From Deltaproteobacteria bacterium (lineage in GTDB: Bacteria; Bdellovibrionota_B; Oligoflexia; Oligoflexales; Bog-1112): a DNA stretch of 64,000 nucleotides. Location of the stretch: contig CANJLI010000005.1 in the NCBI GenBank assembly GCA_947475005.1, positions 5,858-69,857 on the forward strand. Reading direction: 5' to 3'. A program made the position numbers and the translations under genes. Below are positions 1 to 64,000 of the stretch, one piece after another. The notes under the pieces are model-generated. The model saw nothing but the letters and a program-made list of their open reading frames with translations, was not told where the DNA came from and did not search any database. Within the stretch, counting starts at the first letter, position 1. Each line of letters begins with the position of its first letter.

Positions 1-35
1 TGAAAAAACAGCATTTTTTTCCAGTTTGCCTCTCA
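1..35. repeat. 35-bp direct repeat, copy 1 (may extend left of the window)
   Basis: tgaaaaaacagcatttttttccagtttgcctctca is identical to 2912-2946. Confidence 0.9.
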
Positions 36-45
36 TACAAACTTC

Positions 46-2511
46 ATGATAAAGGACATTCTCATTATGCAAACCTACGTTGTCTTTTTATTTCTCCTCC
101 TTAGCACAAGCCTTCATGCTTTCATTCCTAAAGAAGAGCTGAAAAACCTGAATCTCACTACGGACGATGATCTTAACCCCTTAAACGGGATACCTTGGGC
201 AGAAGGAATTCTCGAAAATTACGGCGAGCTAGCGGAGTATGAGGACCCTGTTCGTCAGCTCGTCCTCCTTCTTTTTCATCGCACGGGAACTTTTGATCCA
301 TCTACGCGCAATCACTTCGCCAAGGATGCAACTCCACGTGAGATTGGCGAGCTCATGGGGCAAATGAAATCCGGGCAATTTAAAGAAAAAGGCTCTAAAG
401 GTGATATAGGGAGTGCTCTTAAAGCTTTAAAAGTCAATAACATTTATAATCCTCTAGCCTACAGAGTCCTGAGCACCTTGCTTTATTACAAGGCACCCTC
501 ACGCGAAGATTATAAATATTTCTATGAGGGCCTTCAAGAGACTTACCCAAAAGGGATAGACATACCTAAAGACTGGAGGGCCTGGCTTGAAGAAAAATTT
601 ACCGCTGAAGTAGGCAGAGCCCCAAATCCTCCTGATATAGATAAGGACTATGATGCCTATTTATTTTGGGTTTTGTCTAGAAGATCTGAAGCACCGCCCC
701 TTCAGCTTCAAGGAACTTCTAAAAGCAAGGCTGGGGCTTTTGCCGATTGCGGGGAAACCTCTTTACGTAATTTTCTAAAACTTATTTTAGATCATAATGG
801 TGAGTACAATGTGAAAGTTCTTGAAGAACTTGGCGCAGATAGTGAGCTGCTCGCCTTTTTTACAGAATTTAAAACGAGAGCCGATCAAGAGAATGTTGCC
901 GCAAGAGATGCTTGGTCTAACCTCACGGTGGGCCACCCAGAAGTTCGTTATGTAAAGGATAAATACGAATTAAACGCTGGCGCTGACAATATGCTAACTC
1001 TCTTGAAAAGACTTCTTCCTAAGCTGAACGATGCAAAGGATTGGGAAAGCACTTTTAGATTCATCGAAGAAGCTAGAAAGAAATCTGGACTTGGGGATTT
1101 TAATTTAACGGAAGTAAAATTAGCGAACCATCTTGGCGACTTGATTTTCTCTGTCGCTAACTTAGGTAGATTTGTTTGGCACTTTCAAAGTGGGCATTTT
1201 TATATCGCACCTCTTCCTGCTGAAACACTAGGAGAATACCCGTTTGCAGAGAGAGAAGATAAGCGATCTAAAGACGCGGCTATCTTCTATCCGATGAGCG
1301 CCACCCAAGAGGGAGATAGGTTCCTTTATACAACTCTGAGAAATAACGAAAATATTGAAAAGCTAATAGAAGAGGCGAAGAGGCGAAGAGGCGAAGAAGA
1401 CCTACCTCTAAGTGCAGCAGTGGGTTTATTGAACCGTCTTTCGACTGAAGATGCAAGGCGAAGGATATTTCCTACCGTTGTGGATACATTTACCTTGAAA
1501 AGACTTCTCGAAGATAAGCATTTAACTCTATATAAAGAGCATCTCTTTGGCCTTATAAAGACAGGTAGATTTGGACCAGCTCAAATTTTAGGTGCAAATA
1601 GCCGATTTATAGAAAAATTTGGTTTCTACTTGCCCGGCCACGGGCCGACCATCTGTGCACTGGCCCTAAGCCCGGACGGGGGGACACTTTATTCAACCTC
1701 TTGTGATAATACCATTCGCATCTGGGATCTTAAAACCGGGCAGGCGACGAAAGTCCTCTCCGGCCACGGGGACGGAATCTATGTACCGGTCCTAAGCCCG
1801 GACGGGGGCACACTTTATTCAGGCTCTAGTGATAATACCATTCACATCTGGGATCTTAAAACCGGGCAGGCGACGAAAGTCCTCTCCGACCACTGGGACG
1901 CCGTCATTGCACTGGCCCTAAGCCCGGACGGGGGCACACTTTATTCAGGCTCTGGTGATAAGACCATTCGCATCTGGGATCTTAAAACCGGGCAGGAGCC
2001 GAAAGTCCTCGCCGGCCACAGGGAGAGCGTCAATGCACTGGCCCTAAGCCCGCACGGGAGCACGCTTTATTCAGGCTCTATTGATGGGAGCATTCGCATC
2101 TGGGATCTTAAAAGCGGGCAGGCGCCGAAAGTCCTCTCCAGCCACTGGTCCGCCGTCTATGCACTGGCCCTAAGCCCCGACGGGAGCACGCTTTATTCAG
2201 GCTCTCGTGATAAGGCCATTCACATCTGGGATCTTAAAACCAGGCAGGCGACGAAAGTCCTCTCCGGCCACGGGGGCGATGTCTTTGCACTGGCCCTAAG
2301 CCCGGACGGGGGCACACTTTATTCAGGCTCTGATGATAGGACCATTCGCATCTGGGATCTTAAAACCGGGCAGGAGCTGAAAGTCCTCTCCGGCCACGGG
2401 GCCGCCGTCAAGGAACTGGCCCTAAGCCCGGACGGGGGCACACTTTATTCAGGCTCTTATGATAATACCATTCGCATCTGGGATCTTAAAAAAGAATTAA
2501 GGTCTCATTAA
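46..2511 (+). CDS. Secreted WD40-repeat protein: signal peptide, ~500-aa N-terminal region of unknown function, C-terminal 7-bladed WD40 propeller
   Basis: 821-aa ORF. Hydrophobic N-terminus (VVFLFLLLSTSLHA). Seven 42-aa units, each GH..(A)LALSPDGxTLYSGSxDxTIRIWDLK, the classic WD40 GH/WD signature. Confidence 0.85.
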   Translation: MIKDILIMQTYVVFLFLLLSTSLHAFIPKEELKNLNLTTDDDLNPLNGIPWAEGILENYGELAEYEDPVRQLVLLLFHRTGTFDPSTRNHFAKDATPREIGELMGQMKSGQFKEKGSKGDIGSALKALKVNNIYNPLAYRVLSTLLYYKAPSREDYKYFYEGLQETYPKGIDIPKDWRAWLEEKFTAEVGRAPNPPDIDKDYDAYLFWVLSRRSEAPPLQLQGTSKSKAGAFADCGETSLRNFLKLILDHNGEYNVKVLEELGADSELLAFFTEFKTRADQENVAARDAWSNLTVGHPEVRYVKDKYELNAGADNMLTLLKRLLPKLNDAKDWESTFRFIEEARKKSGLGDFNLTEVKLANHLGDLIFSVANLGRFVWHFQSGHFYIAPLPAETLGEYPFAEREDKRSKDAAIFYPMSATQEGDRFLYTTLRNNENIEKLIEEAKRRRGEEDLPLSAAVGLLNRLSTEDARRRIFPTVVDTFTLKRLLEDKHLTLYKEHLFGLIKTGRFGPAQILGANSRFIEKFGFYLPGHGPTICALALSPDGGTLYSTSCDNTIRIWDLKTGQATKVLSGHGDGIYVPVLSPDGGTLYSGSSDNTIHIWDLKTGQATKVLSDHWDAVIALALSPDGGTLYSGSGDKTIRIWDLKTGQEPKVLAGHRESVNALALSPHGSTLYSGSIDGSIRIWDLKSGQAPKVLSSHWSAVYALALSPDGSTLYSGSRDKAIHIWDLKTRQATKVLSGHGGDVFALALSPDGGTLYSGSDDRTIRIWDLKTGQELKVLSGHGAAVKELALSPDGGTLYSGSYDNTIRIWDLKKELRSH
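1636..2487. repeat. Seven tandem 126-bp units (one per WD40 blade) with long identical nucleotide runs
   Basis: Strings such as ctggccctaagcccggacgggggcacactttattcaggctct and accattcgcatctggga tcttaaaaccgggcagg recur every 126 bp. Units start at 1636, 1762 ... 2392. Confidence 0.9.
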
Positions 2512-2583
2512 CAAGGGCTCACTTCTGCCCACCGCTTCAGCCAGCACACCTGAGATTCCCCACAAAAAACGGACAGTTGATTT

Positions 2584-2656
2584 AGAAGCTGTCTGAAGTC
2601 TCCAGTTGGAGTCTTTGCATGCAGGGGACACCCTCTGGAGACTTCAGACAGCTTCT
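2584..2656. repeat. Perfect 22-bp inverted repeat (stem-loop) downstream of the WD40 gene
   Basis: agaagctgtctgaagtctccag (2584-2605) pairs with ctggagacttcagacagcttct (2635-2656), leaving a 29-nt loop. No U-tract follows. Confidence 0.8.
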
Positions 2657-2754
2657 TAAAGTGGAGCTTGCCGCCTGATATCGCCATCCACTAAATTTGA
2701 CAATATCTCCCAAAAAATACGCTATAATTGTCACACAAACTTCATACAAACTTC

Positions 2755-2786
2755 AGAGGCAAACTGGAAAAGAACACTGATTTTTC
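2755..2786. repeat. Imperfect inverted copy of the 35-bp repeat
   Basis: The reverse complement reads gaaaaatcagtgttcttttccagtttgcctct, against gaaaaaacagcatttttttccagtttgcctct. Confidence 0.7.
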
Positions 2787-2803
2787 GAGCAATCTATCTG
2801 TAT

Positions 2804-2894
2804 CCGTCATCCCCAGCGCCTGAAGGGCGCGTCGGGGATCCCCCTCGATCGTGGGAGATGCCCATACGGCCGAGAGGCGGCCTGGGCATGACGG
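2804..2894. repeat. Divergent copy of the REPIN-like double-hairpin element
   Basis: ccgtcATCCCCaGCGCCtgaagGGCGCgtcGGGGATc ... GCCCAtacGGCCGagagGCGGCCTGGGCatgacgg. Same ccgtcat/atgacgg ends and same fold as the other copies, but the stem sequences differ. Confidence 0.7.
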
Positions 2895-2911
2895 ATCTTA
2901 TGCAGAACGGT

Positions 2912-2946
2912 TGAAAAAACAGCATTTTTTTCCAGTTTGCCTCTCA
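2912..2946. repeat. 35-bp direct repeat, copy 2
   Basis: Identical to positions 1-35. Lies just 3' of the convergent bestrophin-like gene. Confidence 0.9.
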
Positions 2947-2959
2947 CTGCAATTCTCCT

Positions 2960-3937
2960 CTACAGCTTAGCAAGGCCCAGGACGTTATTTGAAATTGTTT
3001 TACAAATAACGTCCAATGGGAGATGGCTGAGGTTTCGCGGTGAAAATGGGTTTTGTAGTTCTGCACCTATCTCATCTAGAGAAAATAGCGGGTAAGACGC
3101 CAAAGCTACAATTAGTGGAGTTAACCATCCAGTTCTATCAACCAATGCGAATGGCAAGAGAAGTAAAAATAGTAAAATGAATCGCCTTGTTTTAATTGCC
3201 AGTACGAGTGGCATCCGCGTATTGCGGATGCGCTCACACGCACCAATTGCATCGATCAATTGAGAACGCTCTGTTTCAGCTCGTTGAAATGCATATGGGT
3301 CCATCCCACTCATTCTTAGTAAATGAAGCATCGATATGATTTTGTGGGCCACATACATTGACATATTTTCCGATTTTCTAATTTTTTCAGCTTCTTCCTC
3401 TCCTAGCAATGCACTGACTTCTTGCAACTTTAATTCGTTACGCAAAGATTCACGCATGACGTGGGGCCACGCTGCAATCCACTTGAGTAGTGTTTGCCTG
3501 ATGTCGTCGCTTTGCTCGCCATACCCATAAATCACTAAAGCCAGATTGCGACTTTGGTTTACAATTGCGCCCCAAATTTTTCGAGCCTCCCACCACCGGT
3601 CGTGCCCGGCATTCACCCGCAGGACAAGAATCAAAGCTAGAACTGCACCCGAGTATTCGAATGGAGTAATAGACAAAGAAAATCCAGGAAACAAAGGCTC
3701 AATGTAATAAATCGCAAGCGCATATAGAGCGGCAACCATAACGCGTGGCAAAACTCTCGGAGTGACAGAGCCTTGCCATGATAGGGCGCTTGCCAGAAAT
3801 GACTTTGACTCAGGCATATTAACGCGCTTGTTTTGCTCCAAATCAACGACAGGAGCCTGAAGCTTTACTTCAGCATAGTCTGATCGTTTCGAAGAAAAAT
3901 CGACGAGATTTTGGCTAAATGGCAAATCTTGAGACAT
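2960..3937 (-). CDS. Bestrophin-family (UPF0187/YneE-like) anion channel homologue
   Basis: 325-aa ORF with TM segments and the family-typical stretch NAGHDRWWEARKIWGAIVNQSRNLA. Confidence 0.75.
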   Translation of the reverse strand: MSQDLPFSQNLVDFSSKRSDYAEVKLQAPVVDLEQNKRVNMPESKSFLASALSWQGSVTPRVLPRVMVAALYALAIYYIEPLFPGFSLSITPFEYSGAVLALILVLRVNAGHDRWWEARKIWGAIVNQSRNLALVIYGYGEQSDDIRQTLLKWIAAWPHVMRESLRNELKLQEVSALLGEEEAEKIRKSENMSMYVAHKIISMLHLLRMSGMDPYAFQRAETERSQLIDAIGACERIRNTRMPLVLAIKTRRFILLFLLLLPFALVDRTGWLTPLIVALASYPLFSLDEIGAELQNPFSPRNLSHLPLDVICKTISNNVLGLAKL

Positions 3938-4565
3938 CTTTTTCGCTCTCCTCTCTTACTTCGATAGACGGAAGGTATCTTTGTAGTTTTGGGTCATAAA
4001 CAGCTATCGAACCGGTTTCAAAACTGTAGACCCAAGCAAAGATACGCGTTCGTCCTAAGCTTAATGATGCAGATACAGATGGGTGTGTTTTTAAGTTTTC
4101 AGCCTGAACAAGGACGTTTTCTTCCACCACATGATGAAGTTCAAAATCATTATATTTAGTCTCCATACGTTTCTTGGTTGATTGAGCGTGTCCTAGCCAT
4201 TTTTTTACGGAAGGAAGAGCATCGAGATTGGCTTTTCCTGTAAGCGCAGCCATTGCACCACAATGTGAATGTCCACAGATCACGATATTGCTGACCCCAA
4301 GACCCTCAATAGCAAACTCAATAGCCGCTTCTTCTCCTCCTCCTCTGGAAGCCCCGAAGGGCGGAACGATATTACCTGCATTCCTCACGACGAAAAGCTC
4401 CCCAGGATTGGTTTGCGTCACTAAGTTAGGGTCTATCCTTGAGTCCGAGCAGGTAATCAATAAGGTATGAGGCTTTTGCCCTTGAGAAAGAGATTCGAAT
4501 AGCTTCTGCTGTTGGGGGAAAACATGCTCGCTAAACTTTCTCAGTCCAGGAAGTAAATTGTTCAT
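3915..4565 (-). CDS. Beta-class carbonic anhydrase
   Basis: Zn-ligand motifs CSDSRIDP and GHSHCGAM. 216 aa. Its 3' end overlaps the start of the bestrophin-like ORF by 23 nt. Confidence 0.9.
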   Translation of the reverse strand: MNNLLPGLRKFSEHVFPQQQKLFESLSQGQKPHTLLITCSDSRIDPNLVTQTNPGELFVVRNAGNIVPPFGASRGGGEEAAIEFAIEGLGVSNIVICGHSHCGAMAALTGKANLDALPSVKKWLGHAQSTKKRMETKYNDFELHHVVEENVLVQAENLKTHPSVSASLSLGRTRIFAWVYSFETGSIAVYDPKLQRYLPSIEVREESEKDVSRFAI

Positions 4566-4641
4566 GCCTTTTTCCTTCTTCTAGGTTGGTACGCGGTCTA
4601 TGAGGCCAAAATCCCCACTAATTCTAGTATCGGGCAAGATT

Positions 4642-4658
4642 CTATTTTGTTAAAATAG
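4642..4658. promoter_or_regulatory. Candidate LysR-type operator (palindrome) in the divergent promoter region
   Basis: CTATTTTgttAAAATAG is a perfect 7-bp inverted repeat in T-N11-A style. It lies between the carbonic anhydrase start (4565) and the LysR start (4705). Confidence 0.45.
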
Positions 4659-4704
4659 ATAAATCAGAACTTTTACTTCGTTTAAAACAAAGCAAGGAGA
4701 TATT

Positions 4705-5592
4705 GTGCAGCGGCCCTGGCTCAACTATCACCATTTGCTCTACTTCAAAGTGATTGCAATGGAGGGTGGGATTGCAAATGCAGCTAAGAAACTCCGTCTC
4801 GGGCAACCGACTCTCTCCACACAAATGAAGCAATTTGAGGAGACACTGGGTCATATCCTATTTGATCGCACGAAACGACAGATGCAACTTACAGACGCTG
4901 GTCGGCTTGTCTTAGGATATGCCTCCGAGATTTTTAAGTTGGGCGACGAAATGATCGACTCTCTTTTTGATCAACACTCCACCACAAAAATTCAAGTTCA
5001 AATTGGCGCTATAGATACAGTTCCAAAGCATATGACCTTAAGGATTTTCCATAAGGCCCAAGAAGCCTATGACTGTGTTGTCTCAATCACAGAAGGGCAT
5101 GGTGACGAATTATTGCGCGAATTACGTGCTCACCGGATTGATCTTGTGGTTTCGAATTATCCACCACCCATAGGTAGTGCCTCAGGATTCTACGCAAAGA
5201 GCATCGCGAAGATGCAAATCGTCATCTGTGGTGGATCCAAATTTGCAAATTTGAAACGAGGATTTCCAGAATCTTTAAATGGGCAACCTTTTATTTTTCC
5301 TACCCTTCAAAGTAAGCTACGTCACGATCTAGAACACTACCTGAAGCTACGCGAAATCCACGTTCAGACCAAAGCTGAAGTGCAAGATATTAGCTTGCAA
5401 AAGTTGATGGGAACCCATGGCGATGGACTCATTGCCATCCCGTTACCCGCTGCTGAGGAGCTAATCGCTAGTAAGGAATTGTCGTTGATAGGTCCTTTGC
5501 AGGATATACATGAAGAACTCTGGCTGGTTGCTGCGCAGAGAAGAATTCAAAACCCTGTTGCAGCAGCAATAATGAAGGATTTCAAGCTATAG
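4705..5592 (+). CDS. LysR-family transcriptional regulator (NhaR-like subgroup)
   Basis: N-terminal wHTH LNYHHLLYFKVIAMEGGIANAAKKLRLGQPTLSTQMKQFEETLG. GTG start preceded by aaggaga. Confidence 0.85.
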   Translation: MQRPWLNYHHLLYFKVIAMEGGIANAAKKLRLGQPTLSTQMKQFEETLGHILFDRTKRQMQLTDAGRLVLGYASEIFKLGDEMIDSLFDQHSTTKIQVQIGAIDTVPKHMTLRIFHKAQEAYDCVVSITEGHGDELLRELRAHRIDLVVSNYPPPIGSASGFYAKSIAKMQIVICGGSKFANLKRGFPESLNGQPFIFPTLQSKLRHDLEHYLKLREIHVQTKAEVQDISLQKLMGTHGDGLIAIPLPAAEELIASKELSLIGPLQDIHEELWLVAAQRRIQNPVAAAIMKDFKL

Positions 5593-5861
5593 AAGGGGTC
5601 TTGTCATATCATGGCTCGGTTACGTTGGTTTCTAGTTATCTACAAAATCTACACTTTCGATTAAACGAATTAAAATATATCTTTTATTTATTTTAATAAT
5701 ATTAATTATCGACCGATACTACAAATACGAGACGAAGTTTCCTACTGATTAATTTTGAATAGGAGTGGTGAAATGATCTTCAGTCACGAGAACATTTTTC
5801 TTACCTTAACTGCGGCAGTCGGTTTAATAACTTGTAGTTATCACCTAAACTCGGTCCGTAT

Positions 5862-6938
5862 ATGCTCATACCTAGTCAGATTACCGATTCACAGAAGGAA
5901 GTAGTTATGTCAGACGTCCTCCTTTTTCCTTTTGCAGCAACTTGGTGGATTTATCTCGGGTTTACATCTTTTGTAATCATGATGCTCCTTTTAGACTTAG
6001 GGGTTTTTCATAAAAAGGCGCATGTTGTTTCAATTAAGGAATCAGCAATCTGGAGCGGGATATGGTTTACTCTAGCACTTATTTTTAACGCTGGATTTTA
6101 CTATTATGCGCTTTCAACGTTTCCAATCGATCCAAGACTCAACGCAGTACCCGGTTTTGATGCAGTTGTAGCAGCTAAGCAAGTCGGCCTGGAATTCCTG
6201 ACTGGATTTATTATCGAAAAATCACTTGCCATCGATAACATTTTTGTATTCGTAGTAGTGTTCTCCTATTTTGCAGTTCCGGCCATTTACCAACACAGAA
6301 TATTATTTTTTGGCATTATTGGAGCACTCATTTTTCGGGCTATATTTATTGCCCTAGGGGCGTCGTTACTTCAATACCACTGGGTGGTTCTACTCGCTGG
6401 AGGTTTCCTTATAATTACGGGTATTAAAATTCTTGTTGCGCCAGAGGCGGTTCCTGACCCAGGATCAAACCCATTAATCAAATTAGTAAAGAGGTTTTTT
6501 GCTGTTACGCCAGCAATTCATGGGCAGAATTTTTTTATTCGAAAAAATGGTGTTTTATATGCGACGCCTCTTTTCTTGGCATTAGTTTTCATAGAGTTTT
6601 CCGACATCATTTTTGCAATAGACTCCGTACCAGCAATTTTCGCGATCACTAAAGAGCCATTAATCGTCTTTACATCAAATATCTTTGCGATTCTTGGTTT
6701 GCGTTCGCTCTACTTTCTCCTGGCGGGAGTCGTCGATAAGTTCCGTTTTTTAAAGTATGGCTTGGGCCTCATACTGATTTTTGTTGGCCTGAAGATGACT
6801 TGGTTAAACGAAATATTCGGAGGAAAGTTTCCAGTGCTATGGTCTCTAGGAGTCATTGGTATTATTCTTCTTGGGTCTATTGTTATATCTCTCGTCGTTA
6901 AACCAAAAATAGATTTAAACCCATCCTCCAAAAAGTAA
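5862..6938 (+). CDS. TerC/Alx-family integral membrane protein (probable true start ATG 5907)
   Basis: Multi-TM ORF with the TerC hallmark EKSLAIDNIFVF. gaaggaag lies 5 nt before ATG 5907 (MSDVLLF...). Confidence 0.85.
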   Translation: MLIPSQITDSQKEVVMSDVLLFPFAATWWIYLGFTSFVIMMLLLDLGVFHKKAHVVSIKESAIWSGIWFTLALIFNAGFYYYALSTFPIDPRLNAVPGFDAVVAAKQVGLEFLTGFIIEKSLAIDNIFVFVVVFSYFAVPAIYQHRILFFGIIGALIFRAIFIALGASLLQYHWVVLLAGGFLIITGIKILVAPEAVPDPGSNPLIKLVKRFFAVTPAIHGQNFFIRKNGVLYATPLFLALVFIEFSDIIFAIDSVPAIFAITKEPLIVFTSNIFAILGLRSLYFLLAGVVDKFRFLKYGLGLILIFVGLKMTWLNEIFGGKFPVLWSLGVIGIILLGSIVISLVVKPKIDLNPSSKK

Positions 6939-6962
6939 ACATAACCACAAGGGAAACATGCA

Positions 6963-7808
6963 TTGATTAAATGGATTGAAATACTTAGCACTAGCCGGAA
7001 AGAATTAGATGCTATTGGAGAAAAATATAGTATTCATCCGCTAGCTCTTGAAGATTGTGAGCATCGCGATCAACGACCAAAGCTTGATGACTACAATACG
7101 CATCAACTTTTAGTTTGGTTTATGCTTGCTAACGCTCGCATTTACGAACTTCAGATCTTGATTTTTCCAGACGCACTGATTGTAGTCCCTCATGAGCCTC
7201 CACCAGAGATGAAAAAGTGGTGCGAATACTTAAAAGTATCCGAGCAACATAAAGACGTTTGGCACATGATTTACCAAACGTTGGACAAACTTACAGACAT
7301 AACATTTGATGAAATTAGACAGTTGATGAACGAGGTAGATCAATTTGAACAGGACCTTTTCATAAAAGAAATTAATCTTCAGTCCATACTTCTCGTAAAG
7401 AAGAAGTTGAACGAAGCTGATGCTTCAGTCGGACATCTTTCATCTGTTGCAAATCAATTGATGAATCTATGCAAACCAGTTGATGACCTAAAATGGAAAC
7501 TCCGAGATCTATATGATCATTGCGAAAGATTGAGTCGAAATATTGCACTGTACAGATCTCAAGTAGTTACTGTGATTGATTTGTACTGGGGAATGCAGGC
7601 AAATCGCACCAATCGTCAAATAAAAAATCTAACAATGCTTGCAAGCATATCAATGCCCCTCACGTTTTGGTCTTCGTTTTGGGGAATGAACTTTGACTTT
7701 ATTCCTTTCGCGAGGTCCGAACTATTTTTTGTAGCACTAGGGATTATGGGTTTATCAATTTCGATCACATCTTGGTTGTTAGTACGAAAAGGCTATTGGT
7801 CGGATTAA
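6963..7808 (+). CDS. CorA-like divalent-cation transporter (short form)
   Basis: C-terminal two TM segments with the GMNF motif (FWGMNFDFIPF). Non-ATG start as given in the ORF track. Confidence 0.75.
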   Translation: MIKWIEILSTSRKELDAIGEKYSIHPLALEDCEHRDQRPKLDDYNTHQLLVWFMLANARIYELQILIFPDALIVVPHEPPPEMKKWCEYLKVSEQHKDVWHMIYQTLDKLTDITFDEIRQLMNEVDQFEQDLFIKEINLQSILLVKKKLNEADASVGHLSSVANQLMNLCKPVDDLKWKLRDLYDHCERLSRNIALYRSQVVTVIDLYWGMQANRTNRQIKNLTMLASISMPLTFWSSFWGMNFDFIPFARSELFFVALGIMGLSISITSWLLVRKGYWSD

Positions 7809-7823
7809 CTTGATACAAATATT

Positions 7824-7955
7824 CTGGCTCGTGATTTCGAACCCGAGCCTCCCAATAAAAGCTGGGCTGGGGACATCACGTATATCTGGAATCGAGAGGG
7901 TTGGTTGTATTTAGGTGTGATTTTGGACCTGTATTCACGCAAGGTAGCGTGTTAT
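7824..7955 (+). pseudogene. IS3-family transposase (OrfB/integrase core) remnant, ~43 codons
   Basis: Translates to LARDFEPEPPNKSWAGDITYIWNREGWLYLGVILDLYSRKVAC. This matches the conserved IS3 OrfB block (..PN..W.TDITYI....GWLYLAVVLDLFSRKVVGW). No start codon and no remainder of the gene. Confidence 0.75.
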
Positions 7956-7992
7956 GTACAGCAGATTGAGTGCCAGATCAAGAAAGGCAAAT

Positions 7993-10854
7993 TCAGCCGA
8001 TACAAACCGTGCACAAATTTCGGTCTCCGTAGGCTTCGTTGATGCGTCGCACAGAGGGCCAAAATTTGTTTCGGCCTGTTGCATATCCAAGGGGAAATGC
8101 TGCTTTCTCTCGAGAGTACGGCATATCCCAATTGTCTCGCGCGATGCAAGCAGCCGTATGGGGGGCTTGTTTGATCACATTGTTTTTGCTATCTGCCCGT
8201 CCCTCTTCGATGTCGCGAATCTCTTCGCGAATGGCTAACATGGCATCGCAGAATCGATCGAGTTCCTCCTTGGATTCGCTCTCCGTGGGTTCGATCATCA
8301 ACGTATGACTCACAGGAAAAGAAACCGTGGGAGCATGGAACCCATAGTCAGCTAAGCGCTTTGCGATATCCACAGAATCGATCCCCGTTTGGGTTCGAAT
8401 TTTTCGAATGTCCACAATGCACTCGTGGGCCACAAGTCCGTCGTTTCCTTTGTAGAGGATGGAGTAGTGCGGCTCGAGACGTTTAACAATGTAGTTGGCA
8501 TTTAGCACGGCAACTTGTGCGCATCGCTTCAACCCAGCTGCGCCCATCATACGGATGTAACACCAAGAGATGGGCAAAATCCCCGCACTGCCCCACGGAG
8601 CTGCACTCACCGCACAGTTGGAAGTCGAGCTACCAAGCTGCGTTGCAGTATGCCCCGGGAGAAAGGGGATCAAATGTTGCTTCACTGCAATCGGCCCCAC
8701 ACCAGGCCCCCCTCCTCCGTGAGGGATGCAGAAGGTTTTGTGCAAGTTGATGTGACACACGTCAGCCCCAAAATCCCCAGGGCGACACAGACCCAGCTGC
8801 GCATTGAGGTTTGCTCCATCGAGATAGACTTGTCCCCCACAGCTATGAATCAACGTACAAATCTCGCGAATGGAAGATTCAAAAACCCCGTGAGTGGATG
8901 GATATGTAATCATCATGGCAGCAAGGTTCTCTGCATGAAGTTTGGCTTTTGCCGTGAGATCCTCGAGATCCACATCTCCTTGGGGATTGCACTGCACCTC
9001 CACCACTTGCAATCCAGCTAAGTGTGCACTTGCAGGATTGGTACCGTGAGCAGAAGTGGGAATGAGACAAATCTTGCGATGGCTTTGCTTACGCTGTGCA
9101 TGATACGCACGAATTGCCAAAAGCCCCGCATACTCTCCTTGCGCCCCCGAGTTGGGTTGCAGAGAAACCCCATCGAACCCCGTAATCTCTGCAAGCATGG
9201 CTTCGAGCTCGGTGAAGAGCTGTTGATAACCCAAGGTTTGAGACTTCGGCGCAAAGGGATGAATCTGGGCAAAACCAGGCCACGAAATGGGAAACATTTC
9301 GGTCGTGGCATTGAGCTTCATGGTGCACGAGCCGAGGGGAATCATGGAATCGGTAAGAGAAAAATCTCGAGCTTCCAATCGTTTGATGTAACGAAGGAGT
9401 TCTGTTTCAGAACGATATCGATGAAATACCGGTTGAGATAGAAATCCGGAGGTTCTGCATAAAGAAGCAGGAATCGAACTTTTGGCTGTGGAAAAAAGCT
9501 TATCGATAGAAGTCGATTTCCCCTGGGGAGCCAGACACGTAAGCAAGGCTTCCACATCGGGTTGGGTGGTGGTTTCATCCAAGCTGATACTTACAACGTG
9601 AGTATCCCAAACCCGGACGTTCATGCCTCGCTCTTGGGCTCGTTGCTGTACCGCTTCGCTCGTGAGCCCTTGTAGTTGGAGCTGCACCGTATCGAAGAAT
9701 CCGGTGCTGGATACTTTGTGTCCCAAGCTACGGGCACCTTCTGCAAGCACACAACTCCATCCGTGGGTACGCTCTGCAATGCGAGTTAGACCCTCAGGTC
9801 CGTGATAGACCGCATACATAGCTGCGATATTGGCAAGCAGGGCCTGTGCGGTACAGATGTTACTCGTGGCCTTCTCACGACGGATATGTTGCTCGCGAGT
9901 TTGCAAGGCCAAGCGGTATGCAGGGGCTCCATCTTGGTCCACAGAAACACCCACGATGCGACCGGGCACCATGCGCTTGTTTTCTTCTCGCGTAGCAAAG
10001 AAGGCTGCATGTGGGCCCCCAAATCCCAAAGGAACCCCAAAGCGCTGACTCGTGCCCACGGCAATATCCGCACCCCATTCTCCCGGAGGCGCGAGCAAGG
10101 TCAAGCTGAGCAAGTCACAGGCTACCGCCACGAGGGCACCCTGTGCGTGCGCTTGTTCTACAAAAGAGCGAGGGTCCCCTAGGGAACCGTCTGTTGCAGG
10201 GTATTGCAGCAGGTACCCGAAGAAAACGGGATCGACGCTCTCTTTGTGCACAGCACCTACTACCACTTCCACACCGAGAGGGGCGGCGCGACCGCGTACC
10301 ACTTCGATGGTTTGGGGATGGCAATTTTCTGCGACGAAGAATCTCTTACTCCCGTCTGTGTTTTTAAGTTGATGGCACAAAAACATGGCTTCAGCCGCAG
10401 CAGTACCTTCGTCCAAGAGAGAGGCATTGGAAATGGGCAATGCGGTGAGCTCACTCACCACAGTTTGGAAGTTGAGCAAGGACTCCAGTCTGCCTTGGGA
10501 GATCTCGGCTTGATACGGCGTGTATTGGGTGTACCACCCTGGATTTTCCAGAATGTTGCGCTGGATGACACCGGGGAGCAAGCTATTGGCATAGCCAGTG
10601 CCGATGTAGGATTTGAGGGATTGGTTTTTGGCTGCGATTTTCTTCAATGCCTCGAGAGCTTCTGTCTCGGACAAAGGCGCTGGAAGATCCAGCGCGCGAT
10701 TTAACTGAATGTCTTTGGGCACCAGCGCTTGACTCAGCGCCTCGAGGGAGGCGTAGCCGAGGGTTTGCAGTGCTGCTTCTTGTGCTGGCTCGCCAGAGCC
10801 AATATGACGGGAGACAAAAGATTCTTTGTGGGCACAGACGGTCTGAATGTTCAT
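7993..10854 (-). CDS. gcvP: Glycine dehydrogenase (decarboxylating), single-chain P-protein
   Basis: 953 aa. PLP-lysine region [16 protein letters not shown]. Full-length GcvP architecture. Confidence 0.95.
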
Positions 10855-10943
10855 TTTTTCCTCAGATACGGTCGATAGATCTCGCTACTATAGCCGTCTG
10901 CTTGAGGTTTGCAAGAAGGAGAGTGGGGGAGGGGAGGGGTCTG

Positions 10944-11213
10944 CTATGCAGCATCTTTCATCTTTTGCCGGGCTATAAAAAGGTCGTACTGAGCCTGCAT
11001 TTGTACCCACATTTCTGCCGTGGTTCCAATTACTTTTTCCAGCTCTAAAGCAAACTCCGGTGTAATGCGACGTTTGCCATTTACAATTTCATTTACTTTT
11101 CTATGGGCACAGTCAAGCTTTCTGGCAAGATCGCTTTGTGACAACCCCATTTCATCCATATAAATTTCAGCTAACACGAGACCCGGGTGCAATGGTTTTG
11201 GATTAGACAACAT
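10944..11213 (-). CDS. higA: HigA-family antitoxin (XRE HTH)
   Basis: LHPGLVLAEIYMDEMGLSQSDLARKLDCAHRKVNEIVNGKRRITPEFALEL. Lies directly downstream of a HigB-like ORF. Confidence 0.85.
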   Translation of the reverse strand: MLSNPKPLHPGLVLAEIYMDEMGLSQSDLARKLDCAHRKVNEIVNGKRRITPEFALELEKVIGTTAEMWVQMQAQYDLFIARQKMKDAA

Positions 11214-11228
11214 TATAACCTCATATTA

Positions 11229-11555
11229 TTAATGATAGTCCAAAATTTGGACATCAATAAACTCACCTTGTTGAAACTTAAAAATAATCCGCCAGGGACT
11301 TCCATTTTTCATTGTAACACTCCAGTACTCCTTTAAATTCCCTTGAAGACGATGCAGCCTTATGTTTGGAGGTTCTCCAAGAATTTTTAAGTCCGATAGT
11401 GTATCTGTTGCATTCATAATTGTTAAAATTGCCTTAGCCCGAAAATGCAGTTCTCTGGGTAATTTTTTCGATGAATTTTTCTCCCATATTTCCTCTGCTA
11501 TCTTATTGCCCAGGCTTTTTATCATGATTCCCCGCGTAAGAAATCCACATTTCAT
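11229..11555 (-). CDS. higB: HigB-like (RelE/ParE superfamily) toxin; likely start at 11525
   Basis: Small ORF ending ...RLHRLQGNLKEYWSVTMKNGSPWRIIFKFQQGEFIDVQILDYH, typical of the plasmid-maintenance killer family. 15-nt gap to higA. Confidence 0.8.
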   Translation of the reverse strand: MKCGFLTRGIMIKSLGNKIAEEIWEKNSSKKLPRELHFRAKAILTIMNATDTLSDLKILGEPPNIRLHRLQGNLKEYWSVTMKNGSPWRIIFKFQQGEFIDVQILDYH

Positions 11556-11715
11556 TTATTCCATTATACGGTATAAAGGAATAGAACTATAGCAAATTAA
11601 AACTTTGGGGTAATTTTTTTGAACTTAGATTATAGCCAAGTAAAATTAAAAGGTTAATAAGCATGGGACGGACGGTGAGATCGGGGACACCCCAACCACC
11701 ATAAATCAACGATCC

Positions 11716-12651
11716 TTAGGATCGTTGAGGAGCCCCAAGACCCAGGTGCTCGAGAGCCCAAGTAATACTGGGCCCTCTTTCTTTTCCAAAACGGGTCTCT
11801 GTCGGTCTAAACTTACCTAGCCAAGAAACATCTCCAAGCACGACTGCCCCCACTCCAACAGATTTTCTGCTGGTACCCGCATCATAAGGTTGATATTTTG
11901 CAGTCTGCCAGATCATACCCAAAAAAGTCTTAATAGATGATTCATCTTTATAAGTATCAGTTTTCCCAAATTCCGGAGGCCGATATTGAGGCCGCGATGA
12001 AGTATACACGCCAATGGTAGGACCGAAGCTAAATCCTACACCGGAACGCCCCAATATTTTATATGATTGCCGCATGAGTTCTCTTTTTCCAAATCGGTTT
12101 TTTTGCACTCCAAAACCAAATCCAGCGGTATAAAAATCTCCCCATGGCCAAAACCACCCAATCTCCAGGCCCCAAGCTCTAAATTCAGGTCCTATGTCTT
12201 CAATGTTAAAAAATGTACGCACAAACGAATTCACGAGTGGATCCTTCTGCTCTGTCGGTTTCTCAGCAGAAATAACAAAATTTTCAACTGCTTTCCACTG
12301 GGCCAATACCTCGGCTGTTTCTTGTGCAGTGTCACGATCTAACTCGAGGAGTTCCCTTGTAATATCGCCTTTTGTTTGTTCCAGAGTTTTAATTTTGGCA
12401 ACCACAGAGTGAAATAGGATAGTTGCATTTTTTTTTGCTTCGTACGAGTACCCTTCTGAAGTTTTCATCGACTCCACTGTCGACAACACCCTGGAAATAA
12501 TATCTGAATAGATGGGTTCTCGAGAGGCATACAAATCTACTTCTTGTTGATGGATCGAGGATCCTAACAAATGTTCCTCTTGCGAGGCCGAAAAACCAGC
12601 ACACCCGTACCCACACAACATAGCTGCGAGAAAAATTTTTTTCACAATCAT
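11716..12651 (-). CDS. Secreted hypothetical protein, paralogue family member A
   Basis: Signal peptide MIVKKIFLAAMLCGYGCAGFSA. Helical N-half and Gly/aromatic-rich C-half ending HLGLGAP. Alignable to the ORFs at 14134 and 15453. Confidence 0.7.
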   Translation of the reverse strand: MIVKKIFLAAMLCGYGCAGFSASQEEHLLGSSIHQQEVDLYASREPIYSDIISRVLSTVESMKTSEGYSYEAKKNATILFHSVVAKIKTLEQTKGDITRELLELDRDTAQETAEVLAQWKAVENFVISAEKPTEQKDPLVNSFVRTFFNIEDIGPEFRAWGLEIGWFWPWGDFYTAGFGFGVQKNRFGKRELMRQSYKILGRSGVGFSFGPTIGVYTSSRPQYRPPEFGKTDTYKDESSIKTFLGMIWQTAKYQPYDAGTSRKSVGVGAVVLGDVSWLGKFRPTETRFGKERGPSITWALEHLGLGAPQRS

Positions 12652-12864
12652 GTTCTCTCCTTTTTTCCACCGCGTGAGAGATAAACATAATGAAACAAAA
12701 TTATTTTTCCTACGTAGAAAGAGGAAAATAAGTAAGATACTTTAATGGATATTTCTGGGGATATAAAGAGGGGACACTCGCATCGGGCGTCTCCTTTCTC
12801 CTTGCCCTTTCTTAATTGCCATGAGAAAAAAAAACAACTCAGCCCAGTATTTTAAAGGACTTTT

Positions 12865-14070
12865 ATGCGCCATTCTATTTTATGTTTTCTTGGAGCTCTT
12901 TTTTTTACAGTGGGTTTGCAAGCTGCGCCAGTAGGAGTGGGAATAAGTTCTGACACAGAGAAAAAATTTCTTTCCTTTTCCGAGCTTTCCCGCCTTATCC
13001 AAAATCCCCACATAGTAACGCCAAAGACCTTACAAAAACTGCACACACATATTACGCAGTTGACTGCTATTTTAGTGGCAGAAAGGGTCAAAATTTTACA
13101 AGTGGAGATGAAAGGAAGAATCACAAAAAATCGCCATATTGCTTCGTATTTTACTGATATTGCAATTCATCATTCCGATGACCTTCTTCCGATTCTGTTA
13201 AATCCCATTGAGGAAAAAAAATCTTTCTCCAATGAACTTTTTTCTATTCTAGAACAAGCTGGCTCAGAGGCTAATCTTGCTTTTTCGAGAAAACCAAAAC
13301 CACAAGACGCTCAACTCAATGGATATACGCAAACAGAAAAAGAAAGCATTCTTTCAAGCTGGGATGTCTTGTCGAGGCTGCATTGGACATTGAGCAAGGA
13401 AGCAAAAGAGTTACGTACACGAACCTTCGATGCGGTTTCTTTGGCGGTGTCTCCACGTTTCACATTTGAACACTTCCACTCCCCCAAGCCGGGCACCACT
13501 GATCCGATTATTACTTCTACGGGTTCGAAAGAGCTGGATCTACTATTTTTACAGTCAGAGGAAGAATACGCAAGTCCACAGCAATATGAGTTGGAAGTAA
13601 ACCGGTACAAAGACATGTATCAAAACAAAGTACGACTGTACAAGCTCCGAAAGCCGTTGATTGAAAAAATTTTCTCCAAGATTACAGATGGTATTGAATC
13701 GATGAAGCGAATCCACGCAGGAACAGAACTTGACTTCGCCATGATACTACTATTAAAGACCGTCGAAGAATTGGAACCACTTTTGAAAAGTGAAAATGAT
13801 ATTACCGCTGACCTTCATCTCCTTGCTACTACCACAAAAGAGCGGGTCAAAAATAATATCGCTTATTGCAAAGCCGGAGTGGTCCCTTTTTTTCAACTTG
13901 ACGAATCCCCCTTGAATAATGGAATCCAAATGATCGCAAACCTTTACTTTGATGATTTTGGTTTTAGGAATAAGAGCATTTTGGAATACATAAGGCCTGC
14001 CCATGTCCGCAAAAAAATATTTTGTTTCCTGTCTTGCAGATTGGTTCACCCAGCTAAACATGTCTACTAG
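12865..14070 (+). CDS. Secreted hypothetical protein
   Basis: 401-aa ORF with signal peptide MRHSILCFLGALFFTVGLQAAP. I recognise no family motif. Confidence 0.6.
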   Translation: MRHSILCFLGALFFTVGLQAAPVGVGISSDTEKKFLSFSELSRLIQNPHIVTPKTLQKLHTHITQLTAILVAERVKILQVEMKGRITKNRHIASYFTDIAIHHSDDLLPILLNPIEEKKSFSNELFSILEQAGSEANLAFSRKPKPQDAQLNGYTQTEKESILSSWDVLSRLHWTLSKEAKELRTRTFDAVSLAVSPRFTFEHFHSPKPGTTDPIITSTGSKELDLLFLQSEEEYASPQQYELEVNRYKDMYQNKVRLYKLRKPLIEKIFSKITDGIESMKRIHAGTELDFAMILLLKTVEELEPLLKSENDITADLHLLATTTKERVKNNIAYCKAGVVPFFQLDESPLNNGIQMIANLYFDDFGFRNKSILEYIRPAHVRKKIFCFLSCRLVHPAKHVY

Positions 14071-14133
14071 GCGCCCCCTTTCTCTACGCATATTCCTCGG
14101 GAGACACTTGCATCAAGTGTCTCCTCTTACTCT

Positions 14134-15138
14134 CTATAACGTGGGCTTCACAGGTCGTTCGGGAGCACCGATGCCAAGCCGAGTGAGAATCCATGGCACA
14201 TCATACCCGATAGATCCACCGCAATGGCAGAGGCATTGACTTTCCTCTGTCATTCTATACCAGTGGTCATCAGGGGCTGAGCAGGCAAAAGCAGGACCAA
14301 TTCCATAAGATCGGTACTTCAGGCTCCCTGTATCTATGCTCCGCCTTAAACATAGAAAACCTTCGTTATAGCGCTTTGGCTTTTCTGAATTACGGCTTCC
14401 AATTTTTGCAGAAAAGACACTGAGGGATAAACCATAGCCACCCTCGCTACCATTTAGATCCTCAGGACCCACAAGACATTGTAGGATTGGATATGCCTTT
14501 CCGAAGGGTCGTCGTTCTTTACCTACACCACATCCGCAAAAAGGAGCGGGCTCCAGCACATAGCAATTTAATGAGACGCCTACCGTATGGGTGCTATTCT
14601 TTTTAAGAATATCTGCGCGTACTACATCTATGACTTTCTCGTTTATTTCTAGTTCATTTTGTCCTTTAAGCATTTGCACAAGGGCATCAAATTGGCCCTC
14701 CGACATCTGATTGTCTATAATCGGCTTGCAACCACTTCTCAAATCTTCCATCTTCTTTTCATAGTCTGCATATAAATCTGTGAGCACTGACTCTGTAACA
14801 CCCTGTTCTTTTTCATGTTTTCTAAAATCATGGATGAAACGACTTAATTCAGATAGAGCTACCTCATAAGCGAATCTTATATTTGACCTTTTCATTTTTT
14901 CAACATTTGAAATAATTACTTTAACAACACGAAATAAACCCATTTCTCGAGATTGATACAGTTTTACATTATCTTTGTACGTCTGCTTATGCCCCTCATA
15001 AGTTTCCAAATCTGTACGTGGCCTCACTGCAGCATCTCTCGCAGCATCTCTCAATAATCCGCTGTTCTCATCGGCTGCATGCAGCCGAATCGTGTACATA
15101 CACAATAGACTCCACAGCAGAAATTTTTTCACCAGCAT
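14134..15138 (-). CDS. Secreted hypothetical protein, paralogue family member B
   Basis: Signal peptide MLVKKFLLWSLLCMYTIRLHA. Shares blocks with 15453..16517: VKVI..VEKMKR, VIDVV.AD..K..THTVG, GCGVG and GYDVPWIL..LGIG.P. Confidence 0.7.
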   Translation of the reverse strand: MLVKKFLLWSLLCMYTIRLHAADENSGLLRDAARDAAVRPRTDLETYEGHKQTYKDNVKLYQSREMGLFRVVKVIISNVEKMKRSNIRFAYEVALSELSRFIHDFRKHEKEQGVTESVLTDLYADYEKKMEDLRSGCKPIIDNQMSEGQFDALVQMLKGQNELEINEKVIDVVRADILKKNSTHTVGVSLNCYVLEPAPFCGCGVGKERRPFGKAYPILQCLVGPEDLNGSEGGYGLSLSVFSAKIGSRNSEKPKRYNEGFLCLRRSIDTGSLKYRSYGIGPAFACSAPDDHWYRMTEESQCLCHCGGSIGYDVPWILTRLGIGAPERPVKPTL

Positions 15139-15288
15139 ACTACCTCCATTTTTACAAATTCAAATGGGACCATAATGAAAGAAATTTTGCATGCCTATCT
15201 AGAAATGAAACGGGAGGAAAATATTGTAATAGGATTTACTGGTGGAAAAAAGGTGGCATCCGATGCGAGTGTCCCCAAGTCCTATGTT

Positions 15289-15409
15289 CCGTCATCCCAA
15301 GGCTGCAAAGCAGCCGTATGGGATCTCAGTGTTTTTATCGAGATCCCATACGGTCCCTTCGGGACCTTGGGATGACGGACTTCTCAGATCCCATACCTTG
15401 GGATGACGG
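15289..15409. repeat. REPIN-like double-hairpin element plus a truncated extra unit
   Basis: ccgtcatcccaaggctgcaaagcagccgtatgggatc ... gatcccatacggtcccttcgggaccttgggatgacgg, then gatcccataccttgggatgacgg. Confidence 0.85.
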
Positions 15410-15452
15410 ACTCGATCCAGGGACACTCGCATCGGGCGCCCCCTACTGTTGA

Positions 15453-16517
15453 TCACAACGCTGTCTCAACCTTCTTTTTTTTCCCTGAGGGCACTCCAGT
15501 AGAGTGCCTTATCCTCTTCGGTTTCCAAGCTATTGGAGTTCCGATGCCAAGCTGATCCAGAATCCACGGTACGTCATATCCGAGGAGAGCTCCACAGCAA
15601 GAGGTGTGGCACTTAGATGTGGAGATTCCAGATTTCCAATTGAAGAACGGACTGGGTATCATCGGGTCCCTCGTTTCGTTTTTCTGAGGTACCGAATGTC
15701 TCGGGCATACACAGCCAGGGCCCACACCACAAGACAAAAGATCCAAGTCCCAATCACTTACATTCCGGTATAAAACCGCCAGACATCCCCATTCCCTGCC
15801 TTTTTGAGGTTCCTGGCGGTACCCTTTCCGCATTTCTGCAGAGAAGAGACTGAAGAACAAACCACAGTCGCAGCAATCCCTTTCACCGCCCTCTTCCTTA
15901 CCTTCATAAACTTGCACGGCAAGAGATTTCTTTCCCAAAGCCTTGCGTACGGTACCTACCCCACATCCATAAGAGCGAGAGGAAGGATAAGGCCAACATG
16001 GAAGGCAAAGCAACAGCTCAGCTGTCTCGCAAAAAAAACAATCCACAGATGCGCCTACCGTATGGGTCGTATAATTTTTTCGATAGTCTGCCGTCACGAC
16101 ATCGATTACATTTTGATTTATTTTTTCTCTGAATTGGCTTTTATAGTCTTGCATAAGTACGTCAAATGCCTCCTGCGATAGCTGATTGTCCACAGACGTA
16201 CGACAAGTCTCTGTCCAGGCGGTCATCTTTGTATATGTCTCACGCAATGTGAGAAATGTTTCCTCCGTTACGCTCTCGTTTTCTTCATTCTCGTGAAGCT
16301 CGTTAATGAATTCTGTGAACTGAGATAGAGCCGCCTTGTAGGCATGGCTTACATTCACCCTCTTCATTTTTTCTACGCTTTCTGCAATCACTTTCACGAT
16401 ACGAAACAACTCGGCCTGGCGTCGCGACGCTTGTATTTCTTCTCCTGTTGCTGCGTGCATCCCCACTGTGTAAATACAACATAGAACCCAGAATAAAAAT
16501 ATTTTCGCCATTATCAT
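15453..16517 (-). CDS. Secreted Cys-rich hypothetical protein, paralogue family member C
   Basis: Signal peptide MIMAKIFLFWVLCCIYTVGMHA. Same conserved blocks as member B, with a basic C-terminal tail. Confidence 0.7.
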   Translation of the reverse strand: MIMAKIFLFWVLCCIYTVGMHAATGEEIQASRRQAELFRIVKVIAESVEKMKRVNVSHAYKAALSQFTEFINELHENEENESVTEETFLTLRETYTKMTAWTETCRTSVDNQLSQEAFDVLMQDYKSQFREKINQNVIDVVTADYRKNYTTHTVGASVDCFFCETAELLLCLPCWPYPSSRSYGCGVGTVRKALGKKSLAVQVYEGKEEGGERDCCDCGLFFSLFSAEMRKGYRQEPQKGREWGCLAVLYRNVSDWDLDLLSCGVGPGCVCPRHSVPQKNETRDPMIPSPFFNWKSGISTSKCHTSCCGALLGYDVPWILDQLGIGTPIAWKPKRIRHSTGVPSGKKKKVETAL

Positions 16518-16666
16518 ACCTCCCTATTGGTAAATGCAGGGAGGACCATAATAAAAGAAATTTTGTACGGCTATCGAGAAATGAAGAAGAGGGGAAATAC
16601 TGTAATAGAAATGAACGGTGTGCGTACAGTGGGGACACCCGATGCGAGTGCCCCCAGTCTCAAGTT

Positions 16667-16756
16667 CCGTCATCCCAAGGTCCTGAAAGGACCGTATGGG
16701 ATCTCGATAATTTCAATGAGATCCCATACGGCTGCTGCGCAGCCTTGGGATGACGG
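16667..16756. repeat. REPIN-like double-hairpin element
   Basis: ccgtcatcccaaggtcctgaaaggaccgtatgggatc ... gatcccatacggctgctgcgcagccttgggatgacgg. Confidence 0.85.
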
Positions 16757-16815
16757 ACTCTCGGCCCAGGGACACTCAAATGAAGACGGACTCGGTCCAA
16801 ACGGAGTGTCCCCCC

Positions 16816-17691
16816 CTACCCAGAGATGCGGTCACGGTGGGAGACATCGATGTGAACATGGGGGAGTTTTTTCTCCCGCAAGCGAAAGCCAAGTTCTTCT
16901 GCGATGCAAACACTGCGATGTTGACCTCCGGTGCAGCCGATACCGATGCGCAGGAAGTGTTTACCCTCTTCGTAATACTGAGGCAAGAGCCACGTATGCA
17001 GGCGCTCCAGCTCCTCTAAAAAATGCAGTGCTTTTGGATCTGTGAGCACAAAGTCCCGTACCCCTGGATCCAGTCCACTTTGGTTACGCAAATTGAGAGT
17101 AAAAAATGGGTTTCGCAAGAAACGCACATCAAACAGCATATCCGCAGGTTTGAGCATCCCATGCTTGAATCCAAAACTCTTGATGGACACAAACAGCGTA
17201 CGCTGTAGCGAAGCAGAGAAATACCGCTTCTCCAAAATGCGCCCCAACTCCGAAGGGGAGATGTTGGTGGTTTCAATCACCAGTTTTGCCACCCGTTGGA
17301 TGGGCTGCAAAAACTCACTCTCCGCTTGGATGGAATCTGTCAGATTGGGGTTGGAATCAGAAAAAGGATGGCGACGACGATTGGCCTCAAAACGAGACAA
17401 CAAGGTTTCGACTTCTGCCGTCAAGAAAACCAAATCCACTTCAAGCTGAGGCTCGAGCTCTCGAATGAGCGCCAACAGACTGGAAATTTCTTCTCGTTCA
17501 TACAGATGCAACCCAAGAGCGATATCCTTGTCCATAAACGGAGTCGACTTCATTGCCAACAGCGGCTTCACCATACTGAGAGGCAAATGGTCGATGCAAT
17601 GCACCCCCAGATCCGAAAGACAGTTTGTAGCTGCACGAATGCCAGCGCCGGAAAGTCCAGTCAGTAATATCAGTCTTCGCTTGGTTTCCAC
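16816..17691 (-). CDS. rapZ: RNase adapter protein RapZ (YhbJ-type P-loop NTPase)
   Basis: LILLTGLSGAGIRAATNCLSDLGVHCIDHLP and the C-terminal block IGCTGGQHRSV. Lies downstream of rpoN, as in proteobacteria. Confidence 0.9.
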   Translation of the reverse strand: METKRRLILLTGLSGAGIRAATNCLSDLGVHCIDHLPLSMVKPLLAMKSTPFMDKDIALGLHLYEREEISSLLALIRELEPQLEVDLVFLTAEVETLLSRFEANRRRHPFSDSNPNLTDSIQAESEFLQPIQRVAKLVIETTNISPSELGRILEKRYFSASLQRTLFVSIKSFGFKHGMLKPADMLFDVRFLRNPFFTLNLRNQSGLDPGVRDFVLTDPKALHFLEELERLHTWLLPQYYEEGKHFLRIGIGCTGGQHRSVCIAEELGFRLREKKLPHVHIDVSHRDRISG

Positions 17692-17700
17692 AGGCTCTCC

Positions 17701-19146
17701 TTAGGGGGTTCGACGGGAAAATCCTTTTTTTCGTTTACTCGATGGCAAAATATGCATCTGCTCGCGATATTTAGCTACAGTACGTCTCGCTACTTTGATC
17801 CCCTCTTGCTCGAGGAGTACCACCAGTTTTTGATCTGAGAGAGCGCTACCAGACTCTTTGCTAACCAAGATCTTGATACGTTCCTTCACCGATTGACTGG
17901 CAACATCCCCCTCTTCTGTATGAATGGAGCTATTGAAAAAATATCGCAGCTCAAAGACCCCTCGCGGGCACTGCAAATATTTTTGATGGGTCACTCGGCT
18001 CACAGTGGACTCATGCAAACCGAGTTCATCTGCTACATCTTTTAAAATCATAGGCTTGAGCGCTTGAATACCCAGCTCAAAGAAATTGCGTTGACGCTCC
18101 ACAATTTTCTCTGTCACACGCAAAATGGTTCGTTGGCGTTGATGCAAACTTTTTAGCAGCCAATTGGCAGAGCGTAATTTTTCTTGGAAGTAGTCCTTGT
18201 TAAGCGCTGCCTCCTGACCATGCAGCATCTCTTGGTAATATTCACTAACTTGCAACCGATTCCATCCGTCCTCTTGCAGAGCAACCACCCACTCATGACC
18301 TACCTTAAATACTGCCACATCCGGCAACACGGCATCCACACGGGAAGGACCGAAATTTCTCGCAGGAATGGGATCCAAATCCGCTAAAGCGGAAAGATGT
18401 TCCACCAATTGCTCTGGAGTCAATTCCAATTTTTTGGCAAGTTGGGCATAATTTTGTTTTTGCAAATCCTCGAGATGGTGTTCTACGATGACTTCGATAA
18501 CACCATCCTTTAACTTTTTCTCCCGCAGTTGCAACAGCAGACATTCTTGCATGGTACGCGCCGCTACCCCTGGTGGATCCAATCGCTGAAGGGTATCCAA
18601 AACCCCTTCCACAAGGTCCATATCGTAAGATCCTTTTTCGGAAATCTCCTGCAAGGAAATATCTAAAAAACCCGTATCTCCGATATTGCCGATGAGAAGA
18701 ACCGCAATGTCGTGTTCTTCCTCTGTAAGCGAAACCTCTCCAATTTGATCGAGAAGATACTCCGAGAGTGTCTTCTCGTTGGAGATCAAATTTTCATAGT
18801 TGATAGAATCCGTTTGACGATTCACATACCGATTGTCGATTTCACTCGATTCTTTGCTGTGATCAAAGGTCTCGAGAGTAGCCGGCTTTTCTCCCTTTTC
18901 TGCAGGGTCTAAAAAATTCACGGTTTCATCGACCTGATCCAAGAAGGATTCTTCCCCCGATTTTTCAACCGGAGATCCCTCAGAGGATTCTTTTTCCTCC
19001 AGAAAGGGATTCTCTGCCAACTGTTGGGAAATGTACGCCTCAATCTCAACGCGAGACAATTGCAACAGCTTGATGGCTTGCTGCAACTGTGGCGTCATCA
19101 AGAGCTGTTGGGTAAGCTTGAGATTTTGTCGCAGATCAATTGCCAT
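17701..19146 (-). CDS. rpoN: RNA polymerase sigma-54 factor
   Basis: N-terminal Q/L-rich region (LKLTQQLLMTPQLQQAIKLLQL) and C-terminal RpoN box ARRTVAKYR. Confidence 0.95.
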   Translation of the reverse strand: MAIDLRQNLKLTQQLLMTPQLQQAIKLLQLSRVEIEAYISQQLAENPFLEEKESSEGSPVEKSGEESFLDQVDETVNFLDPAEKGEKPATLETFDHSKESSEIDNRYVNRQTDSINYENLISNEKTLSEYLLDQIGEVSLTEEEHDIAVLLIGNIGDTGFLDISLQEISEKGSYDMDLVEGVLDTLQRLDPPGVAARTMQECLLLQLREKKLKDGVIEVIVEHHLEDLQKQNYAQLAKKLELTPEQLVEHLSALADLDPIPARNFGPSRVDAVLPDVAVFKVGHEWVVALQEDGWNRLQVSEYYQEMLHGQEAALNKDYFQEKLRSANWLLKSLHQRQRTILRVTEKIVERQRNFFELGIQALKPMILKDVADELGLHESTVSRVTHQKYLQCPRGVFELRYFFNSSIHTEEGDVASQSVKERIKILVSKESGSALSDQKLVVLLEQEGIKVARRTVAKYREQMHILPSSKRKKGFSRRTP

Positions 19147-19158
19147 GCTTGGCCTTTT

Positions 19159-19887
19159 CTACAATTGGAAATTATCTCCCAAATAAATTTCGCGCACTTT
19201 TTGATTGTTCAATACATCATCGGGAGACCCTTCGGAAATAATCTGCCCCCCAGACAACACATACGCTCGATCGCAGATCCCCAAGGTCTCTCGCACGTTG
19301 TGATCGGTAATTAGAATCCCGATCCCTTCGTCCTTTAGCTTTCGAATAATCCCTTGAATCTCTTGTACCGTAACCGGATCCACCCCTGCAAAGGGTTCAT
19401 CCAAGAGGAGAAATTTAGGATTGATAATGAGAGATCTCGCAATTTCAACCCGACGCCTCTCCCCCCCCGATAAAGAAACCCCCAGCGACTTTGCGATGTG
19501 TCCGATTTGAAACTTTCGAAGCAACGCTTCTACCATCAAATCCTGGTTCTCCTTCGAAAGACCCATGATCTCCGTTACCGCACGCAGGTTTTCTTCTACC
19601 GTGAGTTTTTTAAAAATTGAAACGTTTTGTGGTAAGTAGCTAATCCCTTTTTGAGCGCGAATATGAATGGGCAGTTGGGTAATAGCCTCATCCCCCAACC
19701 AAATTTCCCCCTCATCTGGAGCCAAAAGACCCACCATCATATAGAAGCTAGTGGTTTTCCCCGCTCCATTGGGCCCCAGCAACCCTACGATTTCTCCGGT
19801 CTTTACCGAAATAGAAACCTCATTCACCACTTTGCGGGATTTAAAATGCTTGCTGATGTGTTTGGCCGACAGCACGATCTCTTTCAT
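19159..19887 (-). CDS. lptB: LPS export ABC transporter ATP-binding protein
   Basis: Walker A GPNGAGKTT, signature LSGGERRRVEIARSL. Located between lptA and rpoN. Confidence 0.9.
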   Translation of the reverse strand: MKEIVLSAKHISKHFKSRKVVNEVSISVKTGEIVGLLGPNGAGKTTSFYMMVGLLAPDEGEIWLGDEAITQLPIHIRAQKGISYLPQNVSIFKKLTVEENLRAVTEIMGLSKENQDLMVEALLRKFQIGHIAKSLGVSLSGGERRRVEIARSLIINPKFLLLDEPFAGVDPVTVQEIQGIIRKLKDEGIGILITDHNVRETLGICDRAYVLSGGQIISEGSPDDVLNNQKVREIYLGDNFQL

Positions 19888-20630
19888 GGGTGTTGCTTCT
19901 TCGTAGGTTGGGTAGTTTTAGACTCTTCCGGTGTCAATGTACCTTGAACTTTCCCCGCTTTGATATGACCGGTGTCGACATTATATTCGATATAAGCCCC
20001 CCTAAATTCATCCTTTCCACGACGCAACTTCGCATTTTCTTTCAAGGTAATCAAACGAGCCTGGGTTTCATAAATTGCAATATTGCCAGTAGCGGTAATC
20101 AACTCCTGGGTATCGGGGTCTTTCTTCGTTACCACCACATTCCCATAGGCCTCCACCCGCTCTACCTCTTCCCCATCGGGTTGAAAAAAAACCTTGGCCT
20201 TGTCCCCCGTGATCTTTAAACCCTCTTGGGTGATCTGCACATTTTTCTCTAACTCAATAAAGCCTTCTTTTTTAAGCCCATTAAACAGATCCCCCTCAAA
20301 GAAAACCGGAGCTTTTCCTGATGTTTTAGCAGATGCTGCTTCAGAAATTGGAGCACGAGAGGCTGGCGCAGGACTAGCAGGCGCAGAAACAGGAGGACGA
20401 GGCGCAATAGCGGCCTTCTCTTTGACGATAGGAGGAGCTACAACCGCTGCCTTTGGTGGCACCGCGGGTGACTCGCCGAGATCCACAAGGTCTCCCTTGG
20501 CAACAAGGGCCCACCAGCAGACGAATAGCAAAACTGCATCTGTATATCTAAGGCGAATGGGGAGCCTCCTCCAGTTGAGCCGCGCCTTGCACACGACCGA
20601 GTAAATGAACTTCTTCCTTCTCGAGGCCAA
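19884..20630 (-). CDS. lptA: LptA/OstA-like LPS transport protein with N-terminal hydrophobic segment and Pro/Ala-rich linker
   Basis: The C-terminal ~140 aa resemble the OstA_N fold (ITGDKAKVF..., ATGNIAIYE..., GAYIEYN). Synteny lptC-lptA-lptB. Confidence 0.7.
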   Translation of the reverse strand: MASRRKKFIYSVVCKARLNWRRLPIRLRYTDAVLLFVCWWALVAKGDLVDLGESPAVPPKAAVVAPPIVKEKAAIAPRPPVSAPASPAPASRAPISEAASAKTSGKAPVFFEGDLFNGLKKEGFIELEKNVQITQEGLKITGDKAKVFFQPDGEEVERVEAYGNVVVTKKDPDTQELITATGNIAIYETQARLITLKENAKLRRGKDEFRGAYIEYNVDTGHIKAGKVQGTLTPEESKTTQPTKKQHP

Positions 20631-21153
20631 CGGTAAAACCTTCTTGGCCTAGAATCCAGTGACCTCTTCCTCGCAATTTTACAGGCAAATGACCCATAAT
20701 ACTTTGACTTTTTGCCTGGTACTCTGCTTGCTCTGTAGTCAAAGTGTAGTCATCCCTGGCAACTACCACATCTTTCTCCACCTCCGCTCGATCCAGCTTG
20801 GCTTCGCCCGCAAAAGGGCGACCTCCTCCGGCACGCTGAGAAATCCACGCCCGCCCCTCCTGGGCATGCAATGATTCCTCACGCCCATTTTTTACACGCC
20901 AAGCATGTAGATGCCCGTGGACCTCCACCCGGTTGGATGAATAAAATTCGCCGCGATCTCCACTGATACGGCTGATGAGATGCGCCCCCCGTTCATGCCG
21001 AAAGACCACGAAGTTTTCCAAGAGGAGGATGGGGCTGTCGCTCTGCTGGTTGCTAATTTTCTGCCGCAGCGAGTCCGTAGGGCGGACGTAGAACACCCAA
21101 CCGGCAAAGCAAAAAAGACTGACAAAGCTGAACACAAGGAAATTGCGCATCAT
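20548..21153 (-). CDS. lptC: LptC-like protein (start chosen at MMRNF)
   Basis: N-terminal anchor FLVFSFVSLFCFAGWVFYV, size ~200 aa, position immediately upstream of lptA. Sequence similarity itself is weak. Confidence 0.6.
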   Translation of the reverse strand: MMRNFLVFSFVSLFCFAGWVFYVRPTDSLRQKISNQQSDSPILLLENFVVFRHERGAHLISRISGDRGEFYSSNRVEVHGHLHAWRVKNGREESLHAQEGRAWISQRAGGGRPFAGEAKLDRAEVEKDVVVARDDYTLTTEQAEYQAKSQSIMGHLPVKLRGRGHWILGQEGFTVGLEKEEVHLLGRVQGAAQLEEAPHSP

Positions 21154-21188
21154 AAAAATCCTCTCCCTAGGTCCCCCCGATATAATTT

Positions 21189-21278
21189 CTGTCATCCCAA
21201 GGCTGCGTAGCAGCCGTATGGGATCCCTGCGTTTTTATCGAGATCCCATACGGCTGCTACGCAGCCTTGGGATGACGG
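21189..21278. repeat. REPIN-like element, near-perfect palindrome
   Basis: ctgtcatcccaaggctgcgtagcagccgtatgggatccctgcgtttttatcgagatcccatacggctgctacgcagccttgggatgacgg. Confidence 0.9.
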
Positions 21279-21286
21279 GCACTACC

Positions 21287-24038
<2,752 letters not shown>

Positions 24039-24109
24039 CTACAGGATTTTCGCGTACAATAATAAGAGGCTGCTTTCATTTTTTTCTTCTCTTTATAGCA
24101 AGGGCTACC

Positions 24110-25105
24110 ATGATACGCATACCAATTGGATTCCTCTGGATCAGCGCTTTGGTTGTGGCTTCACAAGGGCTATTGGGTGCTACCATTGTCAGATTGAGCG
24201 AGGAGCAGCATGCGGTGCTACTGAATGCCGGGGAGACCGAGGGGTTTTCGACGGGCAAATCCGTTTGTTTTTTTGACAAACCCGAGCAACAGATCCTTTG
24301 CGGGAAAATTGTAAAAAGCACCAAAAACCACGCCTATGTGCGTGTGAAGCGGGAGGAAATCGTGAGCCTGCGCAAGGGATTGTCCGCCCAGCTTCAACCA
24401 GACCCCCCGCATAAATGGGAGCTCACAGGTGCGTATACCCCATGGATCGCCACCCCTTTCACCGTCACAGTACCTAACTATTTACCCCCGGCAAAAGAGG
24501 CAACACAGACCAACACCCTATGGAAAGCCAACAAAAAACTCTCCTCTAGCTTTACTTCGGGAGCCCTGGAACTCCTGCTGCCCATGATTCATGTACGCGC
24601 AGGCCTTCGCTACCTGCAATTCCCCACTGTGAGCACTGTACAATCCAACTATGATCCGGCAAATACCTCCTCCTACGTAGAACGTTCTTTTTCCGGATCT
24701 GCACTCGGCCTTTTTGGCGCCTATGACTTGATACGCAAAGGGAGGTTTTCCCTGGGAGCCGGCCTTGATGTGAACCAAAGTACCGCGACAATGAAGGCGC
24801 AAGCCAAGAACGATACGAAGACCCTCGACAAAACCATTTTCTCGATCAAATCGGTCCTTACTGTTGTTTCTTTATATATTCCAGTCCGATACAACCTCCC
24901 CTTATTTGATTCCTCCTTTACCCTAGGACTTGGGGGAGATTTCCTCTTGCCTCTATTTGCCATGGGTACCCCCCAAGTTACGGAAGCCGACAGCGTAAAT
25001 GGTAGCAAAGTGCCGGACGCCATCGCCGATGCCCAGGGTGTATTGGCTCATAAGAAGAACAGTTTTGGTTTGGCTATTGTCGTGGGGCTAACCTATTGGC
25101 GGTAG
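24110..25105 (+). CDS. Probable outer-membrane beta-barrel protein (start trimmed to MIRIPIGF)
   Basis: Signal peptide IGFLWISALVVASQG. Alternating-hydrophobicity strands and aromatic C-terminus ...GLAIVVGLTYWR. Confidence 0.55.
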   Translation: MIRIPIGFLWISALVVASQGLLGATIVRLSEEQHAVLLNAGETEGFSTGKSVCFFDKPEQQILCGKIVKSTKNHAYVRVKREEIVSLRKGLSAQLQPDPPHKWELTGAYTPWIATPFTVTVPNYLPPAKEATQTNTLWKANKKLSSSFTSGALELLLPMIHVRAGLRYLQFPTVSTVQSNYDPANTSSYVERSFSGSALGLFGAYDLIRKGRFSLGAGLDVNQSTATMKAQAKNDTKTLDKTIFSIKSVLTVVSLYIPVRYNLPLFDSSFTLGLGGDFLLPLFAMGTPQVTEADSVNGSKVPDAIADAQGVLAHKKNSFGLAIVVGLTYWR

Positions 25106-25154
25106 ATGGGGGGGTAGGGATGAGATCGTGGACACCCACCGAAATCCCCCCACT

Positions 25155-25373
25155 CCGTCATCCCAAGGTCCCGGAGGGACCGTATGGGATCTCTGCTCCG
25201 TCATCCCAAGGTCCCGGAGGGACCGTATGGGATCTCTGCTCCGTCATCCCAAGGTCCCGGAGGGACCGTATGGGATCTCTGCGTTTTTATCGAGATCCCA
25301 TACGGCTGCTACGCAGCCTTGGGATGACGGAGCAGAGATCCCATACGGCTGCTACGCAGCCTTGGGATGACGG
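25155..25373. repeat. Cluster of five hairpin units: three direct (43-bp period), a central spacer, then two inverted
   Basis: 3 x ccgtcatcccaaggtcccggagggaccgtatgggatctctgct, then gcgtttttatcga, then 2 x gatcccatacggctgctacgcagccttgggatgacgg. Confidence 0.9.
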
Positions 25374-25430
25374 ACGCTGCTCGGAGGGGGGAGGGATGGG
25401 GATGACGGAATGGAATGAGGGATGACAGTT

Positions 25431-26351
25431 TCACAAAGTCATGCGTTCTGCTAAGGAAGGAGAAGCCTCCCGATACAGCGTCACAGAGAACCCCGCGAGA
25501 AATGCCAGCAAGACGCTATACCCTGCAATGCGCAGGCAGTGCCCCACCAACCCCAAGGGAGAAAAAGGCATGCCCCAAACGGGAGCACTGAAACTAGCCG
25601 GCAACAAGCCCCCCATGCCAGCACCTTCCAAATGGAATTGAAGAAACAGAACTTCCAGCCCGATCCTCGCCATAGAAACAAAAGACATCGTCATAATGAG
25701 AATAAAGGCCATGCGAAAAGCCCCCCCGCGTTGGATATTGGTATACCGAAAAAATAAGGCATGCCCCAAGGAGCGCCACATCCCTTGCTTTTCATGCAAG
25801 CTGATGACGATGGCAAGGAGGGCAAAGGCGCTAAACACATGCAGAGAAGAGAAGAAGAGCTGCTCTACGCTCAGTATCAGGAGAAAGCCCACAAAGGGAA
25901 TGCCCTTGGGTAGCAACAGCTTCACCCCATGCCAGCAGAGCTGGGGAAGAGATCGGGGGGATTCTTCCCCACAACTTTGTAGGAAGAACAGGATCAGCAC
26001 CAGGTACCCGGTAAGCAACACCAGAGCTAGACCCAAAAATCCACCGAGGTAGGGCCCCAAAAACAGATAAAAGGACTCGAGCAGAGAGAGGTACCCCCCG
26101 ATAGTAGGGACCTGGTCTTGGACAGCCACCGCATGTTGGATGGCATCTGCAGCCACAATCCCTTGATACCCCATCCAAATCTCCAAACAAAACTGGGGGA
26201 TAAAGAAAAATCCTAGGAGGATCGGCGCCACCCAACGGGAAGTTTGGGTAAGCAAAGAGAACGTTTGACCCCAAACGGTCCATAAGGTGGGTGTATAAGT
26301 GGCATGTTGCATGGTAAAAACCCTATCTATGTCTTGGCTATCGTTTGACAA
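25431..26351 (-). CDS. Polytopic integral membrane protein, function unknown
   Basis: 306-aa ORF with multiple long hydrophobic segments. I recognise no motif. Confidence 0.55.
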   Translation of the reverse strand: MSNDSQDIDRVFTMQHATYTPTLWTVWGQTFSLLTQTSRWVAPILLGFFFIPQFCLEIWMGYQGIVAADAIQHAVAVQDQVPTIGGYLSLLESFYLFLGPYLGGFLGLALVLLTGYLVLILFFLQSCGEESPRSLPQLCWHGVKLLLPKGIPFVGFLLILSVEQLFFSSLHVFSAFALLAIVISLHEKQGMWRSLGHALFFRYTNIQRGGAFRMAFILIMTMSFVSMARIGLEVLFLQFHLEGAGMGGLLPASFSAPVWGMPFSPLGLVGHCLRIAGYSVLLAFLAGFSVTLYREASPSLAERMTL

Positions 26352-26458
26352 AAGACGCGTAAAACCCCATTATATCCGGTTTGCTTCCATTCAAAAGTGG
26401 TAACGCAGCTAGGGCCTTTATACAGCCCCCTAACATACTGTAAAGAAGAGATCAGTTC

Positions 26459-29110
26459 ATGGACTTTCCATCGGCCTACAATCCGGAAAAAAATGAGAAG
26501 AAATGGTGGGACTTTTGGATTGCAGAGGATTTCTTTTCCTCTACCCCGAATCCTGACAAAAAAAGCTTCACCGCTTTGCTTCCTCCGCCCAATGTAACCG
26601 ATCGATTGCACATGGGCCACGGACTTGTGGTGACTACCCAAGACATTCTTACCCGATGGAAACGCATGTCGGGGTTCAACTGCTGTTGGTTGCCCGGTAC
26701 CGATCATGCAGGAATCGCCACCCAGATGATGGTGGAAAAATCCCTGCAGCAAGAAGGAAAAACGCGCCAAGAATTGGGCCGAGAGGCTTTCTTCCAGCTC
26801 TGCTGTGAGTGGAAAGACAAAAACGGCGATATCATCATTGAACAATTAAAAAAACTCGGTGCCTCCTGCGATTGGAAGCGCCAAGCCTATACCATGAGCG
26901 AAGGACTCTCCACAGCGGTACGGCGGATCTTTGTCTCCTTGTATGAAGATGGCCTTGTATACCGAGGCGAGCGCCTTGTGAATTGGGACCCTGCATTGCA
27001 GACTGCGGTCTCCGATGATGAGGTTTATAACGAAGAGATCAACGGCAATATGTATCACATCGCCTACCGCGTACGCGGTGCAGAGGCGGATACACAGGTT
27101 GTCGTGGCCACCACTCGCCCGGAAACCATGTTTGGGGATGCTGCGATTGCCGTGCATCCCGAGGATGAGCGCTACCAGACCCTCATCGGCAAAGAAGCCC
27201 AAATTCCTTGTACGGATCGCTGGATCCCGATTATCGCAGATACCTACGTCAAGCCGGAGTTTGGGACCGGATGCTTAAAGATTACCCCTGCCCATGACTT
27301 CAACGATTTCGAGGTCGGCCAGCGACATCACCTACCGCGCATCAATATCCTAAATCCTGATGCCACGCTTAATGAAACATGCCCCGAATTGGTCCGTGGA
27401 CAAGACCGATTTAAAGCGAGAGAAACCCTGGTGCGAGCCCTGAAAGACTCCCATCAGTTGATCAAGATCGTATCGATCCGTCACAGTGTGCCCTTCTCCG
27501 ATCGAGGCAAATGCCTGATTGAGCCACGCTTGTCCTTGCAGTGGTATGTAAAAATGCAGCCCCTTGCAGGCCCTGCAATTGAAGCTGCAGCAACGGGGGA
27601 TCTCAAATTTCACCCCGATACATGGCAGAAAACCTATTTCCACTGGCTCGAGAATATCCAAGACTGGTGCATCTCTCGGCAACTCTGGTGGGGACATCAG
27701 ATTCCCATTTGGTACTGCCAAGGGTGCCAAGCTATCAATACGGGCATGGAGGATCCTACCTCCTGCTCCACCTGTGGAAGCACTGATTTACAGCAAGATC
27801 CTGATGTATTGGATACGTGGTTTTCCAGCTGGCTGTGGCCTCTAAGCCCTTTTGGCTGGCCGGAAAAAACAAAAGATCTCGCTTACTATTTCCCTACCGA
27901 TATGCTGGTAACCGGTGCCGATATTATCTTCCTATGGGTAGCTCGTATGACCATGGTGTCGCTCTACACCATGCAAAAGGTGCCCTTTAAAGACGTGTGC
28001 TTCAATTCCATTATTTGCGACAAGGACGGTCGTAAGTTTTCCAAAACCCTGGGCAATGGTATCGATCCCCTCGAGGTGATTAAGAGCTATGGAGCCGATG
28101 CCGTGCGGTTCACCATGATCCAGCTGGCTCCCTTGGGAGGGCGCGTCAAACTCTCCATGGAAGACTTTGAGCATGGCAATCGGTTTATCAATAAGATCTG
28201 GAATGCAGCTCGGTTTCTTCACGGCAAACTGGGGGCTCAAACCCTGGTTCCCGTGGATTTCGAGGCACTGCCTCTGCCTTACCAGTGGTTGGTGCATGAG
28301 CTACACGTAGCTGCGACTCGTATGGACCAGCAATTGTCGAGCTACCAGATGCAGGAATCTGCACTGACCTTATACCAATTGATGTGGCACGCCTTCTGCG
28401 ATTGGGGCGTTGAGATCACCAAGGAAAGCATCGAAGGCAAGGGCACAGTAGAAGACCAACAAATTGCCTCTGCTGTCTATTTTGTATTCGAGGGGATCCT
28501 GCGATTGGCTTCTCCGTTTATTCCTTTCCTTGCAGAAGAACTGTGGACCCTGATTCCTGTTCATCCCCAGTGGAAACGGGAGAAGAGTCTGGTGATCTCT
28601 GCATTCCCTACTGCAGCGTCCACACCTGCATTCCCAGAGGCGGCTCATACGTGGAACCGATTGCAAGAGGTGATCTCGGGGGTTCGTTCCCTCAAGAGCC
28701 AGATGCAGGTGGAGAAGAAGAAAGACCTCGCTCTCTTTATTCGATGTGAAGCTGAGTTTCGTTCAGTGCTTGAATCCCAATTGCCTTTGGTAAAAAAACT
28801 ATCAGGCGTTGCGGATCTGCAGTTTGTCGCTTCCTTGCAAGAAGCAGGGGCCTGTCTTGCCAATGTAGGACCTGGGTGGAGCCTCTATGTACCACTCGCT
28901 GATTTGACCCAAATTCCCAAGGAAAAGACCCGGATTGCAGGCGAAATGCAACGCATCTCCAAGATCGTAATGGGGCTCGAGAAAAAGCTACAAAACGAAG
29001 CTTTCGTCCAAAATGCTCCTGCAGATGTGTTGGTGCAGGCCAAAGCCCAATTTGCCAATATGGGCTCTCAGTTGGAGTCTCTTCGAGAGAGTTTGGATTC
29101 TTTTGGGTAG
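26459..29110 (+). CDS. valS: Valine--tRNA ligase
   Basis: HIGH-type motif (DRLHMGHG), KMSKS-type motif (KFSKTLGN), C-terminal coiled coil. 883 aa. Confidence 0.95.
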   Translation: MDFPSAYNPEKNEKKWWDFWIAEDFFSSTPNPDKKSFTALLPPPNVTDRLHMGHGLVVTTQDILTRWKRMSGFNCCWLPGTDHAGIATQMMVEKSLQQEGKTRQELGREAFFQLCCEWKDKNGDIIIEQLKKLGASCDWKRQAYTMSEGLSTAVRRIFVSLYEDGLVYRGERLVNWDPALQTAVSDDEVYNEEINGNMYHIAYRVRGAEADTQVVVATTRPETMFGDAAIAVHPEDERYQTLIGKEAQIPCTDRWIPIIADTYVKPEFGTGCLKITPAHDFNDFEVGQRHHLPRINILNPDATLNETCPELVRGQDRFKARETLVRALKDSHQLIKIVSIRHSVPFSDRGKCLIEPRLSLQWYVKMQPLAGPAIEAAATGDLKFHPDTWQKTYFHWLENIQDWCISRQLWWGHQIPIWYCQGCQAINTGMEDPTSCSTCGSTDLQQDPDVLDTWFSSWLWPLSPFGWPEKTKDLAYYFPTDMLVTGADIIFLWVARMTMVSLYTMQKVPFKDVCFNSIICDKDGRKFSKTLGNGIDPLEVIKSYGADAVRFTMIQLAPLGGRVKLSMEDFEHGNRFINKIWNAARFLHGKLGAQTLVPVDFEALPLPYQWLVHELHVAATRMDQQLSSYQMQESALTLYQLMWHAFCDWGVEITKESIEGKGTVEDQQIASAVYFVFEGILRLASPFIPFLAEELWTLIPVHPQWKREKSLVISAFPTAASTPAFPEAAHTWNRLQEVISGVRSLKSQMQVEKKKDLALFIRCEAEFRSVLESQLPLVKKLSGVADLQFVASLQEAGACLANVGPGWSLYVPLADLTQIPKEKTRIAGEMQRISKIVMGLEKKLQNEAFVQNAPADVLVQAKAQFANMGSQLESLRESLDSFG

Positions 29111-29184
29111 TTTTTCTTTTTCTTTTTCTTTTTCTTTCGTGGAAACTGCGCAGCTGGTTCCACGAAAGAAAAAAAAGAAAAAAA
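29111..29184. repeat. 74-bp palindrome filling the whole valS-tdk gap: T/C-run, 25-nt core hairpin, A/G-run
   Basis: tttttctttttctttttctttttctttc GTGGAAactgcgcagctggTTCCAC gaaagaaaaaaaagaaaaaaa. The core spans 29139-29163. Confidence 0.85.
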
Positions 29185-29790
29185 CTAAAGAGGCTTCTGC
29201 AAGTAACAGTACTTACAAACGGGCAGGTATCGCTCCTCAGCCCCCATTTCAATCTCAGGACCGTCTATGACAGGGGTTCCGTTCAGGAATTTTCCATTTT
29301 GGGTGGCTTTTCGGTTGCAGAAGTAGCAAGTGGTTTTGATTTCCTCGATGGTATCTGCAATCTCGAGCAATCGCTTTGATCCTTCAAAGAGATATCCCTT
29401 GAAGTTGGTTTTAAGCCCGTAGCAAATCACCGGGACATTGCAATGAATCGTCAGCTGCTGGAGCTCTTCGATGACAAAAGGAGAAAGAAACTGGGCCTCG
29501 TCTACTAAGATACAGTGCAGAGGCTCCAGGTTGGAAAAATCAACCCGATGCTCCCCCTGTACACTCTGTTTTCCTGGATAAATGAACACAGTATCTGGAT
29601 ACAAGAGATGGTCGGCTTCCATGGAAAGCCCCGCTCGAGAGCGAATGGTATCTGCACCAAAGCGAAGATCCAAATGGGGTTTAAGCAGGACTACCCTTTT
29701 CTTTTGCTGCTGGTAATTGTGCGCCACTGCGAGCAAATTCAGGCTCTTGGCACTGCCCATCGCTCCATATCGAAAATATAGTTTCGCCAT
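29185..29790 (-). CDS. tdk: Thymidine kinase
   Basis: P-loop GAMGSAKS and C-terminal Zn ribbon CYFCNRKA...CKYC. Confidence 0.9.
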   Translation of the reverse strand: MAKLYFRYGAMGSAKSLNLLAVAHNYQQQKKRVVLLKPHLDLRFGADTIRSRAGLSMEADHLLYPDTVFIYPGKQSVQGEHRVDFSNLEPLHCILVDEAQFLSPFVIEELQQLTIHCNVPVICYGLKTNFKGYLFEGSKRLLEIADTIEEIKTTCYFCNRKATQNGKFLNGTPVIDGPEIEMGAEERYLPVCKYCYLQKPL

Positions 29791-29882
29791 TTCAGGTCAT
29801 CCCCCTCTTTATTGAAGGGGAGATATATCACGTGGCGTGGAGGTTTTCTTTCTTTCTTTTTTGGATGAGAGAACTACAAAGC

Positions 29883-31544
29883 TTAATAAATAGGGTAGGT
29901 GCATCTTTTCTTTTCGATATCCGCATCTACGACAAAAGGAGCTTGCCAAGATTGGGCACGAGGGGTGAAACTGCACTCCATGAGCAAAGTAGACTTCGTT
30001 GCATCTGAATAAATTTCTACGATATGCTTGTCTCCAAATGAAATCCCGATCACATCCCAATAATGAGCGGAAGAAAGGGATGAACTTTCCAATCCGGAAT
30101 CCACAACGAGGTGGTAAACCTTTGGGTCGGTAGAGGTAACGCGAATACGCAATGGCGCCATGGGTTTTTGCTCCCGTAGCACGATTTCTTTTTTCAGTGT
30201 ACCTGTCTCTATATTCAATGTCTGAGGCTCTGCTACATACCCAGGTCGAGAAATTTCTACCACGTGAGGTCCTTGGTCAAGGGTGAGACGCATCGGTGTA
30301 GTTACATACTGACCTTGCTGCAATGGCTCTCCATCGATCTTGAGTGCCACGCGCTCCGGGGTGGTATGAAGCTCCAAAATCCCTTGCTGTTCCTTATGTG
30401 TGAGCAGATAAAAGACTCCTCCTGCGAGGAGTAAGATAAGGAGACCCAAGCCTGCCAATAGAAGGCCTCTACTCCCCTTTTTTCCATATATCATCTCGGT
30501 CTGACCCACTGCCGAGAGTTGGGTAGGAGAGGCAGAATCACCGGGCACGCCTGCTGTAGGGAGGGTAAGTTCGAGAGGCGCTTGGGCATCTTGCAACAGC
30601 TCGCGAATATGATCTTGCAGGGTGATTTTTCGCTCTGCCAATGTCTTTTTCATCAGGTGGCTCAGGTCTTCGGGAGTAAAGTCTGGGTAGCGTTTGTTAA
30701 TGTAATGACGCAGAGCCTTTTCAAATTCCTGGGCATTGAGATAGCGCATCTGGGGATTTTTTTGCAATCCTTTTGCCAAAATACCTGCCAGCTCCTCATC
30801 TACGAGGGGATTGAGTTGCTGCAAATCAAGGGGCATGTGGCATGTTTTTACATGTTGAATGGTCTCGATCTCATTATCACCCTGAAACAATCGCTTCATA
30901 GTGAGCATTTCCCAAAGAATAATCGAGAGGGAAAACACATCGGTGCGCACATCGAGGGACTGAGCAGAAATCTGCTCGGGGCTCATGTAGGCATATTTTC
31001 CTTTTACAATACCAGGTTGGGTTTCATTTGCTTTGTTGTTGGCATCGGCAATGCCAAAATCTGTGATTTTAACTTCAGCCTCAAAACTCACGATGATATT
31101 TTGGGGGGAGATGTCTCGGTGAATGATCCCGATGGGTTTGCCCGTAATATCATCCAGTTTGGTATGGGCATAATGAAGGCCTCGGGCTGCTTCGGCTGCA
31201 ATGTAGAGCGCACAGGGGATGGGAAGCTTGAGATCGGTTTGCTCACACTTCACCAGAAGGGTCCGCAAATCGCCACCCATCACAAATTCCATGATAATGG
31301 CATAGGAGCCCTCTACCTCTTCGAAGCCCTCCACTCGAACAATGTTGGCATGCTGCAGCCGTTTGCAAATATGGGCTTCATCGCGAAACATTTTGACAAA
31401 CTCTTCCTCAGTGGCATAACTGGGAAGTATACGTTTGATGCAGCAAATGCGCTGAAACCCATCCTCCCCGATCTGTTTGCCCAGGTAGATTTCTGCCATC
31501 CCGCCGCGTGCGATTTGTTTGAAAAGAATGTATCGATGGTCCAT
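29883..31544 (-). CDS. Ser/Thr protein kinase with TM segment and C-terminal PEGA-like domain (start trimmed to MDHRYILF)
   Basis: Hanks motifs GGMAEIY, HRDISPQN, DFG, YMSPE. TM segment LLLAGLGLLILLLAGGVFYLL. LKIDGEPL...ISRPGYV resembles a PEGA domain. Confidence 0.85.
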   Translation of the reverse strand: MDHRYILFKQIARGGMAEIYLGKQIGEDGFQRICCIKRILPSYATEEEFVKMFRDEAHICKRLQHANIVRVEGFEEVEGSYAIIMEFVMGGDLRTLLVKCEQTDLKLPIPCALYIAAEAARGLHYAHTKLDDITGKPIGIIHRDISPQNIIVSFEAEVKITDFGIADANNKANETQPGIVKGKYAYMSPEQISAQSLDVRTDVFSLSIILWEMLTMKRLFQGDNEIETIQHVKTCHMPLDLQQLNPLVDEELAGILAKGLQKNPQMRYLNAQEFEKALRHYINKRYPDFTPEDLSHLMKKTLAERKITLQDHIRELLQDAQAPLELTLPTAGVPGDSASPTQLSAVGQTEMIYGKKGSRGLLLAGLGLLILLLAGGVFYLLTHKEQQGILELHTTPERVALKIDGEPLQQGQYVTTPMRLTLDQGPHVVEISRPGYVAEPQTLNIETGTLKKEIVLREQKPMAPLRIRVTSTDPKVYHLVVDSGLESSSLSSAHYWDVIGISFGDKHIVEIYSDATKSTLLMECSFTPRAQSWQAPFVVDADIEKKRCTYPIY

Positions 31545-31663
31545 GGGTGCTTTTTTTCTCCCCCCTGGGGTGTCTCGAGCGTCCTCGGATCTCCTTTGGG
31601 TATCGGCAGTTGGCAACAGTAAGATGAGGGGGGAAAAAGGATGCAAATCCAAAGGAATGACCA

Positions 31664-32326
31664 TTGCCTACACAGACTACAGCCTCTAAAAGAAACAAGA
31701 CTCCAAAATCAAAGGGTATTTTCATTACCTTTGAAGGGGGAGAAGGGGTAGGAAAATCATCTCTGATCCAAGAGGTAGCTAAGCGCCTGACCCAGGAGAA
31801 GATCGCCCATATCGCAACCGGAGAGCCAGGGGGTACCCCCCGCGGCCAAGAACTCCGCCGCTGGCTACAAGCCTCCAAATGGCCCTCCGTCGCGGAGTTT
31901 TTGCTCTATTCCGCCGACCGAAGTCTACACGTGGAGGAAGTGATTCGTCCCGCCTTGGCCCAGGGCAAGTGGGTGCTTTGCGACCGATTTGTAGACTCCA
32001 GTCGGGTGTATCAAGGGCAAGCTGGGGGGTTAAATCGCTTGTTTATCGAGATCGTATCCACTCAGTGTACGGGGGGAATCGAGCCAGACCTTACATTCTT
32101 ATTGGACTGTGACCTCGATGTTTCCATGGGGCGGCTGGTGGGGCGAGAGGTTTTATCGCACTATGACCAGGCCAAACGAGCATTCCACGAGAAGGTCCGA
32201 TCTGGATTTTTGGCGCTTGCGGCGTTGAATTCGGACAGAATTGTGGTACTAGATAGTACCGCGCCTATAGCGGAATTGGTGACCCAAGTTTGGGATACAA
32301 TCAAGGAACGCGTGAATGGCAAGTAG
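31664..32326 (+). CDS. tmk: Thymidylate kinase (TTG start)
   Basis: P-loop FEGGEGVGKSS and DRF/DS motifs. Confidence 0.9.
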   Translation: MPTQTTASKRNKTPKSKGIFITFEGGEGVGKSSLIQEVAKRLTQEKIAHIATGEPGGTPRGQELRRWLQASKWPSVAEFLLYSADRSLHVEEVIRPALAQGKWVLCDRFVDSSRVYQGQAGGLNRLFIEIVSTQCTGGIEPDLTFLLDCDLDVSMGRLVGREVLSHYDQAKRAFHEKVRSGFLALAALNSDRIVVLDSTAPIAELVTQVWDTIKERVNGK

Positions 32327-33164
32327 CTGGAGTTCCCTCGTGGGAATGGAGTCAGTTTGTGAAAAGTGGAGGCGCCTCTTGCAAGAGGGGAGGCTTCCCA
32401 CGTGTATCTTGCTCACAGGCCAAGCTGGCATTGGAAAAAAACATCTCCTGCACCGTTTGGCTGCTCTGTTCTACTGTGACCAAGGGGGCTGTGGGACGTG
32501 TACCACCTGTCAGCACATCGATGGGGGGTTCCATACCGATGTCTTGCACATCAGCGCAGAGAGCCTCAGCTTACAAGAGGCCGTGGAACTGCAGCGACAT
32601 GTGGAGATGCACCCGTTGTTGTCTGCGAATTGCAAGCAACCCGGGGGGGCTCGCATCGTACTGGTGCCCGATATCGAGCGGTGGACACGACAGGGCGTAA
32701 ATCGTTTGCTCAAGACCCTGGAGGAACTGCCTCCCTATGCCTATGTGTTTTTTTCCACGAGCAGCCCTAAACGGCTTTTGCCTACAGTGTTGTCTCGATG
32801 CGTACGGTTTCCTGTTACAGGCGAACGCATTGCTGCCCCAGAAAGTGAAGAGGAGCGGCAGTGGAGCCAAGAGATCAATGCCTTTTGGGAACAGGTCTTT
32901 TCAGCTTCGATGCCAGCTGACATTTTGGGGCACGAGATTTGGAATCGAAAGGGGGCTGCTGTGCGGGTAGCCAATTCAGTGGAGGCTGCACTGAACCGAT
33001 GGTACCGACATCAGTTGGACTCCGGGCAAGCGATCACAGGGGTTCGAATCCGTAGAGAGGGGCTGCGAGCGTGGAAGAAACGAGCGATTCAAGAAAAAAT
33101 TATGATCAACGGTCAACTGGCAGCAGAGGTATTTGCACTGCAGGGACTCGGATCAAGAAGGTGA
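32316..33164 (+). CDS. holB: DNA polymerase III delta-prime subunit
   Basis: LLTGQAGIGKKHL plus Zn module CGTCTTCQ, then SRC-type motif LSRCVRF. tmk-holB synteny. Confidence 0.85.
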   Translation: MASSWSSLVGMESVCEKWRRLLQEGRLPTCILLTGQAGIGKKHLLHRLAALFYCDQGGCGTCTTCQHIDGGFHTDVLHISAESLSLQEAVELQRHVEMHPLLSANCKQPGGARIVLVPDIERWTRQGVNRLLKTLEELPPYAYVFFSTSSPKRLLPTVLSRCVRFPVTGERIAAPESEEERQWSQEINAFWEQVFSASMPADILGHEIWNRKGAAVRVANSVEAALNRWYRHQLDSGQAITGVRIRREGLRAWKKRAIQEKIMINGQLAAEVFALQGLGSRR

Positions 33165-33168
33165 TGAT

Positions 33169-34059
33169 ATGCAAGGTATAAATGTAGTCGGTGTGCAGTT
33201 TCGACGGGCAGGAAAGATCTATGATTTTTCTTGTGGGGATATCGAATTGCAGATCGGGGACTCGGTACTGGTGGATTCTGAACGAGGCCCTTCGATTGCA
33301 AAAGTAGCCACCGTTGGATTCCACAATCCGGTGCAAAAGACGAAGAAAAAACTGCAATCCATCGTGAGAAAATCCACGGAAAAAGAGCTGCAACGCAGCA
33401 GTCGCATCAGCCCAGAGGATGTACTTGCGTTTACCAAGGAAAAAATTTGGGACCTCAAGCTGAAGATGAAGCTTTTGAAGGCCGAGATTCAGTTTGGGGG
33501 AAGCAAGATCGTTATTTACTTCTCTGCTCCAGGGCGGGTGGACTTTCGGACCTTGGTGAAGGAACTTGCCAGTGGCCTGAAGTCTCGCGTGGAGCTTAAG
33601 CAGGTCGGCGCCCGAGATGAGACCAAACTCCTTGGGGGGCTTGGCGTTTGTGGACGAGAGTATTGCTGTTCCAGCTTTTTGCGGGAATTTGTCCCCGTCT
33701 CCATTCGGATGGCAAAGAACCAAAACCTTGCCATTAATCCAAGCAAAGTATCAGGAGGCTGTGGTCGATTGCTGTGTTGTTTGACCTATGAGAATGATGT
33801 CTATACCCACCTACGTCAGCAGCTCCCCCCTAGAGGAGCTAAAGTTCGACTCAAGAACCAAGAGACAAAGGTCCTGGTTTTAAAATCAGACTTTTTAAAT
33901 CAAAAACTCTTGGTAGAAACCATCGATGGCAAACACCTCACCTTGTCCCTCGAAGAGATTGAATATACTGCCGTACATAAAAAACCAGATCCTCAAGAAG
34001 ACTCCACCGGTGAAGACGAGGCTGAGTGGTCAGAATCCACCCAGTTAGAAGAAGATTGA
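33169..34059 (+). CDS. PSP1-domain protein (YaaT/RicT family)
   Basis: VGVQFRRAGKIYDFSCGDIELQIGDSVLVDSERG and the Cys cluster CGREYCCSSFL...GGCGRLLCCL. Lies downstream of holB. Confidence 0.85.
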   Translation: MQGINVVGVQFRRAGKIYDFSCGDIELQIGDSVLVDSERGPSIAKVATVGFHNPVQKTKKKLQSIVRKSTEKELQRSSRISPEDVLAFTKEKIWDLKLKMKLLKAEIQFGGSKIVIYFSAPGRVDFRTLVKELASGLKSRVELKQVGARDETKLLGGLGVCGREYCCSSFLREFVPVSIRMAKNQNLAINPSKVSGGCGRLLCCLTYENDVYTHLRQQLPPRGAKVRLKNQETKVLVLKSDFLNQKLLVETIDGKHLTLSLEEIEYTAVHKKPDPQEDSTGEDEAEWSESTQLEED

Positions 34060-34095
34060 TAAAGTTGCTATACGAGTTATTTCCTCACTCATGTC

Positions 34096-34250
34096 TCATT
34101 GCTGTATCCGAGTGAGCAATATATCAAACTGGCCCACTCTGTTACTTACACTTTGAACGGCATTATCAGGATTATATAGGGTAAAATTTTCAAGGCTACC
34201 TTCCGTAGTTCGTGTTTTATCCCATATGGTTGGATCAAACCGAAAATGCT
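34096..34250 (-). pseudogene. Truncated third copy (C-terminal ~50 codons) of the GH16-like gene
   Basis: The reverse strand reads ...FRFDPTIWDKTRTTEGSLENFTLYNPDNAVQSVSNRVGQFDILLTRIQQ*. This parallels the C-terminus ...DPTIWVKTKATQGGSEIYTLYNPDNAIQSVSDGVGQLDILLTRMQ* of the next gene. An in-frame stop lies upstream. Confidence 0.8.
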
Positions 34251-34335
34251 GTTTGCACTTTTTCCTACCAGAAGACTCTTGGTAAAAGTCTCATCTGTAG
34301 GGTAGAAGCTCACCCCCTTTATGGCATTGAGAGAG

Positions 34336-35298
34336 TCACTGCATCCGAGTGAGCAATATATCAAGCTGACCCACTCCGTCACTTACACTTTGAATGGCAT
34401 TATCGGGGTTATATAGGGTATAAATCTCGGAGCCACCTTGCGTAGCTTTTGTTTTAACCCATATGGTTGGATCAAGAGGGTTTTCGAAGTTGTCATACCA
34501 CTCTGCAACCGTGCTGAAATCTTCCTCGCTCTCTATATAAGGAAAATAACTGATAGAAGAATAAGAGATCTCATGTTCTTTCCATTTAGTTAGATCAACA
34601 GCTCCATCCCATTCGTTGTGAACATTACCACTTAACATGATTCGCTTGGGGGCAGAGAAATCGGTAACTTTCACTATTAGTATTTTTATATCATCCATGT
34701 ACCAAGTTATTAAGTTAGGCCTCCACTCGATGGAATAATTATGAAATTCACTAAAATAGGTAGGGGCCATATTTGTTATTGTGTATGCGCCTTCACAAGG
34801 ATGTACTACAGGAACTATGGTTTGAGCACCCCCTAAGATTTCAATATCAAACTCTTCCTGTGTTTCTGTACTATATAGAAAGAAGGCTGACACCGTTCCT
34901 CTAAAAGCCGCAGGCTTCATCCGTGCTGTGAATTTTCCATATTGAAAAGTCCTTGCTGTATAGATCTCTGCTGAATAGAAATGCTTTTCATTGCTCTTTT
35001 TGGGTTCAGAGACAAGATCTTGTGAGCTAGAATAGGAATACTGTTTAAAAAAATTGTGATTTCGGGGTTCAAGAGTGGAGGCTTGTGCTTTACCGAGAGA
35101 TCGGCCTGTATTATGGGTCTCACAATTAAAAGGCGTATAATCGGTAAGGGGGGATTTATTTTTTCCCCTTACCTGGGGGTCCTTTTGGGTATCGGAAAAA
35201 TCCATGCAACCAATTGTATATACAGAAATAAGAAGAAATACAAAAGAGTATTTAAAGTTCAAAAAAATCCTTTCAAGTTCAAAAAAATCAAACTGCAA
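34336..35298 (-). CDS. GH16-family (lichenase/laminarinase-like) glycoside hydrolase lipoprotein, copy 1 (probable TTG start at 35262)
   Basis: YGKFTARMKPAAFRGTVSAFFLY ... EEFDIEILG ... FHNYSIEWRPNLITWYMDD parallels Bacillus lichenase YGLYEVRMKPA...SSFFTY...DEIDIEFLG...YHTYAFDWQPNSIKWYVDG. Lipobox TIGC. Confidence 0.8.
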   Translation of the reverse strand: MQFDFFELERIFLNFKYSFVFLLISVYTIGCMDFSDTQKDPQVRGKNKSPLTDYTPFNCETHNTGRSLGKAQASTLEPRNHNFFKQYSYSSSQDLVSEPKKSNEKHFYSAEIYTARTFQYGKFTARMKPAAFRGTVSAFFLYSTETQEEFDIEILGGAQTIVPVVHPCEGAYTITNMAPTYFSEFHNYSIEWRPNLITWYMDDIKILIVKVTDFSAPKRIMLSGNVHNEWDGAVDLTKWKEHEISYSSISYFPYIESEEDFSTVAEWYDNFENPLDPTIWVKTKATQGGSEIYTLYNPDNAIQSVSDGVGQLDILLTRMQ

Positions 35299-35354
35299 AC
35301 TCTGTTTTTACTTCTTCCCGCTAGAAGCTCAACCCCTTTAGGGCATTGAGAAAT

Positions 35355-36284
35355 TCATTGCATCCGAGTGAGCAATATATCAAGCTGGCCTACTCCGTTA
35401 CTTACACTTTGAACGACATTCTTGGGGTTATATAGGGTATAGTTCTCAGGACTACCTCCCGCAGCTTGTGTTTTAACCCATATGGTTGGATCAAGAGGAT
35501 TTTCAAAGTTGTCGCGCCACTCTGGGACCGCGCTGAAATCTTCCTCATTCTCTATATAAGGAAAATAACTAAGAGAAGAATAAGAGATCTTATGTTCTTT
35601 CCATTTAGTTAAATCAACATCCCCATCCCACTTTTTGTGAACATTAGAACTTAACATGATTCGCTTGGCAGCAGAGTAATCGCTAACTTTCACTTCTAGT
35701 ATTTTTATATCATCCATGTACCAAGTTACTAATCTAGGCCTCCATTCAATGGAATAATTATGAAATTCATTAAAATAGGTAGCGTTCATATTTATTGTTT
35801 TGAAGGCTTTACAAGGATGTACTACAGGAACTATGGTTTTAGAACCTCCTAATATTTCAATATCAAACTCTTCCTGTGTTTCTGTACTATACAGGAAGAA
35901 GGCTGACACCGTTCCTCTAGAAGCCACGGGTTTCATCCGTGCTACGAATTTTCCATATTGAAAAGTTCTTGCTGTATAGACCTCTGCTGAATAGAAATAC
36001 TTTTCAGAAAGGTTGGAATTTTGGGCTTCGGAGACGAGATTTTGGGATTGAAAATAGGCATAGTTTTTAAACAGGTCACGATTTCGGGGTTCAGGAGCAA
36101 AATTTTGTGCATTAGCAAGAGACCGGCTTGTATTCTTGGCCTCACAATTAACGGATGTATAATCGGTAAGGGGAGGATTATCCTCCCCTCTTTTTACAGA
36201 TGAGGGCTCCCTTTTAGCTAAATTCATACAACCCACTGTATATATAGAAATAAACAGAAAGGCAGAAGAGTATTTAAATTTCAA
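35355..36284 (-). CDS. GH16-family glycoside hydrolase lipoprotein, copy 2
   Basis: Close paralogue of copy 1 with the same E-x-D-x-E motif (EEFDIEILG). Lipobox TVGC. Confidence 0.8.
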   Translation of the reverse strand: MKFKYSSAFLFISIYTVGCMNLAKREPSSVKRGEDNPPLTDYTSVNCEAKNTSRSLANAQNFAPEPRNRDLFKNYAYFQSQNLVSEAQNSNLSEKYFYSAEVYTARTFQYGKFVARMKPVASRGTVSAFFLYSTETQEEFDIEILGGSKTIVPVVHPCKAFKTINMNATYFNEFHNYSIEWRPRLVTWYMDDIKILEVKVSDYSAAKRIMLSSNVHKKWDGDVDLTKWKEHKISYSSLSYFPYIENEEDFSAVPEWRDNFENPLDPTIWVKTQAAGGSPENYTLYNPKNVVQSVSNGVGQLDILLTRMQ

Positions 36285-36322
36285 AATAATCCTTTCAAGT
36301 TCGAAAAGTTAAACCACCAATG

Positions 36323-37657
36323 CTACTTTTGATTCTTTCTGCTATAGTACTCTTGAGTTACTGTTTTATCAAATAGTTCTATGCGGTGCGTTATATTGTG
36401 ACACTTTTGAGCTAGCCTATGTCCTTGTTCTCTTATTATAGCCAAGTCTTTTCTTCGCTTGGGAGACAACCAGTAATCCACTGTTTTGTTTAAATTTTTA
36501 GGCGTTGAAGCTATATAATGCACATTCTCAATCATTCCTAATTGCCGCAAGAATGGGACATATAGCTTATCAGCCAGCAGAACTGTTCCTGTTGCAGGAA
36601 TTTCAAAATGTTTTGCAATGACATAGGGTCCAAAAGTTTTATCTGGATATGGCCCCCCCCCAACGGCGATGTCATAGTTTACAATCCATTGTGCAAAATC
36701 AGCCGCTTCTTCCAACGCATTTACTTCAGTATTATAGCCTTTGTGTATATGCTCTTTCCATAGAGGTGATTTTTTAACTTTAATTTCTTCACGTGCAACT
36801 TTGCGCAAAGGATACCAATCATCGTCGCTTTCCTTTCCCAATAAAAGGACTTTATGGGTTTTAGACGTTGCTTGTGAATCAAAAAAAGGTTGTGAAGCTG
36901 CATGAGGAAAGACATAACATGAGTTGATCTTAGAGGCGTCCACAAATTTCATCATATGCTCGGGATAGCGCGCAAACAGCACATCCATCCATGGGTAGGA
37001 GCGTTTAAGCGGTTCTATATCATCTGCCCAATTCAGATCTTCGACGATCAAAACTTTGAAAACCGGAAGAGTGGGTAAATCAGACCACTTGTCTAGAATA
37101 TTCGCTCTTAATACATAAAAAGCGACGACATCTGGTGGAGTGGCTGTTCCAATTTTATTCTGGATATTTTCAAGAAAATTAGGCCCAACTAAGTCGCTAG
37201 AATTAATTATATGCCAAGACTTTTTCCGTTGTAGCTCTTCTATAAAAATTCGGATGAATGTTGCTGTTCCTTTGTAAACTTTCGAGTCCGTATCTATAAC
37301 TATCACTTTTACTAATTTTGCCTCTTGTTGCTCTAGAGACAATGGAGATGGGTTGCTATTTTTGCAAGGGTGATTCAGAATATCGAAATTTCTTTCATGC
37401 TCTGGGCTTAATTTTAATGTAGAATCAGGCGTCACGACATGGAATGATTCAGGTATTGTTTGGTTATTACATCCTTTTTTAGATGGATCTCCAACACCTA
37501 AAGGACAATCGACGGGACACAGTTCAGCAGCCAGAAAAGCAGAAGGCGCCTGAGTTACAGAAACTGGAGAAGAATTCTTAATTGAAGCTCTACAAGCAGG
37601 CATAAACATAAGGAAAATCAAGATGTTAGGCAGAGCTTGGCAATTCATTATATGCAT
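36323..37657 (-). CDS. Lipobox-bearing protein with a C-terminal CgeB-like (GT1-fold) glycosyltransferase domain
   Basis: C-terminal HFEIPATGTVLLADK...ENVHYIAS...L.AI...G resembles the Glyco_trans_1_2/CgeB pattern. N-terminus LIFLMFMPAC. Confidence 0.5.
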   Translation of the reverse strand: MHIMNCQALPNILIFLMFMPACRASIKNSSPVSVTQAPSAFLAAELCPVDCPLGVGDPSKKGCNNQTIPESFHVVTPDSTLKLSPEHERNFDILNHPCKNSNPSPLSLEQQEAKLVKVIVIDTDSKVYKGTATFIRIFIEELQRKKSWHIINSSDLVGPNFLENIQNKIGTATPPDVVAFYVLRANILDKWSDLPTLPVFKVLIVEDLNWADDIEPLKRSYPWMDVLFARYPEHMMKFVDASKINSCYVFPHAASQPFFDSQATSKTHKVLLLGKESDDDWYPLRKVAREEIKVKKSPLWKEHIHKGYNTEVNALEEAADFAQWIVNYDIAVGGGPYPDKTFGPYVIAKHFEIPATGTVLLADKLYVPFLRQLGMIENVHYIASTPKNLNKTVDYWLSPKRRKDLAIIREQGHRLAQKCHNITHRIELFDKTVTQEYYSRKNQK

Positions 37658-37777
37658 TTCTTTAGCTTTCTAATAATTCAAATAAATCGGTTATCCTACT
37701 GATATCTATGAAAAGCTGGTCCGCTCAAAATTTTTTATATTTTTCCTCTGCACATTCTCTATGGATTTCTTATGAAA

Positions 37778-38626
37778 TCAAGGCGCAACACAGCCACTCG
37801 CTTGGTTTTTATCACGACGACCCATTTGATCGATGCCAGACTTTTCTGGATCGGTGCTAGTTTTAACAAGTTCTGGATTTATACAATATGCTTGAAATTT
37901 TGGATCTGTAAAGAAATATTCCCCAATTAATATATCAGTAGGCATATTTCTTAAAGGCATCACCTTCTCATTTATCTTGCGTGCACTTTCTGCGTTAATT
38001 AAATATGCGACATTTCCTGCTGTACAGCTCGCGCTTAAAAACGAATATCTCTGATCCCGTGTCTTTGGAGTCCGGTCCTTTGGGCAGCCCCAGTGATAAT
38101 TTGCATTGCAATATAGATAAATCAGATCCCAGTTTTTAGGCAGGTGCTTTAGAGTATCATCAAGACGATTTTTAAAATCAGGAGGAAGTTCACTATCGTC
38201 TTCTAAAACTAAAGCCACCTTATGGCCGCTCTTGATGACCATTTTTGAAACTTCATAGTGTGATAATTTATTTCCAACTTCACCTGGAGATAAAGGTTTA
38301 AAGGGTAACTTTGGATCGCATTGATAGGAATAACCCTTATCTGCATCTAGTATTTGCAATGCAGTAGAAGTACGCTCGTAATTAAAGGACATGCCGTAGA
38401 TAGCTGAAAATCGAGTGAATGGAAGTGCTAGCCCATCAAGTTGATCCTGCATGGCCCTCATCTTCTTTTTGTCACGATCTAAATTTATAACAATGGTTTC
38501 ATCAAGACTTTCTTCGGTATATGTTACCGGCCAAGTCCTCATTTGTGCTCTACGATCTGTCGTAGTTTGAAGACAACCTTGAAAAAGAAAAAAAAATGCC
38601 CCCAAATAGGAAACTGATTTTCTCAT
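37778..38626 (-). CDS. Glycosyltransferase family 25
   Basis: VINLDRDKKKMRAMQDQLDGLALPFTRFSAIYG, GEVGNKLSH and ALVLEDD match GT25 blocks. N-terminus LGAFFFLFQGC. Confidence 0.8.
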   Translation of the reverse strand: MRKSVSYLGAFFFLFQGCLQTTTDRRAQMRTWPVTYTEESLDETIVINLDRDKKKMRAMQDQLDGLALPFTRFSAIYGMSFNYERTSTALQILDADKGYSYQCDPKLPFKPLSPGEVGNKLSHYEVSKMVIKSGHKVALVLEDDSELPPDFKNRLDDTLKHLPKNWDLIYLYCNANYHWGCPKDRTPKTRDQRYSFLSASCTAGNVAYLINAESARKINEKVMPLRNMPTDILIGEYFFTDPKFQAYCINPELVKTSTDPEKSGIDQMGRRDKNQASGCVAP

Positions 38627-39124
38627 TTCTACTCCCTGATATTTTTCTACTCATTTATTGGGCAACAATTTTTTGGACATAAAAAACCTTGGGCTCTAAC
38701 CACAACTAAATGTCATTGCCAGAGCCCAAATCTGCTCTTTTTTTACAATCGTCACTCTTGTGCCATCATCTCTTTATTATGAAATATTGTCAAATTTAGA
38801 TACAATTTGGAAAATAATTTCGATGGACACTATTCTTCAAATCGCTTGTTAGATTTTAAATCCACAAAAAAAATGCAAAAAATCTCGTATAAAAAGGATG
38901 TTAATAGAAATTAAGTTTCACAAAGAGTCTATTGACCCTAGCTCAAAAAACGATGTAAAATATGAAGCAACACTTTTAAAAATCACTTCATTTGGTAAAA
39001 AAAAAGCTATTAGCTATTAATAAAGAGAAATTTATGGGGCTCTATAGTGTATCTTGAAGATTTGATTGGTTAAAAATTATCCAATTTCGAAAACAAGAGT
39101 TATTTTATATTCAAGGGGGGCCCT

Positions 39125-40039
39125 ATGAGGCTTTATTCTATTCTCTTATTTGCTCTAGGTATTTCCTCCTGTAGAATTACCTCTGAGGACAGAGGAAATG
39201 AAATGTCCTCTATTATTTCTGATGTGGGAATCCCCAAAAAAATTCATCAGGTATGGATAGGACAAGACAAAGAACCGGATTATAATCAGTATTATAAGGA
39301 GTCTATGTCTAAACATGCTCCAAATCATGAGTATAAACTTTGGACCAATAAAGATCTGACGCGAGAAAATTTTCCCATTGTGTACGACTATATACTGCAA
39401 GCAAGCGAAGCAGGTAAAAGAAAATATGGCGTAGACCCAAAAATGTGGAATGGGACACCTACAAGAAAATTAGCTCAAATTTCTGATCTGATGCGTCTTG
39501 AAATTATCTATCATCATGGAGGATTTTACTTTGATGTTAAAACAGAACTTTTAAAATCAATTGACCATTTAAGTACTCCAAATATTTCATTTGTTGTCGC
39601 CAATGAAGACCCTTGTGGACTTACATGTAAGAGTGGAAATAAACTATACCTCTCTAACTCGATCTTCGCTTCAGCTCCTAATAGTAAGATTCTTCAACGC
39701 TTGCTGAAGAAAGACCGGTTAGAACAAATTAAATTCGATCGAGACGAAGTCAATGAAGAAACTGGGCCTTTTTATTTTCGTTCTGGTATTCTTAATGCAA
39801 ATGAAGTGCATCTATTAAAAACAGATGAGGCCTTCCCATACATTTCTTGGACCTCTCCTTATCAAAAAGCAGGAGTTGATAGATGCCTTTCAAAAGAACG
39901 TGATTCACTTAAAACAAGCGATGATCACGTTAAGACAATAATTATAAAAAATGAGACTGTGTACTTAGAATACCCTTGTGAAAAATATCCTACCAGCCTC
40001 TTAGTCATGCATTGGAATTTGGGAGGAACCTGGAAGTAA
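39125..40039 (+). CDS. GT32-type (Gly_transf_sug/OCH1-like) glycosyltransferase
   Basis: IPKKIHQVWIG...EYKLWTN...ISDLMRLEIIYHHGGFYFDVK matches the family signature. Lipobox GISSC. Confidence 0.75.
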   Translation: MRLYSILLFALGISSCRITSEDRGNEMSSIISDVGIPKKIHQVWIGQDKEPDYNQYYKESMSKHAPNHEYKLWTNKDLTRENFPIVYDYILQASEAGKRKYGVDPKMWNGTPTRKLAQISDLMRLEIIYHHGGFYFDVKTELLKSIDHLSTPNISFVVANEDPCGLTCKSGNKLYLSNSIFASAPNSKILQRLLKKDRLEQIKFDRDEVNEETGPFYFRSGILNANEVHLLKTDEAFPYISWTSPYQKAGVDRCLSKERDSLKTSDDHVKTIIIKNETVYLEYPCEKYPTSLLVMHWNLGGTWK

Positions 40040-40101
40040 TCTTTTCTACCTCAATTTTTAGAAATTAAGGCTTATCTGCATCAGATTTTTTAGAGGAAAA
40101 A

Positions 40102-41322
40102 ATGAGACTTCAATTCATCTGTCCTTTTCTTTTTTGCATAATTGCTTGCGCTCAAATTAGAAATGAAAATGAGCCTTTTCAGTTTTCCCCTCTTCGTTCT
40201 TTGGCTGAATTCCCGACAATGCGAATTTTTCCAGAAGATGAAAACATAAAAAATTCGGATTCAGAAAAATTCAATACTCAGTTTAAAAAATATTTTCGAG
40301 TCATTGATCAGAGCGACTCTTCTGAAGAAATTGTAGATATTAATTTGTTTATGGGAACCGTCCATTCAAACCAATTAAAAAATGGAGTTGAAAATTGGAT
40401 TTTCCTTGACCCAACTGCACAAATAGATGCATCTTCATTAAAAGATATTGATACCGTAATCAGCAAAAATGCTGAGTTTACATTGCTTATTCCATATACA
40501 AAAAATAAGAAAAAAGAATTTTTTCATGTCGCTGAATTAGATGGTGAAAATTTCTCTACCCAAATAAGAGTGGTTTATGACAGCTATGTAGAAAGACGAC
40601 CAATATCTATTTCTAAATCATTCTATATAAATTTAGATCGATCTACCGATAGAAAAAAATTTATGGAGAAGCAGAATCAAGAATACGGACTCAACCTAAC
40701 CAGATTTCCTGCTGTAGATGGATCCGTTTTTAAAAATCAGTACATCGTCCAGCCGGAAACATCAATTTTACAAAAGCTTACCTATGGTCAAGATGAATTT
40801 TTATATAATTATAGAAAAGACCATTACGGAAAAGGGATGACTTTTGGTGAGATCGGAAATTTTTTAAGTCTTTTTTATATTATGAAAACCATAGTGGAAG
40901 ATAATTATCCAATCACATTAATTCTTGAAGATGACGCCAAAATTCCCAAAAATTTTAATGCTAAAATAGGAAATTATCTTAAGAAAGCACCGAAAAATTG
41001 GGACATCATATATCTTTATTGCAATTCTCATGAATCTTTTGGTTGTAACTATAGATTTAAAAAAACAAGAGATGGATTATTTAGCACCCTTAGCGGAGGA
41101 AGTTGCGTAGCCGGTATGGTAGCGGCTGTTCTTAGCCAAAAGGGTGCTAGAAAAATACACAGACAATTACTTTTACCGATCTCCCGCCCCGTCGATATGC
41201 TGATTGGAAACCAATTTATGCCACAAAAGTTGGATGAATTTTCCGCTTTTTGCACAACGCCAGAACTTGTGACTACCGGCGATTTAGGTTCTGAAATCAA
41301 AGGAATGGGGAGAGAGCATTAA
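40102..41322 (+). CDS. Two-domain protein: unknown N-terminal ~170 aa plus a GT25 glycosyltransferase domain
   Basis: FYINLDRSTDRKKFMEKQNQEYGLNLTRFPAVDG, GEIGNFLS, LILEDD. Lipobox IIAC. Confidence 0.75.
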   Translation: MRLQFICPFLFCIIACAQIRNENEPFQFSPLRSLAEFPTMRIFPEDENIKNSDSEKFNTQFKKYFRVIDQSDSSEEIVDINLFMGTVHSNQLKNGVENWIFLDPTAQIDASSLKDIDTVISKNAEFTLLIPYTKNKKKEFFHVAELDGENFSTQIRVVYDSYVERRPISISKSFYINLDRSTDRKKFMEKQNQEYGLNLTRFPAVDGSVFKNQYIVQPETSILQKLTYGQDEFLYNYRKDHYGKGMTFGEIGNFLSLFYIMKTIVEDNYPITLILEDDAKIPKNFNAKIGNYLKKAPKNWDIIYLYCNSHESFGCNYRFKKTRDGLFSTLSGGSCVAGMVAAVLSQKGARKIHRQLLLPISRPVDMLIGNQFMPQKLDEFSAFCTTPELVTTGDLGSEIKGMGREH

Positions 41323-41334
41323 TTTTAAATAGAA

Positions 41335-42597
41335 ATGGAGTTGACAATGGAATCTATCTTAAAATTAACACTGTTTTCTCTTGTCTTTTACTTTACCCTT
41401 CAATCTTGTTCGTCAATTAAAATTAAAAATGATGACAGTGACATGAGGAATAAAACAAAGATTAATGGAAAATTAGTTGAAGTTAATTTTGGAAACCGTC
41501 TATGCAAACACCCCGATTTTAAGGATTCACGAATCCCTGAGTTACAGGCAACTCACACTATAGAAAGGTTGAATGATCCAATCTTCAAAGCTGCCATACA
41601 ATATGAAATCCCTCTTATAAAATTTCAATATAACTCATCCATTGTTCGCATTGATGATTCTGGTTATTTGATGACAGTAAGATTTGATTGCACAAACCGG
41701 TCTAATCAAAATACGCAAAGCTACACCCTGGTCCATGAACTCAATAATGAGCTCACACCTGTGTCCGACTTGCAGTTTTTAAAAATACCTTCATTTCTAG
41801 ATGCAAAAATAGAAAATGGTATCGCCGAAGATATGAGACTGTTTAAAATTAAAGATCAAATATATGGAACAATAGGTGATAATCTAGACGGAAGAAATTA
41901 TTATTTTCCTGATAGACGAATACACCTTCTTAAAATTTCTACAGAAATGGGGGAATGGAAAGCAAAATCAATTGAATTTTTTTCTTCCCCGAAAGACTCC
42001 CCTATAAAAGGACCCGAGAAAAATTGGGCCCCTATCCCTATTTTTACCAGCTCCGACTCAGAATCACCACTTCTCGTCTATGCGCTAGATCCCCAATATA
42101 TGCTTGCTAAAGCCACTCCGAATAAAACAATACAGGGAGAAAGAGAGATTGAAATAGTCAAACCCTGTAACAGGACACTCCCCTGGGATCGCGCTCAATA
42201 CGGAAAACTTCGGGGCGGTACCCCATTGATTTGGTTAAATGAGCTGCAAGGATATTTAGGTTTTTTTCATACGGCAAAGCATCTGGAAAATGAAAGAGGC
42301 AATATATACTACATGGGAGCCTATGTAGTGAATGGTACAACTAAGTGTGTATCTCATATTTCTCCCGCTCCTTTACAGTACACTGGCATGTATGATGCAA
42401 AAGAAGAAGAAAAAGGGTTTTGGATTCATAATGCGGGGCCAGATACTGAAGTGATATTTCCAACTGGGGTCGAAATTTCTGTTTGGGAGGGGCAGCAGGT
42501 AATTATTGTATCAGCAGGAATCAATGATTACAGAGTAAAAAATTTTATCCTAGACAGACAAGCTCTAACTGAAAGTTTGTCGAAAATAACGCCATAG
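41335..42597 (+). CDS. Lipobox-bearing hypothetical protein; possibly a GH130/GT108-like beta-propeller (weak)
   Basis: 420-aa ORF with N-terminus FYFTLQSC. The short motifs AEDMRLF and PEKNWAPIP recall DUF377/GH130-type enzymes, but nothing more supports this. Confidence 0.5.
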   Translation: MELTMESILKLTLFSLVFYFTLQSCSSIKIKNDDSDMRNKTKINGKLVEVNFGNRLCKHPDFKDSRIPELQATHTIERLNDPIFKAAIQYEIPLIKFQYNSSIVRIDDSGYLMTVRFDCTNRSNQNTQSYTLVHELNNELTPVSDLQFLKIPSFLDAKIENGIAEDMRLFKIKDQIYGTIGDNLDGRNYYFPDRRIHLLKISTEMGEWKAKSIEFFSSPKDSPIKGPEKNWAPIPIFTSSDSESPLLVYALDPQYMLAKATPNKTIQGEREIEIVKPCNRTLPWDRAQYGKLRGGTPLIWLNELQGYLGFFHTAKHLENERGNIYYMGAYVVNGTTKCVSHISPAPLQYTGMYDAKEEEKGFWIHNAGPDTEVIFPTGVEISVWEGQQVIIVSAGINDYRVKNFILDRQALTESLSKITP

Positions 42598-42623
42598 AAA
42601 ATCGTTGAAAACAGTTACAACTG

Positions 42624-43826
42624 TCAGCCTACACTCCAGCTGAAGGCTCTATGCAACCTCTCTCTACTCTCCTCCCCAGACTCAGGTTTGACCCCGATCT
42701 GAATCACCCCGTGTTGAATCTCTAGCAACAACAAAGCTTCTCCCAACAATATAGTAATTGTCTCCAAGAGGGTATGACTTTGAGAAAATCCGGTTCCTAC
42801 AATAGAGAAAAGGTGAATGGACAACTTTCTCTTGCACTCCACCTTTTTACACTGAATGGTAAGAAATTCCATATATGCACTAGCATGTGCCAGCTCTAAA
42901 CTCAGTTGAAGCTCAATCTGATCATCTATGCGTCGTAAGCTCCACAACTGTGGTATATCCCCTCGACTGCAGAGCCACTCATAGATCGGTTGAATTGCTC
43001 CACAACCTGTGAGCATAAGATCGAGATACACCAAGTCTTTCTTGTCCGTAAGCGCAACAAAGTGGGGCGTTTCCATGGGGCGGGTATGTCCTTCAATAAC
43101 AGTACCAGGTTGGCTGGGAGCCAAGCTGGAATGGATGTGAATGGGGATCTCGTATTTACAAGCTAAATTTGCAGCACGATCATGGAGCACCTGAGCTCCG
43201 GATCCACTGAGTATACAAGCAGACTCCCAGCTCAAGTGAGGCAGGCGCCGGGCGCTGGAGATTGCACGAGGGTCTGCGGTATAGATACCTTCTACATCTT
43301 TATAAATTTCACATCGATCTGCCCGTAGGGTAGCAGCCAAGGCGACGGCAGTAAGATCAGACCCACCTCGACCCAAGGTTGTCACCTCTTTCGTCTGGGG
43401 ATCTACCCCTTGAAAACCCGCGATGACCACAATTTGATACGCCTCCAAACTCTTGCGCAACCGATCCCCTAAAATTCGATGAATTTTGGCATTGCCATGA
43501 GTGGAGTCGGTAAGGATTCCAATTTGGGAGCCTGTGAAAGAGATCGCATGAAGCCCTTCTTTTTCCAACGCCATGGCCAAGAGGGCTGCAGTCATCCGCT
43601 CCCCTGCGGTCAGCAGCATATCCATCTCTCGTTGAGGGGGATTCGGATGCACATCGGCAGCCAATGCGACCCATTCATCGGTAAAACTACCCATGGCACT
43701 CACCACCACAACCGCTTGGGTGGGGGGGCGTATAGTAGAACGAATATAATGAGCGACCTGTTGGATACGCTCTACAGTGGCAAGGGAAGTACCGCCGTAT
43801 TTTTGGATCACAAGAGCGGGGGGCAC
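42624..43826 (-). CDS. lysC: Aspartate kinase
   Basis: VIQKYGGTSL, VVVVSAMG..TD, GRGGSD and C-terminal ACT-like region. Confidence 0.9.
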   Translation of the reverse strand: MPPALVIQKYGGTSLATVERIQQVAHYIRSTIRPPTQAVVVVSAMGSFTDEWVALAADVHPNPPQREMDMLLTAGERMTAALLAMALEKEGLHAISFTGSQIGILTDSTHGNAKIHRILGDRLRKSLEAYQIVVIAGFQGVDPQTKEVTTLGRGGSDLTAVALAATLRADRCEIYKDVEGIYTADPRAISSARRLPHLSWESACILSGSGAQVLHDRAANLACKYEIPIHIHSSLAPSQPGTVIEGHTRPMETPHFVALTDKKDLVYLDLMLTGCGAIQPIYEWLCSRGDIPQLWSLRRIDDQIELQLSLELAHASAYMEFLTIQCKKVECKRKLSIHLFSIVGTGFSQSHTLLETITILLGEALLLLEIQHGVIQIGVKPESGEESRERLHRAFSWSVG

Positions 43827-43951
43827 GATGTGATTCTCCTGAATGGGGGTGTACCTCGCAAAGGCCTATCCTACAAAATACAGGATGGGTATGATGAAGG
43901 CGATAAGAGAGTTCAGTATGAGGGAATTTTTAGAAAAAAGAAAGGGCGCCT

Positions 43952-44734
43952 GTGAGTTTTTCCTTGCGAGTTCGGGTGTTGGGATGTGGAACCTCTACGG
44001 GGGTGCCGATTATTGGGTGCAGCTGCCGGGTATGCCAAAGCGCAGACTCCAAAAATCATCGATTGCGCTCTTCCATTTTAATTGAAATCTCAAATCCTTC
44101 GCTCCAGCTCGTCGTGGATACCACTCCAGAATTTCGAGTACAGATGTTACGAGAACGAGTGACACATCTAGATGGCGTATTAATGACCCACACTCATGCG
44201 GACCATTGCCATGGGTTTGATGACTTGCGAGCGTTTTACTTTTGGAACCATCGTGCCATTCCCGTCTGGATGGCCCATGCCCATGTGCAAGATTTTCAAA
44301 AGCGGTTTCCCTACCTCTTCCAAAAAACCGGCTATTTGGGTACCGTAGCTTTGATCTCTCTTCACACCCTATCTCAAGGGGCATTTCAGATAGAAGGCGT
44401 GCCCATTGAACATACCGAACTGCCTCATGGGTCGACCGTATCGACCGCTTACCGAATCGGTTCTTTCGCCTATGCCACGGATTTTCAATTTTTTCCAGAT
44501 GCTGTAATCGAAGCTTGGAAAGGCAAGATTCACACCATGGTGGCCAGTGGCCTGCGATTCCAGCCTCACCCCACCCACTCGAGCATCCCCGAAACCATCG
44601 AGCTCTTTCGACGATTAGGGGTTAAGCGAGGGATCCTCACCCATTTGACCCACGATGTAGAATATGTCAGAGATTCTATCGGGTTGCCCGCTGGCGTCGA
44701 ATTGGCCTACGATGGGATGACAATAGACCTCTAA
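43952..44734 (+). CDS. MBL-fold metallo-hydrolase (PhnP-like)
   Basis: THTHADHCHG motif and N-terminal Cys cluster CSCRVC. Confidence 0.8.
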   Translation: MSFSLRVRVLGCGTSTGVPIIGCSCRVCQSADSKNHRLRSSILIEISNPSLQLVVDTTPEFRVQMLRERVTHLDGVLMTHTHADHCHGFDDLRAFYFWNHRAIPVWMAHAHVQDFQKRFPYLFQKTGYLGTVALISLHTLSQGAFQIEGVPIEHTELPHGSTVSTAYRIGSFAYATDFQFFPDAVIEAWKGKIHTMVASGLRFQPHPTHSSIPETIELFRRLGVKRGILTHLTHDVEYVRDSIGLPAGVELAYDGMTIDL

Positions 44735-44778
44735 GAACACGACACATCTATGTCACATCGACCAACGCGGGGGAATTT

Positions 44779-45885
44779 ATGATCATCGGAGTGCCGAAAG
44801 AAATTAAGGTACGAGAAAATCGAGTAGGCATCGTACCAGGAGGCGTCAAAGTGCTGACCTCTCAAGGACATCGGGTTCTCATTGAAAAAAATGCAGGCGT
44901 AGGCGCTGGCATTTCAGATGGGATGTATCAAGAGGCAGGGGGCACCATCCTGAATGATGTAGAAGAGCTCTGGGGCAGCGCAGAGATGATCATGAAGGTG
45001 AAGGAGCCCATCGAGGCTGAATACGCGCGTATGCAGCCCAATCAAATTTTATACGCATATCTCCACCTCGCAGCAGGACCCCAGTTGACAGAGGCATTGC
45101 TGCAGCGCCGCGTGCGAGCCATCTCCTACGACACCGTACAACTAGCGGATGGTTCCCTTCCTTTACTGAGACCGATGAGTGAAGTGGCAGGTCGTATGGC
45201 TGTACAGGTCGGGGCTCATTGCTTACAAAAAAACCACGGAGGAAAAGGAATCTTGCTAGGAGGCGTTCCCGGGGTGAAGCGGGGCCGCGTAGGAATCTTG
45301 GGTGGTGGTGCGGCTGGAGCCAATGCTGCCAAGATGGCCATTGGTTTGGGGGCAGAAGTTACGATCATTGATGTTAACCAATCCCGCCTTTTGTACCTCG
45401 ATGAGATTTTTGGCAACCAAGTTACAACGCTCATGTCACGCCCAGACAACATTGCCCACGTGGTACAACAGTCAGATCTCGTAATCGGTGCCGTATTGGT
45501 GCCAGGTGCAAAGGCGCCACGCTTGGTAACACGAGACATGGTAGCAAGCATGGAGCCTGGCTCTGTGATTGTGGATGTGGCCATTGATCAAGGTGGCTGT
45601 GTGGAAACCATCCATCCCACGACCCACGATGATCCCACTTACTTATGTGAAGGGGTGAATCATTACGGCGTTACTAACATGCCTGGGGATGTGCCTCGCA
45701 CCAGTGCATACGCACTCACCAATGTGACGCTCTCCTACGCCTGTGAGTTGGCGAACAAAGGGTTTGACCGCGCACTCCGAGAATCCGCACCTTTGCGCCT
45801 GGGGCTCAACACGTGGGAAGGGAAAATGACCCATGAGGTGGTGGCACAAGCCTTGGGGCTGCGCTATGTGGCGTACGCTACCTAG
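44779..45885 (+). CDS. ald: Alanine dehydrogenase
   Basis: MIIGVPKEIKVRENRVGIVPGG and NAD fold GILGGGAAGANAA. Confidence 0.9.
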   Translation: MIIGVPKEIKVRENRVGIVPGGVKVLTSQGHRVLIEKNAGVGAGISDGMYQEAGGTILNDVEELWGSAEMIMKVKEPIEAEYARMQPNQILYAYLHLAAGPQLTEALLQRRVRAISYDTVQLADGSLPLLRPMSEVAGRMAVQVGAHCLQKNHGGKGILLGGVPGVKRGRVGILGGGAAGANAAKMAIGLGAEVTIIDVNQSRLLYLDEIFGNQVTTLMSRPDNIAHVVQQSDLVIGAVLVPGAKAPRLVTRDMVASMEPGSVIVDVAIDQGGCVETIHPTTHDDPTYLCEGVNHYGVTNMPGDVPRTSAYALTNVTLSYACELANKGFDRALRESAPLRLGLNTWEGKMTHEVVAQALGLRYVAYAT

Positions 45886-45916
45886 TTTTTTGGTAAGCAA
45901 GTGGATACCAATTCTG

Positions 45917-45982
45917 TGGGGACATCCGTTGGAGTGTCTCCGTTACCGCACCGCATCGGGGACACTCCAACGGGGTGCCCCC
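45917..45982. repeat. Two copies of the short GGGGACA...GTGTC/GCCCC palindrome
   Basis: ggggacatccgttggagtgtctcc (45917-45941) and ggggacactccaacggggtgccccc (45957-45982). Confidence 0.7.
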
Positions 45983-46068
45983 AAAAACACATTGCTGCCA
46001 CAAGTTTTTGAGTTATAATAAGTTATAACTTGTTAAATAATAACCCCCTGGGGGGGAGGGATGTGCAA

Positions 46069-46308
46069 ATGCTTGCTCAGAAATTGAAAATTCGCAAAAT
46101 TGGAAACAGCCAAGGTGTTATTCTTCCTAGTTATTTGGTGGAAGCCTTAAAACTTGATACTGGCAGTGAGATCGAAGCTTGGATTTATGATGGGGTTCTC
46201 ATTCTTTGTCCGCCAGCACCAACTCTTCAACAACTCGTTAATTCGGTTCCAAAAGGAGAATCTTTTATTGAAAGCAAAACCGGTAAAGCCGAAGGAAATG
46301 AAGTATGA
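46069..46308 (+). CDS. mazE: MazE/AbrB-fold antitoxin (start trimmed to ATG 46069)
   Basis: KIRKIGNSQGVILPSYLVEALKL is the SpoVT/AbrB swapped-hairpin signature. Overlaps mazF by 4 nt. Confidence 0.8.
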   Translation: MLAQKLKIRKIGNSQGVILPSYLVEALKLDTGSEIEAWIYDGVLILCPPAPTLQQLVNSVPKGESFIESKTGKAEGNEV

Positions 46309-46631
46309 AGATCATACCGAAAAGGGGTGACATCATCATGATGAATTTTGATCCACAAGCAGGCTCAGAACATCTGAAACGACGACCGGCACTCGTTATT
46401 TCAGATGTTTTATTTAATGATCTTGGTCTTGCCGTCGTCTGTCCCATCACTTCAAGCGCTCCAAGGCATGGTTTTCATATTCCTTTAGAAAAAAATATGG
46501 AAACCAAAGGCTGTGTGATGACTGAGCAAATTAAGAGCCTTGATTTTCTTGCAAGAAAAGCTCAGTACATTGAGACAGCACCTCTCGTGTTACTTCACCG
46601 AGTTCGAAGTGTTATTAGTCAATTTCTTTAA
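46305..46631 (+). CDS. mazF: MazF/PemK-family endoribonuclease toxin
   Basis: PKRGDIIMMNFDPQAGSEHLKRRPALVIS ... VVCPITS ... QIKSLDF. Confidence 0.85.
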   Translation: MKIIPKRGDIIMMNFDPQAGSEHLKRRPALVISDVLFNDLGLAVVCPITSSAPRHGFHIPLEKNMETKGCVMTEQIKSLDFLARKAQYIETAPLVLLHRVRSVISQFL

Positions 46632-47571
46632 TAGCCTGGCAAGCAGCCCTAAACTCCTGTCGAATGCGAAGCACCAAATCAGCAGTGAAAGGCAAATCAC
46701 GCACCAGCGCTGCCACCTGCCCAATCTCGAGCTCACCCTCCTCCCAGTTCCCCTCCAGCATCCCCTCTTTTGCTCGCCCTTTGCCCAGCAGAGCCGTGAG
46801 CTCTTCTGCACTACCCCCTCGCTCTTCGATCGCATGCACCTTCTCGTAAAATGGATTGCACAACAACCGCACAGGAACCAGCTTCTTCATGCACAGCTTC
46901 GTGCCATAGCGAGAGGCCTCCAGCACAGCCGCCTTGAAATTGGGATGCGCACTGGACTCTTGCGTCGCCACAAACCGGGTCCCCATCTGCACCCCTTCGG
47001 CCCCCAGGGCAAAGGCAGCCGCCATACTGGCCCCCGTGGAAAATCCCCCCGCTGCCAGCACGGGAATCTGCACAGCCTCGCGTACCTGGGGGATCAACAC
47101 GAGGCTTGTGAGCTCCTCCCTCCCATTGTGCCCCCCAGCTTCAAACCCTTCTGCAATGACAGCATCCACACCCGCATCCTCGCATTTCTTTGCAAGAAGA
47201 GGCGATGACACCACATGCAGCACCGTACAGCCCTCCTTCTTTAGAAAGGTCGTGTAGGTACGGGGACTGCCTGCGGAGGTGATGAAGATCCGAATCCCCA
47301 AGCGCAAAGCCAGCTGGATCTGCTCTTCCGTATGGCGATAGAGAAGTGGCACGTTTACAGCAAGAGGACGGGAGGTCTGAGCCAAGGCCTTTTGGATATG
47401 AGCCTCCAGCAACTCCAGCCTCATGGAACCTGCCCCAATCACACCCAAAATCCCACTGTTGGCCGCTGCAACTGCAAGCTTATGGCCCGAAACCCACACC
47501 ATACCCGCTTGGATCAGGGGAAACTCAATTTGAAGCAGGGCGCATACTCGATTGGAAGTGGCAAGGGTCAT
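46615..47571 (-). CDS. Nitronate monooxygenase / FabK-like FMN oxidoreductase
   Basis: TIM-barrel NMO pattern IQAGMVWVS, AEGFEAGGHNG, AAGGF..G. Confidence 0.8.
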   Translation of the reverse strand: MTLATSNRVCALLQIEFPLIQAGMVWVSGHKLAVAAANSGILGVIGAGSMRLELLEAHIQKALAQTSRPLAVNVPLLYRHTEEQIQLALRLGIRIFITSAGSPRTYTTFLKKEGCTVLHVVSSPLLAKKCEDAGVDAVIAEGFEAGGHNGREELTSLVLIPQVREAVQIPVLAAGGFSTGASMAAAFALGAEGVQMGTRFVATQESSAHPNFKAAVLEASRYGTKLCMKKLVPVRLLCNPFYEKVHAIEERGGSAEELTALLGKGRAKEGMLEGNWEEGELEIGQVAALVRDLPFTADLVLRIRQEFRAACQAIKEID

Positions 47572-47731
47572 AGCAGAAAGCTTTCTTTTTAAGGGTTCAA
47601 TGGCCTAGATAATACCCATTGATTTTAGCTGAATGGCCGTTTGTCTTTGTTCACAACTGCACTTTATGGTACAGCTCGGCACTTTCTATTTTCCGTATAT
47701 TTATCCAGGCTGACAAGAACAAGGGGATGTC

Positions 47732-48574
47732 GTGAGCAACAGCTATGAATTATTGGACGCCGGGGATTTTCGCAAGCTGGAGCAAGTGGGCCCCTACCGC
47801 GTCATCCGTCCCTGTCCCCAAGCGGTCTGGCGCCCCCATTTACCTGCCTCCGAGTGGCAACGGGCGGAAGGGGAGTTTTGCCGCAGCACCAATGGGAATG
47901 GCACCTGGAAAATGCGCACTAAATTACCAGCCTCCTGGAAAATCCAACTGCAAGGGCACACGATTCTCGTACGTCTCACGGACTTTGGGCATCTCGGATT
48001 TTTCCCCGAGCACCATTTGCACGGGGTCATCCCCTGGGCCCACCAACATCCAGGCAAGAAAAAAGTCCTGCATCTCTTTGCCTACACAGGTACCGGAAGC
48101 GTGAGCTTGGCAGCCTGTGGCATGGAGGTAGTCCATGTGGATGCCTCCAAAACCAGCTTGGCCTGGGGCAAAGAAAACGTAGAGCTTACGCCTGTAAGTG
48201 GCGCCATCCGCTGGATCCTTGATGACGCACACAAGTTTGTGCTTCGAGAGGCACGACGGGGCCAACTCTATGATGGAATTTTGCTAGATCCTCCGAGTTT
48301 TGGCCGAGACCCTACCGGGAAAGTCTGGAAGATCGAGGATCATTTGCTACCCCTCTTAGAAGATCTAAAAGCATTGCGGAGTCCGAATTTTTCCTTCTTT
48401 CAGCTCACGTCTCATTCGCCTTTTTACACCCCTGTGGTGCTCGAAAATTTGGTTCAGGATTGGTGGGGATCATCCACAGGTATCGCCAGTTCTTTTGAAA
48501 TGACCGTACCGGAAAGCAGCTCTGGAAGACAGTTACCCTGTGGCGCTGGGGCTTGGATTCGGAGAGAACAGTGA
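47732..48574 (+). CDS. Class I SAM-dependent methyltransferase (RlmI/RlmK-like)
   Basis: VLHLFAYTGTGSV..A..G..VVHVDAS and LDPPSFGR motifs. Confidence 0.7.
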   Translation: MSNSYELLDAGDFRKLEQVGPYRVIRPCPQAVWRPHLPASEWQRAEGEFCRSTNGNGTWKMRTKLPASWKIQLQGHTILVRLTDFGHLGFFPEHHLHGVIPWAHQHPGKKKVLHLFAYTGTGSVSLAACGMEVVHVDASKTSLAWGKENVELTPVSGAIRWILDDAHKFVLREARRGQLYDGILLDPPSFGRDPTGKVWKIEDHLLPLLEDLKALRSPNFSFFQLTSHSPFYTPVVLENLVQDWWGSSTGIASSFEMTVPESSSGRQLPCGAGAWIRREQ

Positions 48575-49371
48575 AAGACAAGACAATCACCAGTTTGCAG
48601 AATCCGACCTTGAAGTGGGCCTTGCGGTTGCGAGACTCTCGATTTCGCAAGCAGGAGAAGCGAGTGCTCGTGGAAGGCGCCCGAGAAATCCAAAGAGCCC
48701 TTGCTACAGGATGGAACCTCGAGACTCTCTTCTATTGCGAGGACTCTCTTTCTTCCCTGGCCCATCAGGTCCTGCAAAGCTCGGCTCAGGGGCAACAACG
48801 CTTGTCCCTGTCTGCTCCGCTCTACAGCAAGCTATGTATGCGAGAGTCGAGCGATGGAGTCTGTGGGATTTTTCACGAGAAGACCCTTGAGCTCGCTCAG
48901 CTTGCACCTTCAGAAACCAGCTTGATCCTCGCAGTAGAGGGGATTGAAAAACCAGGTAACCTAGGCGCCCTCTTGCGCACCTGTGATGCTGTCGGCGCAC
49001 AAGCCTTGGTGTTGCTTGGCAATTGTCTTGATTCTCTGGGAACGAATGTTATTCGGAGCAGTTTGGGAGCTCGTTTTACCGTACCTGTGATCGCAACAAC
49101 TCCAGAACTCTTCTACGCCTTTACCCAGTCCCATGGGTTTACGCAGTTTGCTGCCGTATTGAGCGAAAATACGCGTTTTTACCATGAGATTGCATATCCC
49201 AAACGCACGGTGTTGCTCCTCGGTAGCGAGGCCCACGGCCTACAGCCCTGGTGGAAGGACAAAGGGGTACAAGGGATCCAAATCCCCATGTGTGGTCAGG
49301 TGGATTCCCTCAACGTTTCCGTTGCTGCTGGTATTCTTCTCTACGAGGTGCATCGGCAGAGCCTTCTTTGA
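48553..49371 (+). CDS. TrmH/SpoU-family RNA 2'-O-methyltransferase
   Basis: GNLGALLRTCDAVG, LLLGSEAHGL, IPMCGQVDSLNVSVAAGILLYE. Confidence 0.85.
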   Translation: MDSERTVKDKTITSLQNPTLKWALRLRDSRFRKQEKRVLVEGAREIQRALATGWNLETLFYCEDSLSSLAHQVLQSSAQGQQRLSLSAPLYSKLCMRESSDGVCGIFHEKTLELAQLAPSETSLILAVEGIEKPGNLGALLRTCDAVGAQALVLLGNCLDSLGTNVIRSSLGARFTVPVIATTPELFYAFTQSHGFTQFAAVLSENTRFYHEIAYPKRTVLLLGSEAHGLQPWWKDKGVQGIQIPMCGQVDSLNVSVAAGILLYEVHRQSLL

Positions 49372-49381
49372 TTTGTAACGA

Positions 49382-49502
49382 CCGTCATCCAAAGGCTGCA
49401 AAGTACCGAACGACCGTCATCCCAAGGTCCCGAAGGGACCGTATGGGATCCCTACGTTTTTATTGAGATCCCATACGGCTGCTTTGCAGCCTTGGGATGA
49501 CG
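49382..49502. repeat. Partial hairpin unit plus a full REPIN-like pair
   Basis: ccgtcatccaaaggctgcaaagtaccg, then ccgtcatcccaaggtcccgaagggaccgtatgggatc ... gatcccatacggctgctttgcagccttgggatgacg. Confidence 0.85.
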
Positions 49503-49573
49503 ATACAAAAGCTCACATCCCTCTAAAATAAAAAAGTAGTTATCTACCCCCATCTATAGTAGATGAGAACTCA

Positions 49574-50716
49574 ATGAGAACCGGATGGGGGTCTGCCATG
49601 CAAGCGACAAAATCGCCTTCTTCCTTGGTGCTGGGTCTTTCTTTATTTTCCTTATTTTTCGGTGCGGGGAATATGATCTATCCCCTCCATGTAGGCGCCC
49701 TGTTTGGTGAAGCCTGGGGGGCGAGTGCAATGGGATTTCTCATGTCTGCTGTGATCTTCCCTTTTTTTGCCATCTGCACCCTCTACTCTTTTCGCGGAAA
49801 TTTATCCCTAATCCTTGCCAACATGGGCACTCGGTTTCGCGCACCCTTTTTATTTTTAATCCTTACCGTTTGGATTCCCCTAGTTGCAGCGCCTCGCTGT
49901 ATCACCATGGTCATGGGGAGCCTGGAAATGCTGGGATGGGTCGTCCCCCGAGGCACTCTCTCCGCCTGTTATAGCTTGCTGGTTATAGCCATTGCATGGA
50001 AACGATTCCCAAGACTTAACGGACTGGGCCTGATCCTCATGCCCCTGCTTTTGCTATCTTTATTAGTCCTCGTACTGCGAGGCATGTGGCTCATGGGTCC
50101 CTTGCCAGAAGGGGCATTTCGCGGAGATTTGGGAGGTGCTTTTTATACCGGGCTATTAGCAGGCTGCCACACCATGGATCTCTTCGCAGCCCTCTTTTGT
50201 TCCACAGCGGCTCTGCCTTTTTTTCAACAGGCCTCGATTTCCTTCATTTCTTTTCCCCAATTTATGCGAGGAGGCCTTGGAGCCTTGGGCGTATTAGGAA
50301 GCCTCTACCTTGGATTGGTGATTTTGGCAGCCAACTATGGAGGGCAATTGCAGCTAGTCCCCCAAGAGAAAGCCCTCGCATTTTTGGCAACAGCCTTTCT
50401 CCAAAAACCCTGGAGCAATCTCGCTGTGGGAGCCGTGTTGCTGGCCTGTTTAACCATGTCGGTGGCCCTCGCCTTCCTTTATGCGAAGTATTTGCAGACC
50501 CATGTACTGGCTTCTTTTTCTTGGGGATCCTACAAAGTAGCTTTGTGCATTACAGTTATAATCAGTTGGATGGTATCCTTTCTCGGATTTGAGGGTATAA
50601 CCAGTATGAGTGCCCCACTGTTGAAAGGCCTGTACCCATTGGTGTTGGGTCTCTTGGTTCTTGCCATTTTGCGAAGAGGGGGGACATCCTTACCCCTGCG
50701 AAAGGAAAGGCTATGA
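49574..50716 (+). CDS. brnQ: Branched-chain amino acid transport carrier (LIVCS family)
   Basis: FFGAGNMIYPLHVG signature and ~12 TM segments. Confidence 0.8.
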   Translation: MRTGWGSAMQATKSPSSLVLGLSLFSLFFGAGNMIYPLHVGALFGEAWGASAMGFLMSAVIFPFFAICTLYSFRGNLSLILANMGTRFRAPFLFLILTVWIPLVAAPRCITMVMGSLEMLGWVVPRGTLSACYSLLVIAIAWKRFPRLNGLGLILMPLLLLSLLVLVLRGMWLMGPLPEGAFRGDLGGAFYTGLLAGCHTMDLFAALFCSTAALPFFQQASISFISFPQFMRGGLGALGVLGSLYLGLVILAANYGGQLQLVPQEKALAFLATAFLQKPWSNLAVGAVLLACLTMSVALAFLYAKYLQTHVLASFSWGSYKVALCITVIISWMVSFLGFEGITSMSAPLLKGLYPLVLGLLVLAILRRGGTSLPLRKERL

Positions 50717-51498
50717 GTCTACAAAGAAGATTGTTTTGGGGTGGGCTCCTAATTTTCGGGGCTACCGCCTATCAAGTCTGGAAGTTGACACCCCCTGTCT
50801 CCCTCCTGCAAGGCCCCTTTGTCGAGGTCGTGCGGTGGGAACCTCCCCTCGGCCGTCAGGTGGTCCAAGTAGGACCCGGCTCTGCCCAGTGGGTTAAGAG
50901 CGAAGAAATCTCCAAGCATACCCTTTATGCCATCTTGGTAGCAGAAGATGCACGCTTCTATGAGCATGGGGCATTGGATTGGCATGAGCTTTTCCTCAGT
51001 TTCCGTAAGAACTGGCAAGAAGGCAAGATCGTACGCGGAGGTTCTACCATCACTCAACAGGTGGTACGCATAGTCTTCCTCTCCCAAGAAAAGAGCTACT
51101 TCCGTAAATTTCGAGAGGCCCTCGGGGCCTTTGCCCTCGAGCGAATTCTCACCAAAGACGAAATTTTGGGCTGGTATCTCAATCTGGTAGAGTTTGGAAA
51201 AGGCACCTACGGAATTGCAGAGGCTGCCAAACGCCATTTCCATACCACCCCGGATTTATTGACTGTTTCGGAATCTATCCACCTGGCACTGGTACTCCCG
51301 AGCCCCCATCTGTGGTCAAAAGGCTTGCGCAAAAAAGACCTGACTGAGTTTGGACAGCGACGTTTCCAGCTCATTCTCGATCGCATGAAAGAAAACAACT
51401 ACATCACCATGGAGCAATGGCGGAATGTACGGGCGACGGGGAATTTTGGCTCTCCTCTGGAGGGCGTAGAACCCGCTTCTGAGTCTGTTTTTGAGTAG
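50713..51498 (+). CDS. mtgA: Monofunctional peptidoglycan glycosyltransferase (GT51)
   Basis: EDARFYEHGALDW and RGGSTITQQ motifs. N-terminal anchor. Confidence 0.9.
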   Translation: MSLQRRLFWGGLLIFGATAYQVWKLTPPVSLLQGPFVEVVRWEPPLGRQVVQVGPGSAQWVKSEEISKHTLYAILVAEDARFYEHGALDWHELFLSFRKNWQEGKIVRGGSTITQQVVRIVFLSQEKSYFRKFREALGAFALERILTKDEILGWYLNLVEFGKGTYGIAEAAKRHFHTTPDLLTVSESIHLALVLPSPHLWSKGLRKKDLTEFGQRRFQLILDRMKENNYITMEQWRNVRATGNFGSPLEGVEPASESVFE

Positions 51499-51505
51499 CC
51501 CCCCT

Positions 51506-51595
51506 CCGTCATCCCAAGGCTGCGTAGCAGCCGTATGGGATCTCGATAAAAACGCAGGGATCCCATACGGCCCCTTCGGGACCTTGGGATGACGG
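51506..51595. repeat. REPIN-like double-hairpin element
   Basis: ccgtcatcccaaggctgcgtagcagccgtatgggatc ... gatcccatacggccccttcgggaccttgggatgacgg. Begins 8 nt after the mtgA stop. Confidence 0.85.
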
Positions 51596-51697
51596 CAGCA
51601 GCACGCAGAAAAAAAGTTTCTGCTCCGCGGATACCATGATAGAGTGCCCCCCTAAGAAACTGTCTTAAAAAGACCCCCATCCCCTCAAGAGCTACGC

Positions 51698-53467
51698 ATG
51701 GAACCTTTTTTCGCCGATGAAGCCAAAGCCGATATCAGTCGACTGGTGGTGCAATTTTTTGCCACCCAAGGTCTGACCTACTCCCATACCACCGTATATA
51801 GCTGGATGGAACGCCCTCCCGAAGCCCAGTTGGGCGACTACGCCTTGCCCTGCTTTCGGTTTGCCAAAGAATACCGAAAAAAACCTGCAGAAATCGCTCA
51901 AGACTTGCAGGTTTTTCTCACCGAGCAGACGTCCCCGTGGATCCAACGCGTGGAGACGGCGGGGGCTTTCCTCAACCTGTTTTTAGTCCCAGCACAATTG
52001 ACCGAGCGAGTCTTTTCCCAGATTCCTTCGGGACAATTCTTTACCCACATGCAAGACAATCCAGCACACCGTGCCCAACGGGTCATGGTGGAGTTTTCAC
52101 AGCCCAATACCCACAAAGAGTTTCACATTGGACACGCTCGAAATGTGAGTCTGGGGGATGGGTTGGCTCGTATCCTTGCATACAATGGGTACACGGTGCT
52201 GCCAGTGAACTATATCGGAGATGAAGGCACCCATGTTGCCAAGTGTTTGTGGGAGGTCCAACACGAAGGATCCTCGCTTCCCACCACCGACTTTGCCCAC
52301 TGGTATGGACAACGATATGCAGCAGCCAATGCACGTCTCACGGCTGCCACTCCTGAAGTTCGCAAGCAGTATGACCAAGAGATTTCCACGGTATTGAAAG
52401 CCCTCGAATCTAAAGAGGGAGAGGCGTATACTTTGTGGCAGAAAAGCAAAGCCCAATGCATGGAAGACTTCTCCCGCATATATACCTGGTTGGGCGTGCA
52501 TTTCGATCATATTTTCTATGAATCCGATGTATCCGAAGAATCCCAGACCATCGTGGAAGAATATATCCAAAAAGGGCTCTTCCAAGAGTCCCAAGGCGCC
52601 ATTGGGGTCTCGTTAGAAGACGAGAAACTCGGTTTTTTCCTCGCACGAAAATCCGACGGCACGACCCTCTACATCACCAAGGATCTCGCATTGGCGAGAC
52701 GCAAGTTCCAAGATTTTGCCATCGACCGCTCCATTTATGTGGTGGGCAATGAGCAGAACTTCCACTTTCGGCAGCTGTTTGCCGTTTTAAAGAAGATGAA
52801 CTTTCCCCAAGCCGAGCAGTGCCACCACTTGAGCTTTGCCCATGTGAAACTGCAGCAAGGGGAAAAAATGTCCTCTCGAACGGGCAATGTGGTTTCCTTT
52901 ATGGAATTAGCTGGCTCAATTGAGGAAGAGATTAAGAAGCACCTTGCCAAATATGAGTCCCAATGGACCCCCGAGCAATTGGCCGACACGTTACACAAGC
53001 TGGCTGTGGGTACCATTCGCTATGGGATGCTCGATACGGATCCCCATACGGAGATCATCTTTGATCCCGAGGCATGGACCAGCTTTGAGGGCAATACCGG
53101 TCCTTACCTGATGTACAGCTATGCACGGTCTCGCTCCATTCTGCGCAAGGGAGAGGCAGAGGGGGCACACCCTACCTTTGATGCCTATAACGAGCTGGTG
53201 CACCCTGCAGAGCTTGAGTTGTTGCGAGAGCTCTTTGACTTCAATACCGTGGTGGAGATTGCATGTGGGTGCTACCGACTGTCCCTTCTCACAGGGTATT
53301 TGTACCGCTTGTGTAAACTGTACAACCGATTCTATGCCCAAGCTTCTGTGCTGCGAGCGGAGACTCCCGCATTGCGAGGAGCTCGCTTGGCCCTGGTTTC
53401 TTGTTTTGGTACCGTGTTGGTAAAAGGACTGGACCTTCTCGGTATTACCCCACCTGAATCTATGTAG
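51698..53467 (+). CDS. argS: Arginine--tRNA ligase
   Basis: NTHKEFHIGHARN (HIGH motif). 589 aa with a DALR-type C-terminus. Confidence 0.95.
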   Translation: MEPFFADEAKADISRLVVQFFATQGLTYSHTTVYSWMERPPEAQLGDYALPCFRFAKEYRKKPAEIAQDLQVFLTEQTSPWIQRVETAGAFLNLFLVPAQLTERVFSQIPSGQFFTHMQDNPAHRAQRVMVEFSQPNTHKEFHIGHARNVSLGDGLARILAYNGYTVLPVNYIGDEGTHVAKCLWEVQHEGSSLPTTDFAHWYGQRYAAANARLTAATPEVRKQYDQEISTVLKALESKEGEAYTLWQKSKAQCMEDFSRIYTWLGVHFDHIFYESDVSEESQTIVEEYIQKGLFQESQGAIGVSLEDEKLGFFLARKSDGTTLYITKDLALARRKFQDFAIDRSIYVVGNEQNFHFRQLFAVLKKMNFPQAEQCHHLSFAHVKLQQGEKMSSRTGNVVSFMELAGSIEEEIKKHLAKYESQWTPEQLADTLHKLAVGTIRYGMLDTDPHTEIIFDPEAWTSFEGNTGPYLMYSYARSRSILRKGEAEGAHPTFDAYNELVHPAELELLRELFDFNTVVEIACGCYRLSLLTGYLYRLCKLYNRFYAQASVLRAETPALRGARLALVSCFGTVLVKGLDLLGITPPESM

Positions 53468-53480
53468 AGAGGGACCTCGC

Positions 53481-54434
53481 GTGCAAAAGAAGAAAAAACG
53501 AAGCAGCAAGCTTAAATGGGTCGTACTGCTGCTCGGTGTAGCGACTATTGGTGCCTGGATCCGGCGCATGTATTGGATACCGAGTTTGCACGTAGGGGAT
53601 CTTTCCCACCAAGTTGCCGAAAAGCCCAACTATCGGTTCTTTGTCTTGGGTGATACCGGCAGCGGGGATGCCAACCAGTATGCCGTGGCAGCTGCCATGG
53701 AAGCCCGTTGTGTACAAAGCGGTGGCATAGACGGCATCTGGCTCTTGGGCGATCTCTTTTATACCGCTGGCGTGACAGGGCTTGATGACCCCCAGTGGCA
53801 GCAAAAAGTTGAGATCCCTTACGGCAGCCCCTGCCTCAAAAAAGCTACGTTATATCCGATCTTTGGCAACCATGACTACCGAGGCAATACGAATGCCATG
53901 ATCGCCTACTCCCAGCACAATCCCCGGTGGCATTTCCCCGGACGATTCTACACCGTGGACTTTGGGCGCGTGATTCGAATGGTGGCTTTTGACTCCGCCT
54001 TCCCTGATTTTTGTTTCTCTGCCAACCATTGCTCCATCGACTATGCCATGCAGCAAGTGAAGGCCCCCCCTACTGCATGGACCGTCGTGACCGCACATAA
54101 CCCACTCTCCAGCGCCAGCACCTTGGGCTACTCCCATTCAGGGGGGGTATTGGGATTCTTCTTGCGCCACTTGTTTTGCGGTAAGGCAGACGCTTGGTTT
54201 TCAGGGCACGCTCATCACATGGAGCATCGCCAAGTAGCTGGATGCGATACCTCTCTCTTTGTTTCGGGGGGAGGAGGCGGAGATCTATATAACACCGTTG
54301 CAGGGGCAGAAAGCGAATTTTTACGCTCCGAACACGGTTTTTTAGAAGTAGACGCCTCATTGACCGACATGGCCGTGGGTTTTTATGATATACACACAAA
54401 GCGAGTATATGAGGTGAAGAAGACACGTCATTGA
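53481..54434 (+). CDS. Membrane-anchored calcineurin-like metallophosphoesterase
   Basis: GDTGSG, GDLFY, GNHDY and GHAHH motifs. N-terminal anchor. GTG start. Confidence 0.8.
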   Translation: MQKKKKRSSKLKWVVLLLGVATIGAWIRRMYWIPSLHVGDLSHQVAEKPNYRFFVLGDTGSGDANQYAVAAAMEARCVQSGGIDGIWLLGDLFYTAGVTGLDDPQWQQKVEIPYGSPCLKKATLYPIFGNHDYRGNTNAMIAYSQHNPRWHFPGRFYTVDFGRVIRMVAFDSAFPDFCFSANHCSIDYAMQQVKAPPTAWTVVTAHNPLSSASTLGYSHSGGVLGFFLRHLFCGKADAWFSGHAHHMEHRQVAGCDTSLFVSGGGGGDLYNTVAGAESEFLRSEHGFLEVDASLTDMAVGFYDIHTKRVYEVKKTRH

Positions 54435-54450
54435 GTGCAAAAAGGACCTT

Positions 54451-55332
54451 ATGCAAGTAAAGAAACTCAGCTCCACCGATATCGCTGTAGCGATTCTTTC
54501 GGTTACCTTATGGGGCTTGTGCTTTCCGCTTATGAAAATTGCGGCACAAGAAATTACCCCGCTTTTGTCCGTTGGCATCCGTTTGGCATGCATGAGTGTC
54601 CTGAGTATCCCTTTCCTCACCCTTCCTAAAGGCAAAGCGGAGTGGGCGAAACTGGTTTGGTTGTCCCTCACCCTATTTGCCATTCCCTTCGGACTCACCA
54701 CCATCGCCATCCTCTATGTAGATGCAGCCATTGCAGCCCTGCTTACCGAATTAGAGGTAATTTTCGGAGTTTTACTCAGCTATATTTTCTTCCGAGAAAC
54801 CATTGTATTTCGTCAATTTGTCGGGATGGGATTGGCATTTATCGGTATTTATCTCATCATTGACTCCCCAGAGGTACGCATCGACAACTTCTGGGCCATT
54901 ATTCTGCTGTTGATCGTGGCTTTTTGCTATGCCTCCGCAGCCTTGCAAGTCAAAGGCATCAATCGCAGACTTTCTTCCTTTTCTGTCACCGCATGGTCTT
55001 GTATTCTCTCTTTTCCTTGGCTCTTTCTCTTTTCCTACTTATGGGAGCGCGAGGAGTGGGTACCCTTGGGCCAGGTAAGCTACCGCGCCTGGGGTTGCAT
55101 CGGAATCATGACCGTTGCCAGCTTGATTGGGCTTTTTATTTGGAATGCACTCTTAAAACGCCTGCCTGTGAACGTGGTTTTACCGTTTGGCATGTTGATT
55201 CCCGTATCTGCACTGGTGTTTTCTTACTTCCTCTTGGGAGAAACCCTAGAAACGATTGCCATGTGCGGAGGCGTGCTCACCATTGTTGGCGTGAAGGTTC
55301 AAATCCAACGCAATAAAGGAGTAGATAAATGA
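54451..55332 (+). CDS. EamA/DMT-family transporter
   Basis: Ten hydrophobic segments in two EamA-like halves. Confidence 0.8.
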
Positions 55333-55820
55333 CCAGCTCTGCTTTTTCTTCTAGTGCGATGCTAGATCAGTTTTTTTATACCACTCGATTGAGTGATCTT
55401 GTGGGTTGGGCCCGCAAGAATTCTATGTGGCCCTACATTTTTGGCACCGCATGCTGTGGAGTCGAATACATGTCGGTGCTGGGACCCAAGCATGACATCG
55501 CCCGATTTGGGGCAGAGGTCGTGCGGTTCTCCCCAAGGCAAGCGGATTTGCTCATTGTAGCTGGCACCATCACAGAGAAAATGGCGCCCGTAATCAAGAA
55601 GGTCTATGACCAGATGACAGAACCTAAATGGGTCATGGCCATGGGAGCTTGTGCCTCAAGCGGAGGATTTTACCGCGCCTACCATGTGGTACAAGGTGTG
55701 GACGAATTGATCCCCGTGGACATTTATGTGGCAGGATGTCCCCCAACTCCAGAGGCTTGCATTGCAGGACTCATGAAGTTGCAGGAAAAAGTAGAAGCTC
55801 AGCATAAGCAAGGGGGCTAG
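55329..55820 (+). CDS. nuoB: NADH-quinone oxidoreductase subunit B-family protein (isolated copy)
   Basis: [23 protein letters not shown] and AGCPP. All four N2-cluster cysteines are present. ATG overlaps the EamA stop (ATGA). Confidence 0.85.
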
Positions 55821-55915
55821 CAAAGGGGATACTCACCAGTCCAGCGGGGACACCCGATGCGAATGTCCCGAATGGCGCTTCCTTAAGCGTACGATTTGCC
55901 TAACTCCTTGGAAAT

Positions 55916-56005
55916 CCGTCATCCCAAGGTCCCGAAGGGACCGTATGGGATCCCTGCGTTTTTATCGAGATCCCATACGGCTGCTGCGCAGCCTTGGGAT
56001 GACGG
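55916..56005. repeat. REPIN-like double-hairpin element
   Basis: ccgtcatcccaaggtcccgaagggaccgtatgggatccctgcgtttttatcgagatcccatacggctgctgcgcagccttgggatgacgg. Confidence 0.9.
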
Positions 56006-56108
56006 ATGGGTTGCCATCTTGAATGTAAGCAAAAGATGACAATTCCTTTCTTAAGGAAGCGGCATTCTCGGGTGTCCCCTCCTTTATCCGAGGAGGATGC
56101 CACCTCTC

Positions 56109-56744
56109 TTATCCTACGACTGTGCGCCACATCAGGCTAATCGCAAACAAACTGAGAACCCCTCCCGTCGCAAAATTCAATGCACGCTTGTAATGCAATA
56201 GCTTGTGTTGCAACCGAGGCGCACTAAATAACAAGACCACTGCAGAAAACCATAGTCCACTTGAAACGATCATTGCACTGCAAAAAATCCACAGCGTTGC
56301 AGCAGAGGCTTCAAGTTGCAAAAGGGAGGTTAAGACTCCCGTGATAAACAAAAAAGCTTTTGGGTTTAAAAAACTCGTCAAAAAACCAATTTGAAAAAAT
56401 GTTTTTTTGTTTTTCTTTCCTACGGTGAATTCTTGCTTATCTAGCTGTGGTCCCCAAGCCCCTCGAATGCTTTGTATACCCAAATAAAATAAATAGACGG
56501 CACCTAAAAACTCAATTAGCTGTTTCATTTCAGGAAATAATTCGAAAACAATTTCGATACCCAATAAAGAGCACACAATAAAAATGAAATTACTCACCAA
56601 AATGCCGGCTACTACTTGAAGACCGGCTTTTGTAGAGTGAATTAAACTGGTATTTGTAACCATTATAAAATCTGGGCCTGGGGTAATTAAGCCGAGAACA
56701 CTAATGCCAAACAGGACCATATAACTATAAAAAGTTGGGCTCAT
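56109..56744 (-). CDS. LysE/RhtB-family amino-acid exporter
   Basis: N-terminal ITPGPDF motif, six TM segments, 211 aa. Confidence 0.8.
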   Translation of the reverse strand: MSPTFYSYMVLFGISVLGLITPGPDFIMVTNTSLIHSTKAGLQVVAGILVSNFIFIVCSLLGIEIVFELFPEMKQLIEFLGAVYLFYLGIQSIRGAWGPQLDKQEFTVGKKNKKTFFQIGFLTSFLNPKAFLFITGVLTSLLQLEASAATLWIFCSAMIVSSGLWFSAVVLLFSAPRLQHKLLHYKRALNFATGGVLSLFAISLMWRTVVG

Positions 56745-57037
56745 TGCAGTCTTTCATAAATAGCTTTCTTAAAATCCTTGGTTTCTCTACATTAAACATA
56801 AAGGAAGGTGCAAGAAATAAAGCGAGCAAAAATTCACACCGCTGAGAAGCAGCCGCGTAATACACTGTTTTAATTTCTTAAAACAGCCTAAATCAAAATC
56901 GACCACAAAGCATATCCTCCCAGATAAAATACATATCCTTGTCAGATTTTTTGGCCATTGCTACAATGACCCTAATCACTCTCGTTTTAAAAAAATGAGT
57001 TCCTATTTTCAACCGAGTTGAAAAAATTGGGGCCATC

Positions 57038-58201
57038 ATGAAATCAAAAATCAAAAATTTCTCGCTGCAACAAAAGCAGAAGATTCAATCTGTTGTGCCC
57101 GCTATCAACAGCAGTTTTGTATCGATCTACAAACTGGTTGGGTTTCTTCTTTTGGCTTGCATCGTATCTGCTATGTTCTTCTACTTAGGATGTGGTGGCT
57201 TTTATATTTTTAACCACCATTGGCTGGTACCTACAATCCTAACGCCACAAAATGAACGCGTGATACAAGCCCACACCATGTATTTGGATCGAGTTTATCA
57301 GCTCGAAGTCATGAAAGCTGAAATAGCCCAAATGGAACAAGAAGAGATCCATTTGAATTTTGTGATGCACCTGCAAGATTTATTTCAAACCAGCTTTACC
57401 CAGGGTCTTCAAAACGAAAAACTCCGTTATGACCAAGACATCGCCAACTACAATACCGTTTTTAACGCCATTAAAAGTGAGACGACTTCTGCCCCCGCAA
57501 ATCCAAAACTAACCAAAACTGACACCCTTATGGCATTGGAAAATCAGCTTCAGGCCGGCCTTATTACCAAAGAGGACTTTACCCGGTTCCAGCAACAACT
57601 CCAACAAACCCTGATTGCATCCATTGAAAGAGAAGGGAAATGGATCGAGTTGCAAAAACAACAAAAAAGCTTATCCGCAAGCTTAGATGCATTCCATCGA
57701 AACCCAGATCGAAAAAAGGAAAATGCCCTTCTTGCTCTTTCGCCTGAAAAAAGTGTAGTGGATGTTAACATCCTTTTGCGACAAAAACCCTTGTTTGATT
57801 CCATCGTCACTTCCTCAGAACTGCAAGTACGCAGAAGCCCTCTGTCCAAAAAGAAAAATGCGCTGGAAAAAATAATCGAATCCTATACAAAATTAGTGGA
57901 ATCTTCCGGGAAAAGCCCACTCGTTCGCGCAGCTAGTGGGCCAGTAATGGTTGCCTTTGTGCCTTATGAAAACCTTGAAAATATGAAAGATCAATCCGAA
58001 ATTTACGGGTGCTACCTGGAATTTTTTCTTTGCAAAAAAGTGGGGCGCATCCAGCAAATTTTACCCGGAGAAGTCGTAGCCAAGCACCCTCTTAGCGGCA
58101 GAGAGCTACGCGGACAATGGGTAGAGTTACAATTAGATACCTTGAGCTCCTGGGCACAGGATCACTCGCTAATCGCCAATCATCCACCTCTATTTCTATG
58201 A
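57038..58201 (+). CDS. Membrane-anchored coiled-coil protein, HlyD/membrane-fusion-like
   Basis: One N-terminal TM segment (LVGFLLLACIVSAMFFYLGCGGFYIF), a long Q/E/L-rich helical middle, and a C-terminal beta region (LVRAASGPVMVAFVPYENL...GRIQQILPGEVV) like MFP barrel segments. Confidence 0.5.
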   Translation: MKSKIKNFSLQQKQKIQSVVPAINSSFVSIYKLVGFLLLACIVSAMFFYLGCGGFYIFNHHWLVPTILTPQNERVIQAHTMYLDRVYQLEVMKAEIAQMEQEEIHLNFVMHLQDLFQTSFTQGLQNEKLRYDQDIANYNTVFNAIKSETTSAPANPKLTKTDTLMALENQLQAGLITKEDFTRFQQQLQQTLIASIEREGKWIELQKQQKSLSASLDAFHRNPDRKKENALLALSPEKSVVDVNILLRQKPLFDSIVTSSELQVRRSPLSKKKNALEKIIESYTKLVESSGKSPLVRAASGPVMVAFVPYENLENMKDQSEIYGCYLEFFLCKKVGRIQQILPGEVVAKHPLSGRELRGQWVELQLDTLSSWAQDHSLIANHPPLFL

Positions 58202-58208
58202 AACAGAT

Positions 58209-59921
58209 ATGAAAAAATTACTATTTCCCCTATTTTTACTCAGCTTCCACTCGAGTTTGTTTGGAAATATACCTGCCCATTGCAAATTGATTCGCAAACA
58301 ACTCGAGGTTCATCAACAACCGATTTTCTCCCCTAAAGTTTTCTCAAAGCTCACACAAGGACCGAATTGGGCCACAGACCCAAGCGAATCGGCCGATCAA
58401 AATACCTATCAAGTGGGTATTGCGCTCGATTTGTTGCAATGGATCAATCGAAGCACTGAGGAAGCCTATGCATCAAATGAATGTGAACGCATTACCCAAC
58501 AACTCGAGTTCGAAGAGACCCTGCTCCATATCCCCTTGGTTTTAGAGAAAGAGGCTCTTCTTGCACAAGAGGCTTGGCTGGAAAAAAAACGGGCCAATTT
58601 CCAAGTAGAAACAACTCGATTTAAAGAAAAATGGAAGGCCCACGTGGTGTCTCTACAAGACCTGTGGCAGAGAAAAAAATGGTTGGTACTGATAGATTTA
58701 AAACAGCATGAGATCAGACGAAATCTGAAAAAATTTCCAGAAACATTACGTTGGATGACAGCATCCGAGTTGGGAAAACTTGAAAGAAATCTTACCCATC
58801 GATCCGTACAAACAGCTATGGCACAAGAAAAACGTCAAATACCCAATCCATGGAATTTGTCTCTGCAAACTGGATGGACGAGGAGAACCCTGACTACCGA
58901 GGGAGGTCATGTCGAAGCCCCTTCCCAGCCACGCCCTTATTTTGCCAGTCTGGAATTAAGTTATCTTTTTTTCGCTCCCACCTCCAGCACCTCCAAAATG
59001 TCTGACTTGGAAGCTGCTCATCGAGAAGACTTGGAAACAGGGCTGCACACTCCACATACTCAATTACTAGCTTTGCAAGAAAATTTTCACCAAGAACGTG
59101 AAACCAAAAAGGGTCGCTTATCCATCCTCCAAACCTACCTACAAGATCTTGACAAAACGGTAACAGCGATGGGCTCTCGCACCCATAACAATGATGGCCT
59201 TCGCGTATTTGCCTTTCAGCTCCAACAAGAAAAATTTGGATATGAATTAGAAAAAATTTACCTGGCAAGCCAAATTGAAAAAACAAACTTATTCCTGAAT
59301 GAAATAACAAAAGAAAATTCTACACCTACAGCGATTCCCTCGATACCTTCCGATGCACAGATCATTTCAACTCTGGGGACTCTGGAACGAACAAGATCCG
59401 GTGCATATACAACTTCGAGTAACAAACTACGAACGAAACTGAAAGACCTTCCTGGAACAGGTCTTTCAGTTAGCTTTCTGTATCAGGGGGCCACAGAGGA
59501 AAAATCCAAGCTGTCGAGCGGAAGAATACGTACCCAACTGGGCTTCTTCCTTCGGGCCCTAAACCAATGCAATGGTCTCTATATGATGCTACGCATAGGG
59601 GAAAAAACCGAACTGGTGGTACAGAGTAAACTTAACCCTGGAAAAAGCACCCATATGGAGTGCGAGGCAAATGGATATAAAACCATTGCCCCTCAAGGTG
59701 GCACACCGATTCTGCAGACCTCGATTCAACCAGGTGATCGATTTATTTTGAAAGCCAAGGTGAGCCGCGGCCAACTGCAAGTGTTTTTCAATCAGGCTCT
59801 ACTCTGGCAAGGACCTATTCCCGAAAATGAACTTGCAAATCCAGGATATGCAGCCATACGGAGTGACAACGCAAAAATTGAATTTGAAATTCTAAAGGAT
59901 GAGCCGATCAATGGGACTTGA
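58209..59921 (+). CDS. Secreted protein: helical/coiled-coil N-terminal part plus a C-terminal jelly-roll (LamG/DUF1080-like) region
   Basis: Signal peptide LLFPLFLLSFHSSLFG. The C-terminal ...GQLQVFFNQALLWQGPIP...PGYAAIRSDNAKIEFEILK resembles the DUF1080/LamG ending. Confidence 0.5.
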   Translation: MKKLLFPLFLLSFHSSLFGNIPAHCKLIRKQLEVHQQPIFSPKVFSKLTQGPNWATDPSESADQNTYQVGIALDLLQWINRSTEEAYASNECERITQQLEFEETLLHIPLVLEKEALLAQEAWLEKKRANFQVETTRFKEKWKAHVVSLQDLWQRKKWLVLIDLKQHEIRRNLKKFPETLRWMTASELGKLERNLTHRSVQTAMAQEKRQIPNPWNLSLQTGWTRRTLTTEGGHVEAPSQPRPYFASLELSYLFFAPTSSTSKMSDLEAAHREDLETGLHTPHTQLLALQENFHQERETKKGRLSILQTYLQDLDKTVTAMGSRTHNNDGLRVFAFQLQQEKFGYELEKIYLASQIEKTNLFLNEITKENSTPTAIPSIPSDAQIISTLGTLERTRSGAYTTSSNKLRTKLKDLPGTGLSVSFLYQGATEEKSKLSSGRIRTQLGFFLRALNQCNGLYMMLRIGEKTELVVQSKLNPGKSTHMECEANGYKTIAPQGGTPILQTSIQPGDRFILKAKVSRGQLQVFFNQALLWQGPIPENELANPGYAAIRSDNAKIEFEILKDEPINGT

Positions 59922-61134
59922 CTTCATCACCATGTTCCCTTGGTTTTTTATTTCCATTGTTTTTTTGAATCGCTATTTCTTTGGAATTTTTCTTCTACTC
60001 CTCCATCGATACAAACCTAAATTTTTTCCTCCAGCCACCCCTACTAGCTGGCCCTCTGTAACGGTTATCATTCCCATGTATAATGAAAGCCAGCAGATTT
60101 ATAAGACACTCCACTCTCTTGCGATTCAAGAATACCCAGCAGATAAATTTAAAATTATTGTGGTAGATGATGCCTCAAAAGATGACAGCCTCTTTTGGGC
60201 TCAAAAAGCAGCTGCCGAACATCCGATCATTCAAGTGCTAATCAATCCAACAAATATCGGAAAACGACTGGGGATCAGTCGCGCTCTCCAACTGGCAACC
60301 TCTGAATTTATTGTCTCTGTAGATTCGGATGTGATTGCAGATACCCATGCCATTTGTGAATTGATGAAAGGATTTACAGATGAGAAAATCGCAGCTGTGG
60401 GTGGTCGTGTATATGTGTTGAATTGTCATGAAAATTGGCTTACCAAAATGCAAGCCATCAAATACTTCTTTGGCTACCAGTACCTCAAAAACCTTGAAAA
60501 TGCCTACTCTACAGTACTGTGTTTATCTGGATGTCTGACTGCGTATCGACGCCGTGTGTTGATCGAGCTGGAGCCTATCGTACAAAATCGACATATGTTC
60601 GGTGTACCGATTAAGTATGGAGAAGATCGTTTTTTAACCCGACAAATCATAAAAGCAGGCTATGCAACCCGTCTATGCCCAAAAGCAATCTGTTTTACCA
60701 ACGCTCCAACCACGCTTTCTGGTTATTTTTCACAGCAGCTACGGTGGCGCCGCTCCAACTTGGTAGATTTTTTGGGCAGTCTTTCTCATATCTGGCGATT
60801 GCCTTTGCCCGTTCTCCTTCATTACTTATCTTTACATAGTATTTTATGGGCCTATCCCTTTTTTCTCTGGAGCTCACTTTTAACTGGGCATTTTTTTCAA
60901 GGGACTGTGCTTCATTTTGGTGTTCTTGGTATTTATGGCATGGTTTATCAATTGCAAAAAAAAGAATCCCCCGAACATCTACAGGTAGCAGGCATCCACT
61001 TTCTCTGGATGGCATTCCTGATGCCCGTTACCTATATGGTGTTGTCCGCATTGGCATTGTTTACTTTGGATTCAGGGAGTTGGGAAACGAGAGGCAAGCA
61101 TCAAGAAATACAAAAACCAACCGAAACAGTATGA
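59899..61134 (+). CDS. Processive family-2 glycosyltransferase, NodC/hyaluronan-synthase-like
   Basis: VIIPMYNE, VDDASKDDS, VDSDV, GEDRFLT and QQLRWRRS (Q-x-x-RW), flanked by TM segments. Confidence 0.85.
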   Translation: MSRSMGLDFITMFPWFFISIVFLNRYFFGIFLLLLHRYKPKFFPPATPTSWPSVTVIIPMYNESQQIYKTLHSLAIQEYPADKFKIIVVDDASKDDSLFWAQKAAAEHPIIQVLINPTNIGKRLGISRALQLATSEFIVSVDSDVIADTHAICELMKGFTDEKIAAVGGRVYVLNCHENWLTKMQAIKYFFGYQYLKNLENAYSTVLCLSGCLTAYRRRVLIELEPIVQNRHMFGVPIKYGEDRFLTRQIIKAGYATRLCPKAICFTNAPTTLSGYFSQQLRWRRSNLVDFLGSLSHIWRLPLPVLLHYLSLHSILWAYPFFLWSSLLTGHFFQGTVLHFGVLGIYGMVYQLQKKESPEHLQVAGIHFLWMAFLMPVTYMVLSALALFTLDSGSWETRGKHQEIQKPTETV

Positions 61135-61160
61135 AACTCTATATTCAAAGGAGAATGGAA

Positions 61161-61676
61161 ATGAAAAAACTTGTCTGTATGTTTCTATTAAGTTCAGCAG
61201 CCCCAGCCTTGGCTCGCTCCTTGAAGGCGGAAACACCATGGGTACAACCGTCTCTCACCTACGTAGGATCTGGCAATTGGCGGTCCGATGAAGCCAAAGT
61301 CAAAGGAGGCAAATATACAGCCTCTATGGCCATTACCCAGATCAGTGCGACTGAAAACCAAGTCGACCAAACGTATACGGATAGCTCCGGCATGTTTACT
61401 AGCTGGAGCTACAATGCCGTCCAACGCCCCTCAAAGCCCAGTTATTATGATTTGTACGTAAATGGAGCTGTTGCAGGATGGGGGTACTGCTTTGCAGTAC
61501 AGAAGGGTAAGAAATGCCACTATAACGTGTCTGTAGATGGCATCGATCACGACCTATGGTTTACAGTAAATGGATTTAATCTATTGCGATATGGTTCTCA
61601 TACTGATAGCAACGGCAACCACATTATTTTCCGCGAAAATTTGATTGTTCAAAATCCTCCAAGTCCAAAAGAATAA
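61161..61676 (+). CDS. Small secreted protein (start set at the ATG 7 nt after aaggag)
   Basis: Signal peptide MKKLVCMFLLSSAAPALA. The upstream part of the tracked ORF 60846.. overlaps the GT2 gene and is unlikely to be translated. Confidence 0.6.
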   Translation: MKKLVCMFLLSSAAPALARSLKAETPWVQPSLTYVGSGNWRSDEAKVKGGKYTASMAITQISATENQVDQTYTDSSGMFTSWSYNAVQRPSKPSYYDLYVNGAVAGWGYCFAVQKGKKCHYNVSVDGIDHDLWFTVNGFNLLRYGSHTDSNGNHIIFRENLIVQNPPSPKE

Positions 61677-61796
61677 AAATGCTCAAGTAGTGATGCGCCA
61701 ACCTCCATCCAGATGAACATTTGACAGAACACCTCAACTTGCGTTACTGAAACGAGACTGGCTATAGAGTCTGGTTTAAAAGGATGGAGGTATCCG

Positions 61797-62192
61797 ATGA
61801 GTCGATGGATGTTTGTCTTCCGTGTGGCCTCTTTCAGTGTCCTTGTTTCCTCTGGTGTTTCTTATTGGGCGGTACGCGAAGCCCACGCCATGCAGCAACG
61901 CTCTCACCCGAACCTCACCGCTCATCCCCTTACACCCGAACGATTACAACGCGTCAACTTCTATCTCGATCAGATGATTGCAGAATTTCCAAACGATTTA
62001 TTCCATTCAGAAACACGGGCTTTTTTGCAATCCCTTCGCCATAATGTGGCCCCTAAAGAACGCTATTACAGCTTTCTTCGATTCTCCGAAGGATTCCCTG
62101 CATATGGCTCTCGTTCTTTGGAGTTTGCACCCCACTTTGTGGAGTTGGCTTTTCAAGCCAATCAGGAGATTCACTCCGTTCATGGATTGTGA
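61797..62192 (+). CDS. Hypothetical protein with N-terminal hydrophobic segment
   Basis: 131-aa ORF, FVFRVASFSVLVSSGVSYWAV. No recognised motif. Confidence 0.45.
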   Translation: MSRWMFVFRVASFSVLVSSGVSYWAVREAHAMQQRSHPNLTAHPLTPERLQRVNFYLDQMIAEFPNDLFHSETRAFLQSLRHNVAPKERYYSFLRFSEGFPAYGSRSLEFAPHFVELAFQANQEIHSVHGL

Positions 62193-62750
62193 TTTTTTCT
62201 TTTTTGTTGTTTTTTTGGGAAACCAGCTGCGCAGTTTTCCCAAACCCTTCCTTGCCTCGCAATGGGAGAACGAGGATCCATTTCCAGAATAGCACGTCAA
62301 GGCCGGCGCTCGCTCGGGGCCTCCCACCCTCTCAAAATCGCAGACAGTATTTTAGTCATGGAAGTAATCTCTCGGCTGCGATTTGTGACCCGGGTAGGTC
62401 CCCCCAAGCGGCTGCCCTTGACGCGCCATTCTGGAAATGGATCTCCGTTCTCTCGCTGCTACCAGATCTTTGCAGCTACGGGAGAGAGCGGTAGAATTCC
62501 TTTTGGTTATCATTTGAGGGGCCAAGGGCAGCCAGGTAGAGGGATCCCGGCGGGTCGAAATCGCAGCGGACGTTCTGGGTTCCATGACTGGGGCTTACTC
62601 TGCGATTGAGAGAGTCGGGAAGAATCTGCCTGAGCGCCGGCCTTGGCATCTAACATGATAACCGAAAGGAATCCCACCGCCTTCCCTTGCGAAGCAAGGA
62701 GGTGTGGAAACTGCGCAGCTGGTTCCACGAAAAAAAGAAAAAAGAAAAAA
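62193..62750. repeat. ORF-free ~560-bp nested palindrome: four ~90-bp modules in alternating orientation, capped by inverted copies of the 25-nt core hairpin and by T/C- versus A/G-runs
   Basis: Left cap is t/c-run + gggaaaCCAGCTGCGCAGTtttccc (62217-62241). Right cap is gtggaaACTGCGCAGCTGGttccac (62704-62728) + a/g-run. Internal arms are ccatttccagaat/attctggaaatgg, aaatcgcag/ctgcgattt (twice), caaggccggcgctc/gagcgccggccttg and ccaagggcagcc/ggctgcccttg. Confidence 0.8.
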
Positions 62751-62767
62751 CAACTACCTGGGTAGTT
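62729..62767 (-). terminator. Intrinsic terminator of smpB
   Basis: On the minus strand, hairpin AACTACC-ca-GGTAGTT (62752-62767) sits 14 nt after the smpB stop and is followed by ttttttcttttttcttttttt. Confidence 0.7.
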
Positions 62768-62780
62768 ACAAAGAAAAAAA

Positions 62781-63242
62781 TTACACTCTAACTTTAATTT
62801 TATGATCCCGTTCAATCTCCCGTTGAGTCTCTCGCTTCTTGGTAGTTTGGCGCTTATCGTACTGCTTCTTACCTCGTGCAATAGCAATTTCGACTTTGAC
62901 ATACGCCTTCTTGAGATAGATCTTCAACGGAATAATGGTATTGCCACGAGTGGAAACATGCTCCTCGAGCTGTAGCAATTCCTTTCGATGAAGCAACAGC
63001 TTTCTCGGGCGAGCTTCTGCATGGTTGTGGATATTGCCTTGGGAGTAAGGCGCAATCTTCACCTGCATCAAAAAGGCCTCCCCATCGGGAGTAATATTGA
63101 TCCACCCATCCGTCAGGTGCACATGCCCCTCTCGAATGGATTTGACCTCGGTACCTTGCAGCATAAGACCCGCTTCGAAGGTCTCGATAATTTCATATTC
63201 GTGGAATGCCTTCCGGTTTTGCATCAGAATTTTGAGGGTCAT
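62781..63242 (-). CDS. smpB: SsrA-binding protein
   Basis: NRKAFHEYEIIETFEAGLMLQGTEVKSIR ... IARGKKQYDKR. 153 aa. Confidence 0.95.
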   Translation of the reverse strand: MTLKILMQNRKAFHEYEIIETFEAGLMLQGTEVKSIREGHVHLTDGWINITPDGEAFLMQVKIAPYSQGNIHNHAEARPRKLLLHRKELLQLEEHVSTRGNTIIPLKIYLKKAYVKVEIAIARGKKQYDKRQTTKKRETQREIERDHKIKVRV

Positions 63243-63393
63243 GGAACTTCGTCCCTTATATAATGTAATCTCAAGCTCCTACCAGACTTGGAGACAAAGA
63301 GATACTTTTTCCCGCTTTGTAAACACGATACAAACCTCTGTCTTGTCAAAAAACAAGAAGACCGTATAAAGTCCTCCCCAGAAGGAGGGCGTT

Positions 63394-63786
63394 ATGCTCA
63401 TGATTTCTAAGACAAAAACAGCGACTCTACTCTCTTTCCTTTTCACAGCCTCCTTGTGGGGGGCAGATGAATCAAGACCCTACCTGGAGCACCCACGTAC
63501 AGCAGGAACGGCATATTTTTTCGAGAAAGATTGTTCAAAGGCACGGGAATCGAAAAAGAGACGAGAAGATACTCGAAAAACGACCGTACCCTCTCAGAAA
63601 GAAAAAGAAAAAGAAAAAGATCCAGACATAGCGACTGCTCTATTTGAGCTTTTCTTCGGATACAACCCACCCCTTCAACGCAGCCTAAAAACTCCAAAAC
63701 CTTCCACAGTTTACTTTAAAAATTCTGCTTATGACCCCTCCTCCGCCCCTAAAGACAATCCCAACTTTGACAGAAGAAGGCAGTAG
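63394..63786 (+). CDS. Small secreted protein with a basic KEKEKEK low-complexity stretch
   Basis: Signal peptide MISKTKTATLLSFLFTASLWGAD. Paralogous N-terminus to the next ORF. Confidence 0.5.
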   Translation: MLMISKTKTATLLSFLFTASLWGADESRPYLEHPRTAGTAYFFEKDCSKARESKKRREDTRKTTVPSQKEKEKEKDPDIATALFELFFGYNPPLQRSLKTPKPSTVYFKNSAYDPSSAPKDNPNFDRRRQ

Positions 63787-63790
63787 TCAC

Positions 63791-64000
63791 ATGATTTCTA
63801 AGATAAAAACAGCGGCTCTACTTTCTTTCTTTCTCACTACCCCATTATGGGGGGCTGATAAATTCCACTTTTTGGGCTGGGCGACCTATTATTCATTACT
63901 TCACCCCGATAAAACTTTTTGCCCGATCCCGATTCAGCCCCCACAAAAAGAAAAAGAACCGAGACGAAAATATATCCGAGCAGCTTATCCCACAAGAGAG
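63791..64000 (+). CDS. Partial paralogue of the preceding small secreted protein (runs off the window)
   Basis: ATG at 63791. Translates MISKIKTAALLSFFLTTPLWGADKFHF...PPQKEKEPRRK with no stop to position 64000. Confidence 0.45.
   Translation, partial: MISKIKTAALLSFFLTTPLWGADKFHFLGWATYYSLLHPDKTFCPIPIQPPQKEKEPRRKYIRAAYPTRE

Follow-up and report, generated by a model that had tools for sequence, protein, structure and literature searches.

The gene studied here occupies positions 46-2511 of the forward strand of the window, a 64,000-nucleotide stretch of DNA from an uncultured Oligoflexia/Bdellovibrionota-like bacterium (2.15-Mb genome, 93% complete), and its product is best read, with moderate confidence, as a modular effector that is secreted, is probably directed at a host and carries a fast-evolving propeller for targeting, with a putative enzyme activity and a presumed target. 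The product would be a Sec-exported protein of two modules. Module 1 (residues 26-530) is a Cys/His-family domain which is likely a thiol-dependent enzyme, and module 2, a WD40 propeller of seven blades, would act as the partner-binding or targeting part. It is proposed that an ancestral, diverged propeller was replaced via amplification of one 42-residue blade, and that the copies would then have changed almost only by amino acid-altering substitutions at the top-face positions R1-2, R1 and D-1 and their neighbours. Such changes at contact positions would give an initially symmetric surface its specificity, possibly driven by an arms race with a eukaryotic (protist) target.

The open reading frame encodes 821 amino acids and is unbroken in four independent contigs; the public annotation places the start at position 67 (M8), which gives an 814-residue product, the form of P0001. 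All features given below lie on the + strand. The signal-peptide-like N-terminus (positions 46-120; MIKDILIMQTYVVFLFLLLSTSLHA, followed by FIP) consists of a hydrophobic core and then small residues at -1/-3. The initial annotation had postulated a signal peptide, and by this heuristic a Sec-like N-terminus with an AXA-type site (SLHA↓F) is indeed recognised and kept in all paralogues, while a hydropathy rule finds signal-peptide-like N-termini in 86 of the 106 family members. A Sec signal peptide explains export to the periplasm only, and delivery beyond it is presumed; for type IV secretion no VirB4 was found in the genome, which carries four secretins. The gene stands between two copies of a repeat of about 327 bp. 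The upstream copy starts approximately 290 bp before the window (C5:5567-5892) and its 3' end covers positions 1-35, with 94-95% blastn identity, in direct orientation, to the downstream copy at 2631-2946. The 3' part of this repeat (about 190 bp) is a palindromic element with at least 30 copies in the genome.

The propeller is encoded by seven in-frame WD40 units of 126 bp (1636-2490) starting at 1636, 1762, 1888, 2014, 2140, 2266 and 2392, the last of which is truncated after codon 33 and thus measures 99 bp (2392-2490). The near-identity of seven such units, noticed in the initial annotation, is borne out by Tandem Repeats Finder, which reports at 1634-2491 a period of 126, 6.8 copies, 86% matches and 0 indels. 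The array is a WD40 beta-propeller by its match to Pfam PF00400 (E 3e-73, seven stretches), and 340 WD40 chains of the PDB match it at E<1e-30. Between units the mean nucleotide identity (86.7%) exceeds the mean amino acid identity (72.3%); expressed pairwise, amino acid identity has a mean of 0.72, a median of 0.71 and a range of 0.62-0.82 against 0.87 for nucleotides. Residues H2, S22, D24 and W30 are constant in all units. Directly before the first GH lies the segment EKFGFYLPG (1609-1635), whose equivalent, K[FV]GxYL, precedes the propeller in all paralogues; from WD40 topology it would supply the outer (D) strand and close the propeller together with the truncated last unit. The reading frame ends with the C-terminal tail KELRSH and the stop codon (2491-2511), homologous to the paralogue tails EKELKK..., EKEMKK... 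and EEELRR....

When the units are cut at 1636, the residues following the conserved histidine read GPTIC/GDGIY/WDAVI/RESVN/WSAVY/GGDVF/GAAVK and those of the SGSxDxT loop read C.N/S.N/G.K/I.G/R.K/D.R/Y.N in the translated units, exactly as had been listed. The accompanying claim that the units differ only at a few fixed positions was slightly overstated, as 24 of the 42 codons show one change or more, but the clustering itself stands: 43 of 62 changes fall within eight codons (3, 4, 5, 7, 23, 25, 37 and 38; Monte-Carlo p<1e-5 against a uniform spread). A nucleotide comparison of the seven units, which the initial annotation had called for, gives an overall pN/pS of 2.6, and relative to the consensus 3 changes are synonymous and 59 non-synonymous (a synonymous share of 3/62 where 26.5% is expected; binomial p 1e-5). 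At the eight hypervariable codons pN reaches 0.50, and silent sites have diverged little from unit to unit (pS 0.04-0.06). Codon 23 (D-1) encodes seven different residues with a constant third base T. Six of the eight hypervariable codons are predicted, by homology to published WD40 structures, to be top-face contact positions. The positions R1-2, R1 and D-1, known as hotspots of WD40 propellers (PMC3419727), were assigned by sequence pattern, and codons 5, 7 and 23 rank with those that vary most. All four gametes occur at 28 of 55 informative site pairs among the units, though this homoplasy at hypervariable codons could be due to recurrent mutation instead of inter-unit exchange. A diversity-generating retroelement was considered as a source of the variation and rejected, there being no RVT_1 match in the genome (93% complete), variable codons that are not of the AAY type and changes that are not A-specific.

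The state before amplification can be read from three paralogues in the same genome (contigs C1 and C28), which have an N-domain identity of 50-55% and the same layout of signal peptide, N-domain and seven blades. Their blades are ordinary, diverged and of unequal length. The units of the array resemble canonical blades of the family (blade 2 of the C1 paralogue parC1 at 65 bits, blade 7 at 57 bits), they share 77-80% DNA identity with the last blade of parC1, and the C-terminal tail of the array protein is ancestral. Since the three paralogues keep ordinary diverged blades, the sequences indicate that the array propeller was rebuilt recently from a single blade of the family's own type. A foreign donor of the unit elsewhere in the genome was also sought and discarded; only paralogues of the own family match, at 69-80% over no more than 103 nt.

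The orphan N-terminal domain (residues 26-530; positions 121-1635) is mostly helical with a compact core and was modelled by AF2 with a mean pLDDT of 80; its conserved core (residues 213-397; positions 682-1236), delimited by alignments, reaches pLDDT 94 and pTM 0.91. Alongside W290, Y302, W378 and H384 (His codon 1195-1197), the core contains an invariant motif, D234-C235-G-E-T-S-L-R-N242 (Cys codon 748-750). Alignments of 27, 34 and 52 sequences show no exception at C235 or H384, and Cys, Trp and His are invariant across the 52 representatives. Searches for the identity of the domain with Pfam, NCBIfam and PADLOC gave no match, either for the single protein or for 34 and 52 relatives. Against PDB sequences phmmer and profile hmmsearch returned nothing better than E 0.65, Foldseek found no PDB match with the 505-residue model or, at E<0.4, with the pLDDT-94 core, and a full-text literature search for the motif retrieved no paper. 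The sole structural match of the core is an uncharacterised protein of the giant virus Yasminevirus (TM 0.71, E 2e-6). In the AF2 core model the Cys lies at the N-terminus of a helix and the His opens the last strand of a four-stranded sheet, and these invariant residues in this position reproduce part of a C39-like setting. Membership in the papain-fold C39-like peptidases nevertheless found no support, as hhalign against a C39 alignment built from related genomes gave a probability of 1.4% and there was no Pfam, PDB-profile or Foldseek PDB match. From the invariant Cys and His and their predicted secondary-structure setting, the domain is most likely a thiol-dependent enzyme. The initial annotation could see no NTPase, and this was confirmed: Pfam and NCBIfam match nothing outside the WD40 part, PADLOC matches nothing in residues 1-530, and scans with all three for NACHT, NB-ARC or STAND NTPases were likewise negative in the 34 and 52 family members.

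The N-domain defines a large, unannotated family of about 2,000 sequence clusters (1,958 representative metagenomic clusters at E<=1e-3). The fusion partners of the domain are ankyrin repeats, in 19 of 52 representatives, or FNIP repeats or WD40, and some of the ankyrin arrays are near-identical themselves, varying at few positions. Members occur in Oligoflexia and Bdellovibrionales MAGs, in the amoeba symbiont Odyssella and in Paracaedibacteraceae, and the family is absent from a genome of the same genus. Exact-pattern and protein-pattern scans of JGI metagenomes for further alleles or orthologues returned nothing.

The array differs between assemblies. The 7-unit sequence is found again, base for base, on the separately assembled 2.9-kb scaffold L038, while two other assemblies (the cluster mates P0013 and P0015) carry 6 units with flanks 100% identical over 3-6 kb, so that three short-read assemblies with identical flanks count 7, 6 and 6 units. 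The missing unit is lost at different junctions in P0013 and P0015. It could be argued that the array, or at least the 6-unit variants, are chimeras of short-read repeat assembly. Every contig comes from short-read metagenome assembly (the 6-unit variants from MEGAHIT), and collapse is possible for P0013 because the units share exact in-register stretches of up to 48 nt; its junction falls within 37 nt over which units 2 and 3 do not differ. It is hard to reconcile with such an artefact, which is considered very unlikely, that two separately assembled records agree on the 7-unit array, that the reading frame is kept and the canonical seven blades result, that no two units are the same and their differences are spaced at most 48 nt from each other, and that the TGG and ATG bases at the P0015 junction occur in no reference unit, something collapse cannot make. 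The propeller had been described as rapidly re-tunable; the array-only differences (7 versus 6 units, novel P0015 junction bases) speak for this and the possible assembly collapse against it, so the variants give a hint of ongoing array turnover, and inter-unit exchange and unit gain or loss appear to be continuing. A one-off recent amplification, in which young blades drift in their least-constrained surface loops with neither diversifying selection nor re-tuning, would agree with the low pS between units and with the view of Pereira and Lupas that continuous single-blade amplification of propellers is general and not necessarily adaptive (2022, PMC9218822). Drift, however, cannot raise pN above pS, therefore the pN/pS of 2.6 counts against it, as do the pN at the eight codons, the 3:59 split, the seven residues at D-1 under a constant third base, and the contigs that are otherwise identical and differ in the array only; this explanation is regarded as improbable.

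Another reading makes the protein a sensor for defence or for telling self from non-self, similar to an NLR receptor that lost its NTPase or never had one. Its hypervariable propeller would sense molecules of phage or competitors in the periplasm and would then activate the Cys/His domain as the executioner. Of the near-identical WD40 arrays that have been characterised, almost every one is part of an immune or allorecognition protein of the STAND/NLR type; the best match of solved structure (Nostoc punctiforme Npun_R6612 WRAP propeller, PDB 2YMU, E 3e-147) comes from a STAND protein, and a PADLOC candidate-system model picks up the WD40 part. Such a sensor is nevertheless held to be unlikely, as the NTPase is absent and the N-domain has no PADLOC match, the surrounding genes (bestrophin, carbonic anhydrase, LysR and TerC) include no partner, and export across a whole family is unusual among phage sensors. 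Moreover, the family consists mostly of ankyrin and FNIP fusions and is met in amoeba symbionts and an amoeba giant virus, and these fusions and hosts together indicate eukaryotic targets, which is what the preferred reading of a host-directed effector supposes. A broader and more tentative suggestion is that the DCGETSLRN Cys/His domain, which amoeba giant viruses would also have borrowed, marks a large, undescribed family of effectors secreted by bacteria associated with protists, and that the targeting arrays of this family (WD40, ankyrin) may have been repeatedly regenerated from single repeats and diversified at contact residues.

Near-identical arrays with hypervariable contact residues are mostly read as the signature of immune receptors; here such an array is carried by an exported, NTPase-free, effector-like protein. 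If this broader suggestion is true, the route of immune receptors, to amplify, homogenise and diversify, also serves attackers in the host-microbe arms race, and array turnover is fast enough to show between otherwise identical genomes. With its sister genes as the "before" state, the gene could be a tractable bacterial system for the making of new binding specificity from one blade. A domain family with an invariant Cys/His pair and no annotation is also brought to notice.

The IpaH/SspH LRR-NEL ligases and the ankyrin or F-box effectors of Legionella combine an enzyme with a eukaryote-type repeat domain. The array protein is like these modular bacterial effectors in outline, by analogy, with a catalytic-looking module, exchangeable repeats and a patchy occurrence in host-associated bacteria, but no sequence or fold kinship to them was detected, and it bears a Sec signal peptide and no recognised type III/IV signal.

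A near-identical WD40 array is an already documented kind in prokaryotes (PMC5587647, PMC9218822). Hu et al. (2017, PMC5587647) set an internal repeat identity of at least 0.7 as the cut-off for highly repetitive (HR) prokaryotic WD40 proteins and report that these show few synonymous differences and diversity at interaction hotspots. The mean identity of the present array falls just above that cut-off, and its synonymous changes are few and its diversity is placed at hotspot codons 5, 7 and 23. With the HR WD40 and WRAP propellers (PMC5587647; Dunin-Horkawicz et al. 2014; PMC9218822) it shares seven near-identical blades, near-zero synonymous differences, hotspot variation and single-blade amplification in one event. 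HR WD40 proteins are, however, mostly cytoplasmic fusions to STAND NTPase, kinase, TIR or caspase domains, whereas the array protein has a signal peptide, an orphan Cys/His domain and no NTPase, and the state before amplification survives in the diverged paralogues of its own genome.

The HNWD/NWD proteins of Podospora anserina (HET-E, HET-D, HET-R; Paoletti et al. 2007, PMC1805685; Chevanne et al. 2010, PMC2873952) are also built of 126-bp WD units under concerted evolution, with positive selection on codon pairs flanking the conserved hydrophobic residue of the D-A loop and the Asp of the B-C turn. Their repeat number is unstable, to which the 7 and 6 units of the present assemblies offer a possible parallel. 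In HET-E the selected codons are 7/9 and 25/27 around the conserved 8 and 26, in the D-A loop and B-C turn of the top face (PMC1805685). Codons 5/7 of the array flank the conserved V6 and codons 23/25 the conserved D24, a geometry which matches that of HET-E and agrees with the hypervariable surface pattern first suggested for this gene. In contrast to HNWD, the array protein is bacterial and exported, has no HET or NACHT domain and no RIP, and represents a single array with no evident inter-locus exchange, the blades of the paralogues being diverged; the central NTPase typical of fungal HNWD and bacterial STAND-WD40 proteins is not present. The repeat phenomenon is not new, and what is particular to the array protein is the combination of a signal peptide with an orphan domain, the diverged paralogues and the variants that are shorter by one unit.

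The window gene (46..2511, plus strand) is an ORF of 821 aa in which Tandem Repeats Finder delimits an indel-free repeat at 1634-2491 (period 126 bp, 6.8 copies, 86% matches). Pfam WD40 matches the protein seven times (E 3e-73), and an in-frame cut from 1636 yields units of the pattern GH-xxx-V-x-ALALSPDGGTLYSGS-x-D-x-TIRIWDLKTGQ-xx-KVLS, the seventh of which ends at codon 33 and is followed by the short tail KELRSH. These three results confirm the seven near-identical 126-bp WD40 units described in the initial annotation, whose variable strings were also exactly those found here, and an independently assembled scaffold carries exactly the same 7-unit sequence. The statement that the units differ only at a few fixed positions was slightly overstated: 24 of the 42 codons vary at least once, although the clustering is strong, with 43 of 62 changes held by eight codons (3, 4, 5, 7, 23, 25, 37 and 38; Monte-Carlo p<1e-5). 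Variation among the units is far from random. Nucleotide-level alignment gave 59 non-synonymous and 3 synonymous changes against the unit consensus, where a synonymous share of 26.5% was expected (binomial p 1e-5), and a pN/pS (Nei-Gojobori) of 2.6 overall; at the eight hypervariable codons pN reaches 0.50. Units are less alike as amino acids (72.3% identity) than as nucleotides (86.7%); codon 23 stands for seven different residues (C, S, G, I, R, D, Y) and yet ends in T in all units.

The variable codons are arranged around conserved residues: codons 5 and 7 lie on either side of V6, where strand A begins, and codons 23 and 25 on either side of D24, which is invariant and belongs to the B-C turn. 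For HET-E, Paoletti et al. (PMC1805685) reported positive selection at codons 7/9 and 25/27 around conserved 8 and 26, the selected codons being part of the D-A loop and the B-C turn and thus of the top face, so that the likeness to HET-E proposed earlier appears to hold as the same arrangement. The top-face hotspots of WD40 proteins, as defined by Wu et al. (PMC3419727), are D-1, which precedes the tetrad Asp, and R1 and R1-2, where strand A starts; outside these hotspots, highly repetitive prokaryotic WD40s are conserved (Hu et al., PMC5587647). As judged from the sequence pattern and the literature, R1, R1-2 and D-1 appear to correspond to codons 7, 5 and 23 of the window unit, and codons 37/38 would lie at the start of outer strand D, hence probably on the rim rather than on the top. 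Among solved structures, the Nostoc WRAP propeller 2YMU is the array's best relative (E 3e-147).

Residues 1-25 of the protein that carries the array resemble a Sec signal peptide, in that a hydrophobic core precedes SLHA|F, and paralogues have a similar layout with the cleavage-like sites TANA|V, TVNA|F and TAHA|F, which agrees with the signal peptide predicted in the initial annotation. The lack of an NTPase domain noted there was likewise upheld, as residues 26-530 had no match among Pfam, NCBIfam and PADLOC models or PDB sequences. Searching 5.8 billion proteins by word index turned up only 12 relatives; when 1.84 billion cluster representatives were searched with a profile built from the conserved core, 1,958 matched at E<=1e-3, of which 1,003 reached E<=1e-10. 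Eleven residues (D234, C235, E237, T238, S239, R241, N242, W290, Y302, W378 and H384) are invariant in 27-34 sequences, and C, W and H are still invariant in 52 further representatives. The core (window 682-1236, residues 213-397), with its invariant motif DCGETSLRN and a W..F...H strand, was modelled by AlphaFold2 at pLDDT 94 and pTM 0.91; in the model a beta-hairpin leads into a helix that begins with the Cys, and the His is the first residue of the final strand in an antiparallel sheet of four. Foldseek found no fold match for the N-domain in the PDB, and its sole match in a viral library was an uncharacterised protein from the amoeba-infecting giant virus Yasminevirus (TM 0.71, E 2e-6). 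A C39-like peptidase found no support in profile-profile comparison (probability 1.4%) and the domain was accordingly named the orphan Cys/His domain; the best guess is that it is a thiol enzyme. Its coding region also contains a perfect 8-bp repeat (GAAGAGGC x3.6, 1369-1397), which encodes part of EEAKRRRGEED and is probably trivial, if a potential slippage site.

The domain occurs in MAGs of Oligoflexia, Bdellovibrionales, Bacteriovoracaceae and Holophagaceae, in one MAG of Paracaedibacteraceae and in the amoeba symbiont Odyssella thessalonicensis. It is present in only 5 of 41 related genomes and absent from a genome of the same genus. Its C-terminal partners differ: ankyrin repeats in 19 of 52 representatives, Lcl_C in three, FNIP repeats in a giant-virus-like protein without a signal peptide, and WD40 only in the window's small subgroup. 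Several ankyrin arrays consist of near-identical 33-residue units with few variable positions, e.g. PLY[RW]AA[AYE][NY]G, and since those of the relatives P0060 (12 units), P0046 and P0055 have 8-12 such units, the theme of repeat regeneration recurs with another repeat type. By a hydropathy rule, 86 of 106 full-length members begin with a signal-peptide-like N-terminus. The source genome encodes four secretins, with no VirB4 found, and a fifth, distant family member (C11:29780-33661, 807 aa, motif SDCVETSIRNW) with a signal-peptide-like N-terminus and a different C-terminal region. Taken together, the context is that of a modular, secreted and probably host-directed protein family, in which the conserved module would do the chemistry and the exchangeable repeat module would choose the partner.

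Three closer paralogues share the layout of signal peptide, N-domain (50-55% identity) and seven-blade WD40 in this genome of 2.15 Mb (68 contigs): one on contig C1 and two in tandem on the same strand at C28:1-7092, adjoined by a lipase-like 352-aa ORF (GHSQGG motif). Their blades are ordinary, of unequal length and several without GH, and score 2-65 bits with the unit HMM, in contrast to 64-95 bits for the window's own units; diverged blades are also found in P0002, a relative from another metagenome, and the more distant P0005. The window unit bears the family hallmark ALALSPDGxTLYSGSxDxTIRIWDL and is closest to blades 2 and 7 of the C1 paralogue, whose last blade is also its best DNA match elsewhere in the genome (77-80%), and the paralogues also have the stretch that precedes the first GH and the C-terminal tail. 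It follows that a single blade of the family's own type was amplified and took the place of an older, diverged propeller, the conserved ends being kept. Pereira and Lupas (PMC9218822) have described this process. At silent sites the units diverge by 0.04-0.06, whereas 45-50% of residues differ between paralogue N-domains, so the amplification is much younger than the gene duplications. In composition the gene is strongly divided, with a GC3 of 0.62 in the array and 0.37 in the N-domain (genome mean 0.485, sd 0.08); the paralogue arrays are intermediate (0.43-0.54) and GC-richer than their own N-domains.

Exchange between units would fit the finding of all four allele combinations in 28 of 55 informative site pairs, also outside the hypervariable codons (e.g. 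codons 16/17 vs 28), the alternative being recurrent mutation. The 90%-identity protein cluster contains two members of 772 aa, exactly 42 residues shorter than the 814-aa form of the window protein in public annotation, on contigs from two other ENA assemblies. In their flanks, for 3-6 kb, and throughout the 1,569 nt of the gene's N-domain part, which precedes the array, these contigs are 100% identical to the window contig. A single unit is missing from each, but not from the same place: one is a clean unit 2/unit 3 fusion inside a 37-nt identical stretch, and the other joins unit 5 to the tail ACC TGG CAG GAG ATG, with bases absent from every unit of the 7-unit form. An assembly artefact is very unlikely; collapse could yield the former junction but cannot yield the tail of the latter. 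The rapid re-tuning supposed earlier gains partial support, one shorter form on identical flanks having novel bases and the other being explicable by collapse, and the comparison is suggestive of an array variable on an otherwise clonal background. A young amplification with neutral differences between units is quite improbable, and an exported sensor without NTPase, as a reading of the whole protein, is somewhat less so, though still unlikely. On either side of the gene, in direct orientation, lies a copy of a ~327-bp sequence, the two being 94-95% identical (upstream at window 1-35, extending to about -290 on the window's contig, C5; downstream at 2631-2946). The 3' ~190 bp of both is a palindromic element that the genome contains at least 30 times, and the 5' ~125 bp occurs at these two sites only; this could be a cassette able to loop out by recombination or merely duplicated intergenic DNA.

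Near-identical hypervariable WD40 arrays are already known as a phenomenon. What is new is the carrier domain family, the contrast within one genome between one rebuilt propeller and three of ancestral type, and possibly a turnover of units among contigs that are otherwise identical. Since the genome lacks a reverse transcriptase and the changes show no A-specificity, the array is not a target of a DGR. NLR and STAND proteins have an NTPase, and the window protein, which has none, does not belong to them. With HET-E the array shares the pattern of selection, and it belongs among the highly repetitive WD40 propellers, a class already published.

Follow-up and report, generated by a model that had tools for sequence, protein, structure and literature searches.

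What are the four proteins that this genome encodes between gcvP and rapZ, and why should close relatives carry such different genes at the same place? In our opinion, the explanation with about even chances of being right is that the four, called A, B, C and D below, form an orphan family that is restricted to one genus; its proteins would be exported by Sec to the envelope or secreted, and its members would turn over rapidly. The window analysed is a stretch of 64,000 nucleotides, and all positions refer to it.

Gene content of the locus

The first-pass annotation had called four long reading frames here, A, B and C on the minus strand and D on the plus strand, and all four are indeed located exactly where it put them. 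The locus contains the following features.

7993..10854, minus strand: gcvP (glycine dehydrogenase), one conserved flank; Pfam GDC-P on record
10944..11213, minus strand: higA-like HTH antitoxin gene, the outermost gene of the island towards gcvP; PHROG 1381 'plasmid antitoxin with HTH domain', 1.5e-23; Pfam HTH_3 on record for the identical gene
11229..11555, minus strand: higB-like toxin gene; PHROG 3066 'toxin of TA system', 1.2e-19; PF05015 HigB-like_toxin on record
11716..12651, minus strand: member A, 311 aa; putative signal peptide, helical module, Cys-free C-half rich in Trp, Phe and Gly, end ITWALEHLGLGAP
12686..12720, minus strand: promoter/5' block of A, a diverged copy of the block of B and C (repeat family D3 and alignment)
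12770..12795, no strand: short REP-like hairpin GGGGACACTCGCATCGGGCGTCTCC, 104-141 copies genome-wide
12865..14070, plus strand: member D, 401 aa; putative signal peptide, orphan N-domain of about 230 aa, helical module at residues 255-357, no Gly/Cys C-half
14101..14125, no strand: short hairpin where D and B converge, likely a bidirectional terminator or REP copy (repeat family D4)
14134..15138, minus strand: member B, 334 aa (ORF call, BLASTP, AF2 model)
15167..15207, minus strand: promoter block of B, TAGATA-18-CATTAT, then GGAGG and ATG (alignment)
15251..15444, no strand: REP cluster in the B/C spacer, with a 92-nt palindrome at 15288-15379 and an extra arm at 15396-15410, flanked by short hairpins at 15251-15276 and 15420-15444
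15453..16517, minus strand: member C, 354 aa, 18 Cys (ORF call, BLASTP)
16543..16583, minus strand: promoter block of C, TCGATA-18-TATTAT (alignment and promoter scan)
16631..16813, no strand: REP cluster in the C/rapZ spacer, with a short hairpin at 16631-16655, a 92-nt palindrome at 16666-16757 and a hairpin near 16769-16813
16816..17691, minus strand: rapZ, the other conserved flank; RapZ Pfam domains on record

The HigB-like gene, for a predicted toxin of the RelE fold, lies upstream of the HTH antitoxin gene. The four family frames are intact over 311-401 codons in DNA of about 43% GC, and the GC3 of A, B and D falls at the 8th-11th percentile of the genome. A hairpin and a T-run overlap the stop codon of A; in C an A8 tract stands just 5' of the stop codon, 3' of the conserved tail.

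A sigma-70-like promoter and a GGAGG ribosome binding site (RBS), both conserved, precede A, B and C individually; the block is also conserved in P0004, a family member from a sister lineage described below. The promoter scan recovered the C site equivalent to the B block. A sigma-54 promoter (rpoN is nearby) was rejected, as GG and GC in TGGTCC...TGCAT are spaced by 8 nt and not 10.

The genes had also been described as separated by repeat elements. Such elements are indeed present in the spacers, but their copies are spread over the whole genome (104-141 for the short hairpin, 229-332 for the arm of the long palindrome) and are always intergenic. In the sister lineage the spacer between rapZ and the family gene has the short hairpin only, without the long palindrome. 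The spacer repeats are the general REP-like hairpins of this genome and not part of the protein family.

Relationship of the four proteins

B and C are clear homologues (BLASTP 34% identity, E 4e-54). A aligns with B at 22% identity over the full length (E 5e-8, or 2-3e-4 when searched against the whole genome) and with C at E 8e-5, and on these alignments we regard it as a distant, full-length member of the family. The fourth frame, D, had been taken for unrelated. This turned out to be wrong, since D carries the family helical module at residues 255-357 (hhalign probability 92.5%, E 4.9e-7); BLASTP (8e-4), tblastn between A and D (0.002) and a profile match (3.2e-7) support the same relationship. 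As for the proposed local gene duplication, pS between all members is saturated at 0.63-0.72, so that the duplications are not recent.

Distribution and variability

A genome-wide count of members, suggested with the first-pass annotation, gives one gene cluster in the 2.15-Mb genome, with no copy of a gene, of the promoter block or of the C-terminal motif elsewhere in it. Among 130 other genomes of the phylum no match was found save a remnant in the congener G001, and a profile search of 1.84 billion representative proteins added one genuine member, P0004. Homologue searches with B, with the family alignment or with P0004 returned self matches only; no loci related to P0004 were found in genome_contigs or metagenome_contigs; the C-terminal motif, written as a degenerate DNA pattern, matched nothing in the JGI metagenomes; and a literature search on Oligoflexales freshwater MAGs yielded nothing relevant. 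The family is confined to one locus and one genus, with six or seven members in all.

Two further candidates were rejected. P0005 (1210 aa, E 1.2e-12) is a repeat protein of Gram-positive type whose seven near-identical repeats score only 8-17 bits each against profile positions ~219-320, so that its match is a sum of weak ones. A coiled-coil ORF in G039 (E 1.7e-4 per genome) was set aside as a generic helical protein that lacks a signal peptide.

P0004 and a second tandem member lie directly after rapZ in the sister lineage (L012/L013), and the place directly downstream of rapZ is the constant position of a family gene. There the 3' end of rapZ is 90-93% identical in nucleotides, whereas P0004 next door, like the second member, shares 29-33% amino acid identity with B and C, with saturated synonymous sites. 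In G001, a second species of the genus (rapZ 85% identical in amino acids), gcvP and rapZ are 581 nt apart, and the interval keeps a remnant of about 100 codons, of the helical module only. Because the sister lineage has a strongly diverged gene and the congener a remnant, we read the gcvP-rapZ interval as a plasticity zone of about 6 kb, comprising higBA and the four genes. This fits better than a classical mobile island, since inspection of the ORF list revealed no integrase, tRNA or flanking direct repeat. The population that carries this allele set is clonal, with 100% identity among ten contigs of several samples; that no diversification is seen within the lineage counts against our reading. 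Hypervariability between close lineages fits diversifying pressure or rapid turnover, but the same picture would arise if ancient paralogues were lost differentially, with no selection for diversity.

The first-pass annotation holds in part. The orphan family and its clustering stand, and the locus proved hypervariable; D, however, is not unrelated, the duplications are not recent and the repeats are not specific to the cluster.

Architecture and probable export

Common to all four proteins is a helical module of about 110 residues, whose best-kept helix reads L(F/Y)..(I/V)(V/I)K.I...(V/I)E.MKR. A, B and C add a module of 150-200 residues that is rich in Gly, aromatic residues and Cys, has recurring [C/F/Y]-G-hydrophobic-G turns and is probably beta-rich. 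The conserved tail GYDVPWIL..LGIGAP(.RP) occurs in three proteins of the genome only. The sequence blocks quoted before need some restriction: the VE(K/S)MK helix is indeed found in A, B and C, but VIDVV.AD in B and C only, and G(C/F)G(V/F)G...(F/L)GK and GYDVPWIL..LGIG.P are present in B and C, while A has a diverged form. The observation that C carries extra cysteines is borne out by the counts (2 in A, 11 in B, 18 in C). In the C-halves of B, C and P0004 there are 9-18 Cys; their positions are not conserved but interchange with aromatic residues from one member to another, an unusual pattern for structural disulfides. P0002 shows an alternative C-terminus of member C.

The N-termini of all four, judged by eye, have a basic n-region, a hydrophobic stretch and a cleavage-like site of small residues. 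This agrees with the signal peptides reported for each protein in the first pass, and the family is probably exported by Sec. The lipobox [LVI][ASTVI][GAS]C is absent, the Cys of the h-region being preceded by L-L, L-C, M-L or Y-G; P0004 has no Cys in its h-region. Sorting tags (LPXTG, PEP-CTERM, GlyGly-CTERM, MYXO-CTERM, T9SS CTD) were not matched with NCBIfam and Pfam, and the tail has no hydrophobic run of transmembrane length. Apart from the A8 tract in C, no signs of phase variation were found among simple repeats at the promoters and 5' ends or among invertible and cassette sites.

The impression that no known family can be recognised was confirmed by profile, PDB and fold searches, all without a significant match. 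No curated family in Pfam, NCBIfam, PHROGs or PADLOC scored above threshold (best Pfam E 0.003-0.27, far below the cut-offs), and the C-halves and the N-domain of D, scanned on their own at E<=10, gave nothing relevant. Two family profiles run with hmmsearch against PDB sequences hit generic helical proteins only (E>=0.012). Foldseek on the first AF2 model found nothing at E<=0.001, a weak test of the fold of the C-half, where this model has low confidence. The model of B shows a helical bundle in the N-half (pLDDT 70-87), while its C-half has a pLDDT of 20-30, with a few short hairpins placed there.

Could the family simply be a structural part of the outer membrane, with the C-half as a small beta-barrel or oligomeric anchor, the helical module in the periplasm or as a stalk, and no arms race involved? 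The alternating hydrophobic patterns of the C-half (GLSLSVFSAKIG, GLFFSLFSAEM, GVGFSFGPTIGVY), its richness in Gly and aromatic residues, the hairpins that AF2 places there and the Lpt genes next door would all suit such proteins. Nevertheless, we consider this quite unlikely, because the C-termini are non-aromatic and the cysteines many. A beta-signal with a final aromatic residue is absent (C-termini ...KPTL, ...ETAL, ...PQRS and ...IRPE, the last residues being L, S, L and E), and so many Cys are rare in outer membrane barrels. Further, no OMP, autotransporter or glycine-zipper family of Pfam matched even at E<=10, and neither of the two AF2 models, B first or A first, shows a barrel, albeit at low confidence for the C-half (pLDDT 20-30 in both).

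Selection

Substitution rates along the alignment, another check suggested in the first pass, speak for constraint. While pS is 0.63-0.72 everywhere, pN falls to 0.13-0.26 in the helix-1, GxGxG..FGK and C-terminal blocks, with an overall pN of 0.38-0.54. These blocks, with pN well below the saturated pS, are under purifying selection.

This bears on the view that the genes are dispensable island cargo of little or no current function, orphans that drift, are being lost and are retained for a while by the adjacent higBA. The remnant in G001, the high overall pN, the low GC3 with its atypical codon usage and the invasion of the spacers by REP elements would agree with it. However, four intact frames of this length and base composition, the conserved motifs, promoters and RBSs kept across lineages, and intact members in the sister lineage are difficult to reconcile with mere drift, and in our opinion cargo has a slim chance of being the right answer.

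Possible roles

If the genus-restricted exported family is the correct reading, A, B, C and D would be exported by Sec and then oxidised by a system of the VKOR/DsbA type; the genome encodes four secretins, two VKOR and four DsbA-like domains. They would work at the envelope or extracellularly, where the helical module and the C-terminal tail may serve as constant scaffold or anchoring parts, and the variable core would meet a biotic partner such as phage, prey or host, or kin. We propose that members are replaced rapidly between lineages because of this encounter. The surface, adhesin or effector role suggested in the first pass is entirely something we infer.

A more specific version seems unlikely. 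The locus downstream of rapZ may be an ancient balanced polymorphism whose anciently diverged sets are maintained and exchanged among close freshwater lineages, with a new extracellular fold as the specificity determinant. Such a fold would combine a helical bundle with a Gly/Cys/aromatic beta-module and could act, for example, as a phage-receptor decoy or as a factor of prey or host attachment or of kin recognition.

Alternatively, the proteins could be secreted antagonists, toxins that resemble bacteriocins or are directed at prey. The protective partner would be D or a neighbour, and toxin/immunity sets would differ between lineages. The swapping of locus content between close lineages, the Gly/Cys-rich C-terminal halves and the adjoining TA module are compatible with that, as are one fold-search row and one PDB-sequence row, both of non-significant score, that show the receptor-binding coiled coil of colicin E2. 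We nevertheless think it very improbable. No toxin, immunity or bacteriocin family matched, and all four proteins have putative signal peptides, none resembling a small cytoplasmic or membrane immunity protein. Moreover, the tail is the most conserved part here, whereas polymorphic toxins vary at their C-terminus.

Effectors directed at a eukaryotic host or prey are the remaining alternative, in which the Cys clusters (CC, CCCC) or the Trp/Phe clusters of A would target membranes, e.g. through host S-acylation. An exchange of Cys for aromatic residues between members is expected if both are membrane-seeking or hydrophobic, and the genome is small (2.15 Mb). But classical Sec signal peptides direct proteins to the periplasm rather than to a host, the locus was linked to no dedicated translocation system, and host association of this organism is itself unproven; the chances of this reading are poor.

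Why does a probably exported orphan family deserve attention? Very many lineage-specific exported orphan families exist in genomes from metagenomes, and this one is known from its sequence alone. However, it is an orphan at sequence level in one uncultured genus, and its second domain, the C-half, matches no profile library and is modelled by AlphaFold with low confidence. The family may thus hold a new fold. The constant place behind rapZ, wholesale replacement by anciently diverged relatives in a sister lineage that is 90-93% identical, decay in a congener and selection limited to a few blocks are together the usual signature of proteins at the interface with phage, prey, host or kin. For an uncultured lineage with a small genome and a disputed lifestyle, the locus offers a way to learn what is presented to partners at the cell surface or beyond.

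Comparison with known systems

The spacer elements resemble REP, BIME and REPIN sequences in being short hairpins and palindromes of about 90 nt that number in the hundreds and always lie between genes. The pair at 10944-11555 matches the HigB/HigA module (PF05015 and HTH_3) and sits at the edge of the island, a frequent location of TA modules in variable regions; with respect to A, B, C and D it is a neighbour only. Small outer membrane beta-barrels and trimeric autotransporter anchors share with the family a signal peptide, a helical N-part and a Gly/aromatic-rich, apparently beta-rich C-part, but differ from it in the terminal aromatic residue, in the number of Cys, in having Pfam matches and in the predicted barrel.

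Tandem variable families of exported or surface proteins at plasticity loci are known from other bacteria, for example chlamydial Pmp and the Cys-rich envelope proteins OmcA/OmcB, Mycoplasma Vsp and the Myxococcus kin-recognition receptor TraA. The present family has no similarity in sequence or fold to any of these. It lacks a lipobox, an autotransporter barrel and a transmembrane tail of MYXO-CTERM type; it has no phase-variation repeats at the promoter or in the 5' coding region, the A8 tract lying after the conserved tail; and its paralogues are anciently diverged and not homogenised. The likeness is one of organisation: clustered paralogues, each with a putative signal peptide, a variable and partly Cys-rich core set between an N-terminal signal and a C-terminal tail that are constant, and a locus content that differs sharply between close lineages.

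Four adjacent genes and their relationship

Four neighbouring ORFs lie between gcvP and rapZ in the window, and the coordinates assigned to them in the first-pass annotation agree exactly with the window's ORF list:

A: 11716-12651, minus strand, 311 aa
D: 12865-14070, plus strand, 401 aa
B: 14134-15138, minus strand, 334 aa
C: 15453-16517, minus strand, 354 aa

The proposal that A, B and C are paralogues is borne out. B shares 34% identity with C along the whole protein (E 4e-54), A aligns end to end with B at 22% identity (E 5e-8, or E 2-3e-4 against the six-frame genome) and with C at E 8e-5, and the motif blocks quoted in that annotation do occur. The same annotation considered D unrelated, and here we have to disagree. 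In BLASTP, residues 248-397 of D pair with 50-198 of B (E 8e-4); in tblastn, residues 251-337 match 33-121 of A (30% identity, genome-wide E 0.002); hhalign of the family profile matches residues 255-357 of D (probability 92.5%, E 4.9e-7), and a family-profile search of the whole genome recovers D at E 3.2e-7; a profile that already takes in D gives E 7.8e-34. The unit common to all four is a helical module of ~110 residues. Conservation across the family is highest in its first helix, L(F/Y)..(I/V)(V/I)K.I...(V/I)E.MKR. In A, B and C a signal peptide, the helical module and a Gly/Cys/aromatic module (the C-half) follow each other; in D an orphan domain of ~230 residues precedes the helical module at the C-terminus.

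By inspection, all four N-termini open with a basic n-region, which is followed by a hydrophobic stretch 12-15 residues long and a small-residue site (..HA|A.., ..LQA|AP.., ..FS|AS..), lack a canonical lipobox and are plausible Sec signal peptides. GC3 of A, B and D is 0.37-0.39, the 8th-11th percentile among long ORFs.

An A8 tract lies shortly before the C stop codon (15466-15480). P0002, a 50%-identity representative from another assembly, ends in ...GKKKEG where the window has ...GKKKKVETAL, which is consistent with the gain or loss of one A in this tract; since the tract sits 3' of the conserved tail, such a change is probably without effect.

Composition and structure

The statement that no known family is recognisable has held up. 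Pfam, NCBIfam, PHROGs and PADLOC gave nothing significant for the whole proteins, the separated C-halves or the N-domain of D; profile searches of PDB sequences returned generic helical proteins only, and Foldseek gave zero matches against PDB at E<=0.001 with a model that is of low confidence in the C-half. A set of secreted antagonistic proteins would be expected to carry a toxin or immunity signature, and without one we regard this reading as improbable. AlphaFold2 with B as target and a four-sequence alignment folds residues ~45-177 into a helical bundle (pLDDT 70-87) and yields no usable model for residues 180-315 (pLDDT 20-30); with A as target the C-half is likewise without one.

Gly makes up 12-15% of the C-half, which shows repeated [C/F/Y]-G-hydrophobic-G turns as well as stretches with an alternating hydrophobic pattern, and closes with GYDVPWIL..LGIGAP. 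C does carry extra cysteines, as had been noticed: 18, against 11 in B and 2 in A. Their positions vary between members, exchanging with Phe, Tyr or Trp (GCGVG / GYGLG / GFGFG at one site, SCGVGPGCVC / SYGIGPAFAC / SCGIGPGCAW at another). Such a module could be an outer-membrane anchor, but the non-aromatic C-termini, the many cysteines and the absence of a barrel signal make this unlikely. That the Cys or aromatic clusters target host membranes, the proteins being host-directed effectors, is at odds with plain Sec signals, and we give it still less weight.

For oxidation of exported cysteines the genome has 2 VKOR and 4 DsbA-like domains, and DsbB was not found in the genome domain search; 4 secretins are encoded as well. 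Long open frames of 390-426 aa (G000:C15:2149-5038 and C16:26290-27411 of this genome) combine VKOR with DsbA-like domains, so the periplasmic disulfide system may well consist of fused VKOR-thioredoxin oxidases.

Promoters and distribution

A, B, C and P0004, a family member from a sister lineage, share an upstream block of ~120 nt (...ATTTCTATTACAG...CATTTCT(A/C)GATAG...AAAATTT.TTT(C/T)ATTATGGTCC...GGAGG..ATG). A promoter scan finds TCGATA-18-TATTAT in front of C. Because the block precedes each of these genes and a genome-wide search found it nowhere else, each gene probably forms a transcription unit of its own, driven by a promoter specific to the family.

The genome (68 contigs, 2.15 Mb, 93% complete) contains no additional copy of these proteins, and neither the promoter block nor the C-terminal motif recurs in it. 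B has no match in 40 relatives and D none in 94 genomes of the order. The family profile, run against another 130 genomes of the phylum, matches only G001, a second species of the genus (E 2.1e-5; E 2.0e-24 with a helical-module profile that contains the G001 sequence itself). A search of 1.84 billion representative proteins returned the 3 query proteins, P0004 (391 aa, E 9e-39), which is a genuine new member, and P0005. The latter is an artefact, a repeat protein whose 7 near-identical repeats score 8-17 bits each. Scans of genome_contigs and JGI metagenomes gave no match.

The locus in related lineages

The gcvP-rapZ gap measures 5,961 nt in the window versus 581 nt in G001, whose RapZ is 85% identical; the surplus consists of the toxin-antitoxin genes higA and higB, A, D, B and C. 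Directly adjoining the rapZ stop, G001 has a frame of ~100 codons that matches the helical module (...LAAIVREIATAIAKMKRR...) and is without signal peptide, promoter block or C-half. It is a remnant.

The sister-lineage locus is seen on two ENA contigs of only 1.6-1.8 kb (L012 and L013), one of them from the metagenome that also yielded the contig of the window. On both, the last 40-55 rapZ codons precede the P0004 gene, at 90-93% DNA identity to the window, and on L012 the next family member begins 52 nt after it (MIMAHKFLLWILCCIHT...). P0004 shares just 33% identity with C and 29% with B.

Elsewhere in the window, 34336-42597 is of low GC (0.33-0.39). It contains two tandem paralogous lipoprotein-like ORFs, glucanase-like by eye (34336-35298 and 35355-36284), together with several ORFs that resemble LPS-type glycosyltransferases and whose N-termini look like those of signal-peptide proteins or lipoproteins; this is possibly a second variable surface-glycan island.

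Divergence and selection

By Nei-Gojobori counts pS is 0.63-0.72, that is saturated, in every member pair, P0004 pairs included, whereas the adjoining rapZ of the sister lineage differs from the window at ~7% of sites. The sister-lineage gene is therefore not a diverged orthologue; that lineage has other, anciently separated family members at the same position. Within three segments (the helix-1 block, GxGxG..(F/L)GK and the C-terminal tail) pN between family members is as low as 0.13-0.26, a sign of purifying selection at the protein level and not of recent gene conversion. Drifting cargo would be hard to reconcile with these constrained blocks, with intact frames and with conserved promoters, and we think it rather improbable.

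The window's allele set occurs at 100% identity on 10 contigs from several samples. The sole contig not identical over the island (L098, from ENA ERZ28612976) has 3 mismatches in 1258 nt and leaves protein A unchanged. The window lineage is thus clonal.

Repeats between the genes

Repeats do lie between the paralogues, as described earlier, but they are not specific to the cluster. There are two kinds, a 25-nt hairpin (GGGGACACTCGCATCGGGTGTCCCC; 104-141 genome copies of its core) and a palindrome of ~92 nt (TCCGTCATCCCAAGG...CCTTGGGATGACGGA; 229-332 copies of its arm), and their copy numbers place them in the REP-like repertoire of the genome, not with the protein family. The rapZ-to-family-gene spacer of the sister lineage has the short hairpin only, so the long elements are later insertions. 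At its empty site G001 has its own hairpin variant, twice in tandem (..tcatccccagcgac..gtatgggctcccccac; L011 9760-9900, between gcvP and the remnant), hence the REP-like family diversifies between species. Since a REP-like element lies within 300 nt of 45/136 contig ends in this genome, and Logan contigs L006-L008 end exactly at the repeat cluster between B and C, the repeats fragment assemblies.

Interpretation

Taken together, the comparisons support an orphan family that is restricted to one genus, whose two-module proteins are probably exported and whose genes occupy a plasticity zone lying downstream of rapZ. They likewise support the view that members are lost or replaced between close lineages, with selection apparently concentrated on a constant scaffold. 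In our opinion the most likely explanation, to which we would give about an even chance, is that the proteins act at a biotic interface, either in the envelope or after secretion.

Follow-up and report, generated by a model that had tools for sequence, protein, structure and literature searches.

A nested-stem branch of the CGTC-tagged and Ssn-related repeats, abundant in a draft Oligoflexales genome, and its probable relation to a nuclease cassette

What kind of repeat forms the five-unit cluster near 25.2 kb of the 64,000-nucleotide stretch of DNA analyzed here (the window), and how did related copies come to lie elsewhere in the same stretch? The window corresponds to C5:5858-69857 of a 2.15-Mb draft genome (68 contigs, 93% complete). 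The initial annotation, made from the sequence alone, described eight loci of a REPIN-like double hairpin. When the window was searched with CCGTCATCCCA, an 11-nt word comprising the tag plus stem, 21 matches with up to one mismatch were obtained, relative to 1.0 ± 0.95 in shuffled sequence, and none of 100 shuffles of the window reached this number. The matches fall within the eight loci, which were present as described (Table 1), apart from two refinements given below.

Table 1. Repeat loci and adjoining features in the window (positions in nucleotides of the window)
Feature	Position	Strand	Remarks
C/D-subfamily head-to-head dimer	2804..2894	.	C outer stem ATCCCC/GGGGAT, D outer stem ATGCCCA/TGGGCAT
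A unit, T-rich spacer, B unit (rare order), plus one truncated extra unit	15289..15409	.	
Unit of a B variant (GGTCCT/AGGACC, with a compensated change in the stem) and an A unit, separated by an atypical spacer	16667..16756	.	
A-A homodimer, perfect 37-bp hairpin if extruded	21189..21278	.	Sister-species site empty, ~21 bp
Focal cluster, in which three direct B units face two inverted A units across the spacer CTGCGTTTTTATCGA	25155..25373	.	
Lone tag remnant CCGTCATCCCC adjoining the focal cluster	25398..25408	-	
Truncated A unit, then canonical B-spacer-A dimer	49382..49502	.	11 nt after stop codon
Canonical dimer in reverse orientation (A, AAAAA-spacer, B)	51506..51595	.	8 nt after stop codon; sister-species site empty
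Canonical B-spacer-A dimer, center of a ~235-bp composite (55846-56079)	55916..56005	.	

As single-stranded DNA, the unit of ~38 nt forms one bulged hairpin that leaves CCGTC at the 5' end and the 3' tail, C(C/T)C, unpaired. Its stem is made up, from the foot upward, of an outer stem (ATCCCA/TGGGAT), a bulge (A versus GTA), a 6-bp inner stem, and a 3-nt loop. The proposal that each unit folds by itself was thus borne out, although the fold is a single bulged hairpin rather than two hairpins. Unit types A and B share this outer stem and carry the inner stems GGCTGC-GTA-GCAGCC and GGTCCC-GAA-GGGACC, respectively, while types C (inner stem GCGCCT-GAA-GGGCGC) and D (GGCCG-CCTC-GGCC, as read from the unit sequence) have the outer stems listed in Table 1.

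Covariation supported this fold in an alignment of 71 distinct 36-nt units from this genome and a sister species of the same genus (G001). The CGTC tag, the first five outer pairs (ATCCC/GGGAT), and the 3' C did not vary in any of the 71 units, all of which therefore begin their stem with an A-T pair followed by a T-A pair; the sixth outer pair alternates between C-G and A-T. Compensatory changes were found in five of the six inner pairs, so the outer stem is kept as a sequence and the inner stem as a structure only. Of the cells, 94% were paired, compared with 79% in shuffles and 28 to 50% when the partners were slid, although these cell counts are inflated by the kinship of the units. The existence of at least five independent complementary inner stems is firmer evidence of covariation than the cell counts.

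The dimer consists of two head-to-head units around a short spacer and spans 90 bp, with the canonical order B unit, CCTGCGTTTTTATCGA (T-rich), A unit. The two inner stems had been viewed as interchangeable alleles that could occupy either arm. However, 92 of 117 head-to-head A/B pairs are B-A heterodimers with B on the side of the T run, the remainder being 13 AA, 7 BB, and 5 AB pairs (98 loci are clean two-unit head-to-head loci, 81 of them of the A/B type; inclusion of A/B pairs in bigger clusters raises the latter to 117). The supposed alleles are the two halves of one directional element, and its 83 canonical 90-mers have a mean identity of 95.5%. When folded as single-stranded DNA, the B-A dimer reaches -32 kcal/mol (z score of -9.5) and has two small side hairpins, whereas the A-A dimer reaches -50.7 kcal/mol (z score of -15) as a perfect 37-bp hairpin. 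The B/A heterodimer thus avoids the perfect 37-bp hairpin, and its predominance here fits the published argument that heterodimers evade hairpin-removing enzymes (PMC3733652).

Genome-wide, the repeat proved very abundant, with 556 tag words, 340 complete units, and 262 loci. These loci total ~21 kb, or ~1% of the assembly, which is a lower bound because more than 20 contig ends fall inside repeats or in tandem runs of truncated units. These repeats fragment the assembly, generate spurious open reading frames (ORFs), and give at least one real gene a false start codon. Spurious ORFs with near-identical peptides had already been noted in the window, and the peptide ..SVIPRSRRDRMGSLRFYRDPIRLL.. 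is present.

The A/B sequence is restricted to this species, and C/D dimers are common to this species and G001 at 85 to 93% identity. At two window loci, the orthologous site in G001 is empty between conserved flanking genes: positions 21155-21293 correspond to 21 bp in G001, and positions 51496-51686 correspond to 74 bp. Two other assemblies (L228 and L229) are 99.99 to 100% identical to this genome and so were uninformative on insertion polymorphism.

Many dimers are themselves parts of larger repeats. B-A dimers form the center of a ~235-bp composite with GGGGACAC-type inverted ends (17 copies by a strict search with the inner flanks, ~25 by a 20-nt flank), and ~30 C/D dimers form the center of a 188-bp repeat that ends in 19-nt inverted termini and shows a 3-bp TNA duplication. 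A good part of the copy number is therefore due to hitch-hiking on other small mobile elements. Each of the two larger repeats has an example among the window loci, and for both the initial annotation requires adjustment. The dimer at 55916..56005 is present but not free-standing, since it lies inside a composite whose inverted ends are GGGGACAC..GAATGGCGCTTCCTTAAG. The locus at 2804..2894 likewise exists, but it belongs to the separate C/D subfamily with its different outer stems rather than to A/B; it is the center of a copy of the 188-bp repeat at 2756-2943 (terminal inverted repeats GAGGCAAACTGGAAAAGAA, TCA duplication at both ends), and its identity to the sister-species copies is 85 to 93%. 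In addition, the locus at 15289..15409 is nested between the arms of a GGGGACACTCGCATCGG-type palindrome, and that at 16667..16756 is nested in a GGGGACAC-type palindrome.

A third route of spread, namely, local duplication, is evident from tandem arrays (periods of 28 to 33, 43, and 65 bp). The focal cluster is an instance of this route. Tandem Repeats Finder placed three perfect copies of 43 bp at 25153-25282 and a further two at 25292-25374, in agreement with the earlier description of three direct units facing two inverted ones (25153-25374). The three B units are 100% identical at a period of 43 bp and carry a loop variant, GGA, that has three occurrences in the whole genome. Since this loop is private to the three B units of the cluster, the locus derives from one dimer whose arms were duplicated locally and not from five insertions.

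Placement relative to genes bears on whether the elements are mainly signals selected by the host at the RNA or DNA level (terminators, mRNA 3' stabilizers, or supercoiling sites) rather than selfish repeats. As annotated, all eight window loci are intergenic; three lie between convergent ORFs, five lie between tandem ORFs, and none lies between divergent ORFs. Every copy is downstream of at least one gene, at 8 to 104 nt from the nearest stop codon, and three are within 11 nt. Across the genome, crude ORF calls placed element loci in 89 tandem, 45 convergent, and 20 divergent gaps, compared with 1,082, 299, and 314 background gaps, respectively, so that by these calls the convergent context is enriched (29% versus 18%) and the divergent context is depleted (13% versus 18.5%). 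Approximately 13% of the intergenic gaps in this genome carry an element. Together with the T run in the spacer, this distribution is compatible with a host signal. However, the orientation of canonical dimers relative to the upstream gene is random (14 same, 18 opposite), the T run begins at least 7 nt past the stem, and an intrinsic-terminator scan of 7.5 kb holding three elements gave no scoring copy. The intrinsic-terminator reading was rejected on the basis of the random orientation and the terminator scan. Furthermore, no Rfam family matched anywhere in the window at gathering thresholds, the orthologous sites in the sister species are empty despite conserved flanking genes, and the A/B sequence is confined to one species. 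We therefore consider it quite improbable that a host function is the main reason for these elements.

The second possibility, implied by the REPIN-like description, is that the dimers are mobilized in trans by RAYT-like Y1 transposases. REPIN/RAYT systems (Bertels & Rainey 2011; Nunvar 2010; Ton-Hoang 2012) resemble the present repeats in several respects. Both consist of inverted doublets of tagged hairpins in hundreds of near-identical, species-confined copies, the doublet can form a long hairpin, and an enzyme gene is flanked by its own repeats. The REPIN-like architecture noted in the initial annotation was supported (hairpins with an unpaired 5' tag, head-to-head pairing, intergenic location, and high copy number). 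The position of the tag 5' of the hairpin foot also follows the logic of a Y1 substrate, and two RAYT-like genes are intact in this genome, alongside a frameshifted copy and fragments at contig ends.

The link to these genes nevertheless failed on inspection of their surroundings. Palindromes of the GGGTCCACC type bracket the RAYT-like gene at C4, those of the GGGGACACCC type the gene at C34, and those of the GGGGACACTCGCATCGG type the gene at C3; the long palindromes around the genes (GAGATCGGGTCCACCTACCGAATTA.., TGAGATCGGGGACACCC.., and GGGGACACTCGCATCGGGTGTCCCC) are of the GGGGACAC type, and each gene has its own. None of the three genes is bracketed by CGTC units, and the RAYT flanks were rejected as a source of the units because the palindromes differ. 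One unrelated CGTC dimer lies ~190 bp from the frameshifted copy. The tag is CGTC here, in contrast to the GTAG of REPINs, the gene flanked by the units in related lineages encodes a GIY-YIG nuclease of the Ssn type rather than an HUH Y1 transposase (see below), and the RAYT-like genes of this genome own separate repeat families. A published survey likewise linked no CGTC family to a tyrosine transposase (PMC3733652). The RAYT-flanking palindromes contain the GGGGWSAS motif described for "TIRYT" genes (PMC3733652). The GGGGACAC ends of the composite that holds 17 to ~25 of the dimers are a motif common to the RAYT-flanking repeats, and composite-borne dimers may have been moved by RAYT as cargo. 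If RAYT does move the ~235-bp composite, the original idea holds for the composite copies only, and indirectly. The REPIN/RAYT interpretation is thus supported in part, but mobilization of the dimers as true REPINs is, in our judgment, very unlikely.

The repeat had not been recognized as a described family. Its relatives were sought in 185,579 species genomes. The exact A/B unit was absent from these genomes and from 40 relatives, and searches of the full texts of papers for the unit sequence gave chance matches only. This absence first suggested a wholly private family, a view that was overturned by a looser pattern of the termini alone. A search for CCGTCATCCCA, 55 to 80 nt, and TGGGATGACGG in the 185,579 species genomes yielded at least 96 loci; the genera represented include Sphingomonas, Dyella, Luteimonas, and Erythrobacter. 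Among the matches listed, all were 80- to 100-bp head-to-head dimers of a simple unit, CCGTC-ATCCCAGC-GAAA-GCTGGGAT-C.

These features are those of the CGTC-tagged REP superfamily (Di Nocera, De Gregorio & Rocco 2013, BMC Genomics 14:522; PMC3733652), which includes dRS3 of Neisseria and RPE-4 and RPE-6 of Rickettsia and which was stated not to be associated with transposase genes. Members of that superfamily and the present repeats share an unpaired 5' CGTC (TGTC variants also occur), a stem that begins with AT, and a short unpaired 3' tail. Both occur mostly as head-to-head dimers, often heterodimers, with conserved spacers, and both are intergenic, mainly between tandem or convergent genes, with no link to a tyrosine transposase. 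In contrast to the published stem of 8 to 9 bp with a 4- to 5-nt loop, the stem here comprises 6 bp, a bulge, and 6 bp and closes on a 3-nt loop. The tail reads C(C/T)C where the published one is CCA, and tandem arrays are frequent, whereas clusters are described as rare among the known members. The published search may have missed bulged members, as its authors themselves pointed out (PMC3733652).

A second published class is formed by the Ssn-related motifs (SRM), of which the NTS of Neisseria, with its nuclease SsnA, is a member (Nat Commun 2025, 16:2388; PMC11893778). SsnA is a 94-amino-acid (aa) single-domain GIY-YIG nuclease that binds NTS (CGTCATTCCCGCG..GCGGGAATC) only as single-stranded DNA; its cutting requires bases upstream of the palindrome, and its binding requires the C after the palindrome (PMC11893778). 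The ssn gene is typically flanked by repeats, 71% of ssn homologues have such motifs nearby, and the likeness of Ssn cassettes to insertion sequences has been raised as a hypothesis (PMC11893778). The units described here have the same tag and stem start (CGTCATCCCA..TGGGATC, compared with CGTCATTCCCGCG..GCGGGAATC in NTS) and the same conserved C after the palindrome, and the order motif-ssn-motif recurs in the sister species and in a third lineage. Unlike these motifs, however, the units are missed by the degenerate SRM pattern, HGTCWYN(0-2)YYVSBRHN(0-5)WNVSBRGN(0-2)RNCYNB, which matched none of the A, B, C, and D units and misses every unit of this genome (3 matches genome-wide, compared with 11 in a reversed control), although it does match NTS and the Sphingomonas unit. 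A further difference is that this assembly has no detected Ssn-type gene.

The initial annotation named a match to a published repeat family as a refuting condition, and by this condition the assertion that the repeat is not a described family largely fails, since it has most of the defining features of the CGTC-tagged REPs and corresponds to the Ssn-related motifs. What falls outside both published definitions is the interrupted (nested, 13-bp) stem. Among the CGTC-tagged REPs and Ssn-related motifs, the element thus forms a branch of unusual structure, with a nested stem.

If the units belong with Ssn-type nucleases, genes for such enzymes would be expected between units in relatives. In Sphingomonas, Dyella, and a Defluviitaleaceae genome, Ssn-type genes whose proteins follow the pattern ..LYVGVTS..R..QH..GFT..L.VY.E......AI.REKQIK.W.R.WK..LIE..NP.W.DL have inverted CGTC hairpins on both sides. 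CGTC units also lie alongside Ssn-type genes in three other genera of the family. In G001, in which 94 matches to the pattern CGTCATCCC..GGGATC (nested units, C type) were found, an Ssn-type gene (P0002, 93 aa) lies between a D unit and a C unit, both of the nested design. The probable placement of P0002 in the Ssn family (cd10448) rests on its 43% identity to the CGTC-flanked Sphingomonas genes and on its gene context. In the third lineage (L230), which comes from a public metagenome and is 85.6% identical to G001, the order is C unit, ssn, D unit. The L230 protein (P0123, 88% identical to the G001 protein) was the best match in a metagenome search for the Ssn enzyme of the population studied here, but it was rejected as that enzyme, given that L230 has 71% DNA identity to this genome.

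The G001 cassette connects the gene-bearing and gene-less forms. P0002 sits precisely where the spacer of a D/C dimer divides into its two halves (CTCCTACGAT, gene, CGAGGGGG), and gene-less dimers read CTCCCACGATCGAGGGGG at this position. In both species, the gene-less C/D spacer, CTCC(C/T)(A/T)CGAT-CGAGGGG, corresponds exactly to the 10 nt inside D plus the 7 nt inside C of the cassette, so the gene-less dimer equals the cassette minus the gene and short flanks. A comparable relationship was found in Sphingomonas sp. DBB INV C78 (G043), whose unit, CGTCACCCCGGACKTGTTCCGGGGT, occurs as head-to-head pairs in two size classes. The long class comprises 14 pairs of 397 to 403 bp, with ssn present in the two that were aligned and a further nine pairs coinciding with matches to GIY-YIG; the short class comprises 13 gene-less pairs of 108 to 180 bp. 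Three of four gene-less pairs that were aligned retain ~30 nt resembling the start of ssn (ATGATCGAG..).

In two unrelated lineages, then, the dimer looks like a gene-less derivative of a nuclease cassette. The cassette-minus-gene dimers of G001, the gene remnants in G043, and the multiple cassette-sized pairs of G043 give direct sequence support to the view that Ssn cassettes resemble insertion sequences and have non-autonomous derivatives. Relative to the Ssn literature, what is new in these comparisons is that gene-less dimers correspond to the cassette minus its gene (this genus) or with a gene remnant (Sphingomonas). The dimer would stand to the unit-ssn-unit cassette as a MITE does to its parent insertion sequence, although it differs from MITEs in that it is without the usual transposase-type terminal inverted repeats, no target-site duplication was seen for the dimer itself, and strand transfer is not a known activity of the enzyme, a nuclease.

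Neither a six-frame search with PF01541 nor tblastn with five Ssn-type queries recovered an Ssn-type gene from the present assembly, and none of its genes is enclosed by convergent A/B units. With 93% completeness and many contigs that end within repeats, the gene may have been lost or may fall in an assembly gap. A synteny search for a lost ssn beside the orthologue of the neighbor of the G001 ssn gene led to a rearranged region and gave nothing informative. No partner of the A/B subfamily was found in this assembly.

The six-frame search did recover a single small GIY-YIG gene (C3:44648-44914; P0001, 88 aa), which raised the possibility that the Ssn-type gene was truly lost and that P0001, a protein of the UPF0213 (YhbQ-like) type, replaced it and now serves the expanded A/B subfamily. 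In both species, the interval from the upstream gene to the start of this GIY-YIG gene holds a dimer of the subfamily dominant in that species (A/B in this genome, ending 38 nt before the ATG; C/D in G001, 2 nt before it), and the flanks of the two dimers differ, hinting at separate insertions. An ATG within the terminal GGGATGACGG shares the reading frame of the gene in each species, and a gene caller took it as the start (P0003). P0001 is also 36% identical to the Ssn-type P0002. On the other hand, P0001 is ~60% identical to proteins of distant bacterial phyla and matches UPF0213 structures (1ywl, 3e-17), so it looks like a housekeeping gene and not a fast-evolving nuclease of a mobile element. 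No CGTC units were found beside its orthologues in six related genomes of the family or beside its best counterparts in Sphingomonas and Dyella, and the units stand on one side of the gene only. Moreover, with ~13% of gaps holding an element, the adjacency could be due to chance or to an old shared insertion. We consider it unlikely that P0001 is the partner of the A/B units. If it were, this would provide a first function for the large UPF0213 family, as a hairpin-specific single-strand DNA nuclease, and would mean that repeat families can switch partner enzymes.

The explanation that we favor, and regard as reasonably probable, is that the element is a lineage-specific, extended form of the CGTC-tagged and Ssn-related repeats whose dimer is the gene-less, non-autonomous form of a small unit-ssn-unit cassette encoding a single-domain GIY-YIG nuclease; the origin and the partner are both inferred. 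On single-stranded DNA, each unit forms one hairpin, in which an unpaired CGTC tag precedes an invariant outer stem; beyond a small bulge, the inner stem is free to vary as long as it is complementary, and a 3' C follows. By analogy with published SsnA, an Ssn-type enzyme would bind this hairpin as single-stranded DNA, would need the tag, and would cut a few bases 5' of it. Copies might then spread via repair or recombination begun by that cut, as may be the case for the whole class. Transport inside two other small mobile repeats and local tandem duplication, both read directly from the sequence, add further copies. Effects on genes, such as 3'-end stabilization or limitation of recombination with incoming DNA, would be possible by-products and not the reason for the element.

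The new interest of this repeat is modest: the expected nuclease gene was not found in this assembly, the element escapes the published definitions, and it supports an origin of dimers from cassettes. The published SRM search scores this genome as repeat-free even though ~1% of its DNA consists of these repeats. Since the SRM motif misses nested units, motif-based surveys undercount the class, and nested or bulged hairpins call for structure-aware models. The cassette-to-dimer idea is now testable with defined sequences, and it bears on how CGTC-tagged repeats multiply.

In the Oligoflexales genome, some of the ~90-bp dimers, each made of two CGTC-tagged hairpin units placed head-to-head around a spacer, were found within larger repeats. 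Some B-A dimers occupy the middle of a composite repeat, in the order GGGGACAC..GAATGGCGCTTCCTTAAG .. [B-A dimer] .. CTTAAGGAAGCGCCATTC..GTGTCCCC, which is one repeat family nested in another, both amplified together. A second, 188-bp repeat always has a C/D dimer at its center; it is bounded by terminal inverted repeats of GAGGCAAACTGGAAAAGAA, and a 3-bp duplication, TNA (TCA or TTA), is present at the ends. The sister species has this repeat as well (84% identity, G001:C25:10503-10687), and it resembles a miniature element derived from the IS5/Harbinger type.

Repeats, genes and open reading frames (ORFs) discussed in this section (G000, Oligoflexales draft; G001, sister species; G043, Sphingomonas sp. 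DBB INV C78; L, extracted stretches of G000)
Feature	Location	Detail
Composite repeat	window 55846-56079	17-25 copies genome-wide
188-bp repeat	window 2756-2943	~30 copies genome-wide
RAYT-like Y1 transposase gene	G000 C4:36090-36767 (L001 1225-1902)	
RAYT-like Y1 transposase gene	G000 C34:10055-10888 (L002 1192-2025)	
RAYT-like Y1 transposase gene	G000 C3:98230-98790 (L003 1420-1979)	
Head-to-head CGTC pair of cassette span (example)	G043 C1:1217534-1217936	
UPF0213-type GIY-YIG gene, repeat-derived start	G000 C3:44603-44914 (L109 1441-1752)	
ORF through repeat cluster	window 25096-25425, + strand	109 aa
ORF through repeat cluster	window 25128-25370, + strand	80 aa
126-bp tandem unit	window 1634-2491	6.8 copies, 86% identical, inside 821-aa ORF 46-2511
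Truncated-unit tandem arrays at contig ends (examples)	G000 C5:1-160, C21:35021-35151, C37:1-100, C45:1-150, C60:1-140	
Truncated-unit tandem array at contig end	G001:C20:1-84	
Dimers with extra flanking modules (examples)	window 21169-21188; G000 C36:13137, C10:36269, C2:102035	

All three RAYT-like genes, one of which is frameshifted, are bracketed by their own sets of near-perfect 75- to 83-bp palindromes, which contain GGGGACAC or GGGTCCAC; Di Nocera 2013 described this arrangement as "TIRYT". Genome-wide, there are 502 occurrences of GGGGACAC, versus ~66 expected, and 127 of GGGGACACTCGCATCGG.

In the Sphingomonas genome, one CGTC unit forms 14 head-to-head pairs spanning 397 to 403 bp. 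Both of the pairs that were aligned are unit-ssn-unit cassettes enclosing a small single-domain GIY-YIG nuclease gene (ssn), and nine further pairs overlap GIY-YIG matches, two of which contain in-frame TGA stops. The nuclease cassette itself seems to act like a multicopy insertion sequence there.

The repeats also affect gene calls. In each of the genus's two species, the dimer terminus GGGATGACGG contains an ATG that shares the reading frame of a UPF0213-type GIY-YIG gene, an odd recurrence. Public gene calls start at this ATG, yielding a 103-aa product (P0003) rather than one of 88 aa, which is probably a repeat-induced misannotation. The two ORFs crossing the repeat cluster are repeat artifacts, and similar repeat-encoded ORFs lie at other loci. 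The 126-bp tandem units encode WD40-type protein repeats and are unrelated to the CGTC hairpins.

Truncated units, in which the tag, the 5' half of the outer stem and the inner hairpin are followed by GCGCCC in place of the 3' half, form tandem arrays (period, 27 to 33 bp) that are placed symmetrically on either side of full dimers and at which contigs terminate. Many dimers have further modules: the 20-nt TAGGTCCCCCGGTGTAATTT often adjoins the tag on one side, and the opposite side has GGGCGGCGCGTCCAT or AGGGGGTGTC. A preferred AATTT/CCGTC junction might mark a target or cleavage site, and these extra modules indicate that the repeat family is more modular than its 90-bp core.

Follow-up and report, generated by a model that had tools for sequence, protein, structure and literature searches.

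The window analyzed here, a 64,000-nucleotide stretch of DNA from an uncultured Gram-negative bacterium of lake freshwater, contains an island at positions 34096-42597 that lies between tmk-holB-PSP1 on one side and lysC on the other, with lptC, lptA, lptB, kdsD, and rpoN also present in the window. Its seven genes form a minus-strand operon (GT25a, GT-B-like, GH16b, and GH16a) and a plus-strand operon (GT32, GT25b, and GH130-like), separated by an intergenic region in which sigma-70-like hexamers occur on both strands at a frequency not above that of shuffled sequence. The features are as follows.

34102..34238, minus strand: leftover 3' end of a third GH16 gene (137 nt), sharing 85% identity with the corresponding ends of GH16a and GH16b
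34336..35262, minus strand: GH16a, lichenase/XET-type beta-glucanase or transglycosylase, predicted lipoprotein (MNFKYSFVFLLISVYTIGC); Pfam GH16, 75 bits
35355..36284, minus strand: GH16b, tandem paralogue of GH16a, predicted lipoprotein (MKFKYSSAFLFISIYTVGC); Pfam GH16, 75 bits
36323..37657, minus strand: GT-B-like protein (Glyco_trans_1_2/CgeB-type C-terminal half), predicted lipoprotein (..ILIFLMFMPAC); Pfam PF13524, 21 bits, under the cut-off of 25
37778..38626, minus strand: GT25a glycosyltransferase, predicted lipoprotein (MRKSVSYLGAFFFLFQGC); Pfam GT25, 68 bits
38627..39124, no strand: AT-rich divergent intergenic region between the two operons
39125..40039, plus strand: GT32/toxin-like GT-A glycosyltransferase, predicted lipoprotein (MRLYSILLFALGISSC); Pfam Gly_transf_sug, 42 bits
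40102..41322, plus strand: GT25b, with lipobox (MRLQFICPFLFCIIAC), an extra domain of ~150 residues, and the GT25 domain at residues 172-355; Pfam GT25, 74 bits
41335..42597, plus strand: beta-propeller of five blades resembling GH130 and beta-mannosyltransferases (BMT); predicted lipoprotein (MESILKLTLFSLVFYFTLQSC), probably starting at 41347

The abrupt switch to AT-rich DNA between PSP1 and lysC that the first-pass annotation had described by eye is confirmed by computation. The island has 36.9% GC versus 48.1% in the remaining window (47.8% in the left flank and 48.5% in the right), the lowest value among 8.5-kb stretches of the window, and its seven ORFs have a GC3 of 0.27 to 0.35 (~0.30) versus 0.49 to 0.62 (~0.55) in neighboring housekeeping genes. 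The change falls within ~200 bp of the stop codons of PSP1 (34059) and lysC (42624). Raw tetranucleotide distance is also the largest in the window (L1 of 0.39 versus ~0.16 to 0.20 for most other windows); with base composition normalized out, the oligonucleotide signature deviates only moderately (correlation of 0.80, third lowest). The island is thus compositionally foreign in GC, GC3, and raw 4-mers, and mildly so once GC is normalized. No integrase, tRNA, or flanking direct repeat was seen at the insertion in the window examined.

Every island ORF had been said to begin with a hydrophobic stretch ending in Cys, and this holds for all seven. When N-termini are read from corrected starts (GH16a, TTG 35262; GH16b, TTG 36284; GH130-like, ATG 41347), each has a positive or neutral n-region, a hydrophobic core of 11 to 17 residues, and [AGS]-Cys at positions 16 to 21; a comparable Cys-ended N-terminus occurs in about 1 of 43 ORFs outside the island. 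The strict PROSITE pattern PS51257 matches three of the seven, GT25a and GT32 among them, and the other four are one residue off, with Y or C at position -4 or P at position -2. The weakest signal is that of the GT-B-like protein, whose n-region lacks a basic residue. Shine-Dalgarno motifs precede the signal-including starts of island genes, such as AAAGGA before both GH16 TTG codons, AGGGAG 5' of the GT25a ATG, and GGAG before the GH130-like ATG. The longest GH16a ORF extends to 35298. Automatic gene callers place the GH16a start at the ATG directly after the Cys, giving a 289-aa protein without a signal, which was counted against export.

Lipoboxes are kept in the closest homologues of GT32 (P0002-P0005), GT25 (P0076-P0078), and the propeller (P0073, P0074, P0090, P0094, and P0096-P0098). 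The mature-protein Cys count is even in all seven products, and the exported GT25 clade has gained four conserved Cys residues, absent from the signal-less homologues P0081 and P0086; the GExGC motif of this clade no longer has its Cys. At the level of sequence, clade-conserved Cys residues and homologue lipoboxes support export, and we infer that the seven products are exported, lipidated, and disulfide bonded. Of the two membrane topologies first proposed, the lipoprotein type stands; the Golgi-style type II signal anchor does not, as cores of only 11 to 17 residues are too short and point to predicted cleavable lipoprotein signals rather than membrane anchors. We counted lipid anchoring against an effector-type role, as to our knowledge it is not the delivery route of known translocated effectors.

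Family assignments were for the most part as first annotated. Both GH16 hydrolases and the truncated third copy are present; GH16a and GH16b share 72.6% identity with a dN/dS of 0.48, and the remnant was left by tandem duplication. Alignment locates the EFDIE catalytic motif in GH16a, and the nearest solved structures to GH16b are Fibrobacter and Bacillus 1,3-1,4-beta-glucanases, followed by fungal Crf1 and plant XET transglycosylases. The two GT25 enzymes, one with an extra N-terminal domain, were likewise recovered and are 37% identical to each other. GT25a retains the family-invariant residues, including E142-D143-D144, and among solved structures its closest match is human procollagen galactosyltransferase 1 (E of 3e-11). 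The closest relatives of GT25b (P0076 and P0077, 35 to 39% identity) are lipoproteins without the extra domain, and searches with its N-terminal 173 residues gave no Pfam match and no homologue.

The GT32/OCH1-like label needs amendment: the GT32-type domain is there, but by sequence profile it is nearer bacterial host-targeting toxin glycosyltransferases (SetA, YeGT, and PaTox) than Och1. By fold, Och1 ranks among these three as neighbors of the AF2 model (pLDDT of 87), together with many giant-virus glycosyltransferases, and the solved structures nearby are toxins or effectors acting on host proteins. D137-V-K139 aligns to the D-I-D of YeGT, so that the second Asp of the DxD motif is missing and donor chemistry may be unusual or lost. 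C254 and C285 are invariant in the alignment. GT32 falls within a five-member lipoprotein clade (bootstrap of 91%), and beyond the closest relatives the family is predominantly giant-virus; more distant relatives found in genomes come mostly from Dependentiae/Babeliales, Chlamydiota, and Rickettsiales, with others in cyanobacteria.

For the CgeB-like transferase, a Glyco_trans_1_2 match is present but weak, below threshold as listed, and covers the C-terminal half, leaving residues 1-250 outside. Residues ~250-430 share 29% and 26% identity with ORFs adjoining GT32 on two giant-virus contigs (L109 and L111), and the L109 ORF clears the PF13524 cut-off at 40.6 bits. The 420-aa protein first called unknown is a divergent GH130/BMT-like beta-propeller. 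It has no Pfam match above threshold itself; its AF2 model (pLDDT of 64, pTM of 0.69) best matches GH130 beta-mannoside phosphorylases, 25 and 16 of 40 aligned family members carry PF04041 and PF12141, respectively, and the family profile finds beta-1,2-mannobiose phosphorylase in the PDB (E of 1e-9). Conserved motifs are E165-D166-x-R168, aligned with the EDPR of GH130, and E228-K-N-W231, and four Cys residues are invariant across the clade.

Horizontal acquisition is the best reading of the island, and its immediate donor was most likely a low-GC bacterium already having lipoboxes, because, for each gene tested, the closest relatives proved to be bacterial lipoproteins on contigs of 38 to 40% GC, where the homologue is compositionally native. 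The raw 4-mer profile of the island is closest to such contigs (L009 and L169) and far from giant-virus loci. An origin in eukaryotes or giant viruses, as first suggested, retains some support in the mostly giant-virus GT32 family and in the resemblance of the GT-B-like protein to ORFs beside GT32, but viral matches for GT25 are only generic (25 to 33%), none were found for the GH130-like protein, and the nearest relatives of all genes tested are bacterial. Close homologues are rare and scattered as single genes in uncultured bacteria, outside LPS loci, and no close relative without the island was found. GT25-GT32 fusions occur in other organisms (P0033 and P0034), as do propeller and GT-A fusion lipoproteins (P0090, P0092, and P0096); giant-virus contigs carry GT25 near GT32 and a GT-B-like gene beside GT32. 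These arrangements speak for the families being functionally coupled. On contig L009 there is an entire group of eukaryote-type transferases with signal anchors, which, like the solved neighbors and distant relatives of GT32, was counted toward a link to hosts.

We judge the paradox of exported Leloir-type transferases, raised in the first-pass annotation, to be real: four glycosyltransferase-type proteins normally require activated sugars confined to the cell interior, which poses the question of their donor. Our preferred but tentative explanation is a kit of glycan-modifying proteins, gained by horizontal transfer and tethered at the surface or in the periplasm, that probably draws on activated sugars from a host or prey. 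The seven proteins would be exported by Sec, lipidated at the Cys closing each short signal peptide, and stabilized by disulfide bonds; anchored to the envelope on its periplasmic or outer side, they would act jointly on an extracytoplasmic glycan. Judging from sequence, the catalytic machinery of the GT-A and GT-B enzymes looks intact. As the periplasm lacks activated donors, the most likely setting would be contact with a eukaryote that is host or prey (a protist or alga), or with its lysate or vacuole; the eukaryote's nucleotide sugars and glycans would then serve to remodel glycans on host or bacterial surfaces. The same logic applies to gonococcal Lst (PMC4668040, PMC8092323) and to the secreted glycogen enzymes of Chlamydia (PMC4829429), transferases that draw on nucleotide sugars of the host and function beyond the bacterial cytoplasm. 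The host or prey donor and a host-directed role are speculative, and no secretion-system, adhesin, or host-interaction genes are linked to the island.

A possible, if doubtful, alternative is that all seven lipoproteins serve to synthesize or modify a periplasmic or surface glycan of the bacterium itself (a glucan, mannan-like capsule, or glycoprotein) through GH16 and GH130-like transglycosylation and transferases working on sugar-1-phosphates or on lipid-linked or recycled sugars. In its favor, phosphate is available in the periplasm. GH16 enzymes of the ExDxE (lichenase/XET/Crh) type include dedicated transglycosylases, and within the GH130 superfamily phosphorylases, hydrolases, and transferases interconvert easily (PMC4599007, PMC12814180). 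The Lys replacing the metal-binding second Asp in the GT32 clade fits a noncanonical donor, the island has reached fixation in the population, and an AT-richer GT2 synthase operon at 57-61 kb of the window could supply polymer. Against this, we know of no periplasmic pool of activated sugars for GT-A/GT-B enzymes, GT25 retains the canonical EDD nucleotide-sugar/metal motif, the island has no linked gene for a transporter, flippase, or lipid-carrier enzyme, and the scattered homologues do not form a conserved pathway.

It is unlikely that the island is instead a foraging kit, in which surface lipoprotein hydrolases break down beta-glucan and beta-mannoside glycans that eukaryotes or algae provide outside the cell and the transferase-like proteins are glycan-binding or hydrolytic modules or decaying passengers. 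Polysaccharide utilization routinely employs GH16 lipoproteins at the surface and GH130 beta-mannosidases that are secreted (PMC4599007), the GH16 tandem duplication and remnant suggest dosage selection on the hydrolase, and GT32 lacks a full DxD motif. However, no TonB-dependent transporter, SusD-like protein, sugar permease, or regulator adjoins the island, four of the seven genes are transferase-type with conserved family-invariant residues and intact reading frames, and the fusions elsewhere connect members of these families (GT25 to GT32, propeller to GT-A domain).

An ordinary cytoplasmic LPS/LOS-core or capsule cluster, with N-termini as peripheral anchors or start-codon artifacts and a locus-typical low GC, is very improbable. 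In bacteria, GT25 is classically a family of LOS galactosyltransferases, loci for O-antigen and capsule are often AT-rich relative to their own genome, and GH16a and GH16b each have an alternative ATG start farther downstream. Yet we know of no cytoplasmic role for GH16 in LPS or capsule synthesis, the lipobox Cys is present in 7/7 genes and kept in homologues, the Cys gains are specific to the exported GT25 clade, and the best solved match of GT25a is an ER-lumenal enzyme. The island holds no flippase, polymerase, or sugar-nucleotide gene, nor wzx, wzy, wzm, or wzt; with its tmk-holB-PSP1 and lysC neighbors and closest homologues that are not LOS transferases, it is, as originally argued, not an ordinary LPS/LOS locus.

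An assembly or binning artifact, or giant-virus or eukaryotic DNA misjoined to a bacterial contig, might be suspected from the abrupt GC change at both ends, the mostly giant-virus GT32 family, and the mis-binned giant-virus contigs known in public MAGs (L008 and L047), but is effectively refuted, with a residual chance that is negligible, by junctions reproduced across pipelines and samples, by bacterial Shine-Dalgarno sites and lipoboxes on all island genes, and by the absence of viral hallmark genes. Independent Logan/ENA assemblies from different samples and pipelines match the left junction (L326 and L327) and the right junction (L001, L002, and L168) at 100% identity, and the island sequence is identical across assemblies from several lakes and samples. 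The organism itself has 48% GC and ordinary biosynthetic genes (lysC, gcvP, ald, and nuoB), an observation that was counted against a host-associated reading.

The seven genes of the island at window 34096-42597, between the PSP1 gene and lysC, form two divergent operons separated by an AT-rich spacer of 498 bp (38627-39124). Together with one gene remnant they are as follows.

34102-34238: remnant of a third GH16 copy, 137 nt
34336-35262, minus strand: GH16a
35355-36284, minus strand: GH16b
36323-37657, minus strand: GT-B-like protein
37778-38626, minus strand: GT25a
39125-40039, plus strand: GT32-type protein
40102-41322, plus strand: GT25b
41335-42597, plus strand: GH130/BMT-like propeller

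The first-pass annotation had noted by eye an abrupt switch to AT-rich DNA at this place, and the numbers agree. GC content is 36.9% in the island versus 47.8% in the left flank and 48.5% in the right, the lowest of the 8.5-kb stretches of the window. GC3 is 0.27-0.35 in the seven island ORFs and 0.49-0.62 in tmk, holB, PSP1, lysC, ald and valS, and the raw tetranucleotide distance from the rest peaks at the island (L1 0.39, versus ~0.16-0.20 at most other positions). Composition shifts no more than ~200 bp from the gene stop on either side, at 34059 for PSP1 and at 42624 for lysC, giving the segment both the deviant composition and the sharp borders of a genomic island. With base composition normalised out, however, its oligonucleotide signature is only moderately deviant, with a correlation (0.80) that is the third lowest of all positions. 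Milder AT-richer patches also occur in the window, at 5-8 kb, 11-15 kb and 56-61 kb. The plus-strand operon at 57038-61134 is likewise AT-richer (42-44% GC). Its first two genes encode unknown proteins that are hydrophobic near the N terminus, and the next a processive GT2 synthase resembling chitin synthase and NodC; the operon, which is distinct from the island, may be a locus for exopolysaccharide synthesis.

Contigs from Logan/ENA assemblies of several samples match the left junction (L326 and L327, window 25185-39110) and the right junction (L001, window 35862-49443) at 100% identity, and at least some of the samples that match the window come from Swedish lakes (PMC10244341). Because both junctions recur in this way, the island is not an assembly artefact. 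Within the window, we found no tRNA, integrase or flanking repeats at the island that would mark mobility, and the whole window is free of rRNA and tRNA genes. Gene calls on L001 place a MazE/PemK-type toxin-antitoxin pair at 46069-46631, immediately after the alanine dehydrogenase gene and ~3.5 kb beyond the right end of the island. Neither GTDB genomes nor JGI metagenomes yielded an island-free relative for a presence/absence comparison; the GTDB scan found no close species (best GT32 match, 38%), and the JGI scan with lysC found only aspartokinases of <=58% identity, whose neighbours were not shared.

Leloir glycosyltransferases are assumed to work where nucleotide sugars are found, in the cytoplasm of bacteria and in the ER or Golgi lumen of eukaryotes. 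The observation that every island ORF begins with a short hydrophobic stretch ending in Cys, which sits uneasily with this assumption, holds for all seven proteins once their starts are corrected. The start of GH16a becomes TTG at 35262, homologous to the GH16b start, with AAAGGA before both; that of the propeller becomes ATG at 41347, after GGAG, which is also the choice of automatic gene callers; and the GT-B-like protein begins at 37657 or 37648. Each protein then has a short n-region, a hydrophobic core of 11-17 residues, within the 7-22 looked for in lipoprotein signals, and [A/G/S]-Cys at positions 16-21. The strict PROSITE PS51257 lipobox ([LVI][ASTVI][GAS]-C) fits three of the seven and is missed by one residue in the other four, whereas a relaxed lipobox fits all; the weakest signal, with no basic residue, is that of the GT-B-like protein, and none of the seven has Asp at position +2. 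We reject the Golgi-style type-II signal anchor that had been offered as an alternative, as cores of this length are too short for it. Elsewhere in the window, only one of 43 other ORFs is a plausible lipoprotein, and the remaining secreted proteins have ordinary A-x-A type signals. No lgt, lspA, lnt or lol genes lie within the 64-kb window.

Other exported proteins of the window include four secreted proteins of 311-401 aa with no Pfam match, encoded at 11716-16517 in DNA of 40-47% GC. The N termini of three or more are alike, and these proteins are apparently paralogous; the one at 11716-12651 has a lipobox, and the others have A-x-A-type signals. A further exported protein, of 821 aa (46-2511, plus strand), is a repeat protein of eukaryote-like type: it combines an ordinary cleavable signal peptide with a WD40 beta-propeller at the C terminus.

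Lipoboxes recur in the closest homologues of the GT32-type protein (P0002-P0005), of the GT25 enzymes (P0077 and P0078, and P0076 when its upstream frame is read) and of the propeller (P0073, P0074, P0090, P0094 and P0096-P0098), and signal anchors are present on those of the more distant propeller relatives that we read. The distribution of Cys is also distinctive. The exported GT25 clade has four additional conserved Cys and has lost the GExGC Cys, which the signal-less homologues P0081 and P0086 retain; in the GT32 alignment, C254 and C285 are invariant and most members have a CxxxC pair; the propeller clade has four invariant Cys; and the Cys counts of the seven mature proteins are all even (2, 2, 6, 6, 4, 4 and 4). 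Such patterns are those expected of proteins that form disulfide bonds in an oxidising compartment. The sequences argue strongly for export of all seven island proteins, which would leave the cytoplasm by Sec, receive a lipid, form disulfides and stay tethered to the cell, in the periplasm or at its surface. For signal-less viral homologues with conserved Cys, a viral Erv1-type oxidase would provide an explanation. On the giant-virus-like contig L331 (671-3728), a signal-anchored GT25-GT32 fusion (P0033) and a second GT25 have an Erv1/Alr thiol oxidase adjoining.

Pfam confirms two GH16, two GT25 and one Gly_transf_sug/GT32 domain. For the hydrolases, PF00722 scores 75.4 bits with each copy (gathering cut-off, 22), and together with the 137-nt remnant this agrees with the original count of two GH16 genes plus a truncated third. 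Both copies carry the catalytic E-x-D-x-E (EEFDIEILG) without the beta-bulge insertion, and their best solved matches are 1,3-1,4-beta-glucanases, then fungal Crf1 and plant XET transglycosylases; they fall in the lichenase/XET/Crh-type branch. GH16a and GH16b, with 72.6% protein identity and a dN/dS of 0.48, are a tandem duplication.

Two GT25 enzymes, one of them fused to an extra domain, were also correctly recognised from the start. PF01755 scores 68.2 and 73.9 bits (gathering cut-off, 24), and both proteins keep all family-invariant residues: INLDR..R, RFxAxDG, GExG and EDD (E142-D143-D144; alignment A5). The best solved match of GT25a is human procollagen galactosyltransferase 1, COLGALT1 (E 3e-11), and GT25b has two relatives at 35-39%, the rest being weak matches. 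Residues 1-171 of GT25b (40102-40614) include, between the lipobox and the GT25 domain, a domain of ~150 residues that the nearest GT25 relatives lack; it matches nothing in Pfam, and none of the searches turned up a homologue. Viral GT25 matches, in a viral scan with a narrower alignment, are generic only (25-33%).

The GT-B-like protein, first described as a CgeB-like glycosyltransferase, reaches only 21.1 bits (E 3e-4) with PF13524 (Glyco_trans_1_2), below the gathering cut-off of 25, and a PDB sequence search returned no matches. Its C-terminal 150-185 residues are 26-29% identical to ORFs on two giant-virus contigs. An ORF of the viral contig L109 (29% identity, E 4e-12) does exceed the PF13524 cut-off, at 40.6 bits, and this transitive link is the sole support for the assignment.

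For the GT32-type protein, PF04488 scores 41.8 bits (gathering cut-off, 23), and the AF2 model is a confident GT-A fold (pLDDT 87), with Foldseek matches to YeGT (1e-9), PaTox (3e-8), SetA (8e-8) and Och1 (9e-8) and, among viral models, to glycosyltransferases of Pithovirus, Marseillevirus, the Klosneuvirus group and algal viruses. The early description as GT32/OCH1-like is thus right as to family, and Och1 is a fold neighbour, but the best profile and fold matches are toxin glycosyltransferases: SetA of Legionella, YeGT of Yersinia, PaTox of Photorhabdus and clostridial TcdA/TcdB. These GT-A toxins and effectors leave the bacterial cytoplasm and use host UDP-sugars. They are delivered by a T3SS, a T4SS or self-translocation and have a full DxD, whereas their island counterpart is small, is a predicted lipoprotein, reads D-V-K at this motif, is only ~20% identical to them and has a Cys-containing C-terminal part in common with giant-virus proteins. 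Where the DxD motif (GGxYxDxD) reads GGIYKD-I-D in YeGT, the window protein has GGFYFD137-V-K139. In alignment A1 the second Asp is missing across the subfamily, with D-V-K throughout the lipoprotein clade and D-T-T or D-S-T in the viral clade, while ordinary bacterial GT32 proteins (P0039-P0046) retain D-T-D; Glu141, four residues past D137, is invariant in the subfamily. The subfamily therefore departs from the family-defining motif, and its donor chemistry may differ.

A search of 5.8 billion proteins returned 46 detectable relatives of the GT32-type protein. The four closest (40-48% identity) are bacterial lipoproteins that form a clade with it in a neighbor-joining (NJ) tree, at 91% bootstrap, and the next relatives, P0006-P0036 (~30-45%), have no signal peptides. 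Giant-virus metagenome-assembled genomes (MAGs) in IMG/VR provide abundant full-length matches at 36-39%, and among the contigs fetched, L109 and L111 carry an NCLDV capsid or RPB2 gene. Distant matches in GTDB genomes are concentrated in Dependentiae/Babeliales, Chlamydiota and Rickettsiales, and are found in cyanobacteria too. The deeper nodes of the tree have 13-17% support, too low to tell which way genes passed between viruses and bacteria. What it documents is a small clade of bacterial lipoproteins inside a GT32 family whose members are mostly from giant viruses, and with it a concrete instance of genes passing among giant viruses, bacteria associated with protists and free-living bacteria. 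Two further GT32 loci were encountered. One is a 12-kb cluster of eukaryote-type transferases with signal peptides or signal anchors at 4339-16365 of L009 (GTDB MAG MFD06714.bin.2.5, 1.6-Mb contig, 37% GC), comprising four GT47/RXYLT1-like paralogues, a GT2, a GT32 35% identical to that of the window, a GH130-like propeller with EKNW and two unknown paralogues. The other is on L008 and L047, contigs of ~31% GC binned as Acidimicrobiaceae bacterium SP83, whose GT32 gene has 27% GC and is 38% identical to the window's; since this identity is that seen in giant-virus MAGs and would not be expected of an actinobacterial genome, these contigs are probably mis-binned giant-virus DNA.

The seventh protein, formerly an unknown 420-aa protein, can now be placed. 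Only two close homologues (54% and 33% identity) exist among 5.8 billion clustered proteins, and 892 relatives at E <= 0.001 emerged when 1.84 billion representatives were searched with a profile. In the aligned family, 25 of 40 members match Pfam GH130 (PF04041) and 16 of 40 the fungal beta-mannosyltransferase family BMT (PF12141); the window protein itself is under threshold (PF12141, E 0.12; PF04041, no match). The family profile matches the beta-1,2-mannobiose phosphorylase 7fip (E 1e-9). The AlphaFold (AF2) model, of moderate quality (pLDDT 64, pTM 0.69), is a five-bladed beta-propeller whose best structural match is to GH130 beta-mannoside phosphorylases and whose top Foldseek matches are the GH130 enzymes 5ay9, 1vkd, 4udg and 9fj8 (E 5e-8 to 1.5e-6, TM 0.45-0.60). 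Residues E165-D166-M-R168, kept in the family, align with the GH130 EDPR motif of 7fip. Family matches, profile, modelled fold and motif together point to a divergent member of the GH130/GT108/BMT propeller superfamily, which includes hydrolases, phosphorylases and transferases (PMC4599007, PMC12814180). The propeller shares the five-bladed fold, profile matches and EDxR acid motif with GH130 beta-mannoside phosphorylases and beta-1,2-mannosidases, GT108 and fungal GT91 (BMT). Unlike these, it belongs to a distinct clade marked by EKNW and RGGTP motifs as well as its conserved Cys, and the members examined have a signal peptide, lipobox or signal anchor. A secreted propeller family of 892 representative clusters, one member of which was previously unannotated, is thereby given a fold and a superfamily. 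A viral scan with the narrower alignment found no viral relatives of the close clade, and single-protein scans of viral contigs with the GH130-like, GT25b and GT-B-like proteins, which detect near-identical peptides only, gave no matches.

No domain of the island falls outside the known CAZy families and their relatives, so the proteins are not a categorically new kind. The combination is another matter: in a limited literature search, we found no description of an all-lipoprotein GT25, GT32-like, GT-B-like and GH130/BMT-like cluster with duplicated GH16, and it is marked as well by the absence of cytoplasmic polysaccharide-pathway genes. A coherent, population-fixed cluster with an export and lipidation signal on every transferase and oxidising-type Cys patterns challenges the rule on where Leloir enzymes work. 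It would imply either a source of donors outside the cytoplasm that has gone unrecognised, or a lake bacterium whose way of life includes host-dependent glycosylation. As a set of small, probably soluble enzymes, the island makes donor and acceptor specificity directly testable.

The export paradox of these Leloir-type transferases is real; their function we infer. The seven proteins probably act on one glycan system, as suggested by GT25-GT32 fusions (P0033, P0034), by the GT25 and GT-B-like genes that adjoin GT32 on viral contigs and by the propeller-GT-A fusion lipoproteins P0090, P0092 and P0096. The reading we prefer, with confidence somewhat short of even, is that the exported, tethered enzymes would act on contact with a eukaryote or within a host-derived compartment, using host nucleotide sugars. 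This fits the affinity of the GT32-type protein to toxins and effectors, the concentration of distant relatives in protist-associated bacteria and giant viruses, and the ER/Golgi character of the families, COLGALT1 being ER-lumenal. Counting against it, the window holds no sign of a host-associated lifestyle, and lipid-anchored effectors are unusual.

Precedents exist for the use of host donors outside the cytoplasm. Lst of Neisseria gonorrhoeae is a surface-exposed outer-membrane sialyltransferase with host CMP-Neu5Ac as donor (PMC4668040, PMC8092323). It is the closest mechanistic precedent, as an extracytoplasmic Leloir-type transferase that uses a host nucleotide sugar on a surface glycan, but it is a single GT52 enzyme of a known obligate human pathogen and no part of a lipoprotein cluster. 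Secreted glycogen enzymes of Chlamydia trachomatis use imported UDP-glucose in the inclusion lumen (PMC4829429). As proposed for the island, transferases and hydrolases are there exported together into a host-derived compartment to use a host nucleotide sugar; the chlamydial proteins, however, are T3SS substrates rather than lipoproteins, belong to GT5, GH13 and other families and serve an established intracellular lifestyle. Broader, and more doubtful than the host-donor reading itself, is the possibility of an undescribed strategy in which Leloir enzymes of ER/Golgi and giant-virus type (GT25, GT32-like and BMT/GH130-like) have acquired lipoprotein signals and disulfides and would make or modify glycans outside the cell, using nucleotide sugars from prey or from a compartment of a eukaryotic host. 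Such a strategy may take in the island, its scattered lipoprotein homologues and signal-anchored Dependentiae-/Chlamydia-like clusters such as that on L009.

Among the alternatives, periplasmic remodelling of the bacterium's own glycans, via unconventional donors or transglycosylation, is unlikely. A kit for foraging, with the transferase-like proteins in an accessory role, is distinctly unlikely; the GH16 pair and the GH130-like fold stand here beside GT25 enzymes with every family-invariant residue in place. A conventional cytoplasmic LPS or capsule cluster is very improbable. LOS enzymes of the Lic2A/LgtB type, like COLGALT1, share with the island GT25s the domain and its invariant EDD, at ~25-30% identity. 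LOS-type bacterial GT25 enzymes, however, are cytoplasmic, lie in LOS loci and lack the four clade-specific Cys, whereas the island GT25s have a lipobox and neighbour GH16 and GT32 genes, tmk-holB-PSP1 and lysC; bacterial homologues also lie outside LPS loci. COLGALT1 works in an oxidising extracytoplasmic compartment, as the island enzymes would by analogy, and no collagen-related partner genes accompany them. A limited search of the literature found nothing on exported or lipoprotein GT25 enzymes. Given the junction matches in several samples, an artefact is scarcely credible.

The origin of the cluster is tied to viruses only in part. The first-pass annotation had proposed horizontal acquisition from a eukaryote or giant virus; the foreign composition stands, and specific viral affinity is confined to the GT32-type protein and, weakly, the GT-B-like protein. 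Its basic observation holds, and its interpretation is supported in part, with corrections to the kind of anchor, the origin, what the seventh protein is and the affinities of GT32. Giant viruses (Nucleocytoviricota), such as Prymnesium kappa virus RF01 and the Mimiviridae, resemble the island in having glycosylation gene clusters in which GT32 and GT25 abound; these two glycosyltransferase families are the ones highlighted for PkV RF01 (GT32, the most represented, with 11 proteins, and GT25 with 8; 10.1101/2020.07.30.228163). Unlike the island proteins, the viral copies have no signal peptides (transmembrane anchors in fusions) and work inside the host, in its cytoplasm or in the viral factory. 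We reject a direct giant-virus origin of the whole island, because all seven proteins have bacterial lipoboxes and its composition is closer to low-GC bacterial contigs, to which the raw tetranucleotide profile is nearest, with giant-virus loci further away. The bacterial contigs on which the closest lipoprotein homologues are encoded (L006, L007, L169 and L170) have 38-40% GC overall, which matches the GC of the island, and the gene is compositionally native there. In the simplest history, a low-GC bacterial lineage would have adapted these families to export, the GT32 and GT-B-like genes perhaps having ultimately been exchanged with giant viruses, and the assembled cluster would then have moved into a 48% GC genome. 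On contig L171 (282-4119), transposase genes (Y1_Tnp, HTH_Tnp_1 and rve) flank the gene for P0074, the 33% propeller homologue, a lipoprotein that ends in the truncated start of a GT-A domain; this hints at a way for such genes to move. Elsewhere in the window, CTP synthase (22275-24032, minus strand) is 45% identical in protein to genes on the giant-virus MAG contigs L095 and L096, which were fetched for GT32.
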